NCBI GenBank assembly: GCA_964353635.1
Contig: CAYGVS010000004.1
Span: forward strand, 1-54,106
Direction of reading: 5' to 3'
Length of the DNA stretch: 54,106 nucleotides
Origin: an uncultured archaeon
Lineage (GTDB): Archaea > Aenigmatarchaeota > Aenigmatarchaeia > QMZP01
Translations under genes and position numbers: made by a program
In this document: one piece after another, positions 1 to 54,106 of the stretch
Layout: the number at the start of each line of letters is the position of its first letter
Position numbering within the stretch: the stretch's first letter is position 1
The notes under the pieces: model-generated
What the model was told of the DNA's origin: nothing
The model's input: the letters and a program-made list of their open reading frames with translations, nothing else
Databases searched by the model: none

Positions 1-56
1 ATGTTGAGGCAAATTTCTATTTTGTGTATTATAAAGTTTTGCCTCATATAATAAGG

Positions 57-1955
57 ATGAATTTTACTTCCCTAAAGGGCCTCTGGAACAGGATAATGGG
101 ATTCAATAAGATAACAGCTCTGTTCTTTGCACTGCTCATCTTTGTCTACGTGATTTACCCCGTTCCCATATACTGGAAATATGACAGCATTCTCCTGAGG
201 GCCCTGTTTTTCGTGTATGCCGTTTTCCTGGCAGGGCTGTTCCATTCCCTTTTCCCAAAGGCCAGGAAACGACAGAAGAAGAGGCTGATTGGGAAATTAA
301 ACAGGACATATTTACTTCTGCTCATTCTCATAGTTGCCCTATTGCCAATCAAGGTCTTCTCGATCTATTACAATCCAATCCTCCTATCCAACGATGAGGA
401 CTTTCACATACATAGGGGCGAGGCCTTCCTCTTTTATACGGCAGAGAAAATCGGATTCCTAAAGGGAGGCTTTGGTATCAGCGACTACAAACTGGATTTA
501 ACGCTGAACAGGTTTGAACCTCTGCCTGCAACCTTCTCGGGGATTTCCTACCTATTCTTCGGTTCTGCTAACGCCCTTCCCTACTTGGGACAGGGATTCA
601 GCGCGTTTGCTTCTCATTTCTATCTAGATGAGCTGGCGGTCAGATTCCCCTCCCTTGTTTACACGGTCCTGACATTTCTCCTTCTTTTCAAAATCACTTC
701 CATGTATTATGGCAGGAGGACGGCTTTGATGGCATCGATTTCTCTCTTCTTCTTCCCGAGCTATTTCCTCCTCACATCCACTGCATACCTTGAGGCTGGT
801 ATGGTCTTCTTCGCCGTGCTCATAGCATATTTTGCTGTGAGGTATCTGGACACCTCTGACAGAAGGTACCTCCTGCTAACAGCTTTTGCCACTGTTGCAG
901 GGGGTTTCTTCAAGAGGCCTTTGTTAATTTTCATCATAATTGTCCCGCTGTGTATCTTCCTTTTCGGAAAGGGTAGGTTTAGAGAAAAGGCAAGGAACAT
1001 TCTCGTGTTCACGCTGCTGACTATACTTTCACTTGGCCCTTATTATTTGCAGTATGTATTTTTCGAGGGTCCTGACCCCTACGAGTTTTTCTTTCCTAGC
1101 CTCTCCAAGGCGCTGGCATTCTTCTATATCCTCCCTTTGATGGTCACGATACCGGTAGCTGTCCTGGGGATAATTGCAGTGATTACAAGGTTCAATAAGA
1201 ACAACCTTTCCAGGTTCTCGCTTGTCTGGATGCTTGCATGGTATGTATTAATCACAGCCTTCTGGTGGGCAGGAGGGAGGGTGATCCTTCCGCTTCTCGT
1301 TCCCCTGGTCATTCTTTACAGCGATTTGGTGATGTCGCTGGCGGGAAAGGTTTCCGAGAGATTTAATCTCAGTAAAAAAAACCTGCAGTATTCCGTGATA
1401 GTCCTGATGACAGCGTTCCTGGCCTTCCAGAGCTTCATCGTTTTTATGGGAAGCGGGGACGTGAGGAATTACAGATACTCAGACTTCTATGGCACAACCA
1501 TAGATTTTGAGGGAGGATATGCTGTTAACAATAACAAATTCCCCTACAGGGAAATCGCCCAGTACCTGACTGAGAACATGAAAGAAGGGCAGAACGTGGG
1601 AACGGTCTCTATTGGGCACGCGCCCGCGCCCGACATGTTCTTCGGCCTTCCCAACATAATCCAGTTCTATATGAGAAGCTATGAGGGTCTTGTGAACAGG
1701 GATTACCTAGCGTTTGTCCTGCCTGCGACAGAAGATTCCTTAAAGGATTTTTGCAAAGAGAATAATATAACCTTCTTCGTCCTTCCAATGGTGGATGGGA
1801 AGGCTAGAGAATACCTCTCCCTGAGCATAACAGAAGAGGATGTTCGAGAACTCAGAGAGATGGAAGAAATGATGAAAGGGTCCAGGTATTTCAAGCTGGA
1901 AAAAGAAGAAAGCTTCGGAGAGAACAGGCTGCTTGTCTTCTCTATCATTGGCTAG
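57..1955 (+). CDS. Multi-pass membrane glycosyltransferase, GT-C fold (PMT/ArnT-like)
   Basis: Many hydrophobic helices, acidic NDEDFH motif after the first helices, 'AVRFPS' and 'FFKRP' motifs, soluble C-terminal domain; start taken at ATG 57 (ORF track begins at 24). Confidence 0.7.
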   Translation: MNFTSLKGLWNRIMGFNKITALFFALLIFVYVIYPVPIYWKYDSILLRALFFVYAVFLAGLFHSLFPKARKRQKKRLIGKLNRTYLLLLILIVALLPIKVFSIYYNPILLSNDEDFHIHRGEAFLFYTAEKIGFLKGGFGISDYKLDLTLNRFEPLPATFSGISYLFFGSANALPYLGQGFSAFASHFYLDELAVRFPSLVYTVLTFLLLFKITSMYYGRRTALMASISLFFFPSYFLLTSTAYLEAGMVFFAVLIAYFAVRYLDTSDRRYLLLTAFATVAGGFFKRPLLIFIIIVPLCIFLFGKGRFREKARNILVFTLLTILSLGPYYLQYVFFEGPDPYEFFFPSLSKALAFFYILPLMVTIPVAVLGIIAVITRFNKNNLSRFSLVWMLAWYVLITAFWWAGGRVILPLLVPLVILYSDLVMSLAGKVSERFNLSKKNLQYSVIVLMTAFLAFQSFIVFMGSGDVRNYRYSDFYGTTIDFEGGYAVNNNKFPYREIAQYLTENMKEGQNVGTVSIGHAPAPDMFFGLPNIIQFYMRSYEGLVNRDYLAFVLPATEDSLKDFCKENNITFFVLPMVDGKAREYLSLSITEEDVRELREMEEMMKGSRYFKLEKEESFGENRLLVFSIIG

Positions 1956-2955
1956 AAATATTCTCCTTCCAGGACGGAGGAAGCTTCTCCTCTATCTCTA
2001 TGCCCTCGAATCTCCGTATCTCTCTTTTGTCCTGATTCCTCGCCCACGAGGCCATCCTCTTGATTCCTTCCCTCAGGCCTATCCTGGGCTCATAGCCGAA
2101 ATATTTCCTGAGCTTTGCCACGCTAGAATAAGCATGCTTAACCTCGTTCCTCGCTGGCTGGTAATTGATTTTTGGCTCAATGCCAAACTCCTGGGAAACC
2201 ATCCTCGCAAGGTCATTCACTGTGTAAGGCTTTTCAGAGCCTATGTTGAAGACCTGGTTGTAGGCCTTTTCATTTCGTATTGATTTGGCAATGAGGGGTG
2301 AAACGTCATCTATATGCGTGAATGCCCTTGTCTGGGAACCATCCCCGAATATGGTAAGCGGCCTGCCGCTTATTATCTGGTTCATGAATATCCCGATCAC
2401 GTTCCTGTACTTGTCCCAAAGGTTCTGCCTTTCCCCGTACACGTTATGCGGCCTGAAGACTATGTAATTGAGGCCGAACATCTTCCTCGCTGCCTCCAGG
2501 TCAAGTTCCACTGCGTACTTGGATATCCCATAAGGGTCCTCGGGCCTTGGGATTGTGTCCTCGGTAAGCGGGACCTGGTTCTCCCCATAGACAGCTATGC
2601 TCGAAGTAAATACGAAGCATTTTACCTTATGCATCACGGAGAGGTTGATGAGGTTCACAGAGCCGATGAGGTTGTTATCATAGTTGAACCTCCGGATGAA
2701 ATGGCTCAACCCCTCAGCTGCGTATGCGCCAAGGTGGAACACGTATTCGAACTTGTATTTCTCGAAAAGCCTCTGAAGAAGAGGGTAATCAGTGACAGAG
2801 CCCTTTATGAAAACCGCGCCCTTAGGTACATTGGACTCGAACCCTCCTGTGAGATCATCAAGCACGACCGTGTTGTAGCCTTCCTCCAGTAGCTTCTCTG
2901 CAACATGGCTTCCAATAAAGCCTGCCCCGCCTGTAACTAGAACGTTCGCTTTCAT
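1945..2955 (-). CDS. NAD-dependent NDP-sugar epimerase/dehydratase (extended SDR)
   Basis: TGGAGFIG Rossmann motif, YGISK catalytic YxxxK, NVYG, GDGSQTRAF. Confidence 0.9.
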   Translation of the reverse strand: MKANVLVTGGAGFIGSHVAEKLLEEGYNTVVLDDLTGGFESNVPKGAVFIKGSVTDYPLLQRLFEKYKFEYVFHLGAYAAEGLSHFIRRFNYDNNLIGSVNLINLSVMHKVKCFVFTSSIAVYGENQVPLTEDTIPRPEDPYGISKYAVELDLEAARKMFGLNYIVFRPHNVYGERQNLWDKYRNVIGIFMNQIISGRPLTIFGDGSQTRAFTHIDDVSPLIAKSIRNEKAYNQVFNIGSEKPYTVNDLARMVSQEFGIEPKINYQPARNEVKHAYSSVAKLRKYFGYEPRIGLREGIKRMASWARNQDKREIRRFEGIEIEEKLPPSWKENISSQ

Positions 2956-2995
2956 CTCAAATTAATTATCCAGATTAGATTTATATTACAGTCTG

Positions 2996-3014
2996 CCCTT
3001 CCATTTTGGAAGGG
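2996..3014. repeat. 8-bp perfect inverted repeat (CCCTTCCA-ttt-TGGAAGGG) in a divergent intergenic region
   Basis: Read directly from sequence between the epimerase (-) and GT2 (+) starts. Confidence 0.6.
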
Positions 3015-3043
3015 TATTTTAATCTCTCCTATAAAATATAGCC

Positions 3044-3748
3044 ATGTTCAAAGGGAAGAGTGTATCCGTTGTGATGCCCGCATATAACGAGGAGGGGAAC
3101 ATATCCCAGGCTGTAAAAGAGTTCAAGAGCAACGAGTTCGTTGACGAGGTCGTGGTTGCTGACAACAACTCTAATGACAGGACAAATGAGCTGGCCAGGA
3201 AGGCCGGGGCGAAAGTGGTCTCGGAAAGGAGGCAGGGGTATGGATATGCGTGCAGGGCAGCCATGGGAAACGCCACTGGGGATATCATAATACTTGTGGA
3301 GTCTGACGGCACGTTTTCCAGCAAGGACATAATAAAGTTCCTCGCATACAGCGAGGATTTTGATTTCATCCTCGGCACTAGGACGACTAAGGAGCTCATC
3401 TGGAAAGGCTCGAATATGGGAAGCTTCCTCAGGTGGGGCAACTGGTTCCTAGCAAAGATAGTGGAATTCCTTTACAATGGACCCCATCTAAGCGATGTTG
3501 GGTGCACATACAGACTCATCAAGAGGGAAGCCTTAGAGGAGATACAACCCGGCTTCAGCGTAGGCGGATCCCATTTCTCCCCTGAGATGATGATCCTGGC
3601 GCTGAAAAAAAGGATAAGGATGCTGGAAATCCCTGTGAACTACATGCCCAGAATAGGGGAATCGAAGATAACCGGGGAAAAGAAAAAGGCCTTCAAGGTT
3701 GGCCTGAGGATGATCTGGTTCATGATTTCCTATAAGGCGCATAGCTAG
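3044..3748 (+). CDS. GT2 glycosyltransferase, dolichol/polyprenol-phosphate glycosyltransferase-like
   Basis: VVMPAYNEE, DNNSNDRT, QGYG, ESDGT (DxD-like), EIPVNY..RIGESK. Confidence 0.9.
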   Translation: MFKGKSVSVVMPAYNEEGNISQAVKEFKSNEFVDEVVVADNNSNDRTNELARKAGAKVVSERRQGYGYACRAAMGNATGDIIILVESDGTFSSKDIIKFLAYSEDFDFILGTRTTKELIWKGSNMGSFLRWGNWFLAKIVEFLYNGPHLSDVGCTYRLIKREALEEIQPGFSVGGSHFSPEMMILALKKRIRMLEIPVNYMPRIGESKITGEKKKAFKVGLRMIWFMISYKAHS

Positions 3749-3795
3749 CATCCCTTCAAGGATAAGAATATAAATAAACTACCGAAGAATTTTAG

Positions 3796-4875
3796 ATGAA
3801 GGGATTCTTCAATCCGAAGAACGAAAGGCTGCACTATCTCATGCTTGTGCTGGTCGTCATCATCGCCTCTGTCTTCAGCTGGGGCGCTACATATGGCGAC
3901 TCTGCTTCATACCTAAAGACGGCCAATTACCTCTTTGGCTATGAAGGCGGCGTCAGGTTGGAGCACAGGATGATAAGGCCTGTGACACTGTTCATGGCCG
4001 GCGCGATGGCGCCTGCCTTTGGGTTGATAAACTCTTTTGCAATAGTCAATATAATCTTCGGGATACTTACATCCGTCGTCATTTACAAGCTCGTCATGAG
4101 GATGTACAAAAAGCCAAAGCTGGCGTTTTATGCTGCTCTGCTCTTTGCTACGTCCATTCCCGTACTATCCCTCGGCGCATCTGTGCTTACAGAGATGCCG
4201 GCATATTTCGCCACGGTCATGGTCATTTACATCGTATACCAGATGAAAAAAGAAATGACATACAAAGATATGATAATAGCGGCTTTGCTGCTGTCATTCT
4301 CAATGCTCATAAGGGAAACCTCCATGTTCATCCTGCCAATATTTTTCCTTCTGAGTAGGTATGGCGAAAGGAAGGTCCTTCTGAAAGGGGGAGCCATCAT
4401 CATCCTTGCTTTTGCTTTCACTTCGGTGTATTATTTCGCATATAATGTGAACCCCTTAAACTACACACTGAACAGCGGAAATATGGGCATGTCTTATAAT
4501 AACCCGGAAAAGTATGGGGTGGAAAGGATAATCCTGAGTTTCATGGCGTTTGAGTTCCTGCCCATATTCGCGTTCCTTGGCTTTGTCGCAGACAGCGACA
4601 GGAAGAGGCTGATTGCATATTATGCGATGTTCGTATCGTTCCTTCCTGTGTTTCTGTGGCCTGTTCAGGAATGGAAAATAACGTACACAGTATTTCCTTT
4701 GATAATGGCTCTTTCCGTCTTTGGAATAGACCATTTCTCCCAGCGGCTGTCTGAGAAGCCTCTCTTCTCAAGGCTGGGCAGCAGGTGGTATGAATTCCTA
4801 ATAATCCTTATGTACGTGATAATAGGGGTCATTTATTGTGCACTTGTCATGCCGCAGTATATCATTGCAGTGTGA
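3796..4875 (+). CDS. Membrane protein, probable GT-C glycosyltransferase
   Basis: About 9-10 TM helices, GDSASY acidic motif after TM1, 'VLTE' and 'IRET' motifs; directly follows a GT2 lipid-phosphate sugar synthase. Confidence 0.6.
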   Translation: MKGFFNPKNERLHYLMLVLVVIIASVFSWGATYGDSASYLKTANYLFGYEGGVRLEHRMIRPVTLFMAGAMAPAFGLINSFAIVNIIFGILTSVVIYKLVMRMYKKPKLAFYAALLFATSIPVLSLGASVLTEMPAYFATVMVIYIVYQMKKEMTYKDMIIAALLLSFSMLIRETSMFILPIFFLLSRYGERKVLLKGGAIIILAFAFTSVYYFAYNVNPLNYTLNSGNMGMSYNNPEKYGVERIILSFMAFEFLPIFAFLGFVADSDRKRLIAYYAMFVSFLPVFLWPVQEWKITYTVFPLIMALSVFGIDHFSQRLSEKPLFSRLGSRWYEFLIILMYVIIGVIYCALVMPQYIIAV

Positions 4876-4982
4876 ATGGTTCCTGCAACTTCCTGGAATC
4901 GTGAATTGTATCACTGACGTCCTATTGCAGAAGCCTGGAATCTCGGTCCTTGTCGCTTAATGATGTCTTTCTAGAAAAACGC

Positions 4983-5762
4983 CTAAGAGTTATAAATTTC
5001 GTATTTTTCATTTCTTTTTATTTTTTTTATGTGGAGAAAATATGAGAACATTGCTCTTAGTATGTTAAAAGAATACTTAATAATATCCATGTTCGATGGG
5101 TGCCTCGATTCCTCGCCATAATGCGTTGGTATTGTCCTTTCGATTATTTTCAAACCATTAACCCTAAACTGAATTAGAATATCAGTATCAAAGACATAGC
5201 CGTCAGAGCATTTGCTGAAAGGTATTTTTTTCAATGCATCCACTTTATAAATTCTGAACCCTGAGTGGAATTCTGACAAGTTGATTTTAAGCACAAAATT
5301 CTCGATTTTGGTCAGGATTCTGTTGCCGATTATTTTATAAATAGGCATCCTGCCTTTTCTTGGATTGCCTTTCATTCTTGAACCAAAAATCATGTCAGCT
5401 TTGTCTTTTTCAATTCCGTTAAGAAGGATTGGGATGAATTCAGGAGCGTATTGTGCATCTCCGTGCAGCAGTACAATGTAATCAAATCCTTTTTTAATGG
5501 CATAGTTGTAAGCTATCTTCTGGTTACCGCCATAGCCGACATTGCAATCGTTTTTTATGATTTTTAATTTTGATAATCCGCTCCTCTTCTTATATTGAAC
5601 GGCCACTATGTGAGTATTGTCTTGGCTGTTATTGTCAATTATGAGTATTTCCTTGACCTTTTTTTTAATGCTTTTTGGTATCCTGTCTATTACCATAGGA
5701 AGAGTGTGGGCTACATTATATGCTGGAATGAATATGGCAATCTTTTCTTCTTTCTTATCCAT
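4983..5762 (-). CDS. GT2 glycosyltransferase
   Basis: IPAYNVA, IDNNSQD, GYGGNQK, LHGDAQY, EFHSGFR. Confidence 0.9.
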   Translation of the reverse strand: MDKKEEKIAIFIPAYNVAHTLPMVIDRIPKSIKKKVKEILIIDNNSQDNTHIVAVQYKKRSGLSKLKIIKNDCNVGYGGNQKIAYNYAIKKGFDYIVLLHGDAQYAPEFIPILLNGIEKDKADMIFGSRMKGNPRKGRMPIYKIIGNRILTKIENFVLKINLSEFHSGFRIYKVDALKKIPFSKCSDGYVFDTDILIQFRVNGLKIIERTIPTHYGEESRHPSNMDIIKYSFNILRAMFSYFLHIKKIKRNEKYEIYNS

Positions 5763-5763
5763 C

Positions 5764-7362
5764 TTATGTACCTTTCTTCATTTCAATAAAATCTACAATG
5801 ACATTTACCATGTGATTCAGCATGTCTTCTGTCAAGCCTGGGTATACTCCTATCCAGAAAGAGTTTTCCATGATAAAATCTGTGTTTGCAAGATTTCCAA
5901 CAATCCGGTATTTTGCGTTCTCGAGGCTTGGATGCCGAACGATATTGCCTGAAAAAAGTAGTCTTGTTGCAATTTTATTATCTTCCAGATGTTTTGTTAT
6001 TTCGTTCCTTGTAAATGGGGCATTTTCCCTTACGGTAAGCAGGAAACCGAACCAGCTTGGTTCCGAATTTTCCATGGCTTTTGGAAGAATGAAGTAATTC
6101 TCATATTTTTTCAATTTTTTGTATAGAAATTCCCAATTCTTCTTTCTGGCTTCTATAAATCTTGGAAGTTTTTTCAGCTGAGCAACGCCAATCGATGCTT
6201 GTAAATCAGTAATCTTGAGATTATATCCTATATGCGAATATATGTATTTATGATCATATCCGAAAGGCAGCTTTCCTAACTGCCAATCGAACCTTTTCTT
6301 GCATGTATTATCAATTCCTGGATCGCACCAGCAATCCCGTCCCCAATCCCTAAAAGACTCGATAATTCTTTTTAGCAAAGCATCATCGGTTAATAATGCG
6401 CCGCCTTCCCCCATAGTCAAATGGTGAGGGGGATAGAAGCTGTATGTGGAAATATCTCCAAAAGTGCCTGTAAACCTATTATTATATTTTGAACCGACAG
6501 CATCACAGTTATCCTCAATTAGCCATAAATCGTATTTTTTTACTATGGGCAAAATCTTATCTATATTAAAAGGATTTCCAAGCGTATGAGCCAAAAAAAT
6601 CGCCTTAGTTTTTGGTGATATGGCAGCCTCGATTTTCTTTGACTCAATGTTATAAGTCCCGTCTAGGTCTACATCCAGAAATACCGGTATAAGGTTGTTT
6701 TGAATAATGGGGTTTACCGTGGTTGGGAAAGCACAAGCAGTAGTTATTACTTCATCTCCAGGGCTTAATCGCCTTTCGCCTAATTTGATAGACGTTAAAG
6801 CCGATACAGCTAAGAGGTTGGCTGATGACCCAGAATTAGTAAGGCTGCAATACGTTGCGCCCAGAAAATTGGCAAAATCCCTTTCAAACTTTTTGGCATA
6901 GCGTCCAGATGTAAGCCAAAAATCAAGAGAACTGTCCATCAATGTCGTCATTTCGTCGGCATCATATACTTTGGCTGAGTACGGAACGTATGTTTTTCCG
7001 GGGACAAACTTTTGGCTCTTTTTATGGATCAAGTCATAATGTAGATTAGTTATATTAAAAATCATCTTCCTTAACAATTCATCAATTTTTTGCGTGGATA
7101 ATCTCCCTATTTTCTCTAAAATATGATTTTTTTCTATTGAAAGAATGTAGTCTGTCGAAATAAGGTAGTCTTTTGGGATGCTGCCATCTGAAAGATCTCC
7201 TATAGACACATGGACGGTGTTTTGATTGGCAATTGTGTTGGGTGTAATTGGAAGGATCATAATTGAGCTGCTTGCCAAACCGTAAACCACGCCCAGGCTA
7301 TCTTCACTCTTCTGCACGTCCTTAAAGCTTACTAAATCGCCTGTCTCCAGATGATTATCCAT
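5764..7362 (-). CDS. rfbH: CDP-4-keto-6-deoxyglucose 3-dehydrase (RfbH/DdhC) with about 100-aa N-terminal PemK/MazF-like extension
   Basis: DFWLTSGR, NSGSSANLLA, EDNCDA, SFYPPHHLTMGEGG (His at the cofactor-lysine position typical of E1), RDWGRDCWC Fe-S region, YDHKY. Confidence 0.9.
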   Translation of the reverse strand: MDNHLETGDLVSFKDVQKSEDSLGVVYGLASSSIMILPITPNTIANQNTVHVSIGDLSDGSIPKDYLISTDYILSIEKNHILEKIGRLSTQKIDELLRKMIFNITNLHYDLIHKKSQKFVPGKTYVPYSAKVYDADEMTTLMDSSLDFWLTSGRYAKKFERDFANFLGATYCSLTNSGSSANLLAVSALTSIKLGERRLSPGDEVITTACAFPTTVNPIIQNNLIPVFLDVDLDGTYNIESKKIEAAISPKTKAIFLAHTLGNPFNIDKILPIVKKYDLWLIEDNCDAVGSKYNNRFTGTFGDISTYSFYPPHHLTMGEGGALLTDDALLKRIIESFRDWGRDCWCDPGIDNTCKKRFDWQLGKLPFGYDHKYIYSHIGYNLKITDLQASIGVAQLKKLPRFIEARKKNWEFLYKKLKKYENYFILPKAMENSEPSWFGFLLTVRENAPFTRNEITKHLEDNKIATRLLFSGNIVRHPSLENAKYRIVGNLANTDFIMENSFWIGVYPGLTEDMLNHMVNVIVDFIEMKKGT

Positions 7363-7422
7363 GCGATCACTTTGGTTTATATGGTTTTAAGCCCACATTA
7401 TTATTCAGCTTATTATTCTCAA

Positions 7423-7484
7423 TCAAGTATAGAACTTTGTCAGGACTGAACCTATGTTTCTCATGTTCCCGTGATAAGAATCAT
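7423..7484 (-). pseudogene. Frameshifted N-terminal stub of an NDP-sugar epimerase
   Basis: Minus strand reads MILITG then, after a 1-nt shift, NMRNIGSVLTK, a decayed 'ITGNMGYIGSVL' Rossmann start. Confidence 0.55.
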
Positions 7485-7491
7485 GTCTAGA

Positions 7492-7956
7492 CTAGTTGAA
7501 TTTTATATTCCAATCGTAAGGTATTTTTTTGGAAAATGGATCGAGTCGCTCAATTTCTGAAGGATTGTGGGACAGAGTAGCGCAGTTCGCCACCAGGCAG
7601 GGCGTAGTGCTTATGCATTTGAAGCCATTCCACACGCCCGGAGGTATTTTTACCAAGCAATAGTTCTCTTCGCCTATGAATAATTCCATTAGGTTTCCTT
7701 TTGAAGGGGAATTTTTTCGATCATCAAATAGGACCAGTTTTATCATACCTTTCACGACAGCATAATTTAATGTCATTTCTTTGTGCAAGTGCCACCCTTT
7801 TATAACGCCTGGATATGCCATAGAAAAATAAATCTCCCCGAATTTTTCGAAATGGGGGTCATCGCACCTAAGCATATGATATATACACCCCCTTTCGTCA
7901 GGTATCTTCTTCAGAGGGATTACCTCAACGCCTTCTATCTTCTCCATTTTTATCAC
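7492..7956 (-). CDS. NDP-4-keto-6-deoxyhexose 3,5-epimerase (RmlC-like cupin)
   Basis: DERG, GVIKGWHLH, IPPGVWNGF. Confidence 0.85.
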   Translation of the reverse strand: MIKMEKIEGVEVIPLKKIPDERGCIYHMLRCDDPHFEKFGEIYFSMAYPGVIKGWHLHKEMTLNYAVVKGMIKLVLFDDRKNSPSKGNLMELFIGEENYCLVKIPPGVWNGFKCISTTPCLVANCATLSHNPSEIERLDPFSKKIPYDWNIKFN

Positions 7957-8894
7957 CGTTTTCTAAATCCTTTATGCCAATCTATTGTGAATTTTAGCCC
8001 CTCTGCTATGCTTATTTTGGGTCTCCATTTTAAATGTTTATCAGCTTTGTCTATATCTGCGCACATGTGCCAAATCTCATTTTTCCTGTGTGGGATTGCC
8101 CCCCAGGCTGGTTTAACTTTGTTGCCAATTAGACTGCTTACAAGATTGGTAATGTCTCTTATGCTAGTTGAATGGCCTGTTCCGATGTTAAAAATCTCGT
8201 GTTTATTTGGCAGTTTTGGCATGGTTATCAATTTCATGTAAGCGTCAACTATATCATCAACATAAATAAAGTCCCATTGCTGCTTTCCGCTAGTCATTTT
8301 AAGGTGTTCTTTAGCTAGGATTGTCCGTATCAGATAAGGAATGAGTTTTTTTTCATTGTCATATGGTCCGTATGGAGGGAAGAGGCGAAAAGTCACTATA
8401 TCCAGCCCATATTTTTCTGCGTAAAAATTACACGCATTTTCCGCCTGAATCTTTGTCATAGCGTAAAGGTTAAAGGGGTCGAGTCTTGAATCTTCCTTTA
8501 TCTTTTCCCTTATGCTTTTGTAAACGAAACAAGAACTTGTATTTACGAACAGCTTCACTCCGTACTCCTTTGAGGCCTCTAGAAGATTTCCCGTGCCTAG
8601 GATATTCGTATTTACCATCAAGGGTATATCCTGCGGCTTGTGGTCAGGTGAATAGTTCGTTGCTAGATGAAATATGATATCAGGCTCAAATTCTGAGATT
8701 GTCTTTAAAACATCCTCTGTCTTTTCTAAAGGGGTATCATATACATGTATTTTATCAATCAAGTCTTTAATTCTCCAGAGATCTGAATTCTGGCGCTTAA
8801 TTATCCCGATATCAATGTCATTGTTTACTAATCTTCTCACAACATTGGATCCGATAAATCCAGTGGCCCCAGTAACAAGAATTTTAGATTTCAT
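7953..8894 (-). CDS. NAD-dependent epimerase/reductase, CDP-abequose/paratose synthase-like
   Basis: TGATGFIG, YAMTK, YGPYD, QQWDFIYVDD; position between rfbF and rfbH. Confidence 0.75.
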   Translation of the reverse strand: MKSKILVTGATGFIGSNVVRRLVNNDIDIGIIKRQNSDLWRIKDLIDKIHVYDTPLEKTEDVLKTISEFEPDIIFHLATNYSPDHKPQDIPLMVNTNILGTGNLLEASKEYGVKLFVNTSSCFVYKSIREKIKEDSRLDPFNLYAMTKIQAENACNFYAEKYGLDIVTFRLFPPYGPYDNEKKLIPYLIRTILAKEHLKMTSGKQQWDFIYVDDIVDAYMKLITMPKLPNKHEIFNIGTGHSTSIRDITNLVSSLIGNKVKPAWGAIPHRKNEIWHMCADIDKADKHLKWRPKISIAEGLKFTIDWHKGFRKR

Positions 8895-9674
8895 TCAGTC
8901 ATCCCAAATCTTCCAGAATGCCCTATTACTATTCCATAGAGAGTTTAGGTAAATCATATCGCGCTGCGTATCCATGCATGTCCAATTTCCCTTATGTTCA
9001 TAAACCATCAGTTCACCGTCTTTAGCCAATTGCTCTAAGGGACCCACTTCAAAATCACACTTTTCATCGGAAAAAAGATAATTAAATATTTTTCTATTAA
9101 AAACAAAAAAACCGCCGTTTATCATCCCTTGGGAAAGTTGAGGCTTTTCGGTAAAAGATATTACTTTGTTCATATCCACTATCATTTCGCCAAACCTTGA
9201 TGGAGGCCTTACGCCCGTGACAGTGCCTATCTTTCCGTGTTTTTTATGAAAAGCCAACAGGTCGCTTAGATTTATGTCAGCCAGGCCGTCCCCATAGGTC
9301 AGCATGAATATATCCGAGTCTATGAACCTTTCAATTCTCTTTATTCTGCACCCCTTTAGGGCGCTCTCCCCTGTGTCGACTATTGTGACCTTCCATCCCT
9401 TTTCGCTATGGTTTTTATGCACTTCACATATTCCCTTGCCCAATTCGATGGTAAAGTCGTTTTTAATTGCGTCGTAATTGAAGAAATAGTGCTTTATCAT
9501 CTCCCCTTTATAGCCAGCCGCCAGGACAAAGTCATTAAAACCGTATGTTGAATACATTTTCATTATGTGCCATAAAATCGGCTTTTTACCAATATCTATC
9601 ATGGGTTTCGGCTTTGTTTCAGTCTCCTCCATTAGTCTTGTTCCTATCCCACCACATAATATCACAACTTTCAT
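8895..9674 (-). CDS. rfbF: Glucose-1-phosphate cytidylyltransferase
   Basis: ILCGGIGTRL..ET..KPKPM, VDTG, FMLTYGDG, INGGFF, W.CMDT.RD, 'AFWK.W' C-terminus. Confidence 0.93.
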   Translation of the reverse strand: MKVVILCGGIGTRLMEETETKPKPMIDIGKKPILWHIMKMYSTYGFNDFVLAAGYKGEMIKHYFFNYDAIKNDFTIELGKGICEVHKNHSEKGWKVTIVDTGESALKGCRIKRIERFIDSDIFMLTYGDGLADINLSDLLAFHKKHGKIGTVTGVRPPSRFGEMIVDMNKVISFTEKPQLSQGMINGGFFVFNRKIFNYLFSDEKCDFEVGPLEQLAKDGELMVYEHKGNWTCMDTQRDMIYLNSLWNSNRAFWKIWDD

Positions 9675-9778
9675 AATATGTCACATTCAAGTTTTACTAG
9701 TTAGTTTTTAATTCTATAGTGATTTATATAACTGATATAACTGTGTATGATTTCAGGATATTGCTGTGAGTATTTAGT

Positions 9779-10729
9779 ATGAATAGTGTAATTGTAACAG
9801 GATGCGCAGGGTTCATAGGGTCCCATTTAACTGAAAGGCTTCTTAGGAAGGATTTTAAGGTAACAGGTATAGACTGCTTTACTGATTATTATCCGGTTGA
9901 AATCAAGCGAAATAATCTAAAAGGCTTCATCGGAAACAAAAATTTCACATTTATAAGAAGGGATGTCATAGATGCTGATTTAAAGGGCCTTATATCGGAT
10001 AGTGATTACATCTTCCACCTCGCAGCCCAGCCAGGGGTCAGGGCAAGCTGGGGACAAAGCTTTGAGATTTACATCAAGAACAATATCCTTGGAACGCAGC
10101 GCCTTCTTGAGGCATGCATGAAATCAGATATAAAAAGGCTTGTGTTCGCAAGCTCCTCCTCTGTTTACGGCGACGCCAAAGAAATGCCAATAAAGGAAGA
10201 GTCTGTTACAAAACCCCTTTCCCCTTATGGGGTCACAAAGCTTGCGGCTGAAAACCTGTGCGGACTATATCACAAGAATTATGGCATTCCTGCTGTTTCG
10301 CTGAGATACTTCACTGTTTACGGTCCCAGGCAAAGGCCTGACATGGCCTTCAGCAAGTTCATTAATGCCGTATTAAAAGGCAGTCCTATAATCATTTACG
10401 GCGACGGTGAGCAAACGAGGGATTTCACATATGTATCGGATATTGTGGAAGCAAATATCCTCGCCATGGAAAGGGGCAGAAATGGGGAGATTTACAATAT
10501 AGGTGGGGGCTCCAGGATATCCGTAAATGAAACAATCAAGATTATAGAGAGGCTTGCCGGCAAAAGGGCCAGAGTAGAGCACAAAGAAGCCCAATCAGGA
10601 GACATGCGGAATACGTACGCTGACATAGGAAAAGCCAGAAAGGACCTTGGTTATCGGCCCGAAACGAGCATAGAGAGCGGATTGAAAGAGATGATTGAAT
10701 ATGTCAAGAATATGCTTCGTACAGACTGA
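9779..10729 (+). CDS. NAD-dependent NDP-sugar epimerase (UDP-glucuronate/UDP-glucose 4-epimerase-like)
   Basis: TGCAGFIG, HLAAQPGVRAS, YGVTK, YFTVYGPRQRPDMAF. Confidence 0.9.
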   Translation: MNSVIVTGCAGFIGSHLTERLLRKDFKVTGIDCFTDYYPVEIKRNNLKGFIGNKNFTFIRRDVIDADLKGLISDSDYIFHLAAQPGVRASWGQSFEIYIKNNILGTQRLLEACMKSDIKRLVFASSSSVYGDAKEMPIKEESVTKPLSPYGVTKLAAENLCGLYHKNYGIPAVSLRYFTVYGPRQRPDMAFSKFINAVLKGSPIIIYGDGEQTRDFTYVSDIVEANILAMERGRNGEIYNIGGGSRISVNETIKIIERLAGKRARVEHKEAQSGDMRNTYADIGKARKDLGYRPETSIESGLKEMIEYVKNMLRTD

Positions 10730-11762
10730 GATGTACTATGCTTTTGATCCGTCTTCCAAGAATCTGGGCGGTGCCGAGATGCAAACATACATTCTTGCAA
10801 AGGAGCTTTCCAGAAGGAATTATAACGTCAGCGCAATATTAAAGGAAAACCGCAAGCCTCCAGGAAGCATAAGGATTTTCGTCATAAATAAGAGGAAAAT
10901 CCTTAGTACCTTCTCGCTATTCCGGGCAATGTGCAGGGCGGACGCCGACATATATTACCAAAGGACAGGCGGGTTTATCACAGGCATAATCGGCCTGTTC
11001 TGCACGCTAAGAAACAGGAAATTCGTTTTCCATGTTTCCAGCATGCATCAGTGCCGCAAGGATTGGCCAAGGGGTGGGAATTTTTTAAAAAGGGTCTCTT
11101 ACAGGTGGGGTCTGAAAGGGGTAGCAAAAATCCTGGTCCAGACAGAGAACCAGCGGTCTGCCTTGAAGAAGAATTTTGGTTTTGAAAGTTCCGTGATCAG
11201 GAACATGGTGGCTGAACTTCCTACTAAATCCAGGAAGGAGAACATGGTCCTTTGGGTGGGAACAGTCAACGAGCGCAAGAGGCCTGATGTGTTCCTTCGT
11301 CTGGCCAGCTCATTCCCCAAGCATAGATTTGTCATGATAGGGGGAAAGGGCGAAAACCAGGAATTCTACCGGAAAATCGAAAGGCAGTCGCAAAGCATAA
11401 AGAACCTTGAATTTTTGGGGTTCAGGCCGTATGAGGAAACGCAAGGATATTTCCAAAAGTGCAAAGTCTTTGTTAACACATCCATGGATGAAGGATTCCC
11501 GAACACGTATCTTCAGGCCTGGTCGAATTACGTGCCTGTAGTCGCCCTGGAGTTCGACCCGGATGAAATAATATGCAAAAATTCCCTGGGATTCCATTCC
11601 AGGAACTTTGATAATATTGTCAGAGATGTTAGATTATTGATGGAGGATGAGAGGATGAGGAGACGCATGGCGCTTAACGGAAGGCTCTATGTTGAAAAAA
11701 ACCATAAAATTGAAAAAATAATAAGCGATTATGCTGATGTCTTCAGGAAACTTGTGAGTTAG
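10701..11762 (+). CDS. GT4 glycosyltransferase
   Basis: GGAE N-terminal motif, EGFPNTYLQAW signature. Confidence 0.88.
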   Translation: MSRICFVQTEMYYAFDPSSKNLGGAEMQTYILAKELSRRNYNVSAILKENRKPPGSIRIFVINKRKILSTFSLFRAMCRADADIYYQRTGGFITGIIGLFCTLRNRKFVFHVSSMHQCRKDWPRGGNFLKRVSYRWGLKGVAKILVQTENQRSALKKNFGFESSVIRNMVAELPTKSRKENMVLWVGTVNERKRPDVFLRLASSFPKHRFVMIGGKGENQEFYRKIERQSQSIKNLEFLGFRPYEETQGYFQKCKVFVNTSMDEGFPNTYLQAWSNYVPVVALEFDPDEIICKNSLGFHSRNFDNIVRDVRLLMEDERMRRRMALNGRLYVEKNHKIEKIISDYADVFRKLVS

Positions 11763-11763
11763 C

Positions 11764-13575
11764 ATGTGCGGGATTTGCGGATTCAACTGGGAAGATAGGG
11801 AACTGATAAAGGAATGTGCTAGGATAATTTCCCACAGGGGTCCTGATGGCGAAGGTTATTACACTGACAGGAATGTCTCCCTTGGCCACAGGCGTCTGAG
11901 CATTATTGACCTTTCAAAGAAGGGGAAGCAGCCAATGTCAAATGAGGACGGGACAGTATGGATTACATTCAACGGGGAGATATATAATTACAAGGAGATA
12001 GGGGAAGGTCTGGAAAAATCAGGCCACACGTTCGCCTCCAACACGGACACAGAAGCCATAATCCATTCATATGAGCAATACGGCCCTGATTGTGTAAAGA
12101 AATTCAGGGGAATGTTCGCCTTCTGCATATGGGACTCGAGAAAGAGGATTCTTTTTTTGGCAAGGGACCCAATAGGGAAGAAGCCTGTATATTACTTCTG
12201 GGATGGAAAAATGTTCATATTCGCTTCGGAAATAAAGGCTATACTTGCAGCCGGGATTAAAAGGGAAGTAAATGTGCAGGGACTTCTGGCCTATCTTGCG
12301 TTCAATTATGTGCCTGGAGAGCAGACTTTTTTCAAGGGAATCTATAAAGTACTTCCCGGACATTTTCTTATACTAAGGGACGGGAAAATAAGCAAAAAAC
12401 AGTACTGGGAAATAAAGGAAGACATTGTGAATAAGGATGAAAAATATTTCAGCCAGGAGCTGGAAAGGGTTCTAGAAGAATCCACTCGGATAAGGATGCT
12501 CGCCTCTGACGTGCCTATAGGGGCCTTCCTTTCCGGCGGCCTGGACTCCAGCTCAATCGTGGCCCTGGCCAAAAAGCATGTTGGCTACCAGATGCACACC
12601 TTCTCGATAGGCTTCGAAACCTTTTCCGAGCTTGACTATGCCAAGGCTGTTGCGGAAAGGCTTGATACGAACCACCGTGAAATAGAGCTGAAGGAAAAGG
12701 ATGTGATAAAGGCTCTGCCAAAAATAGCATGGCATTATGATGAGCCCATAGGCGACTCTGCAGTAATCCCTAACTACTTCCTATCCAGAGAAGCTAAAAA
12801 GAACGTGAAGGTTGTACTGGCGGGCGAAGGTGGGGATGAGCTTTTCGGGGGCTATCCACATTACAAGGCTGCCCTGAAGGCTTACAATTCCAGAATTCCG
12901 GAGCTGGCAAAAAGCAGCATTGCAGGCGCGCTTAGAGCCCTTCCCGAAAGCCCTATTAATGGAAGAAAGAGGAGGTTCCTCAGGCTCTATTCTCAAACAG
13001 ATTTGGACAGCATTCATTTCTCTTCAACAAGATTCCTCTCCGACAGTGAGATAAGCAAGATAACCAATCTGAAAGCGCTCAATCTAAACAGGATGACAGT
13101 AGGGCCAGCTGCTTTCACGAATCCGCTGAACAGGATGCTTTACCTGGACTGTAAGAACATGCTGCCTGAAAAATATCTTATGAAGGGAGACAAAGCGACC
13201 ATGGCCAATTCCGTAGAGGAGCGGCTACCGCTCCTTGACAAGAATCTCATAGAGTTCGCGTTTAGGATGAATCCAAACCTGAAAATTCATGAAGGGAAGG
13301 AAAAGTACATATTAAGGGAAGTTATGAAGAAAAAACTCCCAAACATTACTATCCAGAGGACCAAGCAGGGTTTCGGAACCCCAATAGAGCACTGGCTGAG
13401 GGGAGAGATGGGAGAGTTGGCAAGGAAAGAGATTTCAGAAAGCGGAATAATCAACCGGTATTTCAATGAAAAAATCTGGAAACTGATTGGTACAAAACCT
13501 AAAAATTACAGGCATGCCCAGATGACATGGTTGCTGCTCTCTATCGCTTTTTGGGAGAAAGAGGTTGCTGCATGA
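11764..13575 (+). CDS. asnB: Asparagine synthase-type glutamine amidotransferase, copy 1 (probably glycan amidation)
   Basis: MCGI N-terminal Cys, HRGPD, HRRLSIID, FNGEIYN, LSGGLDSS, GEGGDELFGGY, KQGF. Confidence 0.92.
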   Translation: MCGICGFNWEDRELIKECARIISHRGPDGEGYYTDRNVSLGHRRLSIIDLSKKGKQPMSNEDGTVWITFNGEIYNYKEIGEGLEKSGHTFASNTDTEAIIHSYEQYGPDCVKKFRGMFAFCIWDSRKRILFLARDPIGKKPVYYFWDGKMFIFASEIKAILAAGIKREVNVQGLLAYLAFNYVPGEQTFFKGIYKVLPGHFLILRDGKISKKQYWEIKEDIVNKDEKYFSQELERVLEESTRIRMLASDVPIGAFLSGGLDSSSIVALAKKHVGYQMHTFSIGFETFSELDYAKAVAERLDTNHREIELKEKDVIKALPKIAWHYDEPIGDSAVIPNYFLSREAKKNVKVVLAGEGGDELFGGYPHYKAALKAYNSRIPELAKSSIAGALRALPESPINGRKRRFLRLYSQTDLDSIHFSSTRFLSDSEISKITNLKALNLNRMTVGPAAFTNPLNRMLYLDCKNMLPEKYLMKGDKATMANSVEERLPLLDKNLIEFAFRMNPNLKIHEGKEKYILREVMKKKLPNITIQRTKQGFGTPIEHWLRGEMGELARKEISESGIINRYFNEKIWKLIGTKPKNYRHAQMTWLLLSIAFWEKEVAA

Positions 13576-14705
13576 AAATCCTAATCCTTGGCTCTAAGGA
13601 ATATCCTATGGGCTCCAACAAAGGCGACGACCCGATACCTTCAGGTGGGATGGAGACCTATGTGGATGATATAGCTCTGGCGCTTTCAAAACACTGCGAG
13701 CTTGTTATAGTCACCAGGAAATTCAAGGGGACAAAAAAACATGAACGGACGGGGAGCATAGAGATCCTGAGGGTTCCATATATAAAGGGAAAATATTTCA
13801 GGAACCCCACTTTCAATCTTCTTTCCTTCCTTGCATCCTTGCGGCTTATGAAGGATGTTGATGCCATATATCCTCAAGGTATTATAGCCTCATTCTTCAG
13901 CTATATTCTTTCCAAGCTTTCAGGCAAGCCCGTGGCTTGCAGGCCGGCCGGGATAGCCTACGATCAATATAAGTTTCCACTGAATAAAATTCTCTTCCTA
14001 CTGACAAAAAGCATTTACATGAAATGTGACTGTGTGGTGTTTCATTCCGAGGGGGAGAGGGACAACTTCGTAAGAATCCTTAGATTCACCCCAAAAAGGA
14101 GCAAGGTGATACTCACTGGCATACCTGTGAAAAAGTTCTCCCGTCATATAAAAAGCACTAAGCGTGATTTCGGAATCCTTGAAAAGACTCCAGTAATCGG
14201 GTTTATAGGAAGGTTTGTAGAGGTCAAGGGGATTGAATATCTTGTGCGGGCTGCTTCCCTGCTGAAAGAGAAGAACATCAAGTTCCTCATGGTAGGGGAT
14301 GGTCCCCAGAAGCCTGAGATAGAAAGCCTTATAAAAAGCCTGGGGCTTGAGGAGAATTTTGTCTTTACAGGATTCACGAGGGAGATACCCAAGGTTTTGG
14401 CTGCAATGGACGTGTTCGTGATATCCTCCACCTCAGAAGGCCTTCCCACCTCACTCCTGGAAGCCATGGCAGCGGCCAAACCTTGCATAGTCACAGACAT
14501 AGGCCTCCCTGTTGAGAACATGAAAACAGGCCTGGTCGTGCCTCCAAAAAGCCCAGAGAGCCTGGCGCAAGGGATAGAAAAGCTTTTACATGACAAGAAA
14601 CTGTGCAATCATCTAGGTCAGAATGCACAAGCATTCGCTATGGAGAACTGCACGCAAGAAAAGGCTGCAAAAAAGCATTACGAGCTCTTTAACTCCCTGA
14701 TTTAA
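13572..14705 (+). CDS. GT4 glycosyltransferase
   Basis: SGGMET, IGRF..VKG, EGLPTSLLEAMAA; ATG overlaps asnB stop (ATGA). Confidence 0.9.
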   Translation: MKILILGSKEYPMGSNKGDDPIPSGGMETYVDDIALALSKHCELVIVTRKFKGTKKHERTGSIEILRVPYIKGKYFRNPTFNLLSFLASLRLMKDVDAIYPQGIIASFFSYILSKLSGKPVACRPAGIAYDQYKFPLNKILFLLTKSIYMKCDCVVFHSEGERDNFVRILRFTPKRSKVILTGIPVKKFSRHIKSTKRDFGILEKTPVIGFIGRFVEVKGIEYLVRAASLLKEKNIKFLMVGDGPQKPEIESLIKSLGLEENFVFTGFTREIPKVLAAMDVFVISSTSEGLPTSLLEAMAAAKPCIVTDIGLPVENMKTGLVVPPKSPESLAQGIEKLLHDKKLCNHLGQNAQAFAMENCTQEKAAKKHYELFNSLI

Positions 14706-15418
14706 TCAGGGAACGCGGGAGGCAGCCTTCTTTTATGCTCCGTAGACGCATGCATCCTTTTCGCTTTCTCAACAAGCGCAGGGTCCATGCTTTTTGTGTC
14801 GCCCTTGGCAATCCCCTCTATTACCATGTCCAGCTGCTCGTAGGTTATGCCCATCTCTTTCTCATCCGTCTGGCCTTCCCAGAGTCCTGCGGAAGGCGGC
14901 TTGTCTATTATCTCCTTCGGGATACCAAGCTCCTTGGCGAGCATCCTCACCTCTGTCTTAAGAAGGTGAGATATGGGAAGTATGTCCACTCCGCCGTCCC
15001 CGTACTTTGTGAAATATCCTGTGAATGATTCCGTCCTGTTATCCGTTCCGGCAACCAGATATCCCAAGGTGTTGGCAAAATAGTAAAGGGTAAGCATGCG
15101 CAGCCTGGGCTTGAGGTTCGCCCTGGCGATGCCGTTACCTTGAGGCAGCGCTTTCATAAGCGTGTCGCATGCTGGCCCCAAGTCCACGGTCTGTGTCTTT
15201 ATCCCGAACTTCCTTGCAAGCATGTGCGCATGCTCCATGTCTTCAGGGTTTGAATGGCAGGGCATGATAACGCCCAAGACCTTGTCCCCGAGAGCCTTTT
15301 TTGAAAGCACAGCCACAACAGAGGAGTCTATCCCTCCACTCAAGCCCACAACAACGCCTTTCGCCCCGGATTCCTTGGCTTTTTCCTTTATCCAGGTCTG
15401 TATCTTTTCAGAACTCAT
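14702..15418 (-). CDS. nadE: NH3-dependent NAD+ synthetase
   Basis: GLSGGIDSS, NLKPRLRM, GYFTKYGDGG, KPPSAGLW.GQTDE, EHKRR. Confidence 0.95.
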   Translation of the reverse strand: MSSEKIQTWIKEKAKESGAKGVVVGLSGGIDSSVVAVLSKKALGDKVLGVIMPCHSNPEDMEHAHMLARKFGIKTQTVDLGPACDTLMKALPQGNGIARANLKPRLRMLTLYYFANTLGYLVAGTDNRTESFTGYFTKYGDGGVDILPISHLLKTEVRMLAKELGIPKEIIDKPPSAGLWEGQTDEKEMGITYEQLDMVIEGIAKGDTKSMDPALVEKAKRMHASTEHKRRLPPAFPD

Positions 15419-16752
15419 AACAGCCACCTCTTATCTCCTGCAATATGATACTCAACACGCGTCTTTTCGAAATCTATATCTTTCCAGATTCCTGTATTGT
15501 CCAGGACAACCTTGCATTTTTTGAGATTGCTCAGTACAACTGTATTTGGAGTGAACCTGTAAATTTGATGGTCTGCCACAAGGAGGATTGCATCAAACTC
15601 CTGAAGGCCTTCTGGAAACTTGAAGGTCTCGCAGCCGGTTATTTTCCTTATCTCCTGTTCTGTGTAAAGAGGGTCATGAATCTTGACGGAAATTCCCTTC
15701 TCCTTCAGCCTTTGCGCAATCTTTATTGTCGGCGAAAGTATGTCCACTTTTATATCCCCTTTGTAAGCAAGGCCTAGTATGCCAGCTTTCCTGCATCCTC
15801 TTTTTGCAATCGAATCCGCAACAACAAAAGGTTGTTTGCTGTCCGTCTCTATGGCTGATCTAAGGATAGTCAACTGCTCTGGATTCTTTGCGCCAAGAAG
15901 AACGTATTGCGAGGAGAGGGGTATGCAATATCCCCCTGTTCCAAAGCTTGGAAAGTACGTTCCGATGTTCCATTTGGTTCCTACAAGTCTCAGCACTTCC
16001 TTCATGTCTATTTCCGGGTAGGCAAGCGAAAGCTGGTTGGCCAAGGTTATTTCAGCATGCCTGTACGCATTTTCTATTGACTTTATCATTTCAGCATGCT
16101 TGTGGTCTGGCGCAGGAATGAGGCTGTCGCATATTATGGAAAGCGCGTCCTTCATAAACTTTGTCGTTTCCTGAGTTGTCCCTCCTATTATCCTCGGGAG
16201 GTTCTTCAGGCTCTTTTCCGGAGAGATGAACCAATCCCTCCTGGGTGCGACCCCAAGAAGAATATCCTTTCCGACTTTAAGTCCGGCTTTCTCGAATATG
16301 GGAATCACAACATTGTCCGTCCTTCCTGGCGTAAGGGTGGACTCTATTATCACAAGGGGAGGTTCGCCTCCGGCCTTATAGGAAGAAATCTTCTTTACCA
16401 CATCTTCAAGTATGGCGTCGTAAGGCTTGCCATCCTTCTCTGTTGGGATGGCTATCATATGCACAGCCACGTCGGCCTTAAGCAGTTCTTTCCACTCTGT
16501 TGTAGCCCTCAGCAAACCGTTATCAACAAGAGGCTTTACATCAAAACCGAGCCATTTCTCGAAATTCTCTATGGGTATGAGACCCCTGTTTATGGTGTCG
16601 ACCTTTTCCTGAATTACATCCATGCCTATGCATTTGACGCCGTTAAAGGCAAAATTGGCCATGGTGGAATAGCCTATATAGCCAGTTCCCCACACTCCCA
16701 CTTTCTTCTCCCCACTAAGAAGCTGCCCTTTTATGTTTTCAAGGACCATCAT
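15415..16752 (-). CDS. Nucleotide-sugar 6-dehydrogenase (UDP-ManNAc/UDP-GlcNAc dehydrogenase family)
   Basis: GTGYIG, IESTLTPG, K.IENAYR, GGYCIP catalytic Cys, LGLAYK. Confidence 0.88.
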   Translation of the reverse strand: MMVLENIKGQLLSGEKKVGVWGTGYIGYSTMANFAFNGVKCIGMDVIQEKVDTINRGLIPIENFEKWLGFDVKPLVDNGLLRATTEWKELLKADVAVHMIAIPTEKDGKPYDAILEDVVKKISSYKAGGEPPLVIIESTLTPGRTDNVVIPIFEKAGLKVGKDILLGVAPRRDWFISPEKSLKNLPRIIGGTTQETTKFMKDALSIICDSLIPAPDHKHAEMIKSIENAYRHAEITLANQLSLAYPEIDMKEVLRLVGTKWNIGTYFPSFGTGGYCIPLSSQYVLLGAKNPEQLTILRSAIETDSKQPFVVADSIAKRGCRKAGILGLAYKGDIKVDILSPTIKIAQRLKEKGISVKIHDPLYTEQEIRKITGCETFKFPEGLQEFDAILLVADHQIYRFTPNTVVLSNLKKCKVVLDNTGIWKDIDFEKTRVEYHIAGDKRWLL

Positions 16753-16804
16753 AACACCTAAAGAATTAGTGTCCAAAAATGCTTATATACCTATTTATTA
16801 CCGA

Positions 16805-16822
16805 GTAATACTTTTATATTAC
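16805..16822. promoter_or_regulatory. Palindromic operator candidate GTAATA-N6-TATTAC (copy 1)
   Basis: GTAATA cttttaTATTAC, just upstream of the minus-strand TATA (16782-16789) of the dehydrogenase-nadE genes; extra TATTAC half-site at 16796-16801. Confidence 0.6.
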
Positions 16823-17628
16823 TTTATCTTATCAAGGTCTTTTTCTGAATGGATATTAACAGCAGTCCCAGAAACCATGCAGCCGTAAAGCTTCCTTTCC
16901 TTCACAAGCCTGGGAAATATCTCCGTCTGCAAAGTCCATTTTACATTCCCCTTTGGGATGTAGTCGAATATCTTAGGGCTGCACATGGATATGAAAGCTG
17001 AAGTGAGGAATGTTTTCGGGTTTTTGGGCTTCTCCTCATATCCTATTATCTGATCGCCTGCCATCTCCACAACACCCAGGTCGGAAAGCGATTCCCTTGT
17101 GGACTGCACAGCCAGCGTGACAACCGCATCGTGCATGGAATGAGTCCTGGAAAGGCTGGACAGATCAAAATCAAAGTAGTTGTCTATTGGAAGAACGAGG
17201 AATGGGGACTTCAGATAGTTCTCAGCAAGTTGGAGTGTCTTCGCGTTTCCCAAAGCCTTCTTCTCCTCAATGTAATTTATCTCCACGCCAAAGGAGCTTC
17301 CGTTTCCGACAACCTTGAAGCATTCTCCTATGAGACTTCCACCAGCCACGAAATAGATTTTCCTGAACCCAGCACTCTTGAGCTGTTCTATGTTATGGAC
17401 AATTAGGGGCTTGCCTCTTATCTTCAGTAGAGGCTTGAAGACGCCTTCCACCTTCACCTTCTCTTCACCCCCTCCGCCAAGGAAGACCGCAATCTTGTTG
17501 GCTTCAAGAAACCTTGCCGCAATGGTTTCCAAGGCTTCTGACCTGGAACGGATATTGCTGCCATCTACTATAGAATCCAGCTTTCTGAGTATGTCTTCCG
17601 AGATTGTCATGGAGATTCTCTTTTTCAT
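16819..17628 (-). CDS. Ribbon-helix-helix DNA-binding domain fused to a degenerate sugar-phosphate nucleotidyltransferase domain
   Basis: N-terminus MKKRISMTISEDILRKLD..SRSEALE (NikR/CopG-like RHH); then FKPLL.I.GKP, GNGSSFGV.I.Y, EEKP; GGxGTRL signature reads GGGGEEK. Confidence 0.8.
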   Translation of the reverse strand: MKKRISMTISEDILRKLDSIVDGSNIRSRSEALETIAARFLEANKIAVFLGGGGEEKVKVEGVFKPLLKIRGKPLIVHNIEQLKSAGFRKIYFVAGGSLIGECFKVVGNGSSFGVEINYIEEKKALGNAKTLQLAENYLKSPFLVLPIDNYFDFDLSSLSRTHSMHDAVVTLAVQSTRESLSDLGVVEMAGDQIIGYEEKPKNPKTFLTSAFISMCSPKIFDYIPKGNVKWTLQTEIFPRLVKERKLYGCMVSGTAVNIHSEKDLDKIK

Positions 17629-17630
17629 AC

Positions 17631-17648
17631 GTAATATTTTGGTATTAC
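17631..17648. promoter_or_regulatory. Palindromic operator candidate GTAATA-N6-TATTAC (copy 2)
   Basis: GTAATA ttttggTATTAC between the RHH gene start and a shared TTTTTAAA box in a 49-nt divergent gap. Confidence 0.65.
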
Positions 17649-17677
17649 TTTTTAAATCATTGCCACAAACTAAAACC

Positions 17678-18598
17678 ATGATTCTGGTAACAGGAGGCTC
17701 AGGCTTCATAGGCTCGCACATAGCGGAAAGGCTCATCAAGGAAGGCCATTCTGTGAGGGTCCTGGACAGCATGCTAACAGGAAGAAAGGAGAATATGGCT
17801 GGGCTAAAGGCCGAATTCATAAAAGGCGACATAAGGGACCCTGGAGTAATAAAGAGATCCCTCAAGGATGTTGAGTGTATTTTTCATGAGGCTGCGCAGG
17901 TCTCAATCCCGCGGTCAATAGAGAACCCGGTTGAGAACAATGGGATAAATGTGGATGCCACTCTCCTCCTGCTGGACAGCGCAAGGAAATCAGGCGTCAA
18001 AAAACTGGTCTTCGCATCCTCTTCAGCTGTTTATGGGAACGTCACGGTAAAGGACCTCCCCCTGAAAGAGGACAGGATACTTTCGCCGCTCTCCCCTTAT
18101 GCGGTATCAAAGCTCGTTGGAGAGCACTATTGCAGGGTTTTTTCTGACATTTATGGGATGGCTACGATATGCTTGAGGTACCTTAATGTTTACGGCCCCA
18201 GACAGAATCCAAATTCGCAATATGCTGCTGTCATACCCAAGTTCATAGATTCCGTAATTAAAGGTAAGCAGCCCGTGATATTCGGGGATGGGATGCAAAC
18301 GCGCGACTTTGTCTTTGTCAAAGATGTTGTCCAGGCGAACATGCTTTCCATGAAATCCAATGTAAAGCATGGTATATTCAATGTAGGGACAGGGAAACCC
18401 ACGAGTGTGCTTGAGCTTTTGGAGAAGATTAATTCAATAACAGGAAAAAGGATAAAGCCGATTTTCTCAGAGCCCAAGCCTGGGGATATAAAGCATTCTG
18501 TTTCTGACATATCCAGGATAAAGGGCACCCTTGGGTTCAAGCCAGAATACTCTTTGGACCAAGGTTTAAGGGAAACTGTGGGGAGCTTCACATCTTGA
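17678..18598 (+). CDS. UDP-glucose/UDP-GlcNAc 4-epimerase (extended SDR)
   Basis: TGGSGFIG, HEAAQVSIPRS, YAVSK, NVYGPRQNP.SQYAAVIPKF. Confidence 0.9.
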   Translation: MILVTGGSGFIGSHIAERLIKEGHSVRVLDSMLTGRKENMAGLKAEFIKGDIRDPGVIKRSLKDVECIFHEAAQVSIPRSIENPVENNGINVDATLLLLDSARKSGVKKLVFASSSAVYGNVTVKDLPLKEDRILSPLSPYAVSKLVGEHYCRVFSDIYGMATICLRYLNVYGPRQNPNSQYAAVIPKFIDSVIKGKQPVIFGDGMQTRDFVFVKDVVQANMLSMKSNVKHGIFNVGTGKPTSVLELLEKINSITGKRIKPIFSEPKPGDIKHSVSDISRIKGTLGFKPEYSLDQGLRETVGSFTS

Positions 18599-19745
18599 CA
18601 CCAAAGGCGCGCCAGCTCCATCCGCCCATCTGGCTGGTCCACGTTTCCTTAAGCTTGGCGTCCCTAAGCCATTTTTCCACATCCTCCATGCTATAGTAAT
18701 TGTTCACAGGCGTCCCGAGCAGGTCATAGGAGTCCGCATGCTTAACCATGAAGGGGAAGCGCGCATAGTTCTTGAAGGGCATCTTATTGGCAATCCCTTT
18801 CATGCCCAGGTCATTAAAGAAATGGTATAGCATATTGGATGAGTGGTAAATAGATGCAGGAATGTAGCATATGTAATAAAGCATTCTTCGTGGCATCCTG
18901 ACCGTGAATTTCCTTAACACCCCCTCCACCACTTTCATCCTGAAGAACTTGTCATTCTTCCCGTAAAGCCAGATGAAAATCGAGCTGTTCGGCTTCATTA
19001 ACCCCACAAGGCTGAGGAAGCCGTCCTCTGGTCTCGGGAGATGGTGCAAAACCCCAATGGAGAATATGAAATCGGAGACTTTCCTAAAGGGAGGGTTGTA
19101 TATGTCCCCCTGGATTATGTGCGCATGTGGGAACTGCTTCATGTTCATGTAGGCAGACTCCACAGCATCGCTCAGGTCGAAACCCACTACCTCTGACCCG
19201 AATTCAGCCGCGTAATACGTGTGCCTCCCGAAGCCGCAGCCCGCGTCCAGCACGAGCTTGCCCCTGAAGAAATCCGGCTTTATGGGTTCAATATACCTAA
19301 GGAAGTTTTCCCTGAATTCCTCTATTATTCCAGGGAACCTGTTCCACTGGAAGCCAAAGCTTCCTGCTGTCCTTCTCTTGAACTCTGATTCTCTCCCAGA
19401 TTTCCCAAATGGGAGATTCACCTTGCCTTTGTATTTTTCAAAGAACTTGGGATTCCTTTCAAGCACGCTTACCTTCAACTCGTCTGGGAACATCCTAGGG
19501 ATGCCTCCTATTATCGGGAACTGCCTTTTGCATTTGGCGCATGTAAGGACACCCTCAACTATCTCTTTCTTGAAGCACTCTGAGCAGTCCACCCCTTTTG
19601 GGGATTTTCCGTAAAAGCTGCAATGATGTCTGCAGAAGGTCTTTTTTTCAATCTTATGTCCTCGCCTTTCGCTTACAAAAACCTCTACGGACAGGCTGCC
19701 CTTGCACTCCGGGCATATGAGAAAGTCAAGAACCCTGTGCTTCAT
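18588..19745 (-). CDS. Trm112-like Zn-ribbon domain fused to class I SAM methyltransferase
   Basis: LDFLICPECK...EGVLTCAKCKRQFPIIGGIPRM (Trm112 pattern); VLDAGCGFGR motif I; SIGVLHH. Confidence 0.82.
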   Translation of the reverse strand: MKHRVLDFLICPECKGSLSVEVFVSERRGHKIEKKTFCRHHCSFYGKSPKGVDCSECFKKEIVEGVLTCAKCKRQFPIIGGIPRMFPDELKVSVLERNPKFFEKYKGKVNLPFGKSGRESEFKRRTAGSFGFQWNRFPGIIEEFRENFLRYIEPIKPDFFRGKLVLDAGCGFGRHTYYAAEFGSEVVGFDLSDAVESAYMNMKQFPHAHIIQGDIYNPPFRKVSDFIFSIGVLHHLPRPEDGFLSLVGLMKPNSSIFIWLYGKNDKFFRMKVVEGVLRKFTVRMPRRMLYYICYIPASIYHSSNMLYHFFNDLGMKGIANKMPFKNYARFPFMVKHADSYDLLGTPVNNYYSMEDVEKWLRDAKLKETWTSQMGGWSWRAFGVKM

Positions 19746-19827
19746 ATGCAACAAATGCATCTTTAATTTTATAAGCCGAATGTTCAACATCACTCTATGC
19801 TCGCACAGGCTTTAACCATAATCCTAG

Positions 19828-20637
19828 ATGAAGGTGTGCATGAAAGAAAATTTCTCATTCGGGAAGAACTGGCAGGTTTTCCTCAGGACTGTCAATGAGG
19901 AAAGGATAAAGGTAGCAGAACGTTCAATATCAGACTTCCTAGGAATTGGCAGCCTCAAAGGAAAGAGCTTCCTGGACATTGGCTGTGGGAGCGGCCTTTT
20001 CTCATATGCGGCTTTCAGGCTGAAAGCCAATGAGATTGTGAGCTTTGATCTGGACACCTTTTCAGTGGAATGCTGCAGGCATCTCAAAAAAGAGGCAGGA
20101 TCTCCTGACAACTGGAAGATCCTTACAGGCTCCATACTAGACAACGGATTTATATCCAAGCTCGGGAAATTTGACATTGTATACAGCTGGGGCGTTCTGC
20201 ACCATACTGGAAATATGTGGGTGGCCATAAGGAATGCCGCAGGGCTGGTGGACAAAAGGGGCTTCTTCTACATAGCCGTATACAACAAGACCAGGATGTC
20301 TGGATTTTGGCTCATCACCAAGAGGCTTTATAACTCCTTGCCGGAGGCGGGCAGGAAATCCATGGAAATGGCCTACATTATGGCTCTTATGGCAAAGAAC
20401 TGCATAAGGTTAAGGAGTTCCACAAGCGGCTTAAAGGAATACAAATCCACCAGGGGGATGGGCTGGAGGACTGATATAGCAGACTGGCTTGGTGGCTATC
20501 CATATGAATCTGCCACAGCGGAAGAGATAACTGGCTTCATGGAAAAGAACTTCCCCCGCTTCCGCCTCATCAACATAAAGAGAACCAATAGCTCAATGGG
20601 CAATAACTGGTTCTTGTTTAAAAATGGTGAACCATGA
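19828..20637 (+). CDS. Class I SAM-dependent methyltransferase
   Basis: FSFGKNW, FLDIGCGSG, SWGVLHHTG, DWLGGYPYE. Confidence 0.85.
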   Translation: MKVCMKENFSFGKNWQVFLRTVNEERIKVAERSISDFLGIGSLKGKSFLDIGCGSGLFSYAAFRLKANEIVSFDLDTFSVECCRHLKKEAGSPDNWKILTGSILDNGFISKLGKFDIVYSWGVLHHTGNMWVAIRNAAGLVDKRGFFYIAVYNKTRMSGFWLITKRLYNSLPEAGRKSMEMAYIMALMAKNCIRLRSSTSGLKEYKSTRGMGWRTDIADWLGGYPYESATAEEITGFMEKNFPRFRLINIKRTNSSMGNNWFLFKNGEP

Positions 20638-21698
20638 AAATAGCGATCCTTACCCCAATGTTCCCGCCAAAGTTCATAGGCGGAACTGAGATAGCAGCAT
20701 ATAACATTGCCAAGGGACTGTCCGAAGGCAATGATGTCCATGTAGTCACCAGAAGCCAACCCCAAAGGCTGGATGAAGGCTTCAGGACGCATTTTGTCAG
20801 GTATGTGGAAAGGCCGGGGCTGCTCAAGACGCTCTCCACATCGCTCGGGCTTTTTCTTAAAGTACGAAAAATCAAGCCGGATGTGATATATGCGGAAACT
20901 TTATTCTCAGGCGGCATAGCGGGCGTCCTTTCAAAAATATTCCTGGGAATACCTGTAGTAACAAGGCCTGTCGGGGAAATATACGTGGCCTCCAGGATCG
21001 AGAAGCTTATAATAAAATTTGTGATCAGAAACTCCAGCCTTGTGCTTGCCATGACAAAGCACATGGAAAGGGAAGTCCTAAAATATGGGAATGTCAATGT
21101 ATCCGTCTTGCCGGACGGCGTGGATTACGAGTATTTCAGAAACTATCCTGAGCAGAAAAAGATAAAGGACTCCGTCCTGTTTGTGGGAAGGCTCATAAAC
21201 CTCAAGGGTGTCTATGACCTTCTGGAATCCTTCCGCCTGCTCAAGGAGTCCGTTCCCTCGGCCAAGCTCTTCATAGCAGGCTACGGAGAGGAAGAGCAAG
21301 GTATGAGGAAGATGGTGGAGAGGCAAGGGATTAGGGATGTGACCTTCCTGGGAAAGGCGGAAAAGGAGGAAGTGGCCAGATGCATGAAGATGTGCGAACT
21401 TCTCGTTCTACCCAGCTATTCTGAGGGCTTCCCTCTCGTTCTTGCAGAGGCAATGGCCTGCGGCCTTCCCATAGTCACGACCAGTGTCAGGGGTCTTCCG
21501 GAAATAGTGAAGGATGGAATAAACGGGCTGATTGCAGAAGCAGGAGACCCAGAAGGGCTTGCTGAGAGACTGGAGAGACTTTTGAAGGATTCCAGCTTCA
21601 GGGCCAGGGTATCTGAGGATAACAAGAAGGGAGCGAAGAAATACAGATGGGATTCATTGACGGGGATTCTTGAGGAACATTTAAAAAGAATAAAATAG
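20634..21698 (+). CDS. GT4 glycosyltransferase
   Basis: GGTE, FVGRL..LKG, EGFPLVLAEAMACG. Confidence 0.9.
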   Translation: MKIAILTPMFPPKFIGGTEIAAYNIAKGLSEGNDVHVVTRSQPQRLDEGFRTHFVRYVERPGLLKTLSTSLGLFLKVRKIKPDVIYAETLFSGGIAGVLSKIFLGIPVVTRPVGEIYVASRIEKLIIKFVIRNSSLVLAMTKHMEREVLKYGNVNVSVLPDGVDYEYFRNYPEQKKIKDSVLFVGRLINLKGVYDLLESFRLLKESVPSAKLFIAGYGEEEQGMRKMVERQGIRDVTFLGKAEKEEVARCMKMCELLVLPSYSEGFPLVLAEAMACGLPIVTTSVRGLPEIVKDGINGLIAEAGDPEGLAERLERLLKDSSFRARVSEDNKKGAKKYRWDSLTGILEEHLKRIK

Positions 21699-21707
21699 TT
21701 TTTTACT

Positions 21708-21797
21708 ATGGTCAGGGTTGTTGTAAAGGGATGCACAGGGTTCATAGGATCGCATTTGGCCGAGGGGCTCTTTGCCTTGAGATGGTATACAAGGTGA
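21708..21797 (+). pseudogene. Collapsed remnant of an NDP-sugar epimerase paralogous to 9779..10729
   Basis: Translates MVRVVVKGCTGFIGSHLAEGL then stops; compare MNSVIVTGCAGFIGSHLTERL; IKEMV at about 21805 resembles the paralog's C-terminal LKEMI. Confidence 0.75.
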
Positions 21798-21826
21798 CGA
21801 TGATATCAAGGAAATGGTGAATTAAA

Positions 21827-23650
21827 GTGTGCGGGATAGTCGGGTTCAGTTGGGAGGATAAGGACTTGATTAGACAATGTGCCAGAACTATCGCTCACAG
21901 GGGTCCTGACGGAGAAGGTTATTATACAGACAGCCATGTTTCCCTTGGGCATAGGAGGCTTAGCATTATAGACCTTTCAGAGAGGGGAAAGCAGCCCATG
22001 TCAAATGAGGACGGGAGCGTCTGGATTGTATTCAACGGCGAGATATACAATTACAAGGAGCTTAGAGTCAGTCTCGAGAAGAAGGGTCACAAATTCTCCT
22101 CAGGGACAGACACAGAGGTGATTGTCCATGCGTATGAAGAGTTCGAGGGCGATTGTGTAAAAAAGTTCATGGGGATGTTCGCCTTCTGCATATGGGACTC
22201 GAAAAAACGTGTGCTCTTCCTCGCCAGGGATCATGTTGGGAAGAAGCCCCTTTACTTCCATTGGGATGGAGAGAGGTTCATATTCGCATCAGAGATAAAG
22301 GCCATAATCAGGGCAGGGGTGGAAAGGGCGGTGAACATGGGGTCCCTTCATGCTTTCCTGGGCTTCAATTACATCCCCGGCGAGCAGACGTTCTTCAAAG
22401 GCGTTAGAAAGCTCCTTCCCTGCCACACCCTCACGCTTAAGGACGGTAAGGTAAACACAAGTCAGTATTGGGACATCAGGGAGGACATCCTTGAGAGGGA
22501 TGAGGATTACTTTGTCCGGGAGCTTGAAAGCAAGCTTGAGGAGGCCACAAAGTTAAGGATGTTTGCATCTGACGTACCTATTGGGGCATTCCTCTCCGGA
22601 GGGATCGACTCGAGCAGCATCGTGGCGATGGCTGGCAAACACGTGGATTACAAGATGCACACATTCAGCGTAGGGTTTGGGGACTTCTTCTCGGAGCTCA
22701 AAGGGGCGATGGTGGTGGCCGAACATCTGGGAACCTCTCACCACGAGTTCAATCTGGATCCGAAGAAGGTTCTTAGAGAGCTACCTAGAATAGCATGGCA
22801 ATTCGATGAGCCTGTAGGGGATCCGGGATTGATACCGAATTTTTTCCTTTCACAGGAGGCCAGGAAGTACGTCAAGGTCGTCCTGGCAGGGGAAGGAGGG
22901 GACGAGCTTTTCGGTGGATATCAGCATTACAAAGCTGTGCTTGGAGCGCATAATCTCAGAATCCCCAAAATCGCCAGGCTGGGCATAGGGGCTGCTGCAA
23001 ACACCTTACCAACTTCTCTTGTTGGGGGGAGGAAGAGAAGATACGCCCTATTTCATTCAAAAACCAGCCTCGAGGATATGTACTTTGCCTCTGTAAGGTT
23101 CATGTCAGATAGGGAAGTAAGCTGGCTGGCAAGGGAAAGTGTGGGAGAGCTTAACTCGCTCGCGGTCAAGCCATCCCCTGGATTCAGGAAACCCCTCAAC
23201 ATTCTCCTGGCCATGGACTTCAAAAACACCCTTCCTGAAAAATACCTCATGAAGGCGGACAAGGCCACGATGGCCAATTCCATAGAGGAGAGGCTTCCTC
23301 TTATAGACAGGAATGTTGTGGATTTCGCCTTTAGGATACCCCCATGGTTCAAGATAAGGGGTGGTCAGGAAAAATATATCCTGAGGAAGGCCATGCAGAG
23401 AAAGCTCCCCGGTGCCATCATATCCAAGAAGAAGCAGGGCTTCGGCACTCCAATTGAGGCTTGGATGGCAGGGGAGATGGGGGAGGCAGCGAAGGAAACT
23501 TTAGAAAAAAGCAAAATCGTGAAGGATTATTTCAGCATTGAACGGGTGCGGGGAATTTTGAATGGCCGAAAGGGGAACTACAGACAGGCGCTGTTGTTGT
23601 GGCTTCTTTATTCTTTATGCCTATGGGAAAATACACTAGATAGGCGATAA
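21827..23650 (+). CDS. asnB: Asparagine synthase-type glutamine amidotransferase, copy 2
   Basis: GTG start, MCGI, HRGPD, LSGGIDSS, GEGGDELFGGY; colinear with copy 1. Confidence 0.92.
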   Translation: MCGIVGFSWEDKDLIRQCARTIAHRGPDGEGYYTDSHVSLGHRRLSIIDLSERGKQPMSNEDGSVWIVFNGEIYNYKELRVSLEKKGHKFSSGTDTEVIVHAYEEFEGDCVKKFMGMFAFCIWDSKKRVLFLARDHVGKKPLYFHWDGERFIFASEIKAIIRAGVERAVNMGSLHAFLGFNYIPGEQTFFKGVRKLLPCHTLTLKDGKVNTSQYWDIREDILERDEDYFVRELESKLEEATKLRMFASDVPIGAFLSGGIDSSSIVAMAGKHVDYKMHTFSVGFGDFFSELKGAMVVAEHLGTSHHEFNLDPKKVLRELPRIAWQFDEPVGDPGLIPNFFLSQEARKYVKVVLAGEGGDELFGGYQHYKAVLGAHNLRIPKIARLGIGAAANTLPTSLVGGRKRRYALFHSKTSLEDMYFASVRFMSDREVSWLARESVGELNSLAVKPSPGFRKPLNILLAMDFKNTLPEKYLMKADKATMANSIEERLPLIDRNVVDFAFRIPPWFKIRGGQEKYILRKAMQRKLPGAIISKKKQGFGTPIEAWMAGEMGEAAKETLEKSKIVKDYFSIERVRGILNGRKGNYRQALLLWLLYSLCLWENTLDRR

Positions 23651-23731
23651 TTCCCTAATTTTATATTTTGAAGGATTAAATCTAAAGTATGACCGATGCG
23701 GACAGAATGGCACAAACTTGTACTATTTATA

Positions 23732-25198
23732 TTAGTGTATAGATGATTGAAATTGCTTGTGATAAAGGCCTTGGAACGACTCGAATATTTCTTTGTCAAT
23801 GTTAAAACCGAAGAGTCCGTGTTTCATCCTGAAATCAGCTATTTTCTTGAAAGGGAATTCTAGAAGTGCCTTCGTGAATGAATCGGGTGTTGATTGAGCC
23901 CTCATCACATAGAACCAAGCGTTTGCGGCGATATCCGGTTCTGATATCCAGGGAAGCGAATCCAGGGATGCATACCCTTCGAAAAGATTCTTGCTTGACC
24001 ATTCCCTTAGCGTAAGAGGCTCCTTAAAGAGTCCCTTAACCTCATTGTAAAGGCTGCAACCTGGATAAGGTCTAAAAACCTGGGGTCCGATTATGTAAGC
24101 TTTGGGGTTTATTTTCTTGATTTTTGTAATCAACCTTAGCGTTTCCATCATATCCTTTTTTTCTTCGCCAGGAATACCTATCATGAAGGAACATATTGTA
24201 TTAATATCAAATTTCCTACATGTAGTGACTGCGTTTAATATCTGTGGCATTGTAATCTCTTTTTTCAATTTGTTAAGGATTTTTTCTGAGCCGGATTCTA
24301 TCCCCATGGCCAGTGTGGTGCAGCCGCTCTTCTTAGCAAGTCGCATAAGACTATTATTCAAATGGTTTTCGTTGAAATAGTTTGCCCTGGTGTTTGCATG
24401 CCATTTCACATCAATATTTTCTGAAATCATTGCCTCACAGAACTCCTCAACCCTTTTTTTGTTTACGAAAAAATTCTCATCCATGAATTGGATATATTCA
24501 ATGCCGTATCTTTCTGTGAGTATTTTCACCTCATCGAGTATTTTTCCAGCGTTTAGTGGTCTCCATCTGTTTTCCAAAAGGTTTATGCAGAATGCACAAT
24601 TGTATACACAGCCCCTTCCTGAATGAAGAGGTAAGGATTTGCCAAAGGATTTTCCTCCTATTTTGAAATCGCTTATATATTCCCTGATTTTTAGTATTTC
24701 CCATTCCGGTGGAGACAATGTATTTAGATCCAGAAATTCCCTTTTAGGAGTCACTCTAACTTTACCGTTTTCCTTATAAACAAGCCCCTTAATGTCGCTT
24801 ATTTTTCCTTTTCCTTCAAGCCAGGATGACAGCTCTAACAGCGTGATTTCCCCTTCATTGGTTATCACAAAGTCGACTGACTTGTCCTCGACTGTTTGTT
24901 TGGGATACAGTGTTGGGTGTATCCCGCCCCATACGACTTTGATGTCAGGATCCTTTTCTTTTACCAAATCAGATAGTTCTATTGCATTTTTCACTTGGTT
25001 CGTCATTACAGAAAATCCTACTATATCCGATTTCAGAATAAGTGGCCTGAGTTTTTTTCCGATGTTTTCTATTTGAGAATCGACAACCTTTACTGTATGC
25101 CCTTTTCTGTGCAACGCGGTTGCCAGATATAAGAGCGACAAATGTAACTGTTTTTGCGATTTTTTCTCCCCCTCTGGATTAACCAGGGTTATTTTCAT
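23732..25198 (-). CDS. B12-binding domain radical SAM protein
   Basis: WGGIHPT, NEGE, GRGCVYNCAFC (CxxxCxxC), GIESGS, PYPG. Confidence 0.9.
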   Translation of the reverse strand: MKITLVNPEGEKKSQKQLHLSLLYLATALHRKGHTVKVVDSQIENIGKKLRPLILKSDIVGFSVMTNQVKNAIELSDLVKEKDPDIKVVWGGIHPTLYPKQTVEDKSVDFVITNEGEITLLELSSWLEGKGKISDIKGLVYKENGKVRVTPKREFLDLNTLSPPEWEILKIREYISDFKIGGKSFGKSLPLHSGRGCVYNCAFCINLLENRWRPLNAGKILDEVKILTERYGIEYIQFMDENFFVNKKRVEEFCEAMISENIDVKWHANTRANYFNENHLNNSLMRLAKKSGCTTLAMGIESGSEKILNKLKKEITMPQILNAVTTCRKFDINTICSFMIGIPGEEKKDMMETLRLITKIKKINPKAYIIGPQVFRPYPGCSLYNEVKGLFKEPLTLREWSSKNLFEGYASLDSLPWISEPDIAANAWFYVMRAQSTPDSFTKALLEFPFKKIADFRMKHGLFGFNIDKEIFESFQGLYHKQFQSSIH

Positions 25199-25252
25199 AA
25201 TAATAAAACGAAAATACACTTAAATATTCAGTATAAGGTAAATGACGGTAGT

Positions 25253-26770
25253 ATGAATGAGAAAGAAGTTGAAATGGGATACTTAAAAACCATAGCGAAG
25301 GGAGCGGGATTAGTACTGATAGGAATGATAATTTCTAAGTTTATTAGCTTTCTTTATTTGATTTTCGTTGCAAGGTATTTCGGGGTGCAGGATTATGGGA
25401 TGTTTTCCTTGGTAATTGCGGTTATAGGAGTTGTTAGCGTGCTGGCGGTTCTGGGATTACCAACAGCTGTCACAAGATTCGTATCTTATTACGAAAGTAA
25501 AAAATCCAAACATAAAACCAAGGGGATTGTGATTGGATCACTAAAGATGTCGCTTCTGCTTTCGACAGCAATCACCATAATTCTTATCCTGTTCTCTGAT
25601 CTTATTGCTTTCTACTTGTTCCATGACTCAACTGGAAAAATGAGCCCCTTGATAAAGATAATGAGCCTTTCCATTCCTTTTTATTCTTTGTTCACGATTT
25701 CTAACTCTGCATCCGTAGGCCTCAAGAAGGTGGAACATAAGGTGTATACTGAATATATATCCCAGAACCTTCTGAAGCTTGTTTTCACTTTCATATTCGG
25801 GATAATTGGACTGGGTGTTATTGGGATAGGCCTTGGCTGGGCGGTATCGATAATGCTTACTGGACTCCTTGCAGCATACCTTCTGAACAGGATCTTTCCC
25901 CTGAAAGGAAAGATCAAAGCCCCGAATATGAAAACTGAGCTGATGAAATTCTCCTTTCCTCTGCTGCTGATAAGCTTTCTAGGGGTGATTGTCACTTATG
26001 CAGACAGTATAATGATAGGCTTCTTCAAGAATCCGGAAAGCGTCGGCATATACAATGCTGCAATGCCAGTGGCCCAGATCCTAATGGCGCCTTCAGCCAT
26101 TATCGTTTCCCTTCTGCTCCCAGTATTCTCGGAAGCTTACGTAAAAAAGGGAATTGAGGATGTCAAGAAAATTTTCATCACGGTTTCAAAATGGTCATTT
26201 TATATGGCGTTTCCCTTCCTGATTTTGTTCATTACTTTCCCTTCTTTCATTCTCAGCTTCATTTTCAGTAATGCTTTCTTTGGGGATAACATAACCACGG
26301 GAAGCATGACGCTAGTCCTTTTGTCCTGCGGTTACTTCGTGACATTCATCACTCAGCCCATTATTAACCTCTTCTATCTACTGAAGAAGAACAAGGTACT
26401 GCTCATAATAAGCGCTATAGGAGGATTAACCAACTTTCTGCTGAACCTTGCTCTCATTCCAGAGTATGGTATAATTGGTGCCTCTTCGGCTTTGCTGGTA
26501 TCGTATCTTTTGAATTCCGTCATTTTCGTCGCCATGGCATGGAGATATACAGGGACAACAGGCTTCAGCCTTGACTATTCAAAAAGCATAATTGCTGTAT
26601 TGGTGTCAATAAGCATTAGTATGCTCCTGAAAGGCCATATTTCCTTCATCTTCATAGGAATAGCTTATTTCGGCTTCTACACGATTTTACTGCTGCTTTT
26701 GAAAGGATTCTCAAAAGCAGACAAAGAGATATTCAATGCTATATTGAGAAGGCTGGGGAAAAGAAAATAA
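25253..26770 (+). CDS. Oligosaccharide flippase (Wzx/MOP family)
   Basis: About 12-14 TM helices, 'ARYFG..DYG', 'DSIMIG', 'VGIYNAA', 'LIPEYGIIGA'. Confidence 0.9.
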   Translation: MNEKEVEMGYLKTIAKGAGLVLIGMIISKFISFLYLIFVARYFGVQDYGMFSLVIAVIGVVSVLAVLGLPTAVTRFVSYYESKKSKHKTKGIVIGSLKMSLLLSTAITIILILFSDLIAFYLFHDSTGKMSPLIKIMSLSIPFYSLFTISNSASVGLKKVEHKVYTEYISQNLLKLVFTFIFGIIGLGVIGIGLGWAVSIMLTGLLAAYLLNRIFPLKGKIKAPNMKTELMKFSFPLLLISFLGVIVTYADSIMIGFFKNPESVGIYNAAMPVAQILMAPSAIIVSLLLPVFSEAYVKKGIEDVKKIFITVSKWSFYMAFPFLILFITFPSFILSFIFSNAFFGDNITTGSMTLVLLSCGYFVTFITQPIINLFYLLKKNKVLLIISAIGGLTNFLLNLALIPEYGIIGASSALLVSYLLNSVIFVAMAWRYTGTTGFSLDYSKSIIAVLVSISISMLLKGHISFIFIGIAYFGFYTILLLLLKGFSKADKEIFNAILRRLGKRK

Positions 26771-26808
26771 TATTGAAAATAGAATTCTTGTAAAAATACA
26801 TAAAAATA

Positions 26809-27321
26809 TTATTTCAGAACTCTTAATTTAATCTCAAGATCGACTCGAACAGGTTTTATTAGCATAGGTATTCTTTCTATCACCCTCACATTAAGCCATG
26901 TCACCCTTTTTTCTATTATTTTGAATCTTTCTTTGGGGTATTTATTAAAACAGCTATAGACAAGCATAGATGTTATAGTTTTAGGATCAAACGCCTTGAA
27001 CCATTCAGGAGAGAAATCATGCTTATGTTCGGGGTTCCAAAGAACGCTTTTACGTTTATACCAGGGTACTTTTACGTCAACAATTGCATTAGGCTTACAT
27101 ATTCTCCAAATTTCTTTCATTGCTTGAAGAGGATTGTCAAGATGCTCAAGTAAATGCCACATCCTAACTTCGGATATACTAGAATCCTTTATGGGCCAGG
27201 GAAATTTGTTCAAATCGTAAATTATGTCTGCGGGCTTATTCCTATCTATATTTATGAAACCCTCTTCATTTTTCTTTCCAGAACCGATGTTAAGTTTTAT
27301 GGTGTTGGATGGTCTTTTCAT
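26809..27321 (-). CDS. Small SAM-dependent methyltransferase (type 11-like)
   Basis: KLNIGSG, INID, HLLEHL, EIWRICKP. Confidence 0.8.
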   Translation of the reverse strand: MKRPSNTIKLNIGSGKKNEEGFINIDRNKPADIIYDLNKFPWPIKDSSISEVRMWHLLEHLDNPLQAMKEIWRICKPNAIVDVKVPWYKRKSVLWNPEHKHDFSPEWFKAFDPKTITSMLVYSCFNKYPKERFKIIEKRVTWLNVRVIERIPMLIKPVRVDLEIKLRVLK

Positions 27322-27403
27322 ATTTATCAATATAGTCGAATATTTAATAGAATTCTTATAGAAGGCATTAAATAAGCTTTGTATTAAATACTTAGTGAAA
27401 AGT

Positions 27404-28954
27404 ATGAAAGTTATATTGGCAAATCCACCATGGACCCCTGGAAGCTGCAGAGCGGCCTCGAGGTGGCCACATAAGAAAGAAAATGAGTTTGTTAAACCAA
27501 GTTCTTTAGATAATATTATTTGCACTTTAGGGAGGACGAAAGATTCAAAAGAAATCGTTCCTTATTCGGAATTTCCATTTTATTTAGGTTATGCTGCGGC
27601 TATCTTGGAACAAAATGGCCATAAGGTAAAGCTAATCGATTCTTTGGTTACTAATCAGACAAGAAATGGGTTTTTAATTCAGGTAAAAAATTATTCTCCA
27701 GATGTTATAGTTTTTGAAACATCGACCCCTTCATTTAAGAATGATATTGAACTCCTTAAAGATGTTTCAAGAATTACAAAATGTAAAAAAGTGCTATGTG
27801 GTCCGCATGTTAGCGCTTTACCAGAAGAGACTCTAAAGAGCGAGTTTGTTGATTTTGTTCTGATAGGTGAATATGAAATTTCTTTGAATAATTTGATAGA
27901 ATGCATTGAAAAAAGGACAAATTTGGAGGATGTTAAAGGAATAGCTTTCAAAAGTGGGAGAAAGGTGGTAAAAACTCCGCTACAGCCTATTGTCGATTTG
28001 GATAAGCTCCCATTCCCGGCCTGGCATCTAATGCCGCTAAAGAGATATTATAATCCTGCGCCAGGAACAAAAACGACCATGGAAGTGATGTCCTCGAGAG
28101 GCTGCCCTTACAAATGCACCTATTGCATTTACCCTCAACTCATGTATAGAACATCTCAAGTAAGGTTCAGAAAACCTGAAAACGTTGTTGATGAGATAGA
28201 AATATTGATAAAAAAATACGGAAAACGGGGAATATATTTCAATGATGATACCTTCGCTCTTACGAAGAAGCATGTTCTTGCAATATGTCAAGAAATTAAG
28301 AAAAGAAGATTGAATTTCAGATGGGCTTGTTTTGGTAGGGTTGATACAATAGATTATGAAATGCTAAAAGAAATGAAGAATGCAGGCTGCGTTTATATCC
28401 AATATGGTGTAGAATCCGGGTCTCAGAAGATACTCGGTAACATTAAGAAAGGAATTAGAATAGAACAAATAAAAAATGCGTTTAAAATGACTTATTCGGT
28501 TGGAATAAAAGCACATGGAACATTCATGATAGGTCTGCCTGGAGAATCAAAAGAGACCATAAAGGAAACGATGAAATTGATTTCAGAAATCGATTGTGAT
28601 TCGTTGGTTTTTGCTCTTTGTACACCATTCCCTGGGACAGAAATGTACAGAGAAGCCTCAGAAAAAAATTGGTTAGAGGAATCGGACTGGGAAAAATACG
28701 ATGGGTATAATTTCGTTGTAATGAGAACTGAGTATATGTCTAGAAAGGAAATCAAAGCGGCTTTTGACTATATTAGGAAATGGTGGGAAGTATATAGAAA
28801 AATGAGAAAGAAGGATATAAAAAGATTCATAAAAACCAGATACAGAGAAGATGGAATTGAAAATCTGTTAAAAGTTGGGTTATCAAAATCGATTGAATTG
28901 ATGAGAGATGTTCGCGAAAAGAAGAAAAATCTCAGAAAAATGTCATTGAATTAG
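27404..28954 (+). CDS. B12-binding domain radical SAM protein
   Basis: CGPHVS, GEYE, SRGCPYKCTYC, GVESGS, PFPGT. Confidence 0.9.
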   Translation: MKVILANPPWTPGSCRAASRWPHKKENEFVKPSSLDNIICTLGRTKDSKEIVPYSEFPFYLGYAAAILEQNGHKVKLIDSLVTNQTRNGFLIQVKNYSPDVIVFETSTPSFKNDIELLKDVSRITKCKKVLCGPHVSALPEETLKSEFVDFVLIGEYEISLNNLIECIEKRTNLEDVKGIAFKSGRKVVKTPLQPIVDLDKLPFPAWHLMPLKRYYNPAPGTKTTMEVMSSRGCPYKCTYCIYPQLMYRTSQVRFRKPENVVDEIEILIKKYGKRGIYFNDDTFALTKKHVLAICQEIKKRRLNFRWACFGRVDTIDYEMLKEMKNAGCVYIQYGVESGSQKILGNIKKGIRIEQIKNAFKMTYSVGIKAHGTFMIGLPGESKETIKETMKLISEIDCDSLVFALCTPFPGTEMYREASEKNWLEESDWEKYDGYNFVVMRTEYMSRKEIKAAFDYIRKWWEVYRKMRKKDIKRFIKTRYREDGIENLLKVGLSKSIELMRDVREKKKNLRKMSLN

Positions 28955-30121
28955 TTTATCATAAATCCTAATATATTTTTTGCATAGAACGTCCCAGGAG
29001 AATTCTTTTTCGGCCACGAGTCTTGACTTTTTTGACATCTCTTTCAATCTGTTTTTGTCCGAAAGAGCTTCTAGTATCGTTTTTGTTAATCCTAGCGTAT
29101 CTCCAGATTTCACAAGAAATCCTGTCCCGTGTTTATTGATTATTTTTTTCTGATCCCCATTACTGGTTGCTATGCAAGGCAGTCCACATGCCATATAAGT
29201 TGTTAGTTTTGTCGGAAAACTTACATGTCCCATTAATGAGTATGTCCTCAGAGATAAACCGATCTCTGCGGCCCTGATATACTCAGGCATTTCAGTGTAA
29301 TCTATTTGGCCTGTCATTATTACCTGATTCTTAAATAGAGGATTTTGAGCGATTTTGATATACTTTTCCAAATCGGACCCTCCACCCACTATTAAAAAAA
29401 CAATATCTTTTCTTTGTTTAACTATCTGCGCAATGCTTTCGAAAAGTGTATCTATTCCTTGATAGGATTCAATGCAACCCGCAAACAATACAACATTTTT
29501 TTCTTGTAATGAATATTTTTTCCTTATGTGATTGTCCTTATTACCCGGATAAAAGAGTCTCGTATTTACGCCAACTGGAATGGATTCAATTTTGTCTTCG
29601 GGTATTCCAATATTAATTAACATTTCCATAAGGCTGTCCGAAGTTGCAACAATGAAATCAGAATATTTTCTTAAAACTTTTGCAACCATGTACCAAGGGA
29701 ACCATCTCAATTTCTTTATTGTATTTTTATAGGTTATTTCTTCTGGAACGAGTCCATGCATGTCATATACCATTGGGACCTTATATGATCTCTTTACAGG
29801 ATAGGCACTTATAGCAGTTTGAAAAATATGAGCATGGATTAAGTCTGGTTGGTTGTTTTCACATGCTTTTTCTATCCAATGTGAAAACCGTACTGTGTCG
29901 AAAACATATGATCTTTCAAAAGGTCTTTTATTTATTAATTTATATTGATAAATTTTTATGCCATTCTTTTCAAAAACTCTAGTGTTGTTGGACACAGAAC
30001 ATGCAAATACTTTGTGGTTTTCAATCTTTAGATGAGATGATATCTCCCAAGCTCTTATTGGAGAGCCTGCAGGTTCCAATATATCTCTGTATATAGTTTG
30101 GCAAATGTTATAATTGGTCAT
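28943..30121 (-). CDS. GT4 glycosyltransferase
   Basis: DLIHAH, YDMHG, FPTKLTTYMACGLP. Confidence 0.88.
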   Translation of the reverse strand: MTNYNICQTIYRDILEPAGSPIRAWEISSHLKIENHKVFACSVSNNTRVFEKNGIKIYQYKLINKRPFERSYVFDTVRFSHWIEKACENNQPDLIHAHIFQTAISAYPVKRSYKVPMVYDMHGLVPEEITYKNTIKKLRWFPWYMVAKVLRKYSDFIVATSDSLMEMLINIGIPEDKIESIPVGVNTRLFYPGNKDNHIRKKYSLQEKNVVLFAGCIESYQGIDTLFESIAQIVKQRKDIVFLIVGGGSDLEKYIKIAQNPLFKNQVIMTGQIDYTEMPEYIRAAEIGLSLRTYSLMGHVSFPTKLTTYMACGLPCIATSNGDQKKIINKHGTGFLVKSGDTLGLTKTILEALSDKNRLKEMSKKSRLVAEKEFSWDVLCKKYIRIYDKLIQ

Positions 30122-30211
30122 TTTATAACCCGTTTATCTATAACTTGTTTTATAGTTCATTACTAATCTCATTTATAATACATTTAAATAAAGTTAAACA
30201 AAAAATTATTT

Positions 30212-33200
30212 ATGTTAATTTCATTTAAAACGAAATTTATATTTTTCTTATTAATTTTTTGTTTTTCAATTCCAATAAACTTTGTTTCAGGCTCAGAAGA
30301 AACTGTTCTATATTTGAAATTTGATGAAGGTGACGGAACTGTTGTATTTGATTCTTCAAACTATAGAAACAATGGTACTGTGAATAATGCATTTTGGGAA
30401 TTGAATAAATGTATAGATGGAAGTTGTCTTTTTTTCAATAATTTTAGTTCATATGCATCAGTAAATCAGCACGCATCATTGAATCCGCAAAATTTTACGA
30501 TAGAAGCATGGATATATAGTTTTGGCGGTACTGGCAATAGAACTATTGTCAATAAAGATACAAACGGTCCGGCCACAAGAGCTTGGAGATTACATTTAGA
30601 TTCTAATGAAAATGATAAACTGGTGGCAGATTTTCAAAGACCTATTGGTCTTCCTTGGGCGGTTGTTTACAGTAATAAAAGCATAAAGAATAATACATGG
30701 TATTATGTCGCTGCAACTTACAATCATTCTTATTTTTGCGTTTGGATTAATAGTGTTTTAAGTGGATGTTTGCTAGAAAATAGCGATATTGATTATCGTT
30801 GGACTCAATCAAAATTAATTATAGGTATGTCCGAAGATAGTAGTAACAAAAAATTAGAATATTTTAATGGTATAATTGATGAAGTTAAAATTTCAAATTA
30901 TGCTAAGAATTACTCCCAATTGTTTTCAATTTACAACGAATTTTGTCCAAACGATTTATGCAACCAAAAAAATAGTAATATTAAAAATGTAGTTAACCCC
31001 CTCATAATAACCTCTGCCGAGCAGAGAAATGTCCTCTCCGCGGTGCCTGCGAAAGCGCCTGTTCTTGTTGCTGATTCCATTACACCCGAAGTCATGCGGT
31101 TTATTGAGGATTACAAGCCTGACTGGATTTATACTGTGGGTTTTTCGTCCGGGCTTGGGAATTCCAGCAGGATCCTCTATAATCAGGTGCCTGGACTGTT
31201 CTTTCCCAATGCGAGCAGGGCTGTTTATGTGAATGGGAGTAGTAGGGAGAAGGGGATTCTTGCCTCTCAGATAGCGTATTATCTGGACATGCCGGTCGTT
31301 TTTGAGAGGGATGGAGGGAGCTATTCGGAGATTATTGACCTGGAGAACATGAGCCTCCAAGAGATAGGGGATTTCTACATCAATCTTGTGAAGGAGGACG
31401 GAAGGAACATAGACTATCTTGTCCTTACCAATTTCAGCAGCAGCGAGAGCCTGCTTGCAGGCAGGCTAGCTGGGATGCGGAATGGGTATATCATACCATT
31501 GGAGAATGGGAGTTATGAGGGTGTCATGGCAAGCCTCAGGGTCGGTGCTGATTTTTTGGGTTCGCATAATCTGTATCATAAGAATGTCATGTACAAAACT
31601 GGGAAGCCCCTCTATCTTGCCCTTCTTGGGAGCAATGAAAGCATTCCTCACATCCCGTTCTTCGATCCCGGATTGGAGATATTTGATAATAAGGATGGGT
31701 GGTGGCTGTATTCTGATGTGGGCTACTCAGATTTGAATGGGGATGGGTATTATGACCTGGCGCTCGGGAGGATGGAGGGATTGGAAGCAGCCTCGCTGCA
31801 TTTGGCAAGGCAATCGGTTCCGAAGAATCAGAGCGTGGTGCTTATTGGGGAGTATAGGCATGGGAAGTTTGAGGATTTGAAATTCTTTGGTAGCGGGATG
31901 TCGCAGGTGTTCGCAGCGCAGGTCCTGCTGGGCCATGTAAATGTTTCCACGAAAAGGATAGTTGAGGAGAAGCTGAGCAGCCTTGACGGGATTGGCAATT
32001 CGAGCATCTATGATTTTTTCGGGAAATTCAACACAATCGTTGCGACTATGATAGCTAAGAATATGGTGAAAGGAATAGCTTTGCCATGGACGGTTGCCGA
32101 GTATTCGAACATTGCCATGTATGCTATACTTGAGTATGATTGGAATTCATGGGCAAAGCTTCTTGGTATTATACCTGTTCCGAGGCATCTTGATTCTATT
32201 GAAGCCGATCTGGCTGAAAGGATTGGATCCCCTGGTGTGATTGGATACTTTGGGATGGGTGAGGGCTTCTGGCTGATTCCCAACAATAGCAGGAGCTATA
32301 TGGAGCTGCTGCTGAACCCTTACAGCAGGGCTGTGGAGTTTGACAACATCACCTTTTCAGGCTTCCTTTATGATGATCATGATGTGTCTGCAAAATCGGT
32401 CATAAAGGAGAAAGTTCTGAGAGAAGGTGGAAGCGTCATGGGATCATCGGGGATTGTGCATGATCCGTATAACATGCACACCTCTACCATGTTCTTCATA
32501 TGCCTGGCGCAGGGTAAGCCGTTGGGTCAGGCGTTTATGGAATCTGTGAATACTGACCCTCTTACATTCGCTGTTGGTTTCTTTTCATTGTATATGGCCT
32601 ACTCCAATATTGGGCAGGAAGAGGCTGCCATTGCATATCCGCTGCTTTACTCAAAAGACAAGCTTGAGAGGATACTTTGGGCAGACCCTGCAGCCACGCC
32701 TCTAGAAAGGAGATACTCGCCGCAGAAGGCTGTTTACAAAACCGGGCCTGCCAACTCTTTCATTGCTGAAGTTTTGGTTGCGGTCAACAGAACAGGACAG
32801 GAAGTCCTGAACGCTGACACCTATCTTGCTGAGCCGGAGAAGCCTCTGCTGCCTGTTTATTATAGAGAATTTGTGCTTCCAGAGGGCAGCTTCTTGAATT
32901 GGGTGAATGTTACTGGTAACTATTCACTGGAGAACTCTGGTATGGCTCTGGTTTATAATGATTCGCATTACACCAATTGGACAGAGATAATTGTCGGATG
33001 CATCGGCTCATTGGGATTTTCCAGCCTTCAGGAATTGGATGCAGAGAAGGAGAGCCTTATAGAAGATTGTGTTGATAATCTCACCCGGCCGGATGTGAGC
33101 TATCCGTACCCGAACGTAACATTCTGGTGGAAAGAGGCTAGGCTTCTGGATAATAGGACCATTGTCATGGTGTTCATCCCTGCTGTTATTGCGGAGAATG

Positions 33201-34969
33201 AGAGCCATAGCCTGTTTTTGGAAAGCGCAACCGTCCAGGTTGGTTATGAGGCTTCCATGGAAATGAATGTTTTTGCACAGGATGTTTTCTTGGGTGAGAA
33301 CGCAACTGTGCTTGTGGAACTCATGAACATGGGAAATGAGGTTTCCGGGAACATCTCTATTTTCGTGGAGGGGAATGGGAGCCTGGAATTTCTGGATGAA
33401 GTGACTGTCCTGGGAAATTCGAACACCACAATTGAGTTTTCTTTCCAGCCTAGTTTGGGGGAGCATGAAGTTACTGCTGTATTTGAGGGTGATAATGGAA
33501 TAGGGCCAAGGTATGCATATTTCTCCGTTCATGTCCCTCCTGCGCTATTTGTCGGTGATATTCCAGAAATTGAGGTCAATGAAGGTGAGGAGGCTGAATT
33601 CCATATAAGCCTTAAGAACACAGCTGGCTTCCTGCTAGAAAATATAAGCGTGGTTTATGAGGGGCCGTTTGAGGTGGAGCCCTATTCAAATGGATTCGAT
33701 TTTGAAGGGTATGGTAATATAATTTTAGATGCATACGTGAAAGTCCCGGAATCATATCTTCCTGGGAGATATTCTGGATTAGTAAATTTCTTCCCATCAA
33801 ACGACAAGAAGGTTACTGCAAACCTCACCTTTATTGTGCCTGCAAGGGCATCGTTTGATGTGCAGAGCAACATGCTTGCTGAAGCAATCAAGCCTGAGAG
33901 TTATCAGGAAATAATCATTCCTGTCCATAACACAGGCAATGTTCCGCTGGCTTTGAAAGGCTATTGTGAAGGGTTCGATGGGATTTCCTGCTCCTTCTTC
34001 CCAGATGATTTGGAGGTCCTTCCCGGACAGCAAGGGATGCTTTACGCAAACATCAGCGTTGATGGGGGGCATCAGTCTGGCCTGTTCTCCGGAACAATTC
34101 GGGTTTCAGGCGAGGGCGTATCAAAGGAAATGGCACTTGGTGTAGATGTCCTTGAAGCTGCATATTGGGAAATTTCTCCTTTGGAATGGCACTGCCGTCT
34201 CCCTGGATGCGTACAAGACTTCCTTGTTTCAAGCAGTCCTGAATCGAACATGCCGTTGGAGCTGGATTTCATCACGGGAAACCTTAGCCTGTTCTTCGAT
34301 GATTTTGTCACCAGTGTTTTGCCAGGAGAATCAAAAAATGTGACTATGGCTGACAAAGTGCTCCAGGAAGGCTTTGCCGCAGGCATTTATGAAGGGGAGA
34401 TTAGAGTTGCTGCAAGCTTGAATTCAGAGCCGGCGTACAATACAATAAAGACTAAGGTCATTGCAGAGGGGCCTGAGTTCACATTGGAGAAAGAGTTCTC
34501 GCCTGATAGTGTCATGCTCTTCTGGAAGCAGTTTGTTGCTCCAAGAGTGAGTCATGTTGAGATTTATCTGAATAACATAGGAGATGTCTCCATAGATAGA
34601 GTCAGGATCTCTGACGAGATTCCTGACGGCTGGAAGGGCAAGAAGCCTGTGATTTCCTTTGCGAAGAGAAACAAGAAGTCTATGGTGAAGGATTACATGG
34701 TTTCATATGAAAACGGCCAATTGAACCTTTCATTTAATTTCACTGGCAAGCCGTTGCTGAAGGGAGAGGGTCTGGAGATACATTATATGATTTATGCCCT
34801 GCCTGAAACAGTCCCAAAGCAGGGTATAATTACGCAGACTGTTGGAGAGTCTAGGAGCAGCCAGAACATATATTCGGTTGCCATCAAGGAGACGACATTG
34901 AAAGTCGAGTATTTTGACCCTCCTCAGTGGCTCAGGTGGCTGTTCGTTATGATTTATAGGCTGTGGTAG
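30212..34969 (+). CDS. Large secreted surface protein: signal peptide, LamG/ConA-like domain, degenerate peptidase C25-like region, C25 propeptide-like segment, Ig-like repeats, C-terminal hydrophobic tail
   Basis: LKFDEG.G..V.DSS, FTIEAW, WYYVAATY, FNG.IDEV.I (LamG); LLG..ESIP, YSDV.YSD, DLALGR, LG.AF, LWADP (C25-like); EPEKPLLP; HNTGNVPL repeats; many N-x-S/T sequons. Confidence 0.7.
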   Translation: MLISFKTKFIFFLLIFCFSIPINFVSGSEETVLYLKFDEGDGTVVFDSSNYRNNGTVNNAFWELNKCIDGSCLFFNNFSSYASVNQHASLNPQNFTIEAWIYSFGGTGNRTIVNKDTNGPATRAWRLHLDSNENDKLVADFQRPIGLPWAVVYSNKSIKNNTWYYVAATYNHSYFCVWINSVLSGCLLENSDIDYRWTQSKLIIGMSEDSSNKKLEYFNGIIDEVKISNYAKNYSQLFSIYNEFCPNDLCNQKNSNIKNVVNPLIITSAEQRNVLSAVPAKAPVLVADSITPEVMRFIEDYKPDWIYTVGFSSGLGNSSRILYNQVPGLFFPNASRAVYVNGSSREKGILASQIAYYLDMPVVFERDGGSYSEIIDLENMSLQEIGDFYINLVKEDGRNIDYLVLTNFSSSESLLAGRLAGMRNGYIIPLENGSYEGVMASLRVGADFLGSHNLYHKNVMYKTGKPLYLALLGSNESIPHIPFFDPGLEIFDNKDGWWLYSDVGYSDLNGDGYYDLALGRMEGLEAASLHLARQSVPKNQSVVLIGEYRHGKFEDLKFFGSGMSQVFAAQVLLGHVNVSTKRIVEEKLSSLDGIGNSSIYDFFGKFNTIVATMIAKNMVKGIALPWTVAEYSNIAMYAILEYDWNSWAKLLGIIPVPRHLDSIEADLAERIGSPGVIGYFGMGEGFWLIPNNSRSYMELLLNPYSRAVEFDNITFSGFLYDDHDVSAKSVIKEKVLREGGSVMGSSGIVHDPYNMHTSTMFFICLAQGKPLGQAFMESVNTDPLTFAVGFFSLYMAYSNIGQEEAAIAYPLLYSKDKLERILWADPAATPLERRYSPQKAVYKTGPANSFIAEVLVAVNRTGQEVLNADTYLAEPEKPLLPVYYREFVLPEGSFLNWVNVTGNYSLENSGMALVYNDSHYTNWTEIIVGCIGSLGFSSLQELDAEKESLIEDCVDNLTRPDVSYPYPNVTFWWKEARLLDNRTIVMVFIPAVIAENESHSLFLESATVQVGYEASMEMNVFAQDVFLGENATVLVELMNMGNEVSGNISIFVEGNGSLEFLDEVTVLGNSNTTIEFSFQPSLGEHEVTAVFEGDNGIGPRYAYFSVHVPPALFVGDIPEIEVNEGEEAEFHISLKNTAGFLLENISVVYEGPFEVEPYSNGFDFEGYGNIILDAYVKVPESYLPGRYSGLVNFFPSNDKKVTANLTFIVPARASFDVQSNMLAEAIKPESYQEIIIPVHNTGNVPLALKGYCEGFDGISCSFFPDDLEVLPGQQGMLYANISVDGGHQSGLFSGTIRVSGEGVSKEMALGVDVLEAAYWEISPLEWHCRLPGCVQDFLVSSSPESNMPLELDFITGNLSLFFDDFVTSVLPGESKNVTMADKVLQEGFAAGIYEGEIRVAASLNSEPAYNTIKTKVIAEGPEFTLEKEFSPDSVMLFWKQFVAPRVSHVEIYLNNIGDVSIDRVRISDEIPDGWKGKKPVISFAKRNKKSMVKDYMVSYENGQLNLSFNFTGKPLLKGEGLEIHYMIYALPETVPKQGIITQTVGESRSSQNIYSVAIKETTLKVEYFDPPQWLRWLFVMIYRLW

Positions 34970-35062
34970 TTTATCTAAAATTTAGATAATTTAATATTTC
35001 AAGCAACAATTTAAACCTTAATGATACATGCGTATAATGCCGTACTAGGCGCATGGCATCAT

Positions 35063-35198
35063 GCCTCAGTAGCTCAGCAGGTTCGGAAGTTTGAACGTGA
35101 CCGAGTCACGTTCTTTCGATGAGAAGAGCACTCGGCTGTTAACCTTGCAAGAAAGGGCTGATACCGAGTGGTCGAAGGTTCGAGTCCTTCCTGAGGCG
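35063..35198 (+). tRNA. tRNA-Asn(GTT) with an about 41-nt D-loop insertion (about 35083-35124) and a 21-nt 37/38 intron (35142-35162)
   Basis: Acceptor GCCTCAG/CTGAGGC+G, D stem GCTC/GAGC, anticodon stem CTCGG/CCGAG with CT-GTT-AA loop, T arm GAAGG-TTCGAGT-CCTTC; BHB at the 37/38 intron. Confidence 0.92.
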
Positions 35199-35219
35199 CT
35201 AACAGAATAAGGTGTTTCC

Positions 35220-35492
35220 ATGGACATTAGGATGGAGTTGATATCAAACTGCTTCGATATCAGGGGATTCAACAAAAGGTGCAATTTCCATGGCTGCGCA
35301 AGGGCTCCTGAAAAGGAAGCCCTCATAATGGAGAATGACCTGAAGAGACAGCAGAAAAAGGAGCTCGTTTCCCTTTATTTCTGCAGCAAGCACTTCGACA
35401 TGTGTGTGAAGGATTTATTAAACCAACTGAACAAAATATGTGAGAGCGGCAAGAACGTGTACATGGAAAGCTACGAGGCAGGAGCGAAATAA
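35220..35492 (+). CDS. Small Cys-rich hypothetical protein, possible Zn binder
   Basis: GGTG RBS upstream; CNFHGC...FCSKH pattern; fills the gap between two tRNAs. Confidence 0.65.
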   Translation: MDIRMELISNCFDIRGFNKRCNFHGCARAPEKEALIMENDLKRQQKKELVSLYFCSKHFDMCVKDLLNQLNKICESGKNVYMESYEAGAK

Positions 35493-35542
35493 AAGAAAGC
35501 ACACCTAAAAAGCAGCAATAGATGGGACGACGGAAATGTCGC

Positions 35543-35719
35543 GGGAACCTTAAGGGGATTGAAGGCGACGAGAGTAGCCTTCGGGTCAATAAAGGCCGCA
35601 TCGGTAGCTCAGTCCGGGAGAGCACACGGCTGAAGATCGATTGACGACTTGCATGGGTTTATCAAGTCTTCTTTCTATTTGCGACCGTGGTGTCGTGGGT
35701 TCAAATCCCACTCGTCCCA
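35543..35719 (+). tRNA. tRNA-Phe(GAA) with a 55-nt acceptor-stem intron at 4/5 (35547-35601) and a 48-nt 37/38 intron (35636-35683)
   Basis: Spliced product GGGA|CGG TA GCTC AGTCCGGGA GAGC A CACGG CTGAAG|A CCGTG GTGTC GTGGG TTCAAAT CCCAC TCGTCCC A (74 nt); both introns sit in BHB-type motifs. Confidence 0.9.
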
Positions 35720-35738
35720 TTCCATTGGAATTGGTTAT

Positions 35739-36317
35739 ATGGCAAAAAGCACGCAGGCGAAAGAGAAGAATGAAGTTCGTAGTATCTACAAGCCTGCGGA
35801 GTGCAGGCTCCTGGAGAACAAGCTCTTTGTTCCAAAGGGTTTTGATGAGCTGCTCCAAAGGTCTTACGGAAAACATATGGAAGGGAGATTGGAGCTGGCT
35901 TTCGTGGAGGCTCTCTACCTCCTTGAGAAAGGCAGGATAGCTGTCAAGAAGTCCGGGAAGAAGATGGGCTTCCAGGAGCTCATGGAGTTTGGGATGGAGA
36001 GGGACAAGAGGCTGCATGAGAAGTATGTCGTCTACAAGGACATTAGGGAGAGGGGACTGGTCGCCAAGACAGGTTTCAAGTTCGGATGTGATTTCAGGGT
36101 TTACCAGCGGGGAGTCGGCGTCAAGAAGGGTCCAAAGGAAGCCTCGGAGCACACGAAATGGATTGTTTACACAGTCCCTGAGGATTATGCGTGCTCCTTC
36201 GCTGAGCTCTCAAGGGCTGTGAGGCTTGCCCATTCTATAAGGGCCAGGATGCTCTGGGCGATAGTGGATAATGAGGACGATGTCACCTATTTCGAGGTCG
36301 TGAGGATAAAGCCTTAA
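35739..36317 (+). CDS. endA: tRNA-splicing endonuclease, single-unit (alpha4-like) subunit
   Basis: YGK..EG.LEL..VEALYL, VYKD.RERG..KTG.KFG.DFRVY, EH, R.AHS.R, AIVD..DV.Y....KP. Confidence 0.95.
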   Translation: MAKSTQAKEKNEVRSIYKPAECRLLENKLFVPKGFDELLQRSYGKHMEGRLELAFVEALYLLEKGRIAVKKSGKKMGFQELMEFGMERDKRLHEKYVVYKDIRERGLVAKTGFKFGCDFRVYQRGVGVKKGPKEASEHTKWIVYTVPEDYACSFAELSRAVRLAHSIRARMLWAIVDNEDDVTYFEVVRIKP

Positions 36318-36432
36318 GTCCAGAATAAGCTTCTTTAAGCCTGCGTACAAAGGTAGGAGAAAAAGCATAAAAGCCGTTGTTGTCCAATATATACGGTTGC
36401 GCAATGGCGGATAAAATCATAAGGTGCGAAAT

Positions 36433-36642
36433 ATGGGAAGGATAAAGAGCATTCCGGTCAAGAACCTTGGAGATGAGCTGATTGCCTCCCACGGGAAGAA
36501 GTTCACTGAGGATTTCGAGAGGAACAAGCAGGTTCTTGGTGAGGTCAAGAAGATAAAATCCAAGAGAACCAGGAATTTTGTCGCAGGCTACATAACGAAG
36601 CAAATGCAAAAAGCTAAGAAATCAAAGCCCAAGCAGGCCTGA
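36433..36642 (+). CDS. rps17e: 30S ribosomal protein S17e
   Basis: MGRIKS, FT.DFE.NK, SKR.RN.VAGYIT. Confidence 0.95.
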   Translation: MGRIKSIPVKNLGDELIASHGKKFTEDFERNKQVLGEVKKIKSKRTRNFVAGYITKQMQKAKKSKPKQA

Positions 36643-36689
36643 GCCTGTTACCAGGCCACGGGTTTCTAGTCGTGAGGAGTTGCTGCATT

Positions 36690-37769
36690 ATGGAAATCAG
36701 GGAAGTTCTTGAAAAGCCCCTTGTCGCAGGCAAGGGGGAGATGGTAAGCAAGGTGGCCTCCAGGATGCTTGCCGAAAGGAAGCACGAAGCCATTGTCATG
36801 GAGAACGGGAGGTTACTTGGTATCGTGCTCGCAAGGGACCTGGTCAAGAAGAAGATTTCAGACCCGCACAAAACTAAGATAGACGGCTTTGTGATTGAGG
36901 AGAAGCCGCTTCTGCCCGGCACTGACTTAGGAGAAATCATAAACATGTTCCTTATCAACGATTACAGGACGCTGCCTGTCAAGGATGAGGGCAGGATAAT
37001 GCTCCTCACGAAAATGAACCTCCTCAAGCTTGTGAAGGGGAACCCTGCGTTAAAAGGGAAGACTGCAGGCGATGTCATGAACTTCCCGTATTGTGTTAGC
37101 ATGGAGGATTCGCTTTCTGCAGCTAGGGCTATACTCAAGGACATGAATGTGTCCAGGCTTCCTGTACTAAGAGGGAACAAAGTTGAGGGTATGGTTGACA
37201 CGCTTGACCTCCTGAGCCCGCTGATAAAGGGTGAGCTTGACAAAAGAGGCGAGCCTTCTGAAGAAAGGACCCATATGGATGGTTTGCCGGCTTCATCTTT
37301 CATGAGAACTAACATACCCAGAACGGAGTCTTCAACTCCTTTGCAAAAAGTTGTAGATTCAATTATACAAACACAGTCCGCTGTTGTTGTTGAAAGCGAT
37401 GGCAAGCTTGTTGGTATTGTCACCCCAGGGGATGTGCTCAAGCTTCTTGGGAAGGAAGTGAAGGGGGCATACGTCACTATAAGCGGGATAAAGGAAGAGG
37501 ATGATTTCGTTAAATCGATGCTTTACAAAGAGATTGAAGCTACGCTGAGAAAAATAAACAAGATATATGCCGTGAACTACTTTGTTGCACATGTTGACGA
37601 GTACAAAACTACAGGCAAGATAAAGTACTCAATAAAAACCAGGCTTGCTACAGAAAGGGGCTTTTTCTTTGCTCATGACCATGACTGGAATATAACCAAG
37701 GCCATGAAAGGCGTGCTGGACAAGCTGGAGAAGGAAGTTGTGAAGAAGAAGGAGAAGCAGGTGATTTAG
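36690..37769 (+). CDS. Four-CBS-domain protein with C-terminal HPF/RaiA-like domain (candidate ribosome hibernation factor)
   Basis: Repeated CBS motifs (LLGIV..RDL, RLPV, GMVD..DL, LVGIVT.GDV); C-terminal beta-alpha-beta-beta-beta-alpha pattern ending 'DW....A...LDKLE'. Confidence 0.75.
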   Translation: MEIREVLEKPLVAGKGEMVSKVASRMLAERKHEAIVMENGRLLGIVLARDLVKKKISDPHKTKIDGFVIEEKPLLPGTDLGEIINMFLINDYRTLPVKDEGRIMLLTKMNLLKLVKGNPALKGKTAGDVMNFPYCVSMEDSLSAARAILKDMNVSRLPVLRGNKVEGMVDTLDLLSPLIKGELDKRGEPSEERTHMDGLPASSFMRTNIPRTESSTPLQKVVDSIIQTQSAVVVESDGKLVGIVTPGDVLKLLGKEVKGAYVTISGIKEEDDFVKSMLYKEIEATLRKINKIYAVNYFVAHVDEYKTTGKIKYSIKTRLATERGFFFAHDHDWNITKAMKGVLDKLEKEVVKKKEKQVI

Positions 37770-37779
37770 CGGTGGTTCT

Positions 37780-38304
37780 ATGGGATTCAAGATGCTGAAA
37801 CGGTTTGATAATAGCGTCTTCTACATGGCCTTGGGAATCGTCCTGGCCTTTGCGATAAACTGGGGCCTGGCTTTTGGCCTGAGCACTGACATGCCAGTGG
37901 TTGCGGTGGAGTCAAATTCCATGTTGCCTACCTTCTCTATGGGCGACATGCTCGTGCTGCAAGGAGTCCCTGTGCAGAACCTCAAGGTTAATGACATCAT
38001 TGTGTTCTCTCCTTCGCCGCAGCAGACTCCGGTGGTTCATAGGATAATAAGCATAAACCCGGACAACACATTCCAGACAAAGGGGGACAATAACCAGGGG
38101 CAACTGCCTTTCGAGCTTCGGATAGAGCCTTCCCAGATACATGGCAAGGCCATACTCATAATACCTTACGCAGGCTGGCTAAAGTTAGGGATGATGCAGT
38201 ACGTGCTGCCCAACATCCTCTGGGTGATCGTGGGCGCGGGTCTTATAGCGTTTATATATATAGGTATCAAAATGTATTGGGGTGAAGGTTTCGGGTTCTG
38301 GTGA
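37780..38304 (+). CDS. Signal peptidase I (archaeal Sec11-type, S26)
   Basis: V.SNSMLPT..GD, VVHRI, TKGDNN, IPY.G. Confidence 0.92.
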   Translation: MGFKMLKRFDNSVFYMALGIVLAFAINWGLAFGLSTDMPVVAVESNSMLPTFSMGDMLVLQGVPVQNLKVNDIIVFSPSPQQTPVVHRIISINPDNTFQTKGDNNQGQLPFELRIEPSQIHGKAILIIPYAGWLKLGMMQYVLPNILWVIVGAGLIAFIYIGIKMYWGEGFGFW

Positions 38305-38309
38305 TATTT

Positions 38310-38633
38310 ATGAATTTCTGCGACAAATGCGGCTCTGTCCTTGTTGTGCAGAAGGACAAGGACAAGGTAGTCCTCATCTGCAGGAAATGCGGCTACAAGC
38401 TGAAGGATTACAAGCCGATGGAGATAGCTGAGAAGGTGGAGAAGAATCCGCTTGATGATATCATAATAATAGAGAAGAACGCGGAGACGCTTCCCACCAC
38501 GAAGGCTGTCTGCCCGAAATGCGGGAACAGAGAAGCTGTGTGGTGGATACAGCAGACAAGGTCCACAGACGAGGCCCCAACACTTTTTTTGAGGTGCACC
38601 CAATGCAAGCATTCATGGCGGGAGTACGGCTAA
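38310..38633 (+). CDS. tfs: Transcription factor S (TFIIS-like)
   Basis: FCDKCGS and CRKCG Zn ribbon, LPT, CPKCG, QTRS.DE, FLRC..C.HSWREY. Confidence 0.93.
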   Translation: MNFCDKCGSVLVVQKDKDKVVLICRKCGYKLKDYKPMEIAEKVEKNPLDDIIIIEKNAETLPTTKAVCPKCGNREAVWWIQQTRSTDEAPTLFLRCTQCKHSWREYG

Positions 38634-39913
38634 TGCTCTGGCTGCTGCATAACGGATATCATCGGCTCTGTTCCATATCTCATTTCTAGTCGCTTGGCAA
38701 AGCTGAGAGTTTCGGCTGCCTGCTCCTTTGTCTCGAATGGGAATCCTGTCATGAAGAAGGCTGCTGTTCCTATGCCGGTTTCCTTGCACGCTCCCAACAG
38801 CCTCTCGATTTTTTGCATGTCAAGCTTCTTTCCGAGCACACGGTTCCTTATTTTATCATTTCCTGATTCTAATGCAAAGGTAAGTTTTGTGCAGCCCGCC
38901 TTCCTCATTCTGAGAAGCATTCCTTTGTCAAGGCTGTCTGACAGTAATCCAAGGTTCGCGTCCCATTCTATCTGGACCCCACCTTTCTGCAACATCCTTA
39001 GTATTGCGCTGAGCCTCTTGGCATCAAGGGCGAAACCGTCGTCCTCAAAATGGATGTGGTTGATTCCGTATTTTTGCGCAAGAAGCCTGATGTGGCGGAG
39101 TATGTATTCTGCTGAGTGTGCCCTCCACTTGAAGCCGAACTGCGAATGGATGGAGCAGAATATGCAGTTGAAGGGGCAACCTCTTGAAGTGAACATTATG
39201 ATGTCCCTCTTGCCGTCCTGTTTCCTGAGGCTTCTGTTCCTAGAGAAAAATGGCGGCATCCTTGCTTTCTCTGTAAGGGAAAGTCTCCTGAAAAGGAACT
39301 GCCGTCTGTTAAGGTATCTTTCCATGTCTATCAGGTCATATGCGGGGAGCTTGAGTTCATCCAGGTTCTCTATAAGCCTTGCTTGGTTCCGCTTGATTTT
39401 CCCTTTCTCAATATAAGCCAAGTTTGGTATTTCGGAAAGGCCAGGCCTGCCGGTTTCAAAGTGCTCAAGAAGAAGGGGGAAGCTCAGCTCGCCTTCGCCT
39501 ATTGTGGCATAGATTCCGGATTTCAGATACTTCTCATAGTTCACACCTATTGCGCAGCCTCCCAGGATGATTTTTATTTCTGGAAAGTGACTCCTGATTT
39601 TGTGCAGTAGCCTGTCTGAAGCCCTTTCCTGTGCCGTGAAAGGGATTGTGAGGCCTATTGCGTCAGGCTGGAAGCCTTCAATGCACTTTTTTATGCGCCC
39701 CCATTCCAGCCCTTGATAAAACGTCCTGCCTTTCCTGTATATCCTGGTCTTCTCGTCCATCAGGCAGTCCAGGATTCGGACTTCATGCTTGTCCCTTATT
39801 GCTGAAGCAAGGTAAAGCAGGCCGAGGGGGAGGGTGGAGTGCTCCAAGCACCCATACACATCAAAGGAGCCTTTGTAGAATTTCCTGTTAGGCTGGATAA
39901 GGAGTACTTTCAT
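38630..39913 (-). CDS. B12-binding domain radical SAM protein, possibly C-terminally shortened
   Basis: PLGLLYLAS, GEGE, TSRGCPFNCIFC, ALESG; ends where the P.PGT motif would begin. Confidence 0.85.
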   Translation of the reverse strand: MKVLLIQPNRKFYKGSFDVYGCLEHSTLPLGLLYLASAIRDKHEVRILDCLMDEKTRIYRKGRTFYQGLEWGRIKKCIEGFQPDAIGLTIPFTAQERASDRLLHKIRSHFPEIKIILGGCAIGVNYEKYLKSGIYATIGEGELSFPLLLEHFETGRPGLSEIPNLAYIEKGKIKRNQARLIENLDELKLPAYDLIDMERYLNRRQFLFRRLSLTEKARMPPFFSRNRSLRKQDGKRDIIMFTSRGCPFNCIFCSIHSQFGFKWRAHSAEYILRHIRLLAQKYGINHIHFEDDGFALDAKRLSAILRMLQKGGVQIEWDANLGLLSDSLDKGMLLRMRKAGCTKLTFALESGNDKIRNRVLGKKLDMQKIERLLGACKETGIGTAAFFMTGFPFETKEQAAETLSFAKRLEMRYGTEPMISVMQQPEH

Positions 39914-39938
39914 GGGAGTAATAAGAGAATCATTCTTT

Positions 39939-40502
39939 TTAACCCACTGCCCAGCCGTCGCCTGTTATCTTCGTGACATTCCCTTCAAGTATTATGCTTG
40001 AGTTGCCGAGCGAAAAGATTCCTGCGAAGCCCTGGATGTCAAGTGTCCCGTTGTCATTGGCGATATTCGACTGGACTGATTTTAGGACGAATTTTGTATC
40101 CTTGAGCTGCAGCCTGGATAGCTTCAGCTGGACTGAGAAGGGCTGGATAGGCGATGATATTGAGAGCTGGGAGCCTTTTTCCCTGAGTGAGATCTTTCCG
40201 GAAGAGAAGTCGAAAGATACCTCTCCGTTGAAGTTCTCGAAATAGGAATCCCCCAAGGTGAGGTTTAGGTTGGATTCTGGTTTGAGGGTGAAGCTGGCTG
40301 GGTAAATTTCAAGATAGATAGAATTGGCTCCGGATTTGCCTCCGCTAATGCTCGGGAAATCTACAGGCGAGCCTCCCATCCAGTCGGTTATCTTGCCTAT
40401 TATCCCTCCAAAGAGATCCTTCACACCTGTGTTCCCCACGAGCAGTATGGAGATGACTAGCAGCGCTGAAAAAGCAGCAGCAAGGATCTTCCACTCGAGC
40501 AT
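39939..40502 (-). CDS. Hypothetical protein with N-terminal membrane anchor/signal and beta-rich body
   Basis: Hydrophobic N-terminus; TATA-like TATATAAAA upstream on minus strand. Confidence 0.7.
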   Translation of the reverse strand: MLEWKILAAAFSALLVISILLVGNTGVKDLFGGIIGKITDWMGGSPVDFPSISGGKSGANSIYLEIYPASFTLKPESNLNLTLGDSYFENFNGEVSFDFSSGKISLREKGSQLSISSPIQPFSVQLKLSRLQLKDTKFVLKSVQSNIANDNGTLDIQGFAGIFSLGNSSIILEGNVTKITGDGWAVG

Positions 40503-40569
40503 AAATAGTGTTTAGGCAAACTTTTATATATAGCAAAGCCTTAATTTATTAATCCTGTTTGTGGTTTTT

Positions 40570-41775
40570 ATGAGCTTTGCTAATGCGCAGCTTATCGGGG
40601 GAGATTGGTTTTCAATGCTCATATCTTTCCTTATGCTTATCATTCTCTTTTTCTTCTACCCAAGGATTATGGTCTCACAGATAATGTATAAGCTGAACAA
40701 GACCGCCGATGAGCTGGAGGACATGTCTGAGAAGTCCAAGAAATTCATAATCAAGGAGGCCACTAAGAAAAAGAAGGCTTCCAAGGACATAAAGGAGTCC
40801 ATCAACCGATTCTACGAATTTTTCGTCATAGGTCCGGTGTCTCTCGATCCATATGGTGTTGTGCAGAAGCTGGACCATATGATTAAGGGGGAAAAGGAGA
40901 GGTTCACCTATTTCGTGAACCAGATAGCGCCTGAGCTCGACTCTGAGGAGAAGGCGAATCTGGAGATGGGGCTAGCAGGAGGAATTACAGTCCATGAGAT
41001 AGCCAAGATAGTCAGGCACTACGTTGAGATTGTCAGGAAGACCAAGAACATACAGATAGCAATGGTGCTTCAGATGCAGCTCCCAATGATCGAGAGGATT
41101 GCCAGGGCCATGTTCAAGGGGACTGAATCGCTCGCAAAAGGGGAGCCTATAGGAGATGGATTGGGTCCGCTGGTGGTTGCTGAGATGTCAGGGAAAAGCG
41201 CCTGGAAGGATGTTGGGGATGAGATAATAGTCTCTGAGACCAAGATAAATGGAAGGAATATCATTCTCATGAAGGCCAGGGGACCTGGAGGAAGGATTGG
41301 ATATCCAGGCAAGGCTGTTGCCAAAATAGTGGCCCAAAAGAAGATAGCAAGGATAATTACCGTGGATGCTGCTGCCAAGCTGGAAGGGGAGAAGACGGGC
41401 TCCCTTGCGGAAGGGGTTGGTGTGGCAATGGGAGGCCCTGGCTCTGAAAGGTTCTTCATTGAGGACATTGTGGTCAAGAAGAACGTGCCTGTTGATTCCA
41501 TAGTCGTTAAGATGAGCCAGGAAGAGGCGATAACGCCAATGAGGAAAGTTGTTAAGGACGCCCTGCCGAAGGTGAATGAGTCTGTGAACAGGAGCCTGGA
41601 GTTTGTGAAGCCTGGAGAGACTGTGATAATAGTTGGAGTTGGCAACACCTCAGGAGTGGGCAACTCGCCAAAGGATGCCCAGGCGGTCAAGGAATGGGTG
41701 GAGAAGTACGAGAGGGACCTCAAGGCCAAGCAGAAAGATAAGAAAAAGAAGGACAACGGGGACTTCAGCGAATAA
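40570..41775 (+). CDS. DUF1512 family conserved archaeal protein
   Basis: PVSLDPYG, KIVRHY, PIGDGLGPLV, VDAAAKLEGEKTG..AEGVGVAMGG.G.E, GVGNT.GV. Confidence 0.88.
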   Translation: MSFANAQLIGGDWFSMLISFLMLIILFFFYPRIMVSQIMYKLNKTADELEDMSEKSKKFIIKEATKKKKASKDIKESINRFYEFFVIGPVSLDPYGVVQKLDHMIKGEKERFTYFVNQIAPELDSEEKANLEMGLAGGITVHEIAKIVRHYVEIVRKTKNIQIAMVLQMQLPMIERIARAMFKGTESLAKGEPIGDGLGPLVVAEMSGKSAWKDVGDEIIVSETKINGRNIILMKARGPGGRIGYPGKAVAKIVAQKKIARIITVDAAAKLEGEKTGSLAEGVGVAMGGPGSERFFIEDIVVKKNVPVDSIVVKMSQEEAITPMRKVVKDALPKVNESVNRSLEFVKPGETVIIVGVGNTSGVGNSPKDAQAVKEWVEKYERDLKAKQKDKKKKDNGDFSE

Positions 41776-41836
41776 AAGCATGCATTCTAATTCTTTATTG
41801 TGTTAGGCTTGGCAGCCTTCAAGATCGGCGAAGTTT

Positions 41837-43171
41837 ATGAAAATAATCGCGGATTTGCACATGCACGGCAGGTTCAGCAGGGCCACCAGCACCCAGCTCA
41901 CTGTTCCCAATCTTACAAAGTACGCCAAAATCAAGGGTCTTTCCCTCCTTGGCACGGGCGATTTCACACATCCCCTCTGGCTGGCCGAGCTTAAGGAAAC
42001 TCTCAGAGAGGATGGGACAGGTATACTAAAGGACAAGGAAGGGTTCAGCTTTATCCTGTCGGGGGAGATATCCAGCATATATTCCCAGGATGGAAAGGTC
42101 AGGAGAGTGCACAACATAGTCTTGGCCAGGAGTTTCGAGGTGGCTGACCAGATTAACGAAGCCCTCACCAAAAGAAAGGTGAACTTGAAGTCAGATGGCC
42201 GGCCCATCTGCGGGATACCATGTCCTGAGTTGGTCGGGCTCATCTTGGGAGTGGACAGGGAAGCTGAGATCGTTCCAGCCCATGTCTGGACCCCGTGGTT
42301 CAGCGTGTTCGGGTCAGAGTCCGGGTTCGACAGGATTGAGGATTGCTACAAGGACCAGACAAGGAACATACATGCCCTGGAAACCGGCTTGTCCAGTACC
42401 CCTGACATGAACTGGAGGCTTTCCTCTCTTGATAAATACACGCTCCTTTCAAATTCTGACAGCCATTCGTTCTGGCCATGGAGGATAGGCAGGGAAGCCA
42501 ATGTATTTGACCTAAAAGACCTCACATACAAGGATTTGCTTTCTGCCATAAGGGAAAAGGATTCTAAGAGATTCCTCTATACGACAGAGGTCGATGCATC
42601 TTATGGTAAGTATCATTACGATGGTCACAGGGCTTGCTCAGTGTGCCTGGAGCCTGAGGAGGCCAAGAGGCTGGGCAACCAGTGCCCTGTGTGCAAGAGG
42701 CCCCTCACGATAGGCGTCCTGCACAGGATAGAGGAACTGGCGGATAGGCCCCAGGGATATGTCCCCAAGCATGCTATACCCTTCACGTCTCTCATACCGC
42801 TCACAGAAATTATAAGCGGCCAAATGGGCATCGACCAGCTCTACTCCAAGAGGATTTGGGCAGTGTATAACGACCTCATTAAGGCCTTCGGCTCAGAATT
42901 CGCCGTCCTGCTGGACGCGGAGGAGCCTGAACTGAAGAAGGTTGTTGACCCCAAGCTTGCCAAGGCCATTATAGGAGTAAGGGAAGGCAAAGTGGAGATT
43001 AAGCCTGGGTATGATGGGGTTTATGGGTATCCTGTCTTCGAGGGCGCGGACAAAACCAAACTGGAAAAGAAAGCACAACTTTCAACTGGGAAGGAAAGGC
43101 CAGCCAAACCTAAAGGCAGGCAGAAGAAGGTTGAGCCCAAGCCAGGGCAGAAGAGATTGGGAGATTTCTAA
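41837..43171 (+). CDS. Endonuclease Q family PHP-domain protein
   Basis: ADLHMH..FSRATS, GTGDFTHP.W, PAH.WTPW, ETGLS, SNSDSHS, GKYH.DGHR.C, CP.C, GV..R, PGYDGVYG. Confidence 0.9.
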   Translation: MKIIADLHMHGRFSRATSTQLTVPNLTKYAKIKGLSLLGTGDFTHPLWLAELKETLREDGTGILKDKEGFSFILSGEISSIYSQDGKVRRVHNIVLARSFEVADQINEALTKRKVNLKSDGRPICGIPCPELVGLILGVDREAEIVPAHVWTPWFSVFGSESGFDRIEDCYKDQTRNIHALETGLSSTPDMNWRLSSLDKYTLLSNSDSHSFWPWRIGREANVFDLKDLTYKDLLSAIREKDSKRFLYTTEVDASYGKYHYDGHRACSVCLEPEEAKRLGNQCPVCKRPLTIGVLHRIEELADRPQGYVPKHAIPFTSLIPLTEIISGQMGIDQLYSKRIWAVYNDLIKAFGSEFAVLLDAEEPELKKVVDPKLAKAIIGVREGKVEIKPGYDGVYGYPVFEGADKTKLEKKAQLSTGKERPAKPKGRQKKVEPKPGQKRLGDF

Positions 43172-43188
43172 TTTCTAGTTTTTAACAG

Positions 43189-44274
43189 TTATATAGTGCT
43201 TGTGGTTGTTTTCCTTCCTATCACTGTGATGGAGGACGTCGTGTCTGTGTAATAATCATAAGCAGCTTCCACGCTTATCATTCTCTGTATTGTAGCCCCT
43301 GAACTGAGGCCGGAGGCCGTGACTTCGCAGACAATGGTGTTGCTCTGGCCTTTCCATAAGGAAATGGTTTTCCCTGTCTCGAAGTCTGTGCATTCTGTCG
43401 AAAGTGTCATTTTTTTTACGGTTGCTGTGTCTGTTCCGAAGCTTATCTTTATTCTGACCTTGTTCTTGGGGGTTTCTCCAGCCGTTGCCCTGCATGTGTT
43501 CGCATTGGGCGAGTTTGTTTTGTACGCTGTGCTGCTGCCTGCGCAGGCAATCCCGCCACCAACATTCTTTATTGTGATTTCAAGTGGCAGAAGCACACTG
43601 TTCTCTTCTTCTGACCAGAACCTTATTGGGCCTTTTGTTTCAATGCTCAATTGGACAGGGCCGCTGGTTGTGCTCACTGTCTCGGTTGGCAGCTTGCCTC
43701 CAGTGTCCTGAATGGTGCGTAATTCGCTGCTTGAGCCGAATGTGATGAGCTTTACTACCCCGCTCTTGTATGTGTAGAAAGTCCTTACAGTCGGGGTGTA
43801 GACGATTGTGAAGCCTTTTTCTATCGAAGGTGCTTTGTATGTCCAGGTGCATATCTGCGTCCCGCCCTGAGTTCCGCGCTGCGTGTCAGGGGCGAGGAGC
43901 TTGAAGCCGTTCGTGTTTGTATATTGGCATGCGTCTTCGTTTGGTAGCTTTTCAGGTCTGTTAGTGCCACTGCTTGGGTCGCATGATTTTATGCCCGCTC
44001 CTGTTTGGCTTGCGCACCAGTCCTCATCAAGACCCAAAAGATCTGCAAATCCGTTTATGGCGTCTACAGAACCCTCATTCTTGATAAGCATTCTGAATGT
44101 CACAGGCTCTCCTGCATAAATAGATGTGAACTCAGGGGCGAACTCCTTCACGACCACGCCAGAACCGCCGGTCGTGGTGGTTCCTGGCCAGGTGCAGCCA
44201 GAAATCAAGAGAACAGCAAGAAAAGGCAGGGCTATAAGAAGCGGTTTCTGCCAAGAAGCGCTTTTTGTCTGCAT
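43189..44274 (-). CDS. Secreted lipoprotein, paralog family member 1
   Basis: LISGC lipobox; shared IKN.G, Y.Y, GP(V/L/I), I.N.GGG, Y.Y motifs. Confidence 0.75.
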   Translation of the reverse strand: MQTKSASWQKPLLIALPFLAVLLISGCTWPGTTTTGGSGVVVKEFAPEFTSIYAGEPVTFRMLIKNEGSVDAINGFADLLGLDEDWCASQTGAGIKSCDPSSGTNRPEKLPNEDACQYTNTNGFKLLAPDTQRGTQGGTQICTWTYKAPSIEKGFTIVYTPTVRTFYTYKSGVVKLITFGSSSELRTIQDTGGKLPTETVSTTSGPVQLSIETKGPIRFWSEEENSVLLPLEITIKNVGGGIACAGSSTAYKTNSPNANTCRATAGETPKNKVRIKISFGTDTATVKKMTLSTECTDFETGKTISLWKGQSNTIVCEVTASGLSSGATIQRMISVEAAYDYYTDTTSSITVIGRKTTTSTI

Positions 44275-44318
44275 TGATTACTTATTGGCATTGTTATCTT
44301 AAATTGTTGCTTGAGAAA

Positions 44319-44615
44319 CTAACGGCAACCGTTGCTGCCGCAATTTGAAGGACTGCCAAAACCGTAGCCATAATAACCATAATAACCGTATCCGGGCACA
44401 AAAAATACATCAGGTCTTTTATATTTTGTTCCAGATTCACCTGTTTTTTCGTTGACATATGTATCTGCGCCTTCACCTATGTTTAATGCTCTGACTGTTC
44501 CTCTGCTATCCCTTGCCATATTAAGTGAGGGCATACAAGCTTCTTGAAGAGAAGCTGTAAAGAGTGTAGTGGCTAATGCTCCTATTCTTACATATTTGTT
44601 GTTAATAATCTTCAT
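44319..44615 (-). CDS. Small secreted/lipoprotein-like protein with Gly/Tyr-rich tail
   Basis: GGTGA RBS and TTTAAATA box upstream; signal-like N-terminus ending QEAC; GYGYYGYYGYG and CGSNGC tail. Confidence 0.6.
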   Translation of the reverse strand: MKIINNKYVRIGALATTLFTASLQEACMPSLNMARDSRGTVRALNIGEGADTYVNEKTGESGTKYKRPDVFFVPGYGYYGYYGYGFGSPSNCGSNGCR

Positions 44616-44691
44616 ATAATCACCACTTTATAGTGATAATAACAGATAGATATTTAAAGCTTTCGCTTAGCTTATAAGCAAGTTTTAATGC

Positions 44692-45612
44692 CTAGAAAAA
44701 TCCTTCATCAGTACCTGTGACTGTGACAGTTGTCTTTCTGTCTATATAGTAGCTGTAATCAAGGGTGACCTTTATGTTGGCTTCCTCGGTTGTAAGAGGC
44801 GGGCTGCTTATCTGCACTGAGCAGGTTATTGAGGCGTCCTGGCCTTTCCAGAGCATAATTGTGTTTCCGAAGAATGTCCCACAGTCCAGGTTCGTCAGTC
44901 TGCTTGGGAACTCAAGCTTTACGCTTACTTTGTAGTCATCCTGCGGGGTGTTGTAATAGCTCACAACACCTCCTCCGACATTCTGGATGTCTATCGTGAT
45001 AGGGAATTTGTTGGTGTAAAGGAAGCCTGTTTCTCTGGCCTTTATGAACTTGCCCGTGTTCACTGTGACTTTCAGCGGGCCTGAGCTGACTTTGGTGTCT
45101 GTGGATGTCAATGTCTGGCCCTGGTCCTGAAGTCTTTTAAGCTCATTCTCGTTGACCAAGGTTATAGCTTTCACCGCGGTTGTCTTGTAATCATAATAAA
45201 GCCTCACTTGGGGAGAATATGTCTGCGTGGTTCCCTTTGGAAGCCTTGGAGCTACAAGGCTGAATGTGTCCTGCTTTTCCTGGCCTTCAGTTCCCTGAAC
45301 TCTGTCTGGAGGGAGCAGCTCGTTGAAATTGCTTGGATTGCTTCCAAAAAATCCCCATTCATCGATGTTTATTCCTGTTAGGAACGCCCGGACGTTCTTG
45401 GCTGTCACTTCTCCCTGGTTCTGGATTCTAATCCTGAGCTGCAGGTTGTCGCCTGATTCCACTGAGGAGAAAGTGGGCTCCCAATTCAGGATGGAAACGC
45501 CGTTCCCGAATGTGGGGCCTGTAGTGTTGCTGCACCCGGATATGGAAATGACTGCGAAAATCGGGATAAGTAGCAAAAAGAGCTTCAATTCTTTGGCGCG
45601 TGCTTCCTTCAT
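44692..45612 (-). CDS. Secreted lipoprotein, paralog family member 2
   Basis: SISGC lipobox; same conserved motifs as 43189..44274 including LWKGQ...I.C. Confidence 0.75.
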   Translation of the reverse strand: MKEARAKELKLFLLLIPIFAVISISGCSNTTGPTFGNGVSILNWEPTFSSVESGDNLQLRIRIQNQGEVTAKNVRAFLTGINIDEWGFFGSNPSNFNELLPPDRVQGTEGQEKQDTFSLVAPRLPKGTTQTYSPQVRLYYDYKTTAVKAITLVNENELKRLQDQGQTLTSTDTKVSSGPLKVTVNTGKFIKARETGFLYTNKFPITIDIQNVGGGVVSYYNTPQDDYKVSVKLEFPSRLTNLDCGTFFGNTIMLWKGQDASITCSVQISSPPLTTEEANIKVTLDYSYYIDRKTTVTVTGTDEGFF

Positions 45613-45651
45613 CGTTATCTCTTTAATATATGTATATTTTCGTTTATAAGT

Positions 45652-46710
45652 TTACCCTGTTATCTTGGGCGGCTTGATTGTTACCTTTATCTCCTTGCGG
45701 AATTCGTACATGTAGTCCACACTTGTGGTCACATAATATGTTGCGATTTTTTCTATTTGGTTATCCGATGGTGTTTTTATCGCAAAAGTTTGTTTGGGGG
45801 ATTCTTTATTTACAAACTGAATGTTTCCCATTTCTGTGATTTTAGATTCTATTTGCTTACCTATATCATAGTTCTTTACATCGGATTGGATTTTGATATC
45901 TTGATTCAGTATCGCTATATATGGATTCCCATATGAATCTTGTTGGAAAAATGAGAGAACTCCGCTCCCCTTGTTTTTTATCTGGAAGGCCATTGATGTT
46001 GTTGATTCTTTTCCACGTTCGACTGGAATGGGTTGTGTATCCTCAACTGTTAGATATGGTTTTATAGGACCGTAGCCTTCTGTGATGTAGGATGTGATCG
46101 CTTTGAATGTATTTGTATCTAGCATTCTTTGGTATTCTGTGTAGTCAACAAAAGATATGCTGGTCATGCTTTTTGTTTGATATGGATACCGAACATATAC
46201 CTTAAGGTTGCAGGGGGTTTCAAGGGGTATTTTGTCTGCTTTGTTTGCGACAAGAGACCAAGAAACAGGAATTGTTTGTTTTGGAAGTAATGTCTTTATA
46301 ATACAGCCTTTTTTTGTACTTGAAATTGTTGCCTCTGAAGGACAATTTGGCGTCACCGATTCAAAAAGCCCTTCACAAGTATCGTAAAGTTCCACTGTAA
46401 TAATGTCCAATTGCAAGGTCATTTGGGCTCCTGTTTTCCCAGCAAACACTTTCTGCGGCACGGTCTCCCCTCCGTTGTTGGTTATCCATGCGGAAAGGCG
46501 CATCTGCTGGCCCGTGGAGATGGTCTGGGGGATTGCGTCAAGGGTCTTGATTATCAGGACGTCGTTCTCGTATTCTGTTGTGCTTCCTGTGCATGTGAGC
46601 CCTGGGATGCAAATGTTCCCTATTATTGGCAGCTCTATGCCTGTGCAGCCGGAGATGGACAAGACTAGCAAAAGAGCTATGGGAAGCGGAATGAACTGTT
46701 TCGGCCTCAT
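45652..46710 (-). CDS. Secreted lipoprotein, paralog family member 3
   Basis: SISGC lipobox; ITNNG, Y.Y, GPI, IKN.GSG, DY.Y motifs. Confidence 0.72.
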   Translation of the reverse strand: MRPKQFIPLPIALLLVLSISGCTGIELPIIGNICIPGLTCTGSTTEYENDVLIIKTLDAIPQTISTGQQMRLSAWITNNGGETVPQKVFAGKTGAQMTLQLDIITVELYDTCEGLFESVTPNCPSEATISSTKKGCIIKTLLPKQTIPVSWSLVANKADKIPLETPCNLKVYVRYPYQTKSMTSISFVDYTEYQRMLDTNTFKAITSYITEGYGPIKPYLTVEDTQPIPVERGKESTTSMAFQIKNKGSGVLSFFQQDSYGNPYIAILNQDIKIQSDVKNYDIGKQIESKITEMGNIQFVNKESPKQTFAIKTPSDNQIEKIATYYVTTSVDYMYEFRKEIKVTIKPPKITG

Positions 46711-46744
46711 CAATAATATTATACTGCCCAATCTATTTATTGAT

Positions 46745-47257
46745 ATGAAATGGGGTTATCGCAAAAAGAAACTCAAAGCGCAGATGGTTTTTGAGTTCAT
46801 CATAGCTGTAATGCTATTCTTTACAATAATATTCTTCATGCTTAACTACATGAATACTGCTGTCAGCGGTTATGACAGGGATTTCTTCCAGGAAGACATG
46901 GAGAGCAAGGCCTCGCAGGTCTCTGAGCTGCTTGTGATGAACAACGGTGTTTGGGTTGGGAGGGAGCCTGTTGTGCTTGGGATATCTGCAGGATGGCCTG
47001 TGCTCAACTCGACCAAGATACAGTGGCTTAAGAACTACTGCATTTATCCTGCGAATTATTCGAAGCTGGCTGACTCGCTTGGCGTGCATCCGAGGACTAT
47101 GATGAAGATTCAGATAAATGAGACCTGGTCTGACGGCTCGCTTCATGAGCTGGCCAACTGCAGTGTCAGGGAGCCTGTCTCGGCAAAGATAGAGTCAAAA
47201 AGGTTCGCGATAAACGAGACAGGAGGCATAATTGTGATATCGGTCAAGATATGGTGA
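46745..47257 (+). CDS. Type IV pilin-like protein with class III signal peptide
   Basis: Basic leader RKKKLKA, then QMVFEF (Q+1, E+5) and a hydrophobic helix. Confidence 0.72.
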   Translation: MKWGYRKKKLKAQMVFEFIIAVMLFFTIIFFMLNYMNTAVSGYDRDFFQEDMESKASQVSELLVMNNGVWVGREPVVLGISAGWPVLNSTKIQWLKNYCIYPANYSKLADSLGVHPRTMMKIQINETWSDGSLHELANCSVREPVSAKIESKRFAINETGGIIVISVKIW

Positions 47258-47293
47258 GGCCTGCAATTTAATAGCTGAACGCCAATTATTGTT

Positions 47294-47698
47294 ATGAGGG
47301 TGATTATAGCCGGCGGAGGGGAGTTCGGGACAAGGCTTGCTGAGGAGCTCTCCAGGGGGAATGAAGTAATCGTGGTTGAGAGGGATGAATCGCGGGCAGA
47401 ATATCTGGGCGAGAAGCTTCATTCCATAGTGCTTTACGGAAGCGCCACGGACAAGACCGTGCTGAGGCACGCAAGCGCGGAGAAGTGTGATTCCCTTGTG
47501 GCTGCGACGGGAGATGACAAAATCAACTCGGCCGTGTGCGAGCTTGCGAAATCCTTTGGGATAAAGAAGATAGTGTCCAGGCTTAGCGACCCGTCAAATG
47601 AGGGCATGTTCTCAGGCACAGGAGCAGTGACCATTAACCTGATGGACTCTGCAGTGAAGGATTTCATGAAAAGCATTGGCCACGGGAAAAAATCATAG
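47294..47698 (+). CDS. Stand-alone TrkA-N (RCK) NAD-binding protein
   Basis: IAGGGEFG..LA..L, VVERD, GSATD, A.TGDD..N. Confidence 0.85.
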   Translation: MRVIIAGGGEFGTRLAEELSRGNEVIVVERDESRAEYLGEKLHSIVLYGSATDKTVLRHASAEKCDSLVAATGDDKINSAVCELAKSFGIKKIVSRLSDPSNEGMFSGTGAVTINLMDSAVKDFMKSIGHGKKS

Positions 47699-47708
47699 CC
47701 CGGGGCTC

Positions 47709-49043
47709 TTATAGCCTTTTGAGTTTGGCCATTTTCTTGAGGAAACCGTCCAGAACTGATTCCAGGTCGGGCTTGCCTATCTCATCAAGATAGTATTCCA
47801 CGTTCACTATGGGCTTCCTGGCCTTGATTATCTTTGAAAGGTTCACCGGGCTTGCGTCAAGTACTATGTCGCATTTGGCGCGGTTGATGGTCTTCTCAAG
47901 CTCCTTTATCTGCTTTGGGCTGTAGCCCATGGCAGGCAGTATACTCTTCAGGTGAGGGAACTCCCTGTAAACGTTTTTTATTGAGCCAACCGCGTATTTC
48001 TCAGCGGATACAATCTTTGCGCCATATTTGTTTGCAGCCACCACACCAGCGCCGAAAGACATTCCTCCGTGTGTAAGGGTCGGGCCGTCTCCTATAACCA
48101 GGGCCATTTTGTCCTTCAAGGCCTCAGGGTTTTCCACTTTTATTGATGACATGGCCTTTATCAAGACGGCCTTTGGGTTGTATTGCTTTATGTTGTTTAA
48201 AAGAGTTTCCACGTCCTCTGGCCTGGCGCTGTCCATCTTGTTTATGATTAGGACGTCTGCGTTGAGGAGGTTGGTCTCGCCTGGATAGTATCTGAGCTCG
48301 TGGCCTGCGCGGTGAGGGTCAAGTATTGTGATGGAGAGATCGGGCTTGATGAATGAGATATCATTGTTTCCACCATCCCAAACTATTATCGAAGACTCCT
48401 TTTCTGCGTCCCAGAGGATCTTCTCGTAATCCACTCCGGCGTAGACTATTGCGCCGTTCTTCAGATGGGGCTCATACTCTTCGCGCTCTTCTATAGTACA
48501 TTTGTTTTTGTCCAGGTCCTCGAAAGTAGCAAAACGCTGCACTGCTTCCTTCTCAAGGTCGCCATAAGGCATTGGGTGGCGTATCACCACCACCTTCAGT
48601 CCGTGCTGCCTGAGGATGGATACTATCTTCCTGGAGGTCTGGCTCTTGCCTGCGCCTGTTCGCACCGCACAGACCGAAATAACGGGTTTGGAGGATTTGA
48701 GCTGCGTGGATTTGGGTCCGAGAAGCCAGAAGTCTGCGCCGCAGGAAAGGGCGAGCGAAGCCTTATGCATCACATATTCATGGGAAACGTCTGAATAGGC
48801 GAACACTACAATGTCTATGCTGTTTTTTCTAATGAGGCCAGGGAGCTCTTTCTCATCGTATATGGGAATCCCTTTTGGGTAGAGAGTCCCTGCCAATGCA
48901 GGCGGATATTTCCGGCCAGAGATTCCAGGTATCTGCGCTGCTGTGAAGCAGACAACTTCATACTCTTGGTTGTTGCGGAAGAACACGTTGAAGTTGTGGA
49001 AATCCCTTCCAGCTGCGCCCATTATCAAGACCTTGCGCTTCAT
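47709..49043 (-). CDS. P-loop GTPase of the cyclic 2,3-diphosphoglycerate synthetase-related family
   Basis: MGAAGRDFHNFN, AVRTGAGKSQ P-loop, RHPMPYG, TIEEREEYE, DGGNND, GPTLTHGGM. Confidence 0.85.
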   Translation of the reverse strand: MKRKVLIMGAAGRDFHNFNVFFRNNQEYEVVCFTAAQIPGISGRKYPPALAGTLYPKGIPIYDEKELPGLIRKNSIDIVVFAYSDVSHEYVMHKASLALSCGADFWLLGPKSTQLKSSKPVISVCAVRTGAGKSQTSRKIVSILRQHGLKVVVIRHPMPYGDLEKEAVQRFATFEDLDKNKCTIEEREEYEPHLKNGAIVYAGVDYEKILWDAEKESSIIVWDGGNNDISFIKPDLSITILDPHRAGHELRYYPGETNLLNADVLIINKMDSARPEDVETLLNNIKQYNPKAVLIKAMSSIKVENPEALKDKMALVIGDGPTLTHGGMSFGAGVVAANKYGAKIVSAEKYAVGSIKNVYREFPHLKSILPAMGYSPKQIKELEKTINRAKCDIVLDASPVNLSKIIKARKPIVNVEYYLDEIGKPDLESVLDGFLKKMAKLKRL

Positions 49044-49891
49044 TTTATCACCGCAGGGATTTTCTCTATAAGGTCAGAGGCCATGAGCCCGGGACCTTTC
49101 TCTTTCGCAGCCAGGTCTCCGGCTAATCCGTTTATATAAGCTGCTGCGCAGGCTGCTGTGAAAGGGTCGAACTTCATCCCGAGCACAGCGCCGCAAATCC
49201 CAGCGAGTGTATCCCCTGTGCCGCCCTTTGTCATATTGGGGTTGCCTGTTTTGTTCAGGATTGCCCTTTCGCCGTCTGAGATGATGTCCACATGGCCTTT
49301 GAGAAGGATGGTGGTTTTCAGCTTTGCTGCAAAAAGCCTCACTATCTCTGCCCTGCGCTCGAGGTCCAGGCCAGGGTCCTGCCTTGTCAGAGACTGGAAC
49401 TCCCTCTGATGGGGGGTGAGAATGAACGGCCTGCCGGAAAGGATTTGAGGAGCCTGCGAGACAGCATGGATTGCATCAGCGTCTATCACGCAGGGTAGCT
49501 TCACGCTCTTGAGCAGATTATGGACGAAGGAGATTGTTTCTGGCCTCCTTTCAATGCCTCCTCCTATCACAATGGAGTCTGCTGCTTTGGAGATTTCAAG
49601 GATGGCCTTGAGGTGGCTCTTGTTAAGATAGCTGCCGTCAAGCGGCTCTGTTATCATGTCTGGGCAGAAGGAGGCTATTGTGTCGGCTGCCCTTTCAGGA
49701 GCAGCTATGGTCACAAGGTCGCTGCCTGAGCGGAAGGCTGCAAGAGCTGCAAAGGCGGGCGAGCCTGAATATTTCCTGGAGCCGCCTATCACCAGCACAT
49801 GGCCGAAGTTCCCCTTGTGGCTCCACTCAGGCCTCTTAGAATAAATCTTTTTCAGGATGTCCTTCTGGACTGTCTGGATTTGAGTGTCCAT
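49040..49891 (-). CDS. nnrD: ADP-dependent NAD(P)H-hydrate dehydratase
   Basis: HKG.FG.VLVIGGS..Y.G.P, IDADA, LTPH..EF, LKG..D, GGTGD.LAG. Confidence 0.92.
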   Translation of the reverse strand: MDTQIQTVQKDILKKIYSKRPEWSHKGNFGHVLVIGGSRKYSGSPAFAALAAFRSGSDLVTIAAPERAADTIASFCPDMITEPLDGSYLNKSHLKAILEISKAADSIVIGGGIERRPETISFVHNLLKSVKLPCVIDADAIHAVSQAPQILSGRPFILTPHQREFQSLTRQDPGLDLERRAEIVRLFAAKLKTTILLKGHVDIISDGERAILNKTGNPNMTKGGTGDTLAGICGAVLGMKFDPFTAACAAAYINGLAGDLAAKEKGPGLMASDLIEKIPAVIK

Positions 49892-49894
49892 ATT

Positions 49895-50638
49895 TCACCC
49901 TTGGATGACTGTTCCTTTGAACGGCCTGCTGCCAAGGAAATTCTCTATGCTTTGGAAATTCTTCCCGTTCATGATTATTACAGTGAGGCCGAGCTTCTGG
50001 GCCTCTTTTGATGCCACTGGATCAAAAGGCTTGTTGAGCCCTGGGTCCCACCTGTCGCCCACTATCCTCCTGAATTCCTTCCATGTCATGCGCTCCAGCG
50101 GCCTGGCATCCTTGTTAATGTCAGGGTCCTTGTCGTAGACGTAATCTATGTCACTTAAGTTTAGGACGGCCTTAGCATTAAAGTTTCTGGCAAGCAGGAC
50201 TGCATCATAATCAGTGCTGCATCCAGGCTTCCAGCCGGCTGCTATTATTACTGGCTTTTCCGCGATTATCTTTTCAGTCGGGTTTTTAATAATCGCAGGG
50301 TGGGCCACATCGCGGAATATGGTGCGGAGGAGGTGCGCATTAAGCCTGGTCGCGTGTATGCCCAGCCAATCGAGGTCTTCGCTGTCAAGCTTGATGATTT
50401 CAGAGGCAGCGGCCAGGTATTTCCTGCATGTCCTTCCTCCCCCAACGATGATTATGAACCTGCGGCCTTTCTTCACTTGGCTGAGGATGAGCTGCCTGAA
50501 GCCCTTGAGGAAGGTGACGTCTATGTCTCCGGGAACCACAAGCGAGCCGCCAAGGGAGATTATAGTATAATCTTTGCCTGGTTTGGGGGCGGCTTTCATA
50601 TCCGTCTTTGGCTGGAAAGCGCCAGAGGACGCTTTCAT
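49895..50638 (-). CDS. pyrH: Uridylate kinase (archaeal type)
   Basis: ISLGGS, VGGG...R.Y, D.LGI.ATRLNA, PG.STD, VYDKDP, PFDPVA; ATG overlaps corA stop. Confidence 0.92.
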   Translation of the reverse strand: MKASSGAFQPKTDMKAAPKPGKDYTIISLGGSLVVPGDIDVTFLKGFRQLILSQVKKGRRFIIIVGGGRTCRKYLAAASEIIKLDSEDLDWLGIHATRLNAHLLRTIFRDVAHPAIIKNPTEKIIAEKPVIIAAGWKPGCSTDYDAVLLARNFNAKAVLNLSDIDYVYDKDPDINKDARPLERMTWKEFRRIVGDRWDPGLNKPFDPVASKEAQKLGLTVIIMNGKNFQSIENFLGSRPFKGTVIQG

Positions 50639-51552
50639 ATCCATTGTTTCCTCCAAAAGTACATGAGCATGACGCCTGCTATCAGGAACATCATTAGAAG
50701 GACTATGTGGTACATGTCCTCGAAATGCGATTCAGGTATAGTTAGATTCATGCCATAAATGCCTGTGAGCAAAGTGAGCGGCATCATTATGGTGGCGACT
50801 ATTGTGAGCGCCTTCATCACCTCGTTCATTCTGTTGGAGACCATGGAGATGTGGACTTCAAGCGTGTTTGAAAGGACTTCGCGGTAATCGTCTATGGACT
50901 CGTTTATGCGGATTATGTGGTCGTATATGTCCCTGTAATAGGCGGTCGCTGGCTCTGAGATGAATGGAGAGACTTTGTGCGAAAGCATCATCATGACATC
51001 CCTCTGCGGGCTCGCTTGCCTCCTTAGGGTAAGCAGCTGGCGCTTGAGGCGGAAAAGCCTTCCAAGGGCCTTGTGGTCAAAGCTCTTGTATACATCCTCT
51101 TCGACCGCGTCTATCTGGCCCTCTATCTTTTCAAGGACAGGGAAGTAGTCATCTATCTCCGTGTCGATGAGATGGTGCATCAAGAGGTCAAGCCCTTTTC
51201 GGAAAAGCCTTTCAAGGCCGGATTTGTCTGCTTTCAGGACTTCGAAGCTGCTTATGCTCCTTTTGTGGGCTGTAACCAGGAAATTCCTGCCCAGCGCGAA
51301 GTTCATCTGGTAGGGGGATTCCTTTTCGATCCCGTAAAGAACAAGGAACAGATACTCATCGAAGTGCTCTATCTTCACCCGGTTCCCGGTCTTGGACATG
51401 TCCTCCAGCGTGAGCTGGTGGAGCGGGAAGGCCTGTCTTAGCTTCTCCATGTCCTGCTTGGATGGGTCTGAGACATCGACCCAGACAGGGCTCCTGGTTC
51501 TGAGGATTTTGGATTTTTTCAAGCCCTTGTCAAGAACGAATGCGTCAATCAT
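50635..51552 (-). CDS. corA: Magnesium/cobalt transporter CorA
   Basis: MNEVMK.LT, P.T.LTGIYGMN signature, two C-terminal TMs. Confidence 0.93.
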   Translation of the reverse strand: MIDAFVLDKGLKKSKILRTRSPVWVDVSDPSKQDMEKLRQAFPLHQLTLEDMSKTGNRVKIEHFDEYLFLVLYGIEKESPYQMNFALGRNFLVTAHKRSISSFEVLKADKSGLERLFRKGLDLLMHHLIDTEIDDYFPVLEKIEGQIDAVEEDVYKSFDHKALGRLFRLKRQLLTLRRQASPQRDVMMMLSHKVSPFISEPATAYYRDIYDHIIRINESIDDYREVLSNTLEVHISMVSNRMNEVMKALTIVATIMMPLTLLTGIYGMNLTIPESHFEDMYHIVLLMMFLIAGVMLMYFWRKQWI

Positions 51553-51571
51553 ATGCCTCTCCTGGAAAGCG

Positions 51572-53035
51572 CTAACCCAAGTCTATCTGGGCTTTCTGTA
51601 GCTTTCCTGAATAGTCAAAATAAACCGTCTTGGTTTCTGAAAACTCGTCAATTCCTAGAATGCCGGCCTCGCGCGTGTTTCCTGTCTGCTTCACTCCGCC
51701 GAATGGCAGGTGGGCCTCAGAGCCTATGGTGCTGGAATTCACATAAGTGAGCCCTGCCTCTATCTGCTCTATTGCTTTGAAAGCGCTCCTTATGCTGGAG
51801 GTGTAGATGGAAGAGCTCAAGCCGTAGGAAACGGAATTCATTGCCTCTATCGCCTCATCAAGATTCTTCACGGCTATGATGCATATTGTCGGGCCGAATA
51901 TCTCTTCCTGCGCTATCCTCATGTCGTAGGTGGCATCTGTGAAGAGCGTTGGCTGGTAGAAGAACCCCTTCTTCCCGAAAGGCTGGCCGCCGCACAGGAG
52001 CTTTGCGCCCTCCTTTATTCCAATCTCTGTGTACATATGCACTTTTTCCACAGCTTTCCTGTTTATGAGCGGGCCTATGTCTGTGTTCCTGTCAAGTCCG
52101 CTGCCCAAGCGGAGCTTCTTGATGCGCTCCGCAAGAGCGGCCTCGAACTTCTCCTTTATTGATTGCTGAACTATCACCCTGGAAGCTGCAGTGCATCTCT
52201 GGCCTGTGGTCCCGTATCCTCCCCATATAATCCCGTCAATGGCAAGGTTGAGGTCAGCGTCTTCCAGGACTATGATTCCGTTCTTGCCTCCGAGTTCCAG
52301 GCCAATCTTTCTTATCCCTGCTTCCTTCGTTATCTGCAAGCCTGTCTCTCTCGAGCCTGTGAAAGAGATGCAGCGGACTGCTTTGTTATGAACAAGTGGC
52401 ATGCCTGCTTGTTCACCCGAACCTGTGACCAGGTTTATCACCCCAGGAGGCACTCCTGCCTTCTCAAGTATCTCAACAAGCCTTATCGCGCATAAAGGCG
52501 TGTCAGAGGCAGGTTTGAGCACAACAGTATTACCGCATATAAGCGCAGGCATTATCTTCCAGGTGGGTATGGCTATGGGGAAGTTCCATGGGGTTATGAG
52601 CCCGCATACGCCAATCGGCCTGCGAACTGTCATGCAGAACTTGTCTCTGAGCTCGGAGGGTGTGGTGCTGCCAAGAAGGCGGCGGCCTTCCCCTGCCATG
52701 TATTCTGCAATGTCTATCGCTTCCTGAATGTCGCCTCTGGCTTCTGCTATAACCTTGCCCATCTCTGTTGCCACCAGCTTTGCCAGGCTTTCCTTTTCCT
52801 GTTTAAGCAAGGATGCCGCACGGAAAAGCAGCTCCCCTCTTTTCGGGGCAGGCACAGCGCTCCATTCTTCAAGCGCCATTTCAGCGGCATCAACAGCCTT
52901 GTTTATGTCGTTCTGGTTGCCTGACTGGAACTGACCCAGGACCTGCTCGGTTGCCGGATTGAGGGAATGGAATGTCTCGCCTGAGCCGGAAGATGTCCAT
53001 TTCCCGCCTATCAGAATCTTATAGGTCTTTGTCAT
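51572..53035 (-). CDS. NAD(P)-dependent aldehyde dehydrogenase
   Basis: [24 protein letters not shown] catalytic Cys, EEIFGP, PFGG.K. Confidence 0.95.
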
Positions 53036-54105
53036 TTCGCTCCCTTTGAGTTTACTTGGGAAGCGTATTGGTAAAGCGCCCTAAGGGCACCTACGGCCTG
53101 CTCAGGATAGGAGAAGCATGGGACACCGAAATCCTCAAGGGATTTTTTGAGGACTTCTGTGTATCTGCCCCCTCCTGCTATCACTATAAGCGGCTTCAGC
53201 TTCCTGTCAGAGACGGCAGAAACCACATCCACAACATCGGCTGTAAGCGTCGGTATCTGGAAAAGGATTATTACTGCAACTATGTCAACGTTCGGGTCAT
53301 CCATGGCTGTTTCTATTGCCAGCTTATACCTTTCTGTGTCAGCGTCCCCTGTCAAATCTATGGGATTCTTCACAACCACATGGGACGGGCAGGCTTTCTT
53401 AATCTTTTCAATGTTCTGGGTGCTCATTTTTGCCATCTGGAGGCCGCTCTTGATAAGCCAGTCTGTGGTCATCACCCCATAGCCGCCTCCGTCTGTTATT
53501 ATCTGGACTCGGTTACCTTTCGGTATGGGCTGGGTTGAAAGAATTCGCGCATAATCAAAGACCTGCTCAACATTCAGGGTTTGTATTACACCTGCCTGCT
53601 TGAATGCGGTAAAATAGATTTCTGCGGAGCCGGCAAGCGAGCCTGTGTGGGAGGCCACTGCTGTTGTGCCTTCTTCTGTTGTTCCGCCTTTAAGGACGAT
53701 TACCGGCTTTTTGGATGAGATTTTTTTGGTGATATCGTAGAATTTCCTGCCCTCTTTCACTCCTTCAAAATATGCGCATATAACGTCTGTGTCCTTGTCT
53801 TCCGACAGGTACTTCATGAGGTCTGCCTCATCTACGTCTACTGCGTTTCCATAAGAAATGAATTTTGAGATTTTGTAGCCCTTCATGGCCATCCAGTCAA
53901 GTATGACTGAGCCGAGCGCGCCTGACTGCGAGATGAAGGCGATCTTTCCTTTTCCAGGCCGCTCAAGCTTGTATCTGGGAAGGAAAAAGGTGTCCACTCC
54001 GGAATATGGGTCAAAAATCCCAATGCAGTTCGGCCCAATCGCCCGGATTCTGTATTTCTTGAGAATGGAGGCAACTTTGTTCTCAAGATCCGCGTTTCCG
54101 ATCTC
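53032..54105 (-). CDS. acdA: Acetate-CoA ligase (ADP-forming) alpha subunit, 5'-truncated by window edge
   Basis: Open frame runs to the window end: GPNCIG, ISQSGA, GN..DVDE, KGG, SHTGSLAG (phospho-His), NPIDLTGD. Confidence 0.88.
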   Translation of the reverse strand, partial: EIGNADLENKVASILKKYRIRAIGPNCIGIFDPYSGVDTFFLPRYKLERPGKGKIAFISQSGALGSVILDWMAMKGYKISKFISYGNAVDVDEADLMKYLSEDKDTDVICAYFEGVKEGRKFYDITKKISSKKPVIVLKGGTTEEGTTAVASHTGSLAGSAEIYFTAFKQAGVIQTLNVEQVFDYARILSTQPIPKGNRVQIITDGGGYGVMTTDWLIKSGLQMAKMSTQNIEKIKKACPSHVVVKNPIDLTGDADTERYKLAIETAMDDPNVDIVAVIILFQIPTLTADVVDVVSAVSDRKLKPLIVIAGGGRYTEVLKKSLEDFGVPCFSYPEQAVGALRALYQYASQVNSKGAK

Positions 54106-54106
54106 C

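Follow-up and report, generated by a model that had tools for sequence, protein, structure and literature searches.

Ribbon-helix-helix (RHH) proteins of the Omega, MetJ and Arc type are small bacterial or plasmid-encoded proteins that bind DNA cooperatively, with one dimer on each short repeat and the repeats in direct or inverted orientation. The operator of NikR consists of two half-sites about 16 bp apart, whereas PutA and BirA are active metabolic enzymes that also repress, the DNA-binding domain of PutA being an RHH. In archaea, a site upstream of the TATA box allows activation as well as repression. How genes are regulated in the DPANN archaea, most of which are uncultured, is to our knowledge almost unexplored. 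For TrmBL1 of Pyrococcus, one report describes repression from sites downstream of the TATA box and activation from those upstream of BRE/TATA (PMC4706686). GMPPA is presented in another as a non-catalytic pyrophosphorylase paralogue that binds GDP-mannose and serves as a feedback sensor (PMC11228364).

In this study, we have analysed a stretch of 54,106 nucleotides from an uncultured archaeon (hereafter, the window). One of its genes encodes P0001, a protein of 269 residues that joins an RHH domain to a domain resembling the nucleotidyltransferases. Among the matches listed in a full-text literature search, no description of such a fusion was found.

Results

Genomic context and family of the putative regulator

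The regulator gene, defined by its open reading frame and translation, lies on the minus strand at positions 16819–17628. The sequence-only reading that preceded this work had named as its neighbours a divergent epimerase and a sugar dehydrogenase-nadE pair, an assignment that Pfam and NCBIfam matches confirm. The divergent gene (17678–18598, plus strand) encodes a TviC/GalE-like SDR epimerase (Pfam Epimerase, 215 bits), for which the best NCBIfam matches, TviC at 220 bits and GalE at 199 bits, both fall below their cut-offs. On the other side, the minus strand carries a nucleotide-sugar dehydrogenase gene (15415–16752; TIGR03026, 245.7 bits against a cut-off of 189.8, with three UDPG_MGDP_dh Pfam domains), preceded by AGGTG at 16755–16759, and the gene for the NAD+ synthase NadE (14702–15427; PRK13980, 276.4 bits against a cut-off of 255; TIGR00552, 282.6 bits, above cut-off). 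As nadE overlaps the dehydrogenase gene by 13 nt, the two genes are probably co-transcribed; the same gene order is found in loci L001, L004 and L008. In most of the loci scanned, the regulator is flanked by UDPG_MGDP_dh, SDR epimerase, RmlC/RmlD-like and glycosyltransferase genes.

At E <= 1.5e-38 we found 72 relatives of P0001, including three partial sequences; the closest relatives (P0002–P0011) share 79–85% identity with it. When clustered at 50% identity, the family comprises about 250 clusters, most of which carry DPANN labels.

Domain architecture of P0001

Residues 1–44 (17497–17628, minus strand) were delimited as the RHH domain from the AF2 secondary structure and the family profile. 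In the AF2 model (mean pLDDT 91) an extended N-terminus is followed by two helices, 11–20 and 29–43; the strand reads RISMTIS, and the turn between the helices holds the invariant Ser28 and Ser30 together with the nearly invariant Arg29. Conservation across the family (n=220) is high at Arg29 (209), Ser30 (211) and Glu34 (203), and extends to the strand residues Arg4, Ser6 and Thr8 as well as to the Arg29-Ser30 turn. The Pfam match to RHH_1 (residues 4–41; 19 bits, E 1.4e-3) is just under the cut-off of 20.5, and a PF01402 annotation had been precomputed for 15 of the 72 relatives. When run against the PDB with hmmsearch, the family profile recovered the RHH of NikR (1q5v, E 1.1e-4, profile positions 3–44; 2bj1, E 3.6e-4), and the NCBIfam nikR model gave a weak match. 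Profile and model together indicate that the N-terminus is a strand-helix-helix of the CopG/Arc/MetJ kind, of some 40–45 residues. A two-copy complex prediction of P0001 scored 0.20 and 0.17, the mark for an answer being 0.42.

The remainder of the protein, residues 45–269 (16822–17496, minus strand), is the presumed ligand-sensing module, assigned with Foldseek and by hmmsearch against the PDB. Its best structural match is the UTP-glucose-1-P uridylyltransferase 8x7s (TM 0.74–0.76), followed by RmlA and GMPPB, and the family profile matches 8x7s at E 1.5e-24 and a GMPPA chain (7d72_A) at E 2.1e-11. Pfam recognises NTP_transferase (PF00483) at residues 63–250 with 71 bits, the match beginning only at profile position 20. 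Judged from these comparisons, the domain has a true, Rossmann-like sugar-1-phosphate nucleotidyltransferase fold.

Loss and retention of catalytic motifs

The GxGTR loop, with its catalytic Arg, is absent from P0001. At the position of the GGxGTRL of the enzymes, the alignment places a degenerate glycine loop, GGGGEEKV (residues 51–58; 17455–17478, minus strand), which is without Thr-Arg and lacks two residues relative to the aligned enzymes, and Asn258 (16855–16857, minus strand) takes the place of their second metal-binding Asp, where WxDxG becomes xVNIH. Kept in P0001 are Lys65, the Lys of P-K-P; Asp149, the Asp of (L)xGD; and Glu199-Lys200 of E-K-P. The last two belong to an EEKPK motif seen in the translation and in the alignment to canonical enzymes (residues 198–202; 17023–17037, minus strand), which in the enzymes is the sugar-phosphate site. 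In this regard, the earlier reading of a domain that had lost the GGxGTRL signature (GGGGEEK, residues 51–57) yet retained EKP, and was catalytically reduced, agrees with what we find.

Across the family, just 7 of 220 sequences keep a GTR-like loop, and position 258 carries N in 109 sequences, D in 51 and H in 30. Within the C-terminal domain, conservation is strongest at canonical substrate-pocket positions, namely Gly52-Gly53, Glu121-Glu122, Gly127, Asp149 and Glu199 (Gly127 is found in 206 of the 220 sequences, Asp149 in 214, Glu199 in 161 and Lys200 in 133). In a FastTree phylogeny, P0001 falls in a clade of 93 rows (support 90), 92 of which have Asn258, and also in one of 120 rows (support 99); the GTR loop occurs in neither. 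From these motifs, P0001 most likely no longer catalyses; since Lys65, Asp149 and Glu199-Lys200 are kept, some residual catalysis may persist.

Six RHH fusions (P0122, P0136, P0147, P0149, P0190 and P0194) have the Asp and a fully canonical GGxGTRLRPLT...PKPL loop, with NTP_transferase matches of 130–180 bits that begin at profile position 1–2. Their existence implies that the RHH-nucleotidyltransferase fusion probably began as an active enzyme. They lie nearer the root than P0001 in the tree of 218 rows, but as the non-fused outgroup is not monophyletic and many branches are weak, an order of active fusion first and decay later is suggested rather than shown. The window itself also encodes, at 8895–9674, a canonical enzyme whose CGGIGTRL loop is intact.

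Boxes and promoters at the locus

The palindrome GTAATA-N6-TATTAC, with the identical arms reported earlier on both sides of the gene, occurs exactly at 16805–16822, where it overlaps the stop codon of the regulator gene, and at 17631–17648, where it ends 2 nt before the regulator ATG. There is no other exact copy in the 54 kb, and none of 100 dinucleotide-preserving shuffles of the window contained one. With up to two mismatches allowed, the window holds 4 sites against a shuffle mean of 1.21, and at least 4 were found in 6 of 100 shuffles; the two extra sites, 46287 and 46397, are within chance. On the regulator's strand, the two sites share a consensus longer than the palindrome, GTAATAC-N4-ATATTAC.

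The upstream candidate operator (17631–17648) consists of two boxes, 17631–17637 and 17642–17648, which read GTAATAC-CAAA-ATATTAC on the regulator's strand. It is abutted by TTTTTAAAT (17649–17657), a TATA-like A/T-rich element whose function is suggested by archaeal promoter geometry, so that the boxes lie between this element and the regulator ATG. This element is 21–29 nt away from each of the two divergent ATGs (17628 and 17678) and may act for both genes. The downstream candidate operator (16795–16822), TTATTAC-CGA-GTAATAC-TTTT-ATATTAC, has three boxes rather than two (16795–16801, 16805–16811 and 16816–16822). It overlaps the regulator stop codon and sits just upstream of the TATA-like box of the dehydrogenase-nadE operon, TATATAAG on the minus strand (16782–16789), which aligns with TTATTTAAA in related loci. 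A TATA-like box is thus found beside each palindrome, as had been claimed.

Elsewhere in the window the boxes are not enriched. At up to two mismatches, 4 array pairs were counted in the 54 kb against a shuffle mean of 2.9, the sole extra pair being at 30690–30706, and single perfect boxes number 5 where 8.5 are expected. The term regulon, used in the sequence-only reading, is therefore an overstatement, as only the two promoters flanking the gene carry the array in this 54 kb.

Conservation of the boxes in related loci

Box pairs were counted in 51 related loci plus the window (433,522 bases) and in 20 block shuffles of this set. We found 68 pairs, against 0–4 in the shuffles, and 63 of them fall within the 2.31% of sequence just before the regulator start or just after its stop. 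The remaining five are at the far end of the downstream array of L012, at the start of the split gene of L051, and at sites in L016 and L049 that lie upstream of SDR or dehydrogenase genes. These counts overstate the number of independent cases, because some loci are near-duplicates (L005/L010, L020/L021, L033/L035, L037/L039 and L045/L046).

The repeating unit is a self-complementary 7-bp box, GTAWTAC, repeated every 10–11 bp in inverted as well as direct orientation. Of 57 unique pairs, 21 are spaced by 10 bp and 33 by 11 bp, and none by 8, 13 or 14 bp. Direct orientation accounts for 18 of 55 pairs, so the box itself is the unit, and not an RNA hairpin. Of the earlier operator proposal, the presence of conserved operator-like repeats stands, whereas the single 18-bp palindrome gives way to this shorter box.

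A pair within 80 nt before the ortholog start is present in 29 of 47 loci with up to one mismatch and in 31 of 47 with up to two; the upstream arrays contain 2–7 boxes and accompany orthologs of 34–67% identity. The TATA-boxes-ATG layout of the window recurs in L001, L002, L003, L006 and L009. After the regulator stop, the window and 13 loci have the arrangement box-N4-box-N3-box, ATAGT, TATTTAAA, about 25 nt, AGGTG and ATG. Six close relatives (L004, L005, L007, L008, L010 and L012) have the downstream array only, and 16 of the 47 orthologous loci are without an upstream pair even at two mismatches, so autoregulation is not universal in the family. We also compared the RHH strand with the loss of boxes and found no clean correlation: L022–L024 have R-I-T-I-T-I and no boxes, and the box-less L026, L027, L029, L032 and L034 do not differ in this strand from box-bearing relatives.

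The earlier interpretation, in which a catalytically reduced domain would act as sensor and control glycan precursor supply, is supported, having come through both of its computational tests: the motif is found near orthologs (upstream in 29 of 47, with the three-box array downstream in 13 loci), and its frequency is well above that of an AT-rich background (68 pairs against 0–4, with 63 beside the regulator). Short repeated subsites at or near the gene's own promoter, candidate operators in this case, are as expected for the RHH superfamily, and this co-location suggests that P0001 binds DNA at the boxes.

Discussion

Arrays of GTAWTAC boxes are conserved beside the gene of an RHH-nucleotidyltransferase fusion that has lost catalytic motifs, together with genes of nucleotide-sugar metabolism. 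We propose, with a probability of about 0.6, that P0001 is a one-component archaeal transcription factor, in which the RHH reads the arrays, the pseudoenzyme domain senses a ligand, and both flanking promoters are controlled. The RHH domain would dimerise, with one dimer on each 7-bp box, and arrays one helical turn apart (10–11 bp) would be bound cooperatively. Because the upstream array lies between the TATA box and the regulator ATG, autorepression is predicted. The regulator transcript is probably leaderless, its start being separated from TATA by the two boxes, and their occupation would block recruitment of RNA polymerase. Protein on the upstream array would in addition sit where the BRE of the divergent epimerase promoter is expected. 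The three downstream boxes directly adjoin the TATA/BRE region of the operon for the NDP-sugar dehydrogenase and NadE, and their occupation would control this operon, for which repression through TFB occlusion is our first choice and activation the alternative. The C-terminal domain, from which the GxGTR loop that handles the triphosphate and one metal-binding Asp are gone while the rest of the pocket is kept, would instead bind a nucleotide sugar or a sugar phosphate and thereby shift the affinity for DNA. The supply of oxidised or epimerised UDP-sugars to the surrounding glycan island would then track the precursor level.

The sign of the regulation is where the closest competitor differs. 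As in TrmBL1, P0001 could activate at the dehydrogenase-nadE promoter and repress at its own promoter alone, a reading that we regard as possible, although doubtful. The three-box array is wholly upstream of TATA and strictly conserved there, and upstream of BRE/TATA is where TrmBL1 is reported to activate, downstream being where it represses (PMC4706686). However, the third box ends 4–5 nt from TATA and consequently overlaps the expected BRE, which favours TFB occlusion. The boxes might also belong to another factor, or be RNA hairpins or terminators that lie next to the gene by chance. A hairpin, although a weak one (-1.5 to -4.4 kcal/mol), can form in GTAATAC-N4-GTATTAC, and the downstream copy comes after a stop codon, but a hairpin is impossible for the 18 of 55 pairs that are direct repeats, and the arrays track the regulator across relatives of 34–67% identity and changing neighbours. 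We found no Rfam family at E <= 1 in 14000–20000 and no tRNA gene in the window, and we give this explanation very little credence.

Two further alternatives concern the C-terminal domain. Like BirA and PutA, P0001 could combine enzyme activity with repression, making an NDP-sugar by means of a non-canonical loop while its occupancy by substrate or product feeds back on DNA binding. The fold is intact, with Lys65, Asp149 and Glu199-Lys200 in place, position 258 is Asp in 51 of 220 family members, and the six canonical-loop fusions reach 130–180 bits against NTP_transferase. Against this, the loop of P0001 is two residues shorter and, as in its clade, without Thr-Arg; Asn replaces the second metal-binding Asp throughout the clade, in 92 of its 93 rows; the Pfam match of 71 bits starts only at profile position 20; and a canonical enzyme is already encoded in the window, all of which makes an active P0001 unlikely. 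Many sugar nucleotidyltransferases are oligomers, and arrays with a helical period imply a higher-order assembly, as would be expected if the domain had no small-molecule ligand and merely oligomerised RHH dimers on the arrays, P0001 being a constitutive autoregulator. The most conserved columns are nevertheless those of the substrate pocket, for which a scaffold has no need, and such a role seems to us rather unlikely. The one-component, ligand-sensing transcription factor is the reading that we prefer.

A broader version of this proposal is more speculative. P0001 might be the founding member of an undescribed transcription factor family, widespread in DPANN, in which a former enzyme-repressor has turned nucleotide-sugar sensor, shutting itself off from downstream of TATA and driving or gating the dehydrogenase-NadE operon from upstream. 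If true, NAD+ supply would be coupled to the NAD+-consuming oxidation of sugars for cell-surface glycans, which probably matter for the host attachment of DPANN archaea, and a regulator-operator-ligand circuit would for the first time be defined in these organisms, which are largely uncultured and depend on hosts. From comparative genomics alone, a candidate regulator has been defined together with the sequence of its predicted operator and the genes that it probably controls. Among the few pseudoenzymes that have been put to new use as metabolite sensors, P0001 would be a clear further example, and its sister proteins with intact motifs open the transition from enzyme to sensor to direct study. 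With the box-array model, glycan genes under such regulation can be searched for in metagenome-assembled genomes.

Comparison with known systems places P0001 between several of them. It resembles Omega, MetJ and Arc in the short repeats in direct or inverted orientation, whereas those proteins lack an enzyme-like domain and have boxes of unrelated sequence. With NikR it has in common that a single chain carries an RHH at the N-terminus and a sensor domain, presumed in P0001, behind it, and that operator half-sites flank or overlap the promoter. The sequence matches NikR in the RHH part only: the sensor has a nucleotidyltransferase fold instead of the C-terminal tetramerising, nickel-binding domain, and in place of two half-sites there are 7-bp boxes repeated every 10–11 bp. 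As in PutA and BirA, the fold of a metabolic enzyme is fused to a DNA-binding domain and the regulated genes are from the same pathway, but P0001 is without the catalytic loop and one metal ligand, and its sister fusions with intact motifs would be the closer analogues. GMPPA is reported to be likewise a sugar-1-phosphate nucleotidyltransferase fold that senses an NDP-sugar without catalysis (PMC11228364). The resemblance is functional only, as GMPPA is eukaryotic, acts on an active enzyme rather than on DNA, and has a C-terminal left-handed beta-helix that is missing from P0001, which ends at residue 269 with no Hexapep domain. TrmB and TrmBL1 of the Thermococcales differ in their winged-helix, in a sugar-binding domain of another fold, in the TGM motif and in lineage; as one-component archaeal sugar regulators whose effect is reported to be set by the position of the site relative to TATA (PMC4706686), they are like P0001 as proposed here.

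The regulator protein and its family

The regulator gene (16819-17628, minus strand) is an ORF encoding a 269-aa protein, P0001, in which Pfam places an NTP_transferase domain at residues 63-250 (71 bits) and, weakly, RHH_1 at residues 4-41 (E 1.4e-3; 19 bits against a cut-off of 20.5). Searched against solved structures, a family profile made from 34 members matches sugar-1-P nucleotidyltransferases (8x7s at 1.5e-24, then RmlA, GMPPB and GMPPA), and its first 44 positions match the RHH of NikR (1q5v, 1.1e-4). The AlphaFold2 model of P0001, which is confident (mean pLDDT 91, pTM 0.83), shows an extended N-terminus and helices at residues 11-20 and 29-43, followed by an alpha/beta domain that Foldseek superposes on 8x7s (TM 0.74-0.76), RmlA and GMPPB. 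By its predicted fold and the style of its candidate operators, P0001 is an RHH regulator with putative DNA binding.

Because the NTP_transferase match in P0001 does not begin until profile position 20, it leaves out the part of the model that covers the glycine loop. In the alignment with canonical enzymes, LAGGxGTRLRPLTxxxPKPL becomes L(G/A)GGxxxxL-K...(K/R)PL in the family and GGGGEEKV at the glycine loop of P0001, while WxDxG becomes xVNIH, with Asn258 of P0001 at the Asp position. The sequence-only reading had described the loss of the GGxGTRL signature and the retention of the sugar-binding EKP motif, and both observations hold: Lys65, Asp149 and Glu199-Lys200 are retained. As judged from its sequence, P0001 does not have the full set of motifs expected of an active nucleotidyltransferase; a canonical one, recognized by its CGGIGTRL loop, lies at 8895-9674 of the window.

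Of 1117 candidates in a homologue search, 85 proteins reached E ≤ 1e-3. The fused family accounts for 72 of the 85 (E ≤ 1.5e-38; P0011, P0059 and P0069 are partial), whose sources are named, where a name is given, as DPANN, Aenigm(at)archaeota, Micrarchaeota or Nanoarchaeia. At E ≤ 1e-30, an exhaustive search with the profile gave 251 clusters (50% identity), and nearly all of the best 150 of these 251 were matched from profile position 1-3 and therefore carry the RHH. Among 220 family sequences, Arg29 (209), Ser30 (211), Glu34 (203), Gly127 (206) and Asp149 (214) are kept, and position 258 is Asn in 109, Asp in 51 and His in 30. A GTR-type loop is left in 7 of the 220, six of them RHH fusions (P0122, P0136, P0147, P0149, P0190 and P0194) with the canonical GGxGTRLRPLT...PKPL loop, mostly with the WxDxG Asp as well, and with NTP_transferase scores of 130-180 bits from profile position 1-2; these six are possibly true enzyme-repressors. 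In a FastTree phylogeny from which the loop and the Asp/Asn columns were left out, P0001 falls in a clade of 93 rows (support 90), of which 92 have Asn and none has a GTR loop; this clade is nested in one of 120 rows (support 99) that also has no GTR loop, so the loss of both catalytic features is old and stable in the P0001 clade. The canonical-loop fusion is likely the ancestral state, and an order with the active fusion first is only suggested, because the outgroup is not monophyletic in this tree.

Box arrays around the regulator gene

The palindrome GTAATA-N6-TATTAC occurs at 16805-16822, overlapping the regulator stop codon, and at 17631-17648, ending 2 nt before its ATG, so that the ORF lies between both copies; there is no third exact copy in the 54,106 bases, and none of 100 dinucleotide-preserving shuffles of the window contains any match. 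When up to two mismatches are allowed, just two further sites appear, at 46287 and 46397, and the resulting four sites are within chance (shuffle mean 1.21; four or more in 6 of 100 shuffles). A/T-rich, TATA-like elements can be read beside the upstream copy (TTTTTAAAT, 17649-17657) and beside the downstream copy (TATATAAG, 16782-16789, minus strand). The twin identical-arm palindromes, each with its neighbouring TATA-like box, are thus as the sequence-only reading had them.

One scan of GTDB genomes yielded 51 loci with regulator orthologs, in which a sequence recurs in the 100 nt before the start, usually right after a TTTAAA-type box and right before the ATG. Its repeat unit is the 7-bp box GTAWTAC, self-complementary except for the centre base. 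Counting as a pair two boxes at a spacing of 10-12 bp that together have no more than one mismatch, we found 68 pairs in 433,522 bases, against 0-4 in each of twenty block shuffles. The zones of 100 nt upstream of a regulator start and 80 nt after its stop make up 2.31% of the sequence and contain 63 of these pairs. An upstream pair is present in 29 of 47 loci (31 at two mismatches), in arrays of 2-7 boxes; this count leaves out the 5'-truncated L011, L030 and L048 and the split L051, and independent cases are fewer than loci, five locus pairs being near-duplicates. Both the presence of the motif near orthologs and its excess over background, on which the earlier proposal depended, are therefore borne out.

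Spacing and orientation bear on the nature of the unit. In 57 unique pairs the spacing is 9 bp (2), 10 bp (21), 11 bp (33) or 12 bp (1), and none has 8, 13 or 14 bp; the centre bases in 55 pairs are A-T (28), T-T (12), T-A (9) and A-A (6), so that one third of pairs, those with T-T or A-A centres, are direct repeats unable to form a hairpin. The pattern is at odds with an RNA structure and with a single 18-bp palindrome. It agrees with a predicted mode of binding in which each box takes up one RHH dimer, all on one helix face. Candidate operators beside the gene, as proposed earlier, recur in orthologs, with the GTAWTAC box in place of one 18-bp palindrome as their unit.

Five pairs fall outside the zones: at the distal end of the downstream array in L012, at the split L051 gene start, in L049 (one, 2973-2990, 51 nt upstream of an epimerase gene) and in L016 (two, 8183-8210, before an SDR-dehydrogenase operon). 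The gene that follows is SDR epimerase/decarboxylase-like in both L049 and L016, and in L016 an NDP-sugar dehydrogenase comes next, which may indicate that some lineages have a small regulon of genes for NDP-sugar modification.

Upstream GTAWTAC boxes are missing from L022, L023 and L024 (labelled Hod-/Hermodarchaeota), where Thr replaces Ser in the DNA-reading strand (R-I-T-I-T-I), and from L026, L027, L029, L032 and L034; in the last four, CTTAATT stands immediately before the ATG and may be a different candidate operator. L010, labelled a Polyangiaceae bacterium, is probably mis-binned, since the sequence around the gene is the same as in archaeal L005. The regulator of L051 is apparently split into two frames, and of L017 and L036, paralogues on a single contig with about 7 kb between them, only L017 has boxes.

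Promoter layout and sign of regulation

Along the regulator strand, the window has the sequence TTTAAAAA-GTAATAC-CAAA-ATATTAC-GT-ATG. Between the TATA box and the ATG there are 21-28 nt, a distance consistent with a leaderless transcript, and the boxes occupy this gap; L001, L002, L003, L006 and L009 share the layout. The same A/T element is 21-29 nt from the ATG (17678) of the divergent epimerase, so the upstream operator would sit where the BRE of that promoter is expected. After the stop, the window and 13 loci (L001-L012, L030) share the order GTAATAC-N4-GTATTAC-N3-GTAATAA, then ATAGT-TATTTAAA, about 25 nt, AGGTG and ATG.

According to PMC4706686, TrmBL1 of Pyrococcus represses from sites downstream of TATA and activates from sites upstream of BRE/TATA. 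By this rule, the regulator would repress itself, as its boxes are downstream of TATA. The effect on the dehydrogenase operon could be of either sign; occlusion of TFB would be the favoured mode, because the third box is within 4-5 nt of the dehydrogenase TATA box.

Genomic context

The downstream gene is a UDPG_MGDP_dh-family dehydrogenase by Pfam in the window, L001-L006, L008 and L011; L007 has an epimerase and then the dehydrogenase, L030 has ORFs that match by size alone, and in L009, L010 and L012 no downstream gene is called, the sequence ending within about 1 kb. In the window, a bona fide NadE (NAD+ synthase; 14702-15427, minus strand) immediately follows and overlaps the NDP-sugar dehydrogenase behind the three-box promoter. 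Pfam also finds NadE after the dehydrogenase in L001 (6197-6931), L004 (6159-6953) and L008 (6234-6965), and ORFs of 243-244 aa hold its position, by size and place, in L002, L006, L011 and L030; the order is the same in every close relative scanned. Such an arrangement may tie the supply of NAD+ to a sugar oxidation that consumes it; alternatively, the NadE-like enzyme may also act in some other capacity.

Across loci, the regulator neighbours NDP-sugar dehydrogenases, SDR epimerases/dehydratases, RmlC/RmlD-like genes, other nucleotidyltransferases and glycosyltransferases. In a subgroup (e.g., L026, L027, L033, L037), ribosomal protein S3 lies downstream instead, and upstream there are small ORFs of no clear family, one of them matching an archaeal pilin. 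In the window, the regulator gene lies mid-way in a glycan-biosynthesis island of about 30 kb. As no further box array occurs elsewhere in the 54 kb, what is visible there is a local circuit and not a wide regulon: of the regulon proposed earlier, the arrays at both sides of the regulator stand.

Besides the canonical nucleotidyltransferase at 8895-9674, the island (1-30121) encodes two PMT_2 proteins, GT2 and GT4 transferases, a DegT aminotransferase, an RmlC-like gene, several SDR epimerases, two AsnB-like amidotransferases (11764-13575; 21827-23650), a flippase (25154-26770) and B12-binding radical-SAM enzymes (23732-25219; 27395-28954). In two stretches, 4-10 kb and 24-32 kb, the GC content is lower, at 35-40%. 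A methyltransferase with a fused N-terminal Trm112-like zinc-ribbon domain (18588-19793, minus strand) is convergent with the epimerase gene, with an 11-nt overlap. Next to the island, a 1585-aa ORF (30212-34969, plus strand) has Laminin_G_3 (concanavalin-like lectin) as its sole hit in Pfam and may encode a surface protein or an adhesin. Six consecutive ORFs (284-444 aa) at 41837-49043 have no Pfam match at E ≤ 1e-6.

Comparison with known systems

P0001 resembles NikR in joining an RHH to a sensor domain, a role that is putative here, but it is not a NikR, as its C-terminal domain is different. PutA and BirA are enzyme folds fused to a DNA-binding domain, and P0001 shares this kind of fusion. 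GMPPA, according to PMC11228364, is a dead pyrophosphorylase that senses NDP-sugar, the role proposed for P0001; however, P0001 lacks the beta-helix domain and is predicted to act on DNA, and is thus not of the GMPPA type. A full-text literature search found, in the text accessible to it, no description of an RHH-nucleotidyltransferase fusion. P0001 is proposed as a one-component RHH regulator whose predicted pseudoenzyme sensor domain had not been described in that literature and whose putative operator is newly defined here.

What the first reader, a model, noticed from the sequence alone, without database searches (positions are those of the whole stretch)
35072..35129. tRNA-Asn D-loop carries an about 41-nt hairpin insertion without a textbook BHB
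Seen: between AGCAGGT and AGAGC lies a long stem (TCGGAA/TTTCGA, then GAACGTGAC-cga-GTCACGTTC). Testing registers by hand I found no strict bulge-helix-bulge that yields a normal D loop; CTCA(35073-76) can alternatively pair with TGAG(35120-23), competing with the D stem. Either it is a relaxed-motif intron near 19/20-20/21 (unexpected for single-unit alpha4 enzymes, which prefer strict BHB) or the mature tRNA keeps a giant D arm.
Basis: partly seen in the sequence, partly recalled or inferred. Interest (0 to 1): 0.7.

Follow-up and report, generated by a model that had tools for sequence, protein, structure and literature searches.

The report
D-loop intron in archaeal tRNA-Asn
The hairpin inside the D loop of this tRNA-Asn gene is a 42-base intron at a known non-standard site, in a tiny archaeon whose tRNA genes are nearly all interrupted and which has the enzymes to remove such introns.

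Summary
Window 35063-35198 (+) is a tRNA-Asn(GTT) gene whose D loop carries a 42-nt hairpin insert (35083-35124). It also has a 21-nt intron at 37/38 (35142-35162). No strict bulge-helix-bulge forms: the central helix has 2 Watson-Crick pairs and 2 G.A mismatches, and the competing CTCA/TGAG pairing dominates the predicted fold.

It is still an ordinary archaeal intron at position 20/21, a site already listed in reviews. A species of the same genus has the same gene without the insert, which fixes the junction at 35082|35125, and a metagenome DNA contig skips exactly these 42 nt. In 14 D-loop introns from relatives, tRNA nt 15-18 pair with the four intron bases that end 2 nt before the 3' splice site (48 of 56 cells; shifted registers 9-31). 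This copy is one of the two weakest.

The genome (relatives are named Candidatus Aenigmatarchaeota) also encodes a three-unit epsilon-type EndA like that of ARMAN-2, and RtcB ligase. No second tRNA-Asn was found. No RNA data exist, so splicing is inferred.

Side observations: two EndA paralogues across the order, very few uninterrupted tRNA genes, and a hairpin repeat shared between introns.

The parts
35063..35198 (+). tRNA-Asn(GTT) gene with two introns (136 nt; 73 nt after removal of both)
   Evidence: The acceptor, D, anticodon and T stems can be read directly. BLAST of the intronless same-genus orthologue gives three blocks: 1-20, 21-40 and 38-73. ARAGORN calls tRNA-Asn(gtt) once the D insert is removed by coordinates in a script.
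35063..35082 (+). Exon 1, tRNA positions 1-20 (acceptor 5' strand, U8 A9, D-stem GCTC, D loop A14-U20)
   Evidence: 20 of 20 identical to intronless G003.
35083..35124 (+). D-loop intron at 20/21, 42 nt
   Evidence: Absent in G003 and in 18 other Asn genes of relatives. An X3 DNA contig joins 35082 to 35125.
35077..35080 (+). H5: exon nt 15-18 (GCAG), 5' strand of the central BHB helix. The 5' bulge is G19 U20 ^ U35083.
   Evidence: Register test on 14 introns.
35084..35118 (+). Intron body: outer helix h' (35084-88 / 35114-18, 5 bp with one G.U), a 4-nt bulge GTTT, and a 9-bp hairpin (35093-35101 / 35105-35113)
   Evidence: Folds give h' a pair probability of 0.91-0.95. There are two compensatory double changes in the 9-bp stem against G004.
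35119..35122 (+). H3: ATGA, 3' strand of the central helix. Only the middle two bases pair with C16 and A17. The same four positions read CTGT in G004 (4 pairs).
   Evidence: X3/X4 contigs carry A35119C and A35122T.
35123..35125 (+). 3' bulge G A ^ A21; the cut is inferred between 35124 and 35125
   Evidence: Exon junction from G003 and the X3 contig.
35125..35141 (+). Exon 2, positions 21-37 (A21, D-stem GAGC, A26, anticodon stem CTCGG, loop with GTT at 35138-40)
35142..35162 (+). Second intron, 21 nt, canonical 37/38. Its central helix is CTGT/GCTG with one U.U mismatch; h' is CCTT/AAGG.
   Evidence: Read. The block limits leave the junction ambiguous within the repeated ACC; 37/38 is chosen by BHB geometry (inference).
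35163..35198 (+). Exon 3, positions 38-73 (anticodon stem 3' strand, variable loop, T arm, acceptor 3' strand, discriminator G)
   Evidence: 35 of 36 identical to G003.
35524..35719 (+). Neighbouring tRNA-Phe(GAA), also interrupted. The 5' exon GGGACGA is at 35524-30. An insert of about 74 nt lies at about 7/8 (35531-35604), and an insert of about 51 nt lies in the anticodon loop.
   Evidence: The Rfam match at 35598-35719 has three acceptor mismatches and a 51-nt insertion. The upstream complement of the acceptor 3' strand was read. Boundaries were not checked against orthologues.
35739..36317 (+). Alpha-like tRNA-splicing endonuclease gene (192 aa), 20 nt downstream of tRNA-Phe
   Evidence: Pfam PF02778 + PF01974. 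PDB 5x89 and 1a79 match at E 6e-37 and 6e-35. The catalytic Lys position is Ala.

Best explanation
The insert is a protein-spliced archaeal tRNA intron at position 20/21 of the only detected tRNA-Asn gene. The gene has a second intron at 37/38.

Inferred mechanism. The pre-tRNA adopts a relaxed bulge-helix-bulge. The D stem (10-13/22-25) is one outer helix and CGGAA/UUUCG (35084-88/35114-18) is the other. Nt 15-18 face the intron bases 35119-22 as the central helix. The bulges G19-U20^U and G-A^A21 each present a splice site after their second base. A splicing endonuclease cuts at 35082|35083 and 35124|35125, and RtcB joins the exons, giving the normal 8-nt D loop AGCAGGUA.

In this species two substitutions have reduced the central helix to two Watson-Crick pairs, and a competing helix has arisen. 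Recognition must therefore rely on a broad-specificity enzyme and on the tRNA body.

What is shown: the gene anatomy, the exact exon junction (from DNA of relatives), the conserved register of the central helix, and the presence of the enzymes. What is inferred: that this RNA is cut at these sites, and which of the two endonuclease paralogues does it.
For: 1. Exact presence/absence. G003 (same genus) has ...CAGCAGGT|AGAGCACTCGG with no insert, and ARAGORN calls it tRNA-Asn(gtt). Its 73 nt align to the window in three blocks with 1 mismatch. A 47-nt DNA contig of run X3 joins 35082 to 35125, skipping 42 nt.

2. By my reading, about 30 distinct Asn(GTT) genes were found in the order. 8 have an intron at 20/21, 3 at about 22/23, and 19 have none in the D arm.

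3. Register test on 14 D-loop introns placed between GGT and AGAGC. The 4 exon bases ending 2 nt before the 5' site pair with the 4 intron bases ending 2 nt before the 3' site in 48 of 56 cells. Shifted registers give 9-31 of 56. Dealing H3 among the sequences reaches 48 in 1 of 5000 permutations.

4. Covariation. GCAG pairs with CTGT or TTGT, GTAG with TTAT, GTCG with CGAT, and AGCG with CGCT. The near-identical intron in G000 tRNA-Thr and G040 tRNA-Asn differs in its last 6 nt so as to match each host D loop.

5. Intron versus exon divergence. Exons are identical among G000, G004 and G002. The intron is about 30/42 identical to G004 by my count on alignment A2, with two compensatory changes in the hairpin, and is not alignable to G002.

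6. Enzymes. A three-unit epsilon-type EndA has all three catalytic residues in the alignment. An alpha-like EndA lies in the window. RtcB matches at E 2e-159.

7. Precedent. 20/21 is a listed non-canonical position (PMC4090602, passage). A D-loop intron of A. pernix pre-tRNA-Thr2 is cut in vitro by a broad-specificity EndA (PMC3241643, passages). ARMAN-2 epsilon2 EndA cuts a relaxed motif (PMC3239211, passages).

8. No other Asn gene was found: the next BLAST hits have E 0.19, and an anticodon-arm scan finds only this locus.
Against: No RNA evidence exists: no listed sequencing run is RNA, so splicing of this copy is not observed.

In this species the motif is poor. The central helix has 2 of 4 pairs, an extra A14 faces the 3' bulge, and naked-RNA folding puts the D stem at about 0.02, the central helix under 0.01, and the competing CUCA/UGAG helix at 0.77-0.79. 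Forcing the D stem costs 3.3 kcal/mol, and the full BHB-compatible fold scores -44.7 against -59.4 kcal/mol.

In the epsilon-type enzyme, the lysine shown to be essential in ARMAN-2 (K161) aligns with an arginine (PMC3488258). The alpha-like paralogue has Ala at the catalytic Lys position. Activity on this substrate is therefore unproven for both.

The assembly is 88% complete, so a second Asn gene cannot be excluded. The 14 introns in the register test come from related genomes and are not independent.
Confidence: 0.85

Rival explanations
1. The insert is not removed: the mature tRNA-Asn carries an enlarged D arm with a 42-nt extra hairpin.
For: No strict BHB forms, and the D stem and central helix are disfavoured in the predicted ensemble. 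The hairpin is stable, and its stem is kept by two compensatory changes in G004.
Against: The insert is missing in a congener with the same exons and in a related population's DNA. It differs completely in G002. The base-pairing register between nt 15-18 and the intron's 3' end is conserved and covaries, which serves no purpose in a retained arm. An insert after U20 would lie next to G18 and G19, which contact the T loop in the folded tRNA (established tRNA knowledge, recalled).
Confidence: 0.03
2. The locus is a decaying or poorly functional copy. The mutations that weakened the central helix have made the D-loop intron unspliceable, and Asn decoding depends on another gene not in the assembly.
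For: This copy is one of the two weakest of the 14 introns compared (2 of 4 pairs). Relative to G004, changes at 35119, 35122 and 35123 both break the central helix and create the competing TGAG. The assembly is 88% complete.
Against: All three exons are intact and match the intronless orthologue at 72 of 73 positions. All four cloverleaf stems are intact. No other Asn gene was found. Another Asn gene (L109) also has only 2 of 4 pairs. The two central pairs C16-G and A17-U are retained.
Confidence: 0.06
3. The insert is spliced, but at other sites or by another route than EndA acting on a BHB register. The route could be, for example, stepwise trimming, or cuts giving a D loop one base longer or shorter.
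For: Sequence alone allows small shifts (T35083 and A35124 repeat the flanking exon bases). T35083 can pair with A35119, which would make the 5' bulge G18-G19-U20 (pair probability 0.91).
Against: Only 35082|35125 reproduces the D loop of the intronless orthologues. The same 2-nt offsets on both sides hold in all 14 introns compared. No other tRNA intron removal pathway is known in archaea (recalled).
Confidence: 0.05

Closest known systems
Non-canonical archaeal tRNA introns at position 20/21, e.g. the D-loop intron of Aeropyrum pernix pre-tRNA-Thr2(UGU)
   Same: An intron in the D loop of an otherwise normal tRNA gene, accompanied in this lineage by canonical 37/38 introns. The splice sites lie in bulges flanking a short central helix. 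The A. pernix intron is cleaved in vitro by a broad-specificity EndA without other factors, more slowly than an anticodon-loop intron (PMC3241643, passages). 20/21 is listed among known sites (PMC4090602, passage).
   Different: The A. pernix intron is described as a canonical BHB. Here the central helix has 2 Watson-Crick pairs plus 2 G.A, and A14 lies opposite the 3' bulge. The host is a DPANN archaeon, not a crenarchaeon. The enzyme set is an epsilon-type plus an alpha-like EndA, not alpha2beta2 with a CSL loop.
Disrupted tRNA genes and the epsilon2 three-unit EndA of Candidatus Micrarchaeum acidiphilum (ARMAN-2)
   Same: An ultrasmall archaeon with many interrupted tRNA genes (56% in ARMAN-2) and relaxed motifs at non-canonical sites. 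A single polypeptide of about 390-436 aa aligns end to end with 4fz2 at E 3e-88, with the catalytic Tyr/His/Lys conserved (PMC3239211 and PMC3488258, passages).
   Different: The lineage differs: relatives are named Candidatus Aenigmatarchaeota. The essential K161 of the ARMAN-specific loop aligns with Arg, and the loop is one residue shorter. A second, alpha-like EndA gene is present here; for ARMAN-2 the paper reports a single protein. The ARMAN-2 examples shown in that paper are T-loop introns (53/54, 59/60), not D-loop introns.
tRNA intron transposition in Thermoproteales (Fujishima et al. 2010, known to me only through the passage in PMC4090602)
   Same: Near-identical intron sequences occur in tRNA genes of different isoacceptors. 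Here a 77-nt D-loop intron of G000 tRNA-Thr(GGT) is 97% identical over 70 nt to the D-loop intron of G040 tRNA-Asn.
   Different: The tRNA-Asn intron of this window has no other copy in its own genome. The shared element here also occurs outside tRNA genes and in both orientations, which looks more like a small palindromic repeat than an intron-only element.

Membership tests
Archaeal protein-spliced (BHB) tRNA intron, non-canonical position 20/21 | Interrupts a tRNA gene; removal restores a canonical cloverleaf and a normal D loop | tested here: met
   Removing 35083-35124 and 35142-35162 by coordinates gives a 73-nt tRNA-Asn(gtt) by ARAGORN; the unspliced gene gives none. The product equals the intronless G003 gene at 72 of 73 positions.
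Archaeal protein-spliced (BHB) tRNA intron, non-canonical position 20/21 | Strict hBHBh': a 4-bp central helix flanked by two 3-nt bulges on opposite strands, between two outer helices | tested here: not met
   The central helix is G.A, C-G, A-U, G.A, and A14 is unpaired opposite the 3' bulge. The central helix has probability under 0.01 in the ensemble.
Archaeal protein-spliced (BHB) tRNA intron, non-canonical position 20/21 | Relaxed motif (HBh'/hBH): each splice site lies in a bulge next to at least one stable helix, in the same register as strict relatives | tested here: met
   The 5' site lies next to the 5-bp h' helix (probability 0.91-0.95). The 3' site lies next to the D stem. The register is identical to that of 13 other introns, 6 of which have 4 of 4 pairs.
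Archaeal protein-spliced (BHB) tRNA intron, non-canonical position 20/21 | Presence/absence among orthologous genes at the exact exon junction | tested here: met
   G003 and 18 other Asn genes lack it. An X3 contig skips 35083-35124.
Archaeal protein-spliced (BHB) tRNA intron, non-canonical position 20/21 | Cleaved by EndA and ligated by RtcB, giving a mature tRNA without the insert | not testable with these tools
   No RNA run holds the locus. The genes for EndA and RtcB are present.
Epsilon2-type (three-unit) tRNA-splicing endonuclease (G000:C8:18807-20114, outside the window) | One polypeptide with alphaN, alpha and betaC units | tested here: met
   Residues 11-317 and 361-436 align to 4fz2 residues 13-294 and 312-387, E 3e-88. 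Pfam finds an N-terminal fragment and one catalytic domain.
Epsilon2-type (three-unit) tRNA-splicing endonuclease (G000:C8:18807-20114, outside the window) | Catalytic triad Tyr/His/Lys (Y236, H251, K282 in ARMAN-2) | tested here: met
   FRIY, IHSRH and AHSVKK align with the ARMAN-2 residues. Residue numbers are from PMC3488258.
Epsilon2-type (three-unit) tRNA-splicing endonuclease (G000:C8:18807-20114, outside the window) | ARMAN-specific loop with the essential Lys161 | tested here: inconclusive
   The loop is present, but GTYKVSEH aligns with GVYR-QER: Arg stands in place of Lys, and the loop is one residue shorter.
Alpha4-type EndA (window 35739-36317) | N-terminal plus catalytic domain in a protein of about 180 aa | tested here: met
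   PF02778 (52.9 bits) and PF01974 (95.3 bits). 1a79 matches at E 6e-35 over residues 30-192.
Alpha4-type EndA (window 35739-36317) | Complete catalytic triad Tyr/His/Lys | tested here: not met
   Tyr and His are present. The Lys of HSVRK aligns with Ala (HSIRA) against both 1a79 and 5x89. This Ala is invariant in 12 of 12 aligned homologues.

The most novel reading that the evidence does not exclude
Aenigmatarchaeota may run a two-endonuclease tRNA splicing system not described so far. One part is a three-unit epsilon-type EndA, reported in print only from Micrarchaeum and Mancarchaeum. The other is a strongly conserved alpha-like paralogue that lacks the catalytic lysine, carries a Lys-rich loop before the catalytic His, and sits beside intron-laden tRNA genes. 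Under this reading the degenerate D-loop motif of this tRNA-Asn (2 of 4 central pairs, with a competing helix) is a substrate that needs this enlarged machinery or the tRNA body, and not a BHB, for recognition. The lineage's near-total interruption of tRNA genes would then be a consequence.
Probability: 0.15. Interest if true: 0.6.

Novelty: new member of a known kind. Interest (0 to 1): 0.3.

Why it matters
For the finding itself, little changes. It is one more non-canonical archaeal tRNA intron at a known site, and it explains why standard tRNA finders miss tRNA-Asn in this genome.

It is useful for annotation. In this assembly ARAGORN finds 1 uninterrupted tRNA gene, and Rfam finds 5 tRNA matches at E<=1e-6. 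Genomes of this order would therefore look short of tRNAs unless intron-aware methods are used.

The context may matter more. Nearly every genome of the order has both an epsilon-type and a Lys-less alpha-like endonuclease. D-loop introns come and go between congeners. A degenerate motif such as this one gives a natural substrate series (G004 4 pairs, G002 4 with two G.U, G000 2) for asking what broad-specificity endonucleases really need.

Tried and rejected
- A strict BHB was sought by hand and by folding. None was found in this species.
- The alternative helix CTCA/TGAG was tested as a possible central helix. Its bulges would put the cuts at 35078|35079 and 35125|35126, leaving a 3-nt D loop, so it was rejected. 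It is also not conserved: G004 reads CTGTTC there.
- The ARAGORN scan of 14 x 13 alternative D-intron boundaries accepted almost every combination as tRNA-Asn. It cannot place the junction.
- RNA evidence: no RNA holder is listed for the locus. The four runs laid were DNA contigs only.
- A search of the own genome for other copies of the Asn D-loop intron found none above chance (best 12-nt matches, E 1.5 or worse).
- The resemblance of its hairpin to the D-loop intron of tRNA-Val(CAC) on C21 (alignment A2) is suggestive, but the stretch is too short to call homology.
- My cloverleaf scanner for interrupted tRNAs found 29 candidates, of which about 11 are convincing. It misses introns in stems and T loops, so no complete census is given.
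- Rfam with permissive thresholds on the hairpin repeat and its carriers found no family.
- Earlier findings of this scan: nothing near this place.
- Literature searches for tRNA introns or EndA types in Aenigmarchaeota found no paper on the subject in the library searched. Subscription journals are not covered.
- The supplement tables of the ARMAN papers were not opened. They may list D-loop introns in ARMAN-2.

Full report
**What is there**

Window 35063-35198 (+) reads as a tRNA-Asn(GTT) gene. Its parts are:
- acceptor stem GCCTCAG (35063-69) / CTGAGGC (35191-97), with discriminator G;
- D stem GCTC (35072-75) / GAGC (35126-29);
- anticodon stem CTCGG (35131-35) / CCGAG (35164-68), with GTT at 35138-40;
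- T arm GAAGG-TTCGAGT-CCTTC.

Two stretches interrupt it. One is a 42-nt insert in the D loop (35083-35124). The other is a 21-nt insert after position 37 (35142-35162).

TCGGAA pairs with TTTCGA. A GTTT bulge follows. Then comes a perfect 9-bp hairpin (35093-35101 / 35105-35113) with loop CGA.

The whole gene folds at -59.4 kcal/mol, z -5.44, with 0 of 200 shuffles as good. The D arm alone gives z -2.56, with 3 of 200 shuffles as good.

Standard tools miss the gene:
- ARAGORN finds nothing in the window.
- Rfam at gathering score finds only the neighbouring tRNA.
- In the genome-wide Rfam search this gene is a partial 17.2-bit match.

**Where the insert begins and ends**

A search of 60 relatives with the locus, followed by extraction of the genes, gave about 30 distinct tRNA-Asn(GTT) genes by my reading of the list.

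G003, of the same genus, has the gene with no insert at all. It reads ...CAGCAGGT|AGAGCACTCGGCTGTTAACCGAG..., and ARAGORN calls it tRNA-Asn(gtt).

BLAST of those 73 nt against this genome gives three blocks: 1-20 on 35063-82, 21-40 on 35125-44, and 38-73 on 35163-98. There is one mismatch, in the variable loop. The D-loop insert is therefore 35083-35124, between U20 and A21.

A 47-nt DNA contig from sediment run X3 joins 35082 directly to 35125. It may come from a G003-like population, so it is not independent of point one. It is nonetheless an observed DNA form without the 42 nt.

Removing both inserts by coordinates gives a 73-nt tRNA-Asn by ARAGORN. The unspliced gene gives none.

**Is there a BHB?**

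A BHB has a 4-bp helix flanked by two 3-nt bulges. In the canonical case anticodon bases 34 and 35 lie in that helix (PMC4090602, passage). This puts each cut after the second bulge base.

Applied here, the register is:
- D stem;
- A14;
- H5 = nt 15-18 (GCAG);
- bulge G19 U20 ^ U35083;
- outer helix CGGAA/UUUCG;
- H3 = 35119-22 (AUGA);
- bulge G A ^ A21;
- D stem.

H then reads G.A, C-G, A-U, G.A, which is not a strict BHB. Thermodynamics agrees. The D stem has probability about 0.02 and H under 0.01. Forcing the D stem costs 3.3 kcal/mol.

**Why it is still an intron of the ordinary kind**

The same register holds across relatives. I took every D-loop intron I had that lies between ...GGT and AGAGC..., 14 in all:
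- 10 Asn genes;
- 3 genes of other tRNAs in relatives;
- tRNA-Thr(GGT) of this genome.

H5 pairs with H3 in 48 of 56 cells. Shifting H3 by 1 to 4 bases either way gives 9-31 of 56. Dealing the H3 words among the sequences reaches 48 in 1 of 5000 permutations. The genomes are related, so this is not a clean probability.

The pairs covary. GCAG pairs with CTGT (G004) and TTGT (G002). GTAG pairs with TTAT (G040) and CTGT (G013). GTCG pairs with CGAT (tRNA-Thr). AGCG pairs with CGCT (L126, four Watson-Crick pairs directly abutting the D stem, a strict motif).

G000 and L109 are the weakest, with 2 of 4 pairs. Both keep two adjacent Watson-Crick pairs; in G000 these are the two central ones.

Relative to G004, the G000 intron differs at 35119, 35122 and 35123. 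These are exactly the bases that weaken H and create the competing TGAG. That competitor is absent in G004, which reads CTGTTC there.

The exons are identical among G000, G004 and G002. By contrast the intron is about 30/42 identical to G004 by my count on alignment A2, and two hairpin pairs are changed on both sides. It is unalignable to G002.

A retained structural arm would not be lost in a congener. It would also not need its 3' end to follow the D-loop sequence.

**The enzymes**

The genome has three Pfam PF01974 matches. One is in that gene. Two are in a single 451-aa open frame on contig C8.

The C8 protein (436 aa) aligns end to end with PDB 4fz2, the ARMAN-2 epsilon2 EndA, at E 3e-88. 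All three catalytic residues are aligned. That enzyme cuts both a strict motif and a relaxed hBH motif at 59/60 in vitro (PMC3239211, passages). Its K161, shown to be essential (PMC3488258, passages), aligns with Arg here.

The window's alpha-like protein matches 5x89 and 1a79. It has Ala where the catalytic Lys stands. That Ala is invariant in 12 of 12 aligned homologues, next to a conserved GVGVK(K/R)GPK stretch before the catalytic His. This resembles the L3 loop that Kaneta et al. associate with disrupted tRNA genes in DPANN alpha4 enzymes (PMC5829648, passages). I did not test that equivalence.

RtcB is present at E 2e-159. The machinery for non-canonical introns is thus encoded. Which paralogue acts on this substrate is unknown.

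**Lineage context**

Homologues of the alpha-like protein at 69-86% identity are labelled Candidatus Aenigmatarchaeota.

The epsilon-type gene is found in 86 of 91 genomes of the order at E 2e-34 or better. Two further genomes have only weak hits at the level of the alpha-like cross-match, and three have none.

Kaneta et al. (2018) state that the epsilon2 type was known only from Micrarchaeum and Mancarchaeum. Three library searches found nothing on Aenigmarchaeota.

Uninterrupted tRNA genes are scarce:
- ARAGORN finds 1 (Cys) in the whole 1.03-Mb assembly, and 11 with introns allowed.
- Rfam finds 19 matches at E<=1, of which 7 are over the cut-off.
- At E<=1e-6, the 25 genomes sampled have 0-26 tRNA matches, except G005 with 44.

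G005 is also one of the two genomes with only a weak hit to the epsilon-type query. That is a single case and the genome is incomplete, so it is a lead only.

In this genome D-loop introns also occur in tRNA-Thr(GGT) (C7), tRNA-Ala(CGC) (C45) and what I read as tRNA-Val(CAC) (C21).

Among the 30 Asn genes:
- 8 have the 20/21 intron;
- 3 have an intron at about 22/23;
- 19 have none in the D arm.

Among 36 distinct Asn genes next to the alpha-like gene in public contigs, 8 have an enlarged D loop, 22 have a normal one, and 6 did not fit my simple pattern. These contigs partly overlap the genomes.

**Comparison with what is known**

Position 20/21 is among the non-canonical sites listed in a review (PMC4090602). 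A D-loop intron of A. pernix pre-tRNA-Thr2 is processed in cells and cut in vitro by its EndA. Cleavage is slower than for an anticodon-loop intron, and an alpha'2 enzyme hardly cuts it at all (PMC3241643, passages).

The present case is a new member of that kind, in a lineage where it seems not to have been described, and with a degenerate motif. It is not a new kind of element.

**What remains open**

- No RNA data exist, so splicing of this copy, its efficiency, and the order in which the two introns are removed are all inferred.
- The assembly is 88% complete, so the claim of a sole Asn gene is provisional.
- I give no full tRNA census.

Noticed in passing
window 35524-35719: The neighbouring tRNA-Phe(GAA) is also doubly interrupted. 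The Rfam match at 35598-35719 has three acceptor mismatches. The true acceptor 5' strand GGGACGA lies at 35524-30, which implies an insert of about 74 nt at about 7/8 (35531-35604), in addition to the 51-nt anticodon-loop insert. Boundaries were not checked against orthologues.
   Followed up: partly
window 35739-36317: The alpha-like EndA gene starts 20 nt after tRNA-Phe. It has Ala at the catalytic Lys position (HSIRA against HSVRK), invariant in 12 of 12 homologues, and a conserved Lys-rich stretch before the catalytic His. In many relatives the gene lies within 0.3-2.5 kb of tRNA-Asn (coordinates; 36 Asn genes within 1.2 kb flanks).
   Followed up: partly
G000:C8:18807-20114 (outside the window; locus L002:1126-2436, minus strand): A three-unit epsilon-type EndA (436 aa) matches ARMAN-2 4fz2 at E 3e-88. 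It is present in 86 of 91 genomes of the order at E<=2e-34. The papers read say this type was known only from Micrarchaeum and Mancarchaeum. Arg stands at the position of the essential K161.
   Followed up: partly
G000:C7:3474-3550 (L075:325-401); G000:C45:2108-2158; G000:C8:9100-9147; loci L078-L096: A hairpin repeat of about 40-50 nt, with a conserved loop and a covarying outer stem, occurs in 26 of 91 genomes of the order, with up to 7 copies per genome. It lies in tRNA introns (D loop, T loop, both orientations) and also in non-tRNA DNA. No Rfam family matches it. The 77-nt D-loop intron of G000 tRNA-Thr(GGT) is 97% identical over 70 nt to the D-loop intron of tRNA-Asn in G040, a genome of another family. 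Only the last bases differ, and they match each host's D loop.
   Followed up: partly
whole genome G000 and 24 relatives: Readily detectable tRNA genes are very few. ARAGORN finds 1 in G000. Rfam hits at E<=1e-6 number 5 in G000, 0-12 in its genus, and 2-26 in the others sampled, but 44 in G005. G005 also has only a weak hit to the epsilon-type EndA query.
   Followed up: partly
window 35144-35162: The anticodon intron varies between strains. In run X1, a 142-nt contig covers 35114-35143 and 35163-35192 with 82 letters in between instead of 19. X3 and X4 contigs have 68 other letters at 35153-35155. G004 has an anticodon-loop intron of about 107 nt at the same site.
   Followed up: no
loci L038, L055, L058 (G068, G021, G018); L110, L119, L124, L165: There are other intron sites in the D arm of tRNA-Asn in relatives. 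One is at about 22/23, inside the D-stem 3' strand. Another appears to lie early in the D loop, after A14-G15. Positions were read by eye from the exon sequences.
   Followed up: no
window 35220-35492: A 90-aa ORF lies between tRNA-Asn and tRNA-Phe and has no Pfam match. Its start region is conserved downstream of tRNA-Asn in G003 and G017.
   Followed up: no

Follow-up and report, generated by a model that had tools for sequence, protein, structure and literature searches.

How a functional tRNA-Phe could be made from a gene with an apparently broken acceptor stem is the question raised by the locus described here. The window, that is, the whole stretch of 54,106 nucleotides that was analysed, is contig C4 of the genome G000, a 1.03 Mb, 88% complete assembly of 48 contigs from Candidatus Aenigmatarchaeota (DPANN). 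As pointed out in an earlier reading made from the letters alone (hereafter, the sequence-only reading), the 3' acceptor strand TCGTCCC is not complementary to GCATCGG, the seven nucleotides that precede T8. Non-standard pairs in the acceptor stem are indeed marked by the Rfam tRNA model, which matches positions 35598-35719 with 34.3 bits (gathering score 29). The expectation that standard tRNA finders would probably miscall this gene holds for the two used here: on the unspliced sequence ARAGORN reports no gene, whether or not introns are allowed, and the Rfam model misaligns. A contig from a different study spans positions 35470-35620 with two substitutions, both within the intron described below, and the tRNA-Phe locus is therefore not an assembly artefact. 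A separate intact tRNA-Phe elsewhere, which the sequence-only reading would have counted against its proposal, did not turn up: BLAST found no second tRNA-Phe body in this 88% complete assembly, the missing sequence of which could hold one.

The proposal in question was an intron inserted between nucleotides 4 and 5 of the tRNA and bounded by a textbook hBHBh' motif that lies upstream of T8 and is built in part from the 5' leader. The letters and coordinates given for this motif are all exact. It is a strict hBHBh' motif of 4+4+4 bp, with the outer helix TGTC (35537-35540)/GGTA (35603-35606) including two G-U pairs, the central helix GCGG (35541-35544)/CCGC (35596-35599), the inner helix CCTT (35548-35551)/AAGG (35592-35595) and two bulges of 3 nt (GA|A and AT|C). 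Cleavage of such motifs occurs after the second base of each bulge, a rule that follows from the geometry of the eukaryal A-I pair and from solved BHB complexes, and cuts are predicted accordingly after 35546 and 35601. In a BHB scan of positions 35500-35730, in which all four central pairs were demanded, no other pair of cuts combined an outer helix of at least 4 bp with an inner helix of that length. When 35547-35601 was removed in silico, ARAGORN called a 74-base tRNA-Phe(GAA), the acceptor stem of which, GGGACGG/TCGTCCC, consists of six Watson-Crick pairs and one G-U pair; removal of both 35547-35601 and a second insert, 35636-35683, gave a 74-nt tRNA-Phe(GAA) with a fully paired acceptor stem. 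The spliced tRNA carries G20, the GAA anticodon and A73, which are identity elements of tRNA-Phe. At the level of sequence analysis, the predicted 4/5 intron in the acceptor stem of tRNA-Phe(GAA) is thus confirmed. The parts of the locus are as follows.

35523..35530, plus strand: leader acceptor mimic T+GGGACGA, a perfect complement of TCGTCCC and A73.
35531..35536, plus strand: spacer CGGAAA, separating the mimic from the outer helix of the BHB, read from the sequence.
35537..35542, plus strand: leader bases in the BHB, namely the outer strand TGTC (35537-35540) and the GC of the central strand.
35543..35546, plus strand: exon 1, nucleotides 1-4 (GGGA), with G1 and G2 in the central helix and G3 and A4 in the 5' bulge.
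35547..35601, plus strand: intron 1, 55 nt, position 4/5 (BHB scan, in silico splicing, relatives), with the inner helix at 35548-35551/35592-35595, the central strand CCGC at 35596-35599 and the final AT in the 3' bulge.
35561..35582, plus strand: imperfect copy of a hairpin repeat (GAAGGCG..CGCCTTC type) in the loop of intron 1.
35602..35635, plus strand: exon 2, nucleotides 5-37, with the D arm and the anticodon GAA (Rfam, ARAGORN); C5 lies in the 3' bulge, and G6, G7, U8 and A9 form the outer-helix strand.
35636..35683, plus strand: insert 2, 48 nt, position 37/38, with a relaxed splice motif (placed by ARAGORN).
35684..35719, plus strand: exon 3, nucleotides 38-73, with the T arm, TCGTCCC (35712-35718) and the discriminator A (35719).
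35739..36317, plus strand: EndA gene, 192 aa, one-unit (alpha-like) (Pfam).

The exons are collinear within 197 nt of one strand, which is not the arrangement of a split or permuted tRNA gene. Several properties expected of a BHB tRNA intron are present, namely the helix-bulge-helix geometry, the restored cloverleaf, compensatory changes in relatives and the presence of genes for both EndA and RtcB. In the predicted precursor, nucleotides 1-2 of the tRNA lie in the central helix, nucleotides 3-5 in the bulges and nucleotides 6-9 in the outer helix. One strand of the outer helix and half of the central-helix strand are built from the leader, so that splicing would have to precede 5' maturation; the 4/5 position and this order of events, both put forward in the sequence-only reading, are supported by the sequence comparisons below.

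Upstream of the locus, at positions 35220-35492 of the window (plus strand), there is a 90-aa ORF without a Pfam match. It stops 31 nt short of the leader copy of the acceptor strand, and its C-terminal part is kept upstream of tRNA-Phe in genomes of the same genus. Another interrupted tRNA gene, by eye tRNA-Asn(GUU), lies at 35063-35199 (plus strand); its two inserts are located in the D loop and next to the anticodon loop, and ARAGORN miscalls it as Val(aac). The Asn-Phe-EndA gene order was found again in several relatives.

Strict 4/4/4 BHB motifs are common in this genome, with 3887 found on both strands at intron lengths of 11-220, and significance therefore comes from the joint requirement for a motif and a restored tRNA rather than from the motif alone. 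This joint requirement was addressed by shuffling the 125 nt upstream of T8 20000 times and demanding that BHB splicing, with the 3' cut falling within the seven bases before U8, restore a 7-bp acceptor stem. A solution was obtained in 1 of the 20000 shuffles when outer and inner helices of at least 2 bp each were accepted, and in none of the 20000 when both had to reach at least 3 bp.

The intron is also present in related organisms. In 40 related genomes, in loci anchored on EndA and in a pattern search over 371 genomes of the class, we identified four further complete 4/5 cases, two in the same genus (G004 and G001), one in another genus of family f1 (G020) and one in family f2 (G337). The pattern search over the 371 genomes produced exact matches in G000, G004, G001 and G020; of the 19 places with one mismatch, 15 were inspected, and among these G337 was the one genuine case, the others falling in coding sequence or ordinary tRNAs. 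Judging by its sequence, G003 (L003/L024) is probably another 4/5 case; its contig breaks off at nucleotide 5 of the tRNA, and it therefore enters none of the counts. In all five genomes the junction falls unambiguously at 4/5, which sets these introns apart from the 3/4 class. The central helix is GCGG/CCGC throughout, except for GUGG/CCGC in G337, and the introns end in CCGCAU or CCGCAA; in the four relatives they are only 15-19 nt long and lack the hairpin repeat.

Covariation was assessed in a five-row alignment of these genomes (A1), from which two loci with an intron at 9/10 (L031 and L032, see below) were left out. All 35 cells of the rebuilt acceptor stem hold a pair, and four of its seven pairs show changes on both sides; a shift of the partners by 1-3 columns reduces the pairing to 46-63%. 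Pairing in the three BHB helices amounts to 90%, 100% and 94%; three of their pairs have changed on both sides, and in G004 the second pair of the outer helix is a C-A mismatch. For the BHB and the leader mimic taken together, pairing reaches 96.5%, as against 31-43% with partners slid by 1-3 columns, in a small set of five sequences related by descent, of which G000/G004 and G001 belong to one genus and for which shuffle counts overstate significance, according to the note that accompanies the covariation tool. Covariation of the BHB in related genomes, by which the sequence-only reading had suggested that the motif could be checked, is thus seen as compensatory changes, and four further genomes carry the motif.

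Other relatives, including G002 of the same genus and most of the 38 loci read, have a contiguous 5' strand. A pattern scan of metagenomes gave, among the matches listed (at least 81, in at least 80 loci), 12 loci with a formal 4/5 BHB solution, none of them in a GAA anticodon context and hence none a new case. Within G000, whole-genome BHB splicing in silico followed by ARAGORN (175979 single excisions and 192547 pairs) revealed no other junction in a 5' acceptor strand. A junction at position 1 on contig C21, obtained in the same procedure, is an artefact. In addition, contigs in runs X1, X2 and X4, which derive from other organisms of these sediments, match the tRNA-Phe body only downstream of 35604 (inclusive), and upstream of this point they carry a different sequence ending in GAGCCGCA; by their sequence, these contigs may represent further relatives with an intron that ends in CCGCA before the D arm. 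A comparison of G000, G004, G001, G003 and G002 (L001, L002/L025, L005/L022, L003 and L012/L023, respectively) shows that the tRNA-Phe intron sets differ within a single genus, namely 4/5 with 37/38, 4/5 with an anticodon-stem and a T-loop intron, and 37/38 with a T-loop intron and no 4/5 intron, which implies fast gain and loss.

These comparisons bear on the simplest objection, that the locus is a decaying pseudogene in which a BHB arose by chance. The poor ARAGORN and Rfam scores and the abundance of strict BHB-like motifs in the genome would be in line with decay, but the joint solution appeared only once in 20000 shuffles, five genomes from two families show conservation and covariation of the feature, BLAST found no other tRNA-Phe in the genome, and the exons yield a canonical tRNA-Phe with G20, GAA and A73. 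We consider a pseudogene barely conceivable and take the 4/5 intron to be part of a gene that is probably functional.

The leader contains a further element, the heptamer GGGACGA at 35524-35530, which the sequence-only reading weighed only as something that could speak against the intron and which turned out to be a conserved, covarying part of the architecture. Together with the preceding T, it forms an exact complement of TCGTCCC and A73 (35523-35530), and ARAGORN accepts it as an 8-bp stem when it is joined to T8/U8. This mimic of the acceptor strand is present in all five genomes, always preceded by the T opposite A73, and its end lies 12 nt from G1 in G000 and 9-14 nt from it across the five. 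The 3' strands differ among the genomes (TCGTCCC, TCACCCC, TCGCTCC and CTGTCCC), and positions 1-6 of the mimic nevertheless form Watson-Crick pairs with the 3' strand in five of five (hand-registered table); in alignment A1, all 30 cells of positions -1 and 1-5 hold a pair, three of the six pairs having changed on both sides.

A complement as good as this might itself be the true 5' strand, in which case the 74 nt of 35531-35604 would constitute an insert at 7/8, excised at once or in two steps. Such an arrangement would provide seven Watson-Crick pairs and T:A73 in a joined form that ARAGORN accepts; furthermore, G002 of the same genus has a contiguous GGGGTGA with A7, and an AT-rich, TATA-like stretch at 35487-35495, noted by eye, would place the start of transcription just upstream of the copy. 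However, no BHB with cuts at 35530/35604 emerged from the scan, and other registers fail in the central helix by hand. The copy is mismatched at position 7 in G001 (U-U) and G020 (C-U), and UA follows it only in G004, so that elsewhere it cannot supply nucleotides 8-9. Moreover, such an insert would not explain why the bases on either side of the BHB (GGGA/GGGG/GGAG and CGG/CGA/TGG/CAG) covary with the 3' strand. A 7/8 insert is accordingly highly improbable in our view, and we retain the 4/5 intron with a leader copy. Splice registers that use the upstream copy (7/8, 4'/5 and others) were also tried as candidates in their own right and were rejected because the central helix fails in the scan and by hand. 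In the once-spliced intermediates of G000 and G337, inspected by hand, there is no second BHB that would excise the leader copy.

The origin of the copy may be illuminated by two other Aenigmatarchaeota loci, L031 (JAUXAV010000055.1) and L032 (CAZLFZ010000010.1), in which a tRNA-Phe gene just upstream of EndA contains an intron of 20 or 23 nt at position 9/10. This intron resembles the 4/5 intron in that it resides in the same tRNA, has the central helix GCGG (here nucleotides 4-7)/CCGC and ends in CCGCAA, whereas its splice point lies five bases further 3' and the whole 5' acceptor strand is contained in exon 1. Like the 4/5 loci, L032 has an upstream copy of the acceptor strand, here the near-copy GGGGTGG, and leader bases take part in its outer helix of 9 bp; L031, in contrast, is without an upstream copy. 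Taken at the sequence level, these similarities hint at a common origin of the 4/5 and 9/10 introns via duplication of the 5' strand.

The same loci suggest how the copy might be devoid of function: the 4/5 intron would be real and the copy no more than what is left of the ancestral 5' strand or of a small duplication that accompanied the rise of the intron cassette. Consistent with this possibility, the 5' strand is intact upstream of the related GCGG/CCGC intron at 9/10 in L031 and L032, the near-copy GGGGTGG in L032, located 3 nt further upstream, suggests a history of local duplication, and the copy in G004 extends as GGGACGGTAG, which equals nucleotides 1-10 of the tRNA save position 7. 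A further likeness, noted by eye and only 4 nt long, is that AGAT or AAAT precedes the real 5' end in two intron-less relatives, just as it precedes the copy. Yet a neutral copy should not track changes in the acceptor stem, and this one covaries at positions 3, 4 and 5 (30 of 30 cells) as well as at position 6, with T(-1) opposite A73 kept in five of five genomes. We regard a functionless relic as unlikely.

If the copy is instead under selection, several roles come to mind. With nucleotides 1-9 held in the BHB, the mimic is the sole partner left for the 3' acceptor strand, and it could serve as a tether that keeps the 4-nt exon fragment, as a decoy that spares the BHB, or as both. In the first role, the 5' fragment with its four tRNA bases would stay on the tRNA body after cleavage; in the second, the GC-rich 3' strand would be kept from pulling nucleotides 1-7 out of the BHB. 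Folding predictions agree with the pairing itself, in that the helix between the mimic and the 3' strand closes the minimum-free-energy folds of all five precursors, with pairing probabilities of 0.86-0.99 (0.96 for G000). The outcome for the decoy idea is mixed and lends it partial support at best: deletion of the mimic lowers the predicted probability of the central helix in G000 from 0.67 to 0.44 and in G004 from 0.74 to 0.05, and leaves it nearly unchanged in G020 (0.99 and 0.97), while in G001 and G337 the BHB central helix is not predicted at all (probability 0.00). In our judgement, the odds that the mimic is needed for efficient splicing are about even. In its pairing with the 3' strand, the mimic equals or surpasses the real strand (seven Watson-Crick pairs versus six and a G-U in G000 and G337), and the exchange of strands would thus not be favoured by energy and would need RNase P or another factor.

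We tentatively put forward the idea that the leader mimic is a selected, intramolecular RNA chaperone that orders splicing before RNase P cleavage, frees nucleotides 1-9 for the splice motif, holds the exon fragment from cleavage to ligation and conceals the true RNase P site in the unspliced precursor, which we see as a serious possibility that still falls short of being probable. If true, the mimic may be what lets introns so near the 5' end persist. The same architecture was sought throughout the genome as a BHB at position k/k+1 (k=1-6) followed by U8 R9 G10, with a 3' strand and a 6-nt upstream copy; 17911 candidates gave 37 matches, of which only tRNA-Phe looks credible by acceptor composition, helix lengths and a nearby T-loop motif. 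Another GC-rich match, on contig C9, was discarded because it lies within coding sequence.

Collectively, the computed features comprise the motif, the restored cloverleaf, the conservation and covariation of the BHB, the acceptor stem and the mimic, and the EndA, RtcB and RNase P RNA-like genes; from these we infer where transcription starts, that the precursor is cut and ligated, in which order the steps follow and what the mimic does. The reading that we favour, and consider probable, is that of a functional tRNA-Phe(GAA) gene of three exons (nucleotides 1-4, 5-37 and 38-73), the precursor of which is paired through the mimic and is spliced before it is processed by RNase P. The primary transcript would start upstream of 35523, and the mimic U+GGGACGA would pair with the 3' acceptor strand and A73, closing a tRNA-like body, while nucleotides 1-9, six leader bases and the end of the intron would form the hBHBh' arm. 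The splicing endonuclease would then cut at 35546|35547 and 35601|35602, after the second base of each bulge, and RtcB would ligate A4 to C5. The contiguous GGGACGG would displace the mimic on the 3' strand, an exchange presumably driven by RNase P or proteins, whereupon RNase P would cut the leader off at 35542|35543; until intron 1 is gone, the true RNase P site would remain unformed. The insert at 37/38 would be removed via its relaxed motif.

The enzymes that such a pathway calls for appear to be encoded. The adjacent EndA mentioned in the sequence-only reading is found immediately downstream of the tRNA, at 35739-36317, with matches to Pfam PF01974 (2.4e-27) and PF02778 (2.5e-14) and with 5x89 and 1a79 as its best solved relatives. 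A second EndA is encoded on contig C8 of G000 (18807-20114, minus strand); this protein of 436 aa contains two endonuclease-like stretches and matches PDB 4fz2, which we take to be the three-unit EndA of ARMAN-2, with E=3e-88. RtcB is encoded as well (529 bits), and there is an RNase P RNA-like match over the full model with E=1.2e-13, its 50.5 bits being below the Rfam gathering score of 84.

The second insert departs from the canonical form. At its ends (35635/35683) the scan yielded no strict BHB of the kind that marks a canonical 37/38 intron, and by eye the central helix has three of four pairs and the inner helix a single base pair, which amounts to a relaxed, hBH-like motif; the 3' site, also by eye, consists of a 3-nt bulge between the anticodon stem and a helix with 3 of 4 bp. 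Relaxed motifs are described as substrates of broad-range EndAs in the available text of two sources (PMC5829648, PMC4033280). The ARMAN-2 enzyme, a three-unit (epsilon2) EndA, has such a broad substrate range according to the accessible part of its description (Fujishima et al. 2011, PMC3239211), and the C8 protein is alike (3e-88 to 4fz2), which would explain the tolerance of relaxed motifs such as that of the 37/38 insert. The three-unit EndA may be the more relevant enzyme here, although, in contrast to the ARMAN-2 system, G000 also keeps a separate one-unit EndA beside tRNA-Phe.

The unusual length of intron 1 in G000, 55 nt, is accounted for by the hairpin copy at 35561-35582, which sits in the loop of the 15-19-nt mini-intron seen in the relatives. 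The intron hairpin was also considered as a K-turn or as a BHB and was rejected because, by eye, its bulge lengths do not fit. The hairpin belongs to a family of the form GAAGGYG, a loop of 3-7 nt and CRCCTTC, with a stem of 8-9 bp, of which there are 81 perfect copies on the top strand compared to none in shuffled sequences; examples are C6:6396-6418, C8:19785-19807 and C43:1330-1352. Open frames of at least 150 codons contain 43 of the 81, and copies are found in tRNA introns and leaders, including three around one tRNA on C6. Relatives of the same genus carry the hairpin too, for instance in the T-loop intron of G001. One copy lies inside the open frame of the C8 EndA and leaves the frame open.

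The tRNA gene complement of G000 is affected on a larger scale. The Rfam model finds 7 tRNA genes above its cut-off (19 at E<=1) and ARAGORN, with introns allowed, finds 11, only one of them intron-free; the two tools miss most tRNA genes in this lineage. Many tRNA genes of G000 have inserts in the T loop after GGTTCRAA. Missing tRNAs in DPANN assemblies can accordingly be an artefact of annotation rather than the result of gene loss, and the same concern is expressed for DPANN in general in the available text of Kaneta et al. (2018, PMC5829648), where extra loops in DPANN EndAs are associated with extensive disruption of tRNA genes and with tRNA predictions that are incomplete.

Finally, the locus can be compared with known systems. 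The sequence-only reading held acceptor-stem introns to be very rare; they are rare, but the kind as such is not new, since introns at 3/4 are known from Thermoproteales, as an extreme case (Sugahara 2008, cited in the accessible part of Yoshihisa 2014, PMC4090602), and the acceptor stem is among the intron sites in the available text of a 2025 paper (PMC12397907). In the literature searched, in the form available, we found no mention of a 4/5 intron, of tRNA introns in Aenigmatarchaeota or of a leader copy of the acceptor strand; 4/5 cases might appear in the tables of intron positions that belong to Sugahara 2008, Kaneta 2018 and tRNAscan-SE 2.0. As far as the available sources go, the Thermoproteales introns (PMC4090602) are likewise protein-spliced BHB introns in the 5' acceptor strand, in a group that, like the lineage of G000, is rich in non-canonical and multiple tRNA introns, and they share with the present case a very short 5' exon, such that leader bases must help to build the motif. 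They differ in position and lineage, 3/4 in Crenarchaeota versus 4/5 in DPANN (Aenigmatarchaeota), and the G000 intron has a conserved leader copy of nucleotides 1-6/7, a feature that we did not find described for the Thermoproteales introns in the text available. A first exon of four bases raises the questions of how the motif is built, how so tiny an exon is retained and how RNase P is kept from an early cut, and a conserved, covarying mimic offers one concrete answer to all three.

Read as a tether, the mimic would work on a principle shared with the split tRNAs of Nanoarchaeum equitans, in which, by the account available (Randau et al. 2005, per Fujishima and Kanai 2014, PMC4033280), complementary sequence outside the tRNA holds the pieces together and presents the BHB. 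By this account the two systems differ in that G000 has one transcript from one locus and forms the extra helix with the tRNA's own 3' strand rather than with a dedicated partner leader. To our knowledge, N. equitans lacks RNase P, whereas the extra segment in G000 would need to be removed by this enzyme. Relative to the available text of the sources compared here, the intron described above belongs to the established BHB class, with a position and a lineage that appear to be new and with the leader mimic as an apparently new feature of that class.

Follow-up and report, generated by a model that had tools for sequence, protein, structure and literature searches.

How can a tRNA be folded, cut and, above all, re-ligated when its first exon is only four nucleotides long? 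Introns in the acceptor stem of tRNAs are known, and the relevant passages of the literature that we found do not address these steps for a precursor with a 4-nt first exon. The question is raised by a tRNA-Phe(GAA) gene on a 54,106-nt stretch of DNA (hereafter the window, to which all coordinates refer) from a genome of 1.03 Mb (48 contigs, 48% G+C, completeness 88%) assigned to Candidatus Aenigmatarchaeota, a DPANN phylum. An earlier note on this DNA had proposed that the leader of the pre-tRNA is a two-state RNA switch, in which a decoy strand complementary to the 3′ acceptor strand alternates with a hairpin capped by GAAA. Here, we describe the anatomy of the gene and its leader, compare it with the genes of relatives, and weigh the explanations that the leader admits.

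A tRNA-Phe gene with a four-nucleotide first exon

The gene occupies positions 35543-35719 of the forward strand and consists of three exons and two introns. Exon 1 (35543..35546), delimited by bulge-helix-bulge (BHB) geometry, comprises only tRNA positions 1-4, GGGA. Together with CGG, which starts at 35602, it yields the sequence GGGACGG that pairs in 7/7 positions with 35712-18. Exon 2 (35602..35635) carries positions 5-37, including the D arm and the anticodon GAA at 35632-34, while exon 3 (35684..35719) carries positions 38-73 with the T arm (35695-35711), the 3′ acceptor strand (35712-18) and the discriminator A (35719). Exons 2 and 3 are separated by an anticodon-loop intron (35636..35683) of 48 nt if it is placed at 37/38; a cut one base to either side would give the identical mature sequence. 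On a DNA contig of a relative, nine other letters replace 35637-35683 in this intron. The assignment as tRNA-Phe rests on a covariance-model score above threshold, the anticodon GAA and A73 at 35719, which we take to be an identity element.

The unusual 5′ end was not recovered by standard gene finding. The Rfam model RF00005 placed a tRNA at 35598-35719 (34.3 bits, cut-off 29) and took the intron bases 35598-35601 for positions 1-4 of tRNA-Phe. ARAGORN called zero tRNAs in the window when run without its intron mode; with introns allowed, it missed tRNA-Phe and called a neighbouring tRNA ‘Val(aac)’. Only seven tRNAs passed the Rfam threshold in this genome of 88% completeness. Among its 21 Rfam tRNA candidates, 13 of which were inspected with their flanks while the remainder show the full 7-nt 5′ strand, no intron in the 5′ acceptor strand was found besides that of tRNA-Phe. 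Gene finders that are blind to BHB motifs built from leader sequence, or to duplicate strands of the kind described below, misplace the 5′ ends of such genes, as the Rfam placement at 35598-35601 illustrates.

The intron that interrupts the acceptor stem (35547..35601, forward strand, 55 nt) lies between positions 4 and 5 in a strict hBHBh′ motif, TGTC-GCGG-(GA/A)-CCTT ... AAGG-CCGC-(AT/C)-GGTA, where the slash marks the border of exon and intron. The outer helix h is formed by TGTC (35537-40) with GGTA (35603-06; 4 bp), the central helix H by GCGG (35541-44) with CCGC (35596-99; 4/4 pairs) and the inner helix h′ by CCTT (35548-51) with AAGG (35592-95; 4 bp). The two bulges, GA/A (35545-47) and AT/C (35600-02), comprise 3 nt each on opposite strands. 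Judged by its sequence, the 4/5 intron is thus an hBHBh′ intron, with the bulges, the 4-bp helix and the flanking helices, and its predicted removal leaves a canonical tRNA. As the first exon measures only 4 nt, the motif has to recruit leader bases, namely 35537..35542, of which TGTC forms the outer helix with 35603-06 and GC the first half of the central helix. With six bases of the motif located in the leader, removal of the leader cannot precede splicing.

Homologous 4/5 introns of 15-28 nt were found in seven relatives. Across these and the window, a complete BHB motif was present at the 4/5 site in 8/8 loci: the central helix had 4/4 pairs in seven loci and 3/4 in one, with ATGG/CCAT and GTGG/CCAT as compensatory variants, and the flanking helices ranged from 1 to 4 (h) and from 1 to 7 (h′). 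A ninth locus, on a metagenome contig (L144), possesses a longer 4/5 intron with a hairpin insert of its own. The window likewise carries an insert in the loop of the intron, a degenerate hairpin repeat (GAAGGCGAC-GAGA-GTAGCCTTC; 35561..35582, forward strand) that recurs genome-wide. It is missing from G004, a genome of the same genus whose 4/5 intron has 16 nt.

A duplicate of the 5′ acceptor strand in the leader

The earlier note had reported a perfect 9-bp complement between leader and 3′ acceptor strand, and this was borne out: read in reverse, ATGGGACGA (35522-35530) complements TCGTCCCAT (35712-35720) without a mismatch, a target that comprises the 3′ acceptor strand 66-72 (35712-18), A73 (35719) and the base with which the trailer opens. 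With a G-U pair at 35521/35721, the run grows to 10. For a 10-nt target and a 60-nt leader, a Watson-Crick match of 9 nt has a chance expectation of about 4e-4 (104 placements × 4^-9). The element (35522..35530, forward strand) consists of AT, corresponding to the -2/-1 context of a tRNA gene, followed by GGGACGA, and the leader of the window reads GGGACGACG-GAAA-TGTCGC-GGGA/intron/CGGTA. Sequence comparison identifies the putative decoy as what is left of a duplication of tRNA positions 1-9. Positions 1′-7′ of this copy are able to pair with the 3′ acceptor strand, and its positions 5′-9′ with the leader strand that otherwise pairs real positions 6-9 in the outer helix of the BHB. Furthermore, the AT before the copy corresponds to the AT before G1 in many uninterrupted tRNA-Phe genes, where it pairs with A73 and U74, so that the copy resembles a former or ancestral gene start. 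The earlier note had missed both the duplication of positions 1-9 and the possible tethering of the 4-nt exon that is discussed below. We also considered a short ORF from the ATG at 35522, which was rejected as it is not conserved (G004 reads ATG GGA CGG TAG).

The arrangement was then sought in 47 genomes of the family, 91 of the order, 80 endA-linked loci of named assemblies and one metagenome scan. A tRNA-Phe gene with the 4/5 intron occurred at nine distinct loci (five genera, two families, one metagenome contig). Four of these are of the genus type (the window, G004 and G001 from the same genus, and the metagenome locus L144), three represent other genera of the family (G016, G009 and G020) and two belong to another family (G087 and G056). 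Indeed, an upstream copy was present in 9/9 loci, with its first base 13-21 nt ahead of the real G1. Eight of these loci were scored alongside controls; with G-U allowed, their leaders reached longest runs of 7-10 against the 3′ strand, and a run of at least 7 was found in 0/50 distinct uninterrupted tRNA-Phe genes of relatives (longest 3-6). Pairs were counted in the register chosen by best pairing, with MAFFT alignments leaving the copies out of register, and the uninterrupted class served as the unbiased control. Intron and copy were both absent from G002, which belongs to the genus of the window, and from G068, which belongs to the genus of G016. Within the source genome, the copy is known from tRNA-Phe alone among the tRNAs detectable there.

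The copies also follow their acceptor stems. Positions 1′-6′ pair with 72-67 in 54/54 cells, 50 of them Watson-Crick and four G-U. Four acceptor types, GGGACG, GGGGTG, GGGACA and GGAGCG, are each matched by the respective copy, and compensatory changes between copy and 3′ strand were observed at pairs 3:70, 4:69, 5:68 and 6:67. For instance, pairs 4:69 and 5:68 distinguish G004 from G001 in spite of their identical 16-nt intron, with the copy tracking both changes. The leader of G004, which retains a full copy of positions 1-9, reads GGGACGGTA-GTAA-TACCGC-GGGA/16 nt/CGATA, or over a longer span ATGGGACGGTA-GTAA-TACCGC-GGGA/16-nt intron/CGATAGCTCAG; that of G001 reads ATGGGGTG(TG)GTA-GCAA-TACCGC-GGGG/same intron as G004/TGGTAGC. 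A near-identical strain, represented by DNA contigs from two runs of other studies, shows two differences in the intron (35555 and 35584) with copy and hairpin unchanged; these contigs contribute no covariation. The expectation that the complementary element is conserved in relatives retaining the 4/5 intron was thus confirmed, with covariation with the acceptor stem in addition. Since relatives retain the copy whenever they retain the 4/5 intron, the copy probably helps the splicing of the tiny exon.

Could the copy instead be a neutral relic, a scar left when a duplication or insertion gave rise to the 4/5 intron, marking the old 5′ end and having no role in the RNA? Several observations speak for such a history. 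The -2/-1 context of the copy looks ancestral, positions 7′-9′ have decayed, and in Caldiarchaeum, according to the relevant passage of PMC3293823, a newly acquired intron is accompanied by direct repeats of a tRNA's 5′ portion. Moreover, the distribution is patchy, and recombination between the repeats of positions 5-9 would delete intron and copy together, a joint loss that could by itself explain their co-occurrence. A neutral scar should, however, decay evenly. Instead, 0/54 cells were unpaired at 1′-6′, where copy and real strand differ in only 3/54 cells, all three of them wobble-compatible with the 3′ strand, against 13/27 differing cells at positions 7-9 (Fisher 1.6e-5 with kinship ignored, a value that overstates the case as the loci are kin and represent some five or six independent lineages). 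The tracking of two acceptor pair changes beside the same intron in G004 and G001, the persistence of the arrangement in two families, the short distance between the repeats (only 6-14 nt) and the absence of a recombinase or mobile element likewise speak against neutrality. A duplication scar explains the origin of the copy but neither its uneven decay nor its tracking of acceptor changes, and we regard a purely neutral relic as unlikely. We place roughly even odds on the reading that the copy is a relic duplicate of positions 1-9 that selection has maintained as a tether and a substitute for the 5′ acceptor strand.

Such a role would require that the copy be transcribed. Upstream, a conserved ORF of 90 aa without a Pfam family (35220..35492, forward strand) stops short of the pairing run at 35521 by 28 nt and of 35522 by 29 nt. 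Downstream, the gene for the tRNA-splicing endonuclease, endA (35739..36317, forward strand; 192 aa; PF01974, 2.4e-27; PF02778, 2.5e-14), starts 19 nt past tRNA-Phe in the window and after a gap of 1 nt in G004, G001 and G020. A candidate for the RNase P RNA scored 50.5 bits, below the cut-off of 84. In the window, copy and real G1 each have an A/T-rich box at a suitable distance; the second, CTAAAAAG, is located 38 nt before the real G1 and could start transcription inside or after the copy. When a position-weight matrix was trained on 49 uninterrupted genes, no TATA box emerged at a constant spacing. In G004, the stop codon of an ORF lies 5 nt before the copy, and in seven uninterrupted loci an ORF stop and G1 are no more than about 2 nt apart (-1 to 2). 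This proximity of the ORF stops to the copy or to G1 favours read-through transcription from upstream and argues for transcripts that begin further upstream.

Folding models and the proposed switch

Folding was examined with nearest-neighbour models, which leave proteins, tertiary contacts and the removal of other introns outside. As the earlier note had expected of the precursor, the unconstrained minimum free energy (MFE) fold of 35515-35725 holds the helix of leader and 3′ strand together with the BHB central helix. In constrained ensembles, the copy helix beat the real, interrupted acceptor by 10.6-15.3 kcal/mol in 8/8 loci before splicing. The notion that the decoy thereby frees the exon for the BHB held for some loci only: in three of the eight, the modelled central helix needed an intact copy, its probability dropping from 0.67 to 0.02, from 0.74 to 0.01 and from 0.99 to 0.19 when the copy was mutated in silico, whereas in the other five it was either near zero with or without the copy (four loci) or equal both ways (L017). 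In cofolding of the cleavage products, the 5′ piece bound the tRNA body at -5.0 to -14.4 kcal/mol with the copy intact and at +0.7 to -2.9 kcal/mol with the copy mutated. The model therefore favours the view that the copy supplies nearly all binding of the cut micro-exon to the tRNA body. As the four exon bases alone are too few to hold the 5′ product, a tether role for the copy suggests itself.

We thus propose the following course of maturation. The first six bases of the copy, together with its -1/-2 context, would serve as a stand-in for the 5′ acceptor strand and, in the precursor, would form a helix with the 3′ acceptor strand that also takes in the discriminator and the first base of the trailer. 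The 3′ strand would thereby be diverted from the real positions 1-2 and 6-9, which would then be available for pairing with the leader (35537-42) and the intron in the BHB. After cleavage, the surrogate may keep the 5′ product, made up of leader and 4-nt exon, attached to the tRNA body until A4 and C5 are joined by the ligase. Once ligated, the continuous real 5′ strand would displace the copy, and RNase P would then cut before G35543. In the genus of the window, a GNRA hairpin might re-pair copy positions 5′-9′ with the former BHB strand and so make the strand exchange cheaper. Release of the copy could be driven by an irreversible cut of RNase P at a minor conformer, or by a first cut at the copy, as we infer. 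More tentatively, at somewhat below even odds, we suggest that a cis-encoded surrogate acceptor strand is an archaeal solution to a ‘micro-exon’ problem: it would build a tRNA-like acceptor helix in the precursor and hold the exon during cleavage and joining, and would then be displaced and discarded by RNase P.

The two-state switch of the earlier note differs from this proposal in that the decoy would only free the 4-nt exon, and the hairpin would form spontaneously after splicing, releasing the 3′ strand to the real acceptor stem for RNase P. The hairpin itself (35528..35541, forward strand) can form as stated, from CGACG (35528-32), GAAA (35533-36) and TGTCG (35537-41), with four Watson-Crick pairs and one G-U pair and an MFE of -4.9 kcal/mol. 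Its 5′ arm corresponds to copy positions 5′-9′ and its 3′ arm to the leader strand of the BHB. Copy helix and hairpin share bases 35528-30, hairpin and BHB share 35537-41, and the helices accordingly exclude each other and the BHB, as a switch would demand. A GNRA-capped hairpin of -4.9 to -6.3 kcal/mol was found in 4/4 genus-type sequences, with the loops GAAA, GTAA, GCAA and GTAA; the counterparts of the window hairpin are CGGTA-GTAA-TACCG, TGGTA-GCAA-TACCG and TGGTA-GTAA-TACCG. In the window, both partners of two of these pairs have been replaced, a compensatory exchange in a single lineage. The BHB strand has changed from TACC to TGTC there, which retains Watson-Crick pairing with the diverged copy and wobble pairing with real G6-A9. 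This change fits selection on both partners, as far as can be judged from one lineage.

Beyond the genus type, the hairpin was not a constant feature. A comparable structure was absent in 5/9 loci (0.0 kcal/mol in G016 and G009, -1.7 kcal/mol in G020, other pairing in G087 and G056), so the conservation anticipated for relatives extends to the genus type, with its GNRA loop and two compensatory pairs, but not to the other five loci. With the hairpin missing or different in these, a two-state switch is not the conserved core of the arrangement. In G001, moreover, the hairpin does not overlap the copy helix. A copy of positions 5-9 automatically complements the BHB strand that pairs real 6-9, and the hairpin potential is therefore in part a by-product of the duplication.

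The energetics of splicing spoke on both sides. In-silico removal of the intron changed the modelled balance by 5.9 to 13.9 kcal/mol in favour of the real acceptor, as expected for a switch triggered by splicing. The idea that the leader then snaps into the hairpin found no support in the model, though: the copy helix remained favoured in 6/8 loci (by 0.4 to 6.0 kcal/mol), in the window by 6.0 kcal/mol even with the hairpin allowed, while the real acceptor was ahead in 2/8, the gap spanning -6.0 to +1.0 kcal/mol. Release of the copy hence needs a factor outside the model. What stands of the two-state proposal is the copy helix, conserved in 9/9 loci with covariation; the hairpin is confined to 4/9 loci and spontaneous release is not predicted in 6/8, and we consider the switch as originally formulated doubtful, and more so than the neutral relic. 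A self-acting switch would apply to one genus at best. In our reading of a selected surrogate strand, the hairpin was added within a single genus, where it makes the subsequent exchange of strands easier.

A further explanation takes the copy as an alternative or true first exon. Seven relatives carry introns at position 9/10 that are similar to the 4/5 intron at their 3′ end (AAGG(A)CCGC A); a second copy of the 5′ strand lies directly upstream in only 3/7 of them, which weighs against our own reading. It is very improbable that a larger intron, from copy 9′ to real 9, is removed at a relaxed motif like these 9/10 introns, for although a cut after 9′ would be flanked by 4 bp of outer helix, with 2-3/4 pairs in the central helix, in the window, G004 and G001, and would give a normal tRNA-Phe in G004, the product would carry C8 G9 in place of U8 A9 in the window and A8 A9 in G020, the inner helix is absent (h′ 0-1) and the central helix has 0/4 pairs in G016, G009, G087 and G056. 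Cuts after copy positions 4′-8′ were rejected too, as the outer and inner flanking helices are missing at most sites and a complete motif occurred in 0/8 loci. According to inspection by hand, the spliced product holds no further BHB through which the 19 nt separating copy and real strand could be excised, these two being direct and not inverted repeats; nor would EndA remove the leader via a BHB of leader and trailer, whose helix, examined by hand, has no bulges.

Relation to known systems

If the surrogate-strand reading is true, the copy represents a cis-acting aid to tRNA maturation of a new kind and an example of a duplication scar recruited for function. It would be the intramolecular counterpart of the leader pairing of split tRNAs, and thereby a mechanistic link between intron-bearing and split tRNAs. 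It would also impose a fixed order, with splicing before 5′ maturation and possibly two successive cuts by RNase P. The adjacent endA, maybe co-transcribed, would then sit downstream of the most demanding substrate of its own enzyme.

Bistable leaders, such as attenuators and the expression platforms of riboswitches, offer one strand the choice of two partners. In archaeal rRNA precursors, leader and trailer form processing stems that close the precursor and themselves carry BHB motifs. The tRNA-Phe leader resembles both, having one strand with two possible partners and a leader-trailer helix that closes the precursor. Unlike in bistable leaders, no ligand or transcription decision is involved, and the trigger would be the removal of an intron. 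Unlike the rRNA processing stems, the helix of leader and 3′ strand is free of bulges.

Introns at non-canonical positions of archaeal tRNAs are cut at BHB motifs, as set out in the relevant passages of PMC4090602 and PMC4033280. The 4/5 intron of the window conforms to this class in its strict hBHBh′ motif, and the EndA gene adjoins; like other acceptor-stem introns, it forces the precursor out of the cloverleaf. It differs from the reviewed introns in its 4-nt first exon, in a motif built with leader bases and in a second conserved leader element that may stand in for the 5′ acceptor strand, an element that these passages of the two reviews do not mention. Likewise, a leader copy of the acceptor strand is not described in the pertinent passages of the open full-text literature (PMC4090602, PMC4033280, PMC4390854, PMC3218864, PMC5829648, PMC12397907 and PMC3293823), while subscription papers, e.g. 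the original surveys of Thermoproteales introns, and supplements could hold one.

In the split and tri-split tRNAs of Nanoarchaeum and Caldivirga, complementary leaders and trailers hold the pieces together for EndA and the ligase, according to the corresponding passages of PMC4090602, PMC4033280 and PMC4390854. Here, too, pairing outside the mature sequence would hold two pieces of RNA through cutting and joining, as the cofolding model suggests. Unlike in split tRNAs, the pieces lie on one strand within about 200 nt, presumably in one transcript, and no joining in trans is involved. Furthermore, the tether pairs with a part of the mature tRNA, the 3′ acceptor strand, rather than with discarded sequence, and would thus have to be displaced later by the real strand and removed by RNase P.

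With regard to origin, the relevant passage of PMC3293823 describes a 5′ fragment of tRNA-Thr upstream of an intron-bearing tRNA-Thr gene in Caldiarchaeum subterraneum. That repeat comprises 27 nt and lies 1.8 kb away, across an insertion that bears a recombinase; the passage proposes no RNA function for it. In both cases, sequence from a tRNA's 5′ portion is directly repeated upstream of a gene that gained an intron, and the Caldiarchaeum tRNA-Thr provides a plausible model for the origin of the copy. The copy described here differs from that fragment in its length of 9 nt, its distance of 6-14 nt, the absence of a mobile element and the conserved pairing with the 3′ strand. By analogy, the nearest parallels to the tRNA-Phe leader would be the leader pairing of split tRNAs, for the tether, and the tRNA-Thr 5′ fragment of Caldiarchaeum, for the duplicate.

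Linkage of tRNA-Phe and endA

The tRNA-splicing endonuclease gene endA (window 35739-36317) directly follows tRNA-Phe, and the same linkage was found at further endA-linked loci of relatives (L002, L005, L021 and others). Among 80 endA loci, it is kept through much of the phylum, with tRNA-Phe upstream in many. The spacing between the two genes amounts to 19 nt in the window and to 1 nt in two genomes of the same genus (G004, G001) and one of another genus of the family (G020); in these three, the endA ATG comes right after the base that follows the tRNA-Phe discriminator. This linkage suggests an mRNA-tRNA-mRNA co-transcript, whose tRNA processing would leave an endA message with almost no leader. 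Within this group, the endA-linked locus L096 belongs to an assembly labeled as a Planctomycetota bacterium, probably a binning error.

A hairpin repeat and the tRNA set

A pattern count across the 1.03 Mb genome (G000) returned 200 strand hits for a hairpin repeat, GAAGGYR-(4-16 nt)-YRCCTTC, corresponding to about 100 sites, most of which match on both strands; the reversed sequence gave 6 hits. Examples are located on G000 contigs C6 (6397-6418, 6514-6535, 6611-6632), C8 (19786-19807) and C43 (1331-1352). The window's own contig holds no match to the pattern, and a degenerate copy lies at window 35561-35582. Flanking sequence of the form GATT...GAAATC is frequent around the repeat and could close an internal loop resembling a kink-turn. 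Copies were observed inside tRNA introns and also immediately 5′ of the 5′ ends of several tRNAs.

Nearly all of the tRNAs called in this genome contain introns, one to three each and many in the T loop. A second tRNA of the window (35063-35199) was assigned as Asn(GTT) from its anticodon loop CTGTTAA; it has its D and anticodon loops each interrupted by an insert, was called Val(aac) by ARAGORN and scored only 17.2 bits in Rfam. Only seven tRNAs exceeded the Rfam threshold and ARAGORN reported 12 in a genome rated 88% complete; many of the tRNA genes are either missing from the assembly or interrupted too heavily for standard tools to recognize. The archaeal RNase P RNA gave a full-length but weak match (C2:884-1197; 50.5 bits versus a cut-off of 84).

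Uninterrupted and 9/10-intron tRNA-Phe genes

In uninterrupted tRNA-Phe genes, the two leader bases preceding G1 are often AT (e.g., L004, L010, L012, L013, L023, L041). These can pair with discriminator A73 and the first trailer base, extending the precursor acceptor helix to 9-10 bp. At seven such loci, an upstream ORF ends with its stop codon no more than about 2 nt from G1 (-1 to 2).

Other tRNA-Phe genes carry an intron between positions 9 and 10: L022 (G008), L020 (G017), L036 (G010), L028 (G034), L052 (G072), L071 and L072. Their junctions, marked by slashes, read GGGACGGTA/A...CCGC AA/GCTCAG, with a central helix built with tRNA positions 4-7 and an outer helix pairing G1-G3 with C11-C13. 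In L028 and L072 the 5′ strand is repeated in tandem, the second copy lying just 2-3 nt upstream. Because the 3′ ends of the 9/10 intron and the 4/5 intron resemble each other in sequence, the two forms are probably related.

Follow-up and report, generated by a model that had tools for sequence, protein, structure and literature searches.

A lineage-wide archaeal single-unit tRNA splicing endonuclease without the canonical catalytic lysine, and a loop lysine as its candidate substitute

Can an archaeal tRNA splicing endonuclease (EndA) work when the lysine of its catalytic triad is replaced by alanine? This question is raised by a gene of an uncultured member of the Aenigmatarchaeota, found in the 54,106-nucleotide stretch of contig CAYGVS010000004.1 that we analyzed (the window, to which all coordinates refer; all features described lie on the + strand). 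The open reading frame at 35739..36317 encodes a protein of 192 amino acids, termed here P0001, which is, judging by its reading frame, Pfam domains and AlphaFold2 model, a single-unit (alpha-type) tRNA splicing endonuclease without the canonical catalytic Lys. The Tyr/His/Lys triad has been described as conserved over archaeal EndAs and as aligned with residues of human TSEN2 (PMC5829648, PMC3488258, PMC12397907). Ala at the Lys position is reported to have abolished detectable cleavage by the ARMAN-2 enzyme (K282A, the residue equivalent to Ala169 of P0001) and cleavage by the A. fulgidus enzyme (PMC3488258, PMC12397907). As these Ala mutants lost cleavage, EndA activity without this Lys would be unprecedented, and our literature search, which covered openly accessible rather than subscription-only papers, found no paper that describes an EndA without it. 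Should the enzyme prove active, the accepted model of catalysis would have to accommodate an alternative solution.

P0001 has the domain architecture and the fold of an EndA. Its N-terminal domain (residues 24-82) matches tRNA_int_endo_N (PF02778, E 2.5e-14) and its catalytic domain (residues 94-184) matches tRNA_int_endo (PF01974, E 2.4e-27), both over the Pfam cut-off. The AlphaFold2 model has a pLDDT of 92, with about 81-82 in the L3 loop that is discussed below. When this model was compared using Foldseek, 1a79_A was the top match (TM 0.82/0.91, rmsd 1.7), and the matches listed at E<=0.001 were splicing endonucleases exclusively. The M. jannaschii EndA (alpha4, PDB 1A79) is thus the best structural match and is also the best single-unit sequence match (E 6e-35). 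It has in common with P0001 the two-domain single-unit layout, the length class, the Tyr and His of the active site, Arg162 for recognition and an acidic L10 loop ('IVD..D'). Tetramer assembly requires this loop, whose acidic residues are conserved (D177 94%, E179 88%, D181 70%), and P0001 probably forms a homotetramer, as does the M. jannaschii enzyme.

Active-site residues were assigned from phmmer alignments to five solved EndAs (5x89 unit 2, 1a79, 4fz2 unit 2, 3iey_A and 3p1z_B) and from conservation among the 120 closest homologs (63-100% identity). Tyr122 (codon TAC, 36102..36104) and His138 (codon CAC, 36150..36152) align with the catalytic Tyr and His of the solved enzymes, and each is found in 120/120 homologs. 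The third member of the triad is missing, as in 5/5 alignments the Lys of 'AHSxRK' (Lys156 in M. jannaschii) lies opposite Ala169 (codon GCC, 36243..36245) in the 'AHSIRAR' motif of P0001. The initial annotation, which had read the Tyr and His as kept and the Lys position as Ala, was therefore correct on all three residues. The residues for substrate recognition appear to be in place as well. The invariant Arg162 (36222..36224), the RNA bulge-recognition Arg, stands seven residues ahead of the Lys site, as R327 is reported to precede K334 in the M. kandleri enzyme (PMC5829648). Column 189 of our alignment, which we infer to be the second bulge-recognition residue (Arg or Trp), is Arg in 62/62 members of the clade described below, while 18/19 canonical single-unit enzymes have Arg (9), Trp (7) or Leu (2) at this column. 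With this assignment, P0001 would contain both bulge-recognition residues.

An artifact of sequencing or assembly, or an inactivating mutation that arose recently in one genome, can practically be dismissed as the source of the Ala codon. We found nothing in support of such a reading. Ala169 is found in 120/120 of the closest homologs, among which 'AVRLAHSIRA' is unvarying, and in 92 other genomes of the phylum none of 93 short catalytic EndAs has Lys at this site (85 Ala, 5 Thr, 3 Ser), although it should be noted that genomes within one clade are not independent observations when referring to these and the following conservation counts. All four Ala codons are in use at the site in the phylum sample (GCG 21, GCA 37, GCC 11, GCT 16), and contigs of three public runs (X1, X2 and X3, one of which may be the source sample) span 36243-36245 with no differing letter listed. 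The change from Lys to Ala is thus genuine and lineage-wide, and the pattern points to purifying selection on site 169 and its surrounding motif.

The second peculiarity of P0001 lies between the Tyr and the His. Their spacing is 16 residues, compared to 10 in M. jannaschii, as the initial annotation had noted; the alignment with 1a79 accordingly shows a 6-residue gap, the M. jannaschii loop being 6 residues shorter. The loop of P0001 (Gln123-Glu137, QRGVGVKKGPKEASE, 36105..36149) contains three lysines, Lys129 (36123-36125), Lys130 (36126-36128) and Lys133 (36135-36137). The initial annotation had described it as a Lys-rich insertion; the loop is indeed real, but it is not new, as it aligns without gaps with the loop of N. 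equitans NEQ205 (catalytic alpha of an (alpha-beta)2 enzyme, PDB 3IEY), which has the same 16-residue Tyr-His spacing and was published as 'L3' (PMC3488258, PMC5829648). The basic stretches are PKKGKR in NEQ205 and VKKGPK in P0001, with Lys129, Lys130 and Lys133 opposite K93, K94 and R97 of NEQ205 in the phmmer alignment (residue numbers as given in PMC3488258). On sequence grounds, the loop of P0001 is the N. equitans-type L3 loop. NEQ205 differs, however, in having the canonical Lys (Lys133 in its own numbering) in 'AHSTRKK' and in requiring the beta subunit NEQ261. The likening of the loop to the crenarchaeal (CSL) and ARMAN (ASL) loops does not hold, since L3 sits elsewhere and P0001 has neither the CSL (L1) nor the ASL (L2) loop: compared to 1a79 there is no insertion at those places, and a 'YGK' tripeptide is present with no added length. 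In the published account, the loop of NEQ and loop 240-247 of ARMAN-2 are both placed 'close to the catalytic triad' (PMC3488258), and active-site loop lysines are reported as essential in ASL and CSL enzymes (PMC12397907).

Within the loop, G131, P132 and K133 are unchanged in 120/120 homologs, and position 133 is Lys in 94/94 catalytic genes of the phylum sample, whereas K/R is found at this column in 4% of 132 canonical domains; for K129 and K130 the corresponding figures in the same two sets are 96% vs 3% and 97% vs 5%. Among the loop lysines, which the initial annotation had suggested as a possible substitute for the missing residue, Lys133 of 'GPK' is therefore the best candidate. The other suggestion, the neighboring Arg170, is ruled out by its variability, as the 120 homologs have Arg in 71, Gln in 18, Thr in 18, Lys in 10, Glu in two and Ser in one.

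Whether P0001 is an active enzyme at all should be considered in light of the other EndA genes in its genome. The search for a second EndA, which the initial annotation had proposed, yielded P0121 on contig C8, a three-unit epsilon-type EndA with the full Tyr/His/Lys triad that matches 4fz2 at E 3e-88 and carries an ASL-like loop. P0001 and P0121 are the only PF01974 matches in this genome, and no beta-like EndA gene was found there. It is P0121, not P0001, that is a close relative of the epsilon2 three-unit EndA of ARMAN-2 (Ca. Micrarchaeum acidiphilum, PDB 4FZ2 and 9W2K), from which P0001 differs in being a single unit without ASL. P0001 could accordingly be seen as a catalytically dead structural or RNA-binding paralog, with cleavage performed wholly by the canonical enzyme. 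The full-triad P0121 could in principle do all of the splicing, K-to-A mutants of studied EndAs are reported to be inactive (PMC3488258, PMC12397907), and both types are present in 16/121 genomes. Nonetheless, we consider this very improbable. The Lys-less type is the sole PF01974 match at E<=0.001 in 65/121 genomes, and it was still the sole match at E<=10 in 5/5 near-complete genomes tested, one of which is a single 875-kb contig. In the complete genome of Nanohaloarchaea SG9, which was included in the EndA survey of Kaneta et al. 2018 (PMC5829648), the Lys-less EndA alone scores over the cut-off, with the next match at E 0.117. Moreover, intron-length tRNA matches (full model, >=95 nt) account for 5/8 in genome G114, 7/14 in genome G106 and 7/28 in SG9. 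As the Lys-less type is the sole EndA detected in genomes with intron-length tRNAs, the enzyme would have to be active there. The initial annotation had allowed for an inactive structural subunit accompanied by a normal paralog; such a paralog does exist, but the inactive reading fails because so many genomes, the complete SG9 among them, show no EndA catalytic domain other than the Lys-less type. In addition, epsilon2 enzymes are described as self-sufficient homodimers (PMC3488258).

The phylum also provides a natural control, in the form of beta-like paralogs that adjoin a catalytic copy (for one, which is located at the end of a contig, no catalytic copy was seen). In 10/10 of these paralogs in the phylum sample, both His138 and the GPK loop have been lost, the loop being 5 residues shorter, while 'NI[RK][AT]' is kept in 9/9 paralogs with a visible motif region. 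This is what true structural paralogs look like in this lineage. The published structural subunits of (alpha-beta)2 enzymes, such as the beta subunit NEQ261 (PDB 3IF0), resemble P0001 in lacking the catalytic Lys, but they lack all catalytic residues, whereas P0001 retains the L3 loop together with an invariant Tyr and His and thus does not show the loss that defines a structural subunit. We conclude that P0001 is, very probably, catalytically active despite its missing Lys. The 16 genomes that hold both a Lys-less and a canonical epsilon2 EndA offer a natural system for studying the division of labor between splicing endonucleases.

Our proposed mechanism is as follows. P0001 would function in tRNA/rRNA splicing as an alpha-type, single-unit endonuclease, in which Tyr122 acts as the general base and His138 as the general acid, both having been retained. 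The positive charge for transition-state stabilization at the scissile phosphate would be supplied from a site other than residue 169, the likeliest source being the invariant Lys133 in the 'K-[KR]-G-P-K' motif of the L3 loop, which lies between the Tyr and the His and near the active site. Having a small residue at 169 may leave space for Lys133. The enzyme coexists with an independent canonical epsilon2-type EndA in the same genome. As a whole, the reading of P0001 as an active alpha-type EndA, in which the Lys was replaced by a small residue and its role most plausibly shifted to Lys133, is one that we lean towards slightly. For the specific assignment of the lysine role to Lys133, taken by itself, we regard the case as evenly poised. 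Lysines in the corresponding loop of the ARMAN-2 enzyme have been replaced by Ala (K241A and K244A), and no importance of these two residues was demonstrated (PMC3488258).

It might instead be that P0001 is active while the lysine role is not on the L3 loop, and is either played by another basic residue or dispensed with, Tyr and His alone giving a lower rate that is tolerated by slow-growing symbionts. The L3 loop would then merely bind and position relaxed substrates, as the literature proposes. The candidates for such a role are the invariant Arg168 beside the site, Lys45 of 'YGK', Arg124 and Lys140. Arg168 is Arg in 94/94 catalytic genes, compared to 52% R and 30% K in canonical domains, and R124 and K140 are both 100% K/R, compared to 42% and 47%, respectively. 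The arginine at 168 is, however, also found in 8/9 beta-like paralogs with visible sequence (the ninth has Lys), and as these have lost the His, its conservation looks structural. Since the same paralogs have lost the GPK loop together with the His but kept the Arg168 position, it is the loop that tracks catalysis and Arg168 that does not. Lys45 (35871..35873), in the N-terminal domain, is a second and weaker candidate, being possibly located close to the active site. This position is K/R in 88/94 catalytic genes and in only 1/10 beta-like paralogs, and, counted by hand on the phmmer alignments, about two residues separate it from the position of Tyr160-Lys161 in the ARMAN-2 ASL, which puts it close to the ASL/CSL site, at which essential loop lysines have been reported (PMC12397907). 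Yet [YF]GK is also found in 15/15 Hadarchaeota EndAs that retain the canonical Lys, so that Lys45 does not seem to be a compensating gain. Exceptions within the Lys-less type also speak for a role outside the loop: the representatives P0130, P0186, P0196 and P0268 have Thr at site 169 and a loop of merely 9 residues, and at Nanohaloarchaea locus L154 the loop contains no Lys. At two further Nanohaloarchaea loci (L159 and L162), the loop is rearranged to 'KD[DE]KGRK'. On the other hand, Lys133 is the sole clade-specific strictly invariant lysine, and the fact that site 169 is confined to Ala, Ser or Thr points to a steric requirement rather than mere loss. Taking these points together, we judge activity without Lys133 to be unlikely, although it should be kept in mind when considering Lys133 as the substitute.

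The missing Lys and the long loop are associated traits. In 80 loci of named genomes, 59 combine Ala, Thr or Ser with a loop of 15-16 residues and 21 combine Lys with a loop of 8-9 residues, with no mixed type. In a tree built without the trait columns, all 62 Lys-less rows with a long loop are found, together with a single short-loop row with Thr, on one side of a branch (SH-aLRT 95). In the samples searched, there is thus a large natural clade without the catalytic Lys that spans Aenigmatarchaeota and Nanohaloarchaeota and whose enzyme is often the genome's sole EndA. That in every examined relative of this type, across two DPANN phyla, the catalytic Lys has migrated from the helix end to Lys133 of L3 is a generalization that we offer tentatively, inclining a little against it. 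If true, the active site would be a rewired Tyr-His-Lys(loop) site, the enzyme would be the first EndA found in nature to have a non-canonical triad, and L3 would contribute to catalysis in addition to its part in substrate specificity. An active-site residue would then have been relocated in a particularly clean manner, and N. equitans-like enzymes, in which the loop is found together with the canonical Lys, would represent a living intermediate. Activity of the enzyme would move the role of L3 from aiding specificity to joining catalysis. For the M. jannaschii enzyme, cleavage has been described as confined to strict bulge-helix-bulge motifs (PMC5829648, PMC6379350).

The surroundings of the gene were also considered. 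The EndA gene starts 19 nt past the 3' end (35719) of a tRNA gene found by Rfam, and this tRNA contains a non-canonical intron, just as the initial annotation had stated. The Rfam match (35598-35719) has a mismatched 5' acceptor strand, while GGGACGA at 35524-35530 pairs perfectly with TCGTCCC. In related contigs, at loose ends, GGGACGA is joined straight to 35605 and 35636 is joined straight to CCGTGG. Combining the Rfam match, the acceptor pairing and the related contigs, the gene is a tRNA-Phe(GAA) at 35524..35719 (the anticodon being our own reading) with two introns, a non-canonical intron 1 between tRNA positions 7 and 8 (35531-35604) and a 48-nt intron 2 compatible with position 37/38 (35637-35684 or 35636-35683). 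A second intron-bearing tRNA gene is found at 35063..35199. It was reported by aragorn, with introns allowed, as Val-AAC with one intron, but we read it as a probable Asn-GUU with one intron in the D-loop and another after the anticodon loop. In its default mode aragorn found no tRNAs in the window, and with introns allowed it found 10 genome-wide and missed the two-intron tRNA-Phe. As judged by Rfam, aragorn and the related contigs, the tRNAs of this organism are heavily disrupted by introns. The adjacency of EndA and tRNA had further been taken to suggest co-evolution with unusual introns. A tRNA lies directly upstream in 6/20 related loci, however, and is mostly of intron-less length (72-74 nt), so that the arrangement looks like conserved gene order and does not constitute evidence for co-evolution. 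These two tRNA genes, which adjoin the EndA gene and seem to contain two introns each, provide natural candidate substrates for the enzyme.

The EndA gene of the window (P0001) is an open reading frame at 35739..36317 on the forward strand, with an ATG start and 192 codons plus stop. A Pfam search found in its product both domains of archaeal tRNA splicing endonuclease, namely PF02778 (residues 24-82, E 2.5e-14) and PF01974 (residues 94-184, E 2.4e-27), and a sequence search matched 25 distinct chains of solved structures at E<=1, with M. kandleri 5x89, M. jannaschii 1a79 (E 6.2e-35), ARMAN-2 4fz2, N. equitans NEQ205 3iey_A and A. pernix 3p1z_B at the top. In five of five alignments to solved EndAs, Tyr122 and His138 occupy the catalytic Tyr and His columns, and Ala169 ('AHSIRAR') stands opposite the Lys of 'AHSxRK', referred to here as the Lys site. 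The loop between Tyr and His is six residues longer than in 1a79, whereas it aligns gap-free with that of NEQ205. The AlphaFold2 model, based on an 85-sequence alignment, has a mean pLDDT of 92 (about 81-82 in the loop), and its top Foldseek match is 1a79_A (TM 0.82/0.91, rmsd 1.7). The initial annotation, which had noted the Tyr and His, the Ala at the Lys site, the longer loop and a start 19 nt past a tRNA 3' end (35719), is thus correct in every detail of what it observed.

A sequencing or assembly error at Ala169, raised at that stage as a way in which the feature might prove spurious, is excluded, as the 120 best homologues of P0001 (63-100% identity, several labelled Candidatus Aenigmarchaeota at NCBI) all have Ala169, and contigs of three public runs span its codon with no differing letter listed. 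Tyr122, His138 and the loop residues G131, P132 and K133 are likewise kept in 120/120, and the motif 'AVRLAHSIRA' is invariant. In the window's phylum, 121 genomes were searched for PF01974, with a match in 120. All short-type matches among the matches listed were fetched, and these 94 loci gave 103 ORFs matching P0001, of which 93, spread over 92 genomes besides the window's, keep Tyr and His and count as catalytic copies. Their Lys site holds Ala in 85, Thr in five, Ser in three and Lys in none. As all four Ala codons are in use (GCG 21, GCA 37, GCC 11, GCT 16), Ala at this site is held by selection.

The absence of Lys could also mean a dead structural subunit served by a normal catalytic paralogue, and such a paralogue does exist in the window's genome (48 contigs totalling 1.03 Mb, 88% complete). 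Its three-unit EndA, P0121 (436 aa, contig C8, L002:1126-2436, reverse strand), matches ARMAN-2 4fz2 across its full length (E 3e-88), has Tyr, His and the Lys motif 'AHSVKK', and carries an ASL-like loop reading 'GVYR' where the ARMAN loop (ASL) of ARMAN-2 reads 'GTYK'; by sequence, it is a complete epsilon2-type EndA. This paralogue does not, however, explain the feature away. When the 121 genomes were classed by PF01974 among the matches listed, 68 had the Lys-less short type only, 16 (the window's genome among them) the short and epsilon types, nine the short type with a beta-like neighbour (a paralogue without His138), 22 the epsilon type only, three a two-unit Lys-less fusion and one a beta-like fragment only, while two were unclassified (one without a match, one with a contig-end fragment). 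At E<=0.001 and among the matches listed, 65 of the 68 genomes with the short type alone show a single PF01974 match, and G022, G043 and G087 show two. Five near-complete, few-contig short-type genomes, including one that consists of a single contig of 875 kb, gave no other PF01974 match at E<=10, and Nanohaloarchaea archaeon SG9, whose genome is complete, has no match above the cut-off besides the Lys-less gene (the next has E 0.117). Such sole-enzyme genomes have tRNA matches that span the full model over at least 95 nt, and therefore carry an intron, in 5/8 cases for G114 and 7/14 for G106; for SG9, 7/28 tRNA matches reach at least 95 nt. As a dead enzyme could not mature these tRNAs, we strongly infer that the Lys-less EndA is active.

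The epsilon type was found in 38 of the 121 genomes, always with Tyr/His/Lys; of 40 fetched long-type loci, 37 are of this type (37/37 with the triad), and the other three, fusions of two units, combine Ser at the Lys site with the long loop. The 2018 paper (PMC5829648) gives this type just for ARMAN-1/-2 and Mancarchaeum, and its distribution thus looks wider than stated there.

The Lys-rich loop, described at first as an insertion, is not new, as it aligns with a published element. In Hirata et al. 2012 (PMC3488258), a specific loop of NEQ-EndA (residues 90-98, with K93/K94/K96/R97) lies near the catalytic triad, and K93, K94 and R97 stand opposite K129, K130 and K133 of P0001. Kaneta et al. 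2018 (PMC5829648) renamed it L3 and placed it in diverse DPANN lineages, alpha4-type enzymes included, in a survey that covers SG9. The crenarchaeal (CSL) and ARMAN loops, in contrast, lie in the N-terminal part of the catalytic unit, where P0001 has no insertion. P0001 is a variant of a known enzyme family, with a loop that is known already and a missing canonical Lys that appears new: within the portions of the literature searched we found no description of an EndA losing this Lys, and the sources found call the triad conserved. ARMAN-2 K282A is described as inactive (PMC3488258), and the same outcome is reported for A. fulgidus EndA (PMC12397907).

Which residue replaces the lysine was approached by comparing Lys-less catalytic domains (94) with canonical ones (132, drawn from the 150 best representatives at 50% identity). 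Basic positions specific to the Lys-less clade are K133 (Lys in 100% of the clade against 4% K/R in the canonical domains), K129 (96% K/R against 3%), K130 (97% against 5%), R124 (100% against 42%), K140 (100% against 47%) and R168 (Arg 100% against 82% K/R). The suggestion that a loop lysine or neighbouring Arg may substitute stands as plausible for the loop lysine, and is excluded for Arg170, a variable residue (R71, Q18, T18, K10, E2, S1 among the 120 homologues). Of the 103 short-type ORFs, ten are beta-like: nine are neighbours of a catalytic copy, and the tenth is at the end of a contig. None of the ten has His138 or 'GPK', and their loop is five residues shorter, while 'NI[RK][AT]' is kept in 9/9 with a visible motif region. 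These paralogues act as a control provided by nature. As loss of His is accompanied by loss of 'GPK' and Arg168 is kept, Lys133 appears the best candidate. Its side chain would enter the active site from the L3 loop, which agrees with site 169 accepting small residues only. Lys45 of the N-terminal domain ('YGK') is K/R in 88/94 catalytic genes against 1/10 beta-like ones, and its tripeptide is also found in 15/15 Hadarchaeota EndAs that keep the canonical Lys.

Some observations speak against Lys133. The Nanohaloarchaea MAG locus L154 has a Lys-free L3 loop, 'PRGANPYAEEEGNRA', and P0130, P0186, P0196 and P0268 keep Tyr and His and carry Thr at the Lys site, with just nine residues in the Tyr-His loop; these four may be further, separate Lys losses. 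PMC3488258, moreover, does not demonstrate an importance of the ARMAN-2 loop lysines. Two other Lys-less loci, L159 and L162, have a rearranged loop, 'KD[DE]KGRK', and, like L154, depart from the G-x-K that is conserved elsewhere. The P0130 cluster includes a sequence labelled Diapherotrites.

The feature extends beyond one gene, as a clade across two DPANN phyla. When named genomes were scanned using aligned divergent Lys-less members as query, 80 loci were returned, of which 59 (14 Aenigmatarchaeota, 22 Nanohaloarchaea/Nanohalarchaeota and 23 unlabelled or otherwise labelled) have Ala/Thr/Ser at the Lys site and a loop of 15-16 residues, and 21 (15 Hadarchaeota and six others) have Lys and a loop of 8-9; none of the 80 is of mixed type. 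In a tree of 85 sequences, made by a quick search with loop and site columns left out and with several long-branched rows, 62/62 Lys-less long-loop rows plus P0130 fall on one side of a branch (SH-aLRT 95), and at least three changes of state are required overall. Representatives P0191, P0172 and the NEQ-like P0271 combine a long basic loop with the canonical Lys, and would fit a loop gained first and a Lys lost afterwards. Three EndA genes are in records labelled Methanosarcinales, Bathyarchaeota and Sulfurovum (L161, L171 and L217), probably on mis-binned contigs; the gene of the Sulfurovum record is canonical, and the other two are Lys-less with a long loop.

In nine genomes (L077, L083, L086-L089, L092, L093 and L095), a Lys-less catalytic EndA gene stands beside a beta-like paralogue, and this (alpha-beta)2-like arrangement seems to have originated inside the Lys-less clade. 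The two-unit fused EndAs L105, L107 and L111 (genomes G033, G058 and G059; open frames of about 370-415 aa) look like an alpha'2-like fusion within it, with 'RGVxLK[RK]GQK' as the L3 loop of the second unit; a related fusion representative, P0122 (360 aa), has Tyr and His in both units and Ser at both Lys sites.

Directly upstream of the EndA gene is a tRNA-Phe(GAA) at 35524-35719 on the forward strand, apparently with two introns: one of 74 nt (35531-35604) that splits the 5' acceptor strand GGGACGA from the rest, and one of 48 nt at or beside position 37/38. This reading comes from a mismatched acceptor in the Rfam alignment, the fold and related contigs whose loose ends join the exons directly; aragorn missed the gene. 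With introns allowed, aragorn reported a second, apparently two-intron tRNA on the same strand at 35063-35199, where its Val-AAC is probably a mis-assigned Asn-GUU, and each of the two genes apparently has one intron at a non-canonical place. In the whole 1.03-Mb genome it found only 10 tRNAs, nine intron-bearing; most tRNA genes there must be disrupted beyond the reach of standard finders. A same-strand tRNA lies just upstream in 6/20 related EndA loci, five of the six being 72-74 nt long. Genes for ribosomal protein S17e and a CBS-domain protein follow P0001. Between the two tRNA genes, a forward-strand 90-aa ORF (35220-35492) with the Cys/His pairs CNFHGC ... CSKHFDMC and no Pfam match may be a small zinc-binding protein, or no gene at all. 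The 1585-aa protein encoded at 30212-34969 on the forward strand is probably a surface protein: its N-terminus is hydrophobic, and it has a Laminin_G_3/concanavalin-like domain and numerous N-x-S/T sites.
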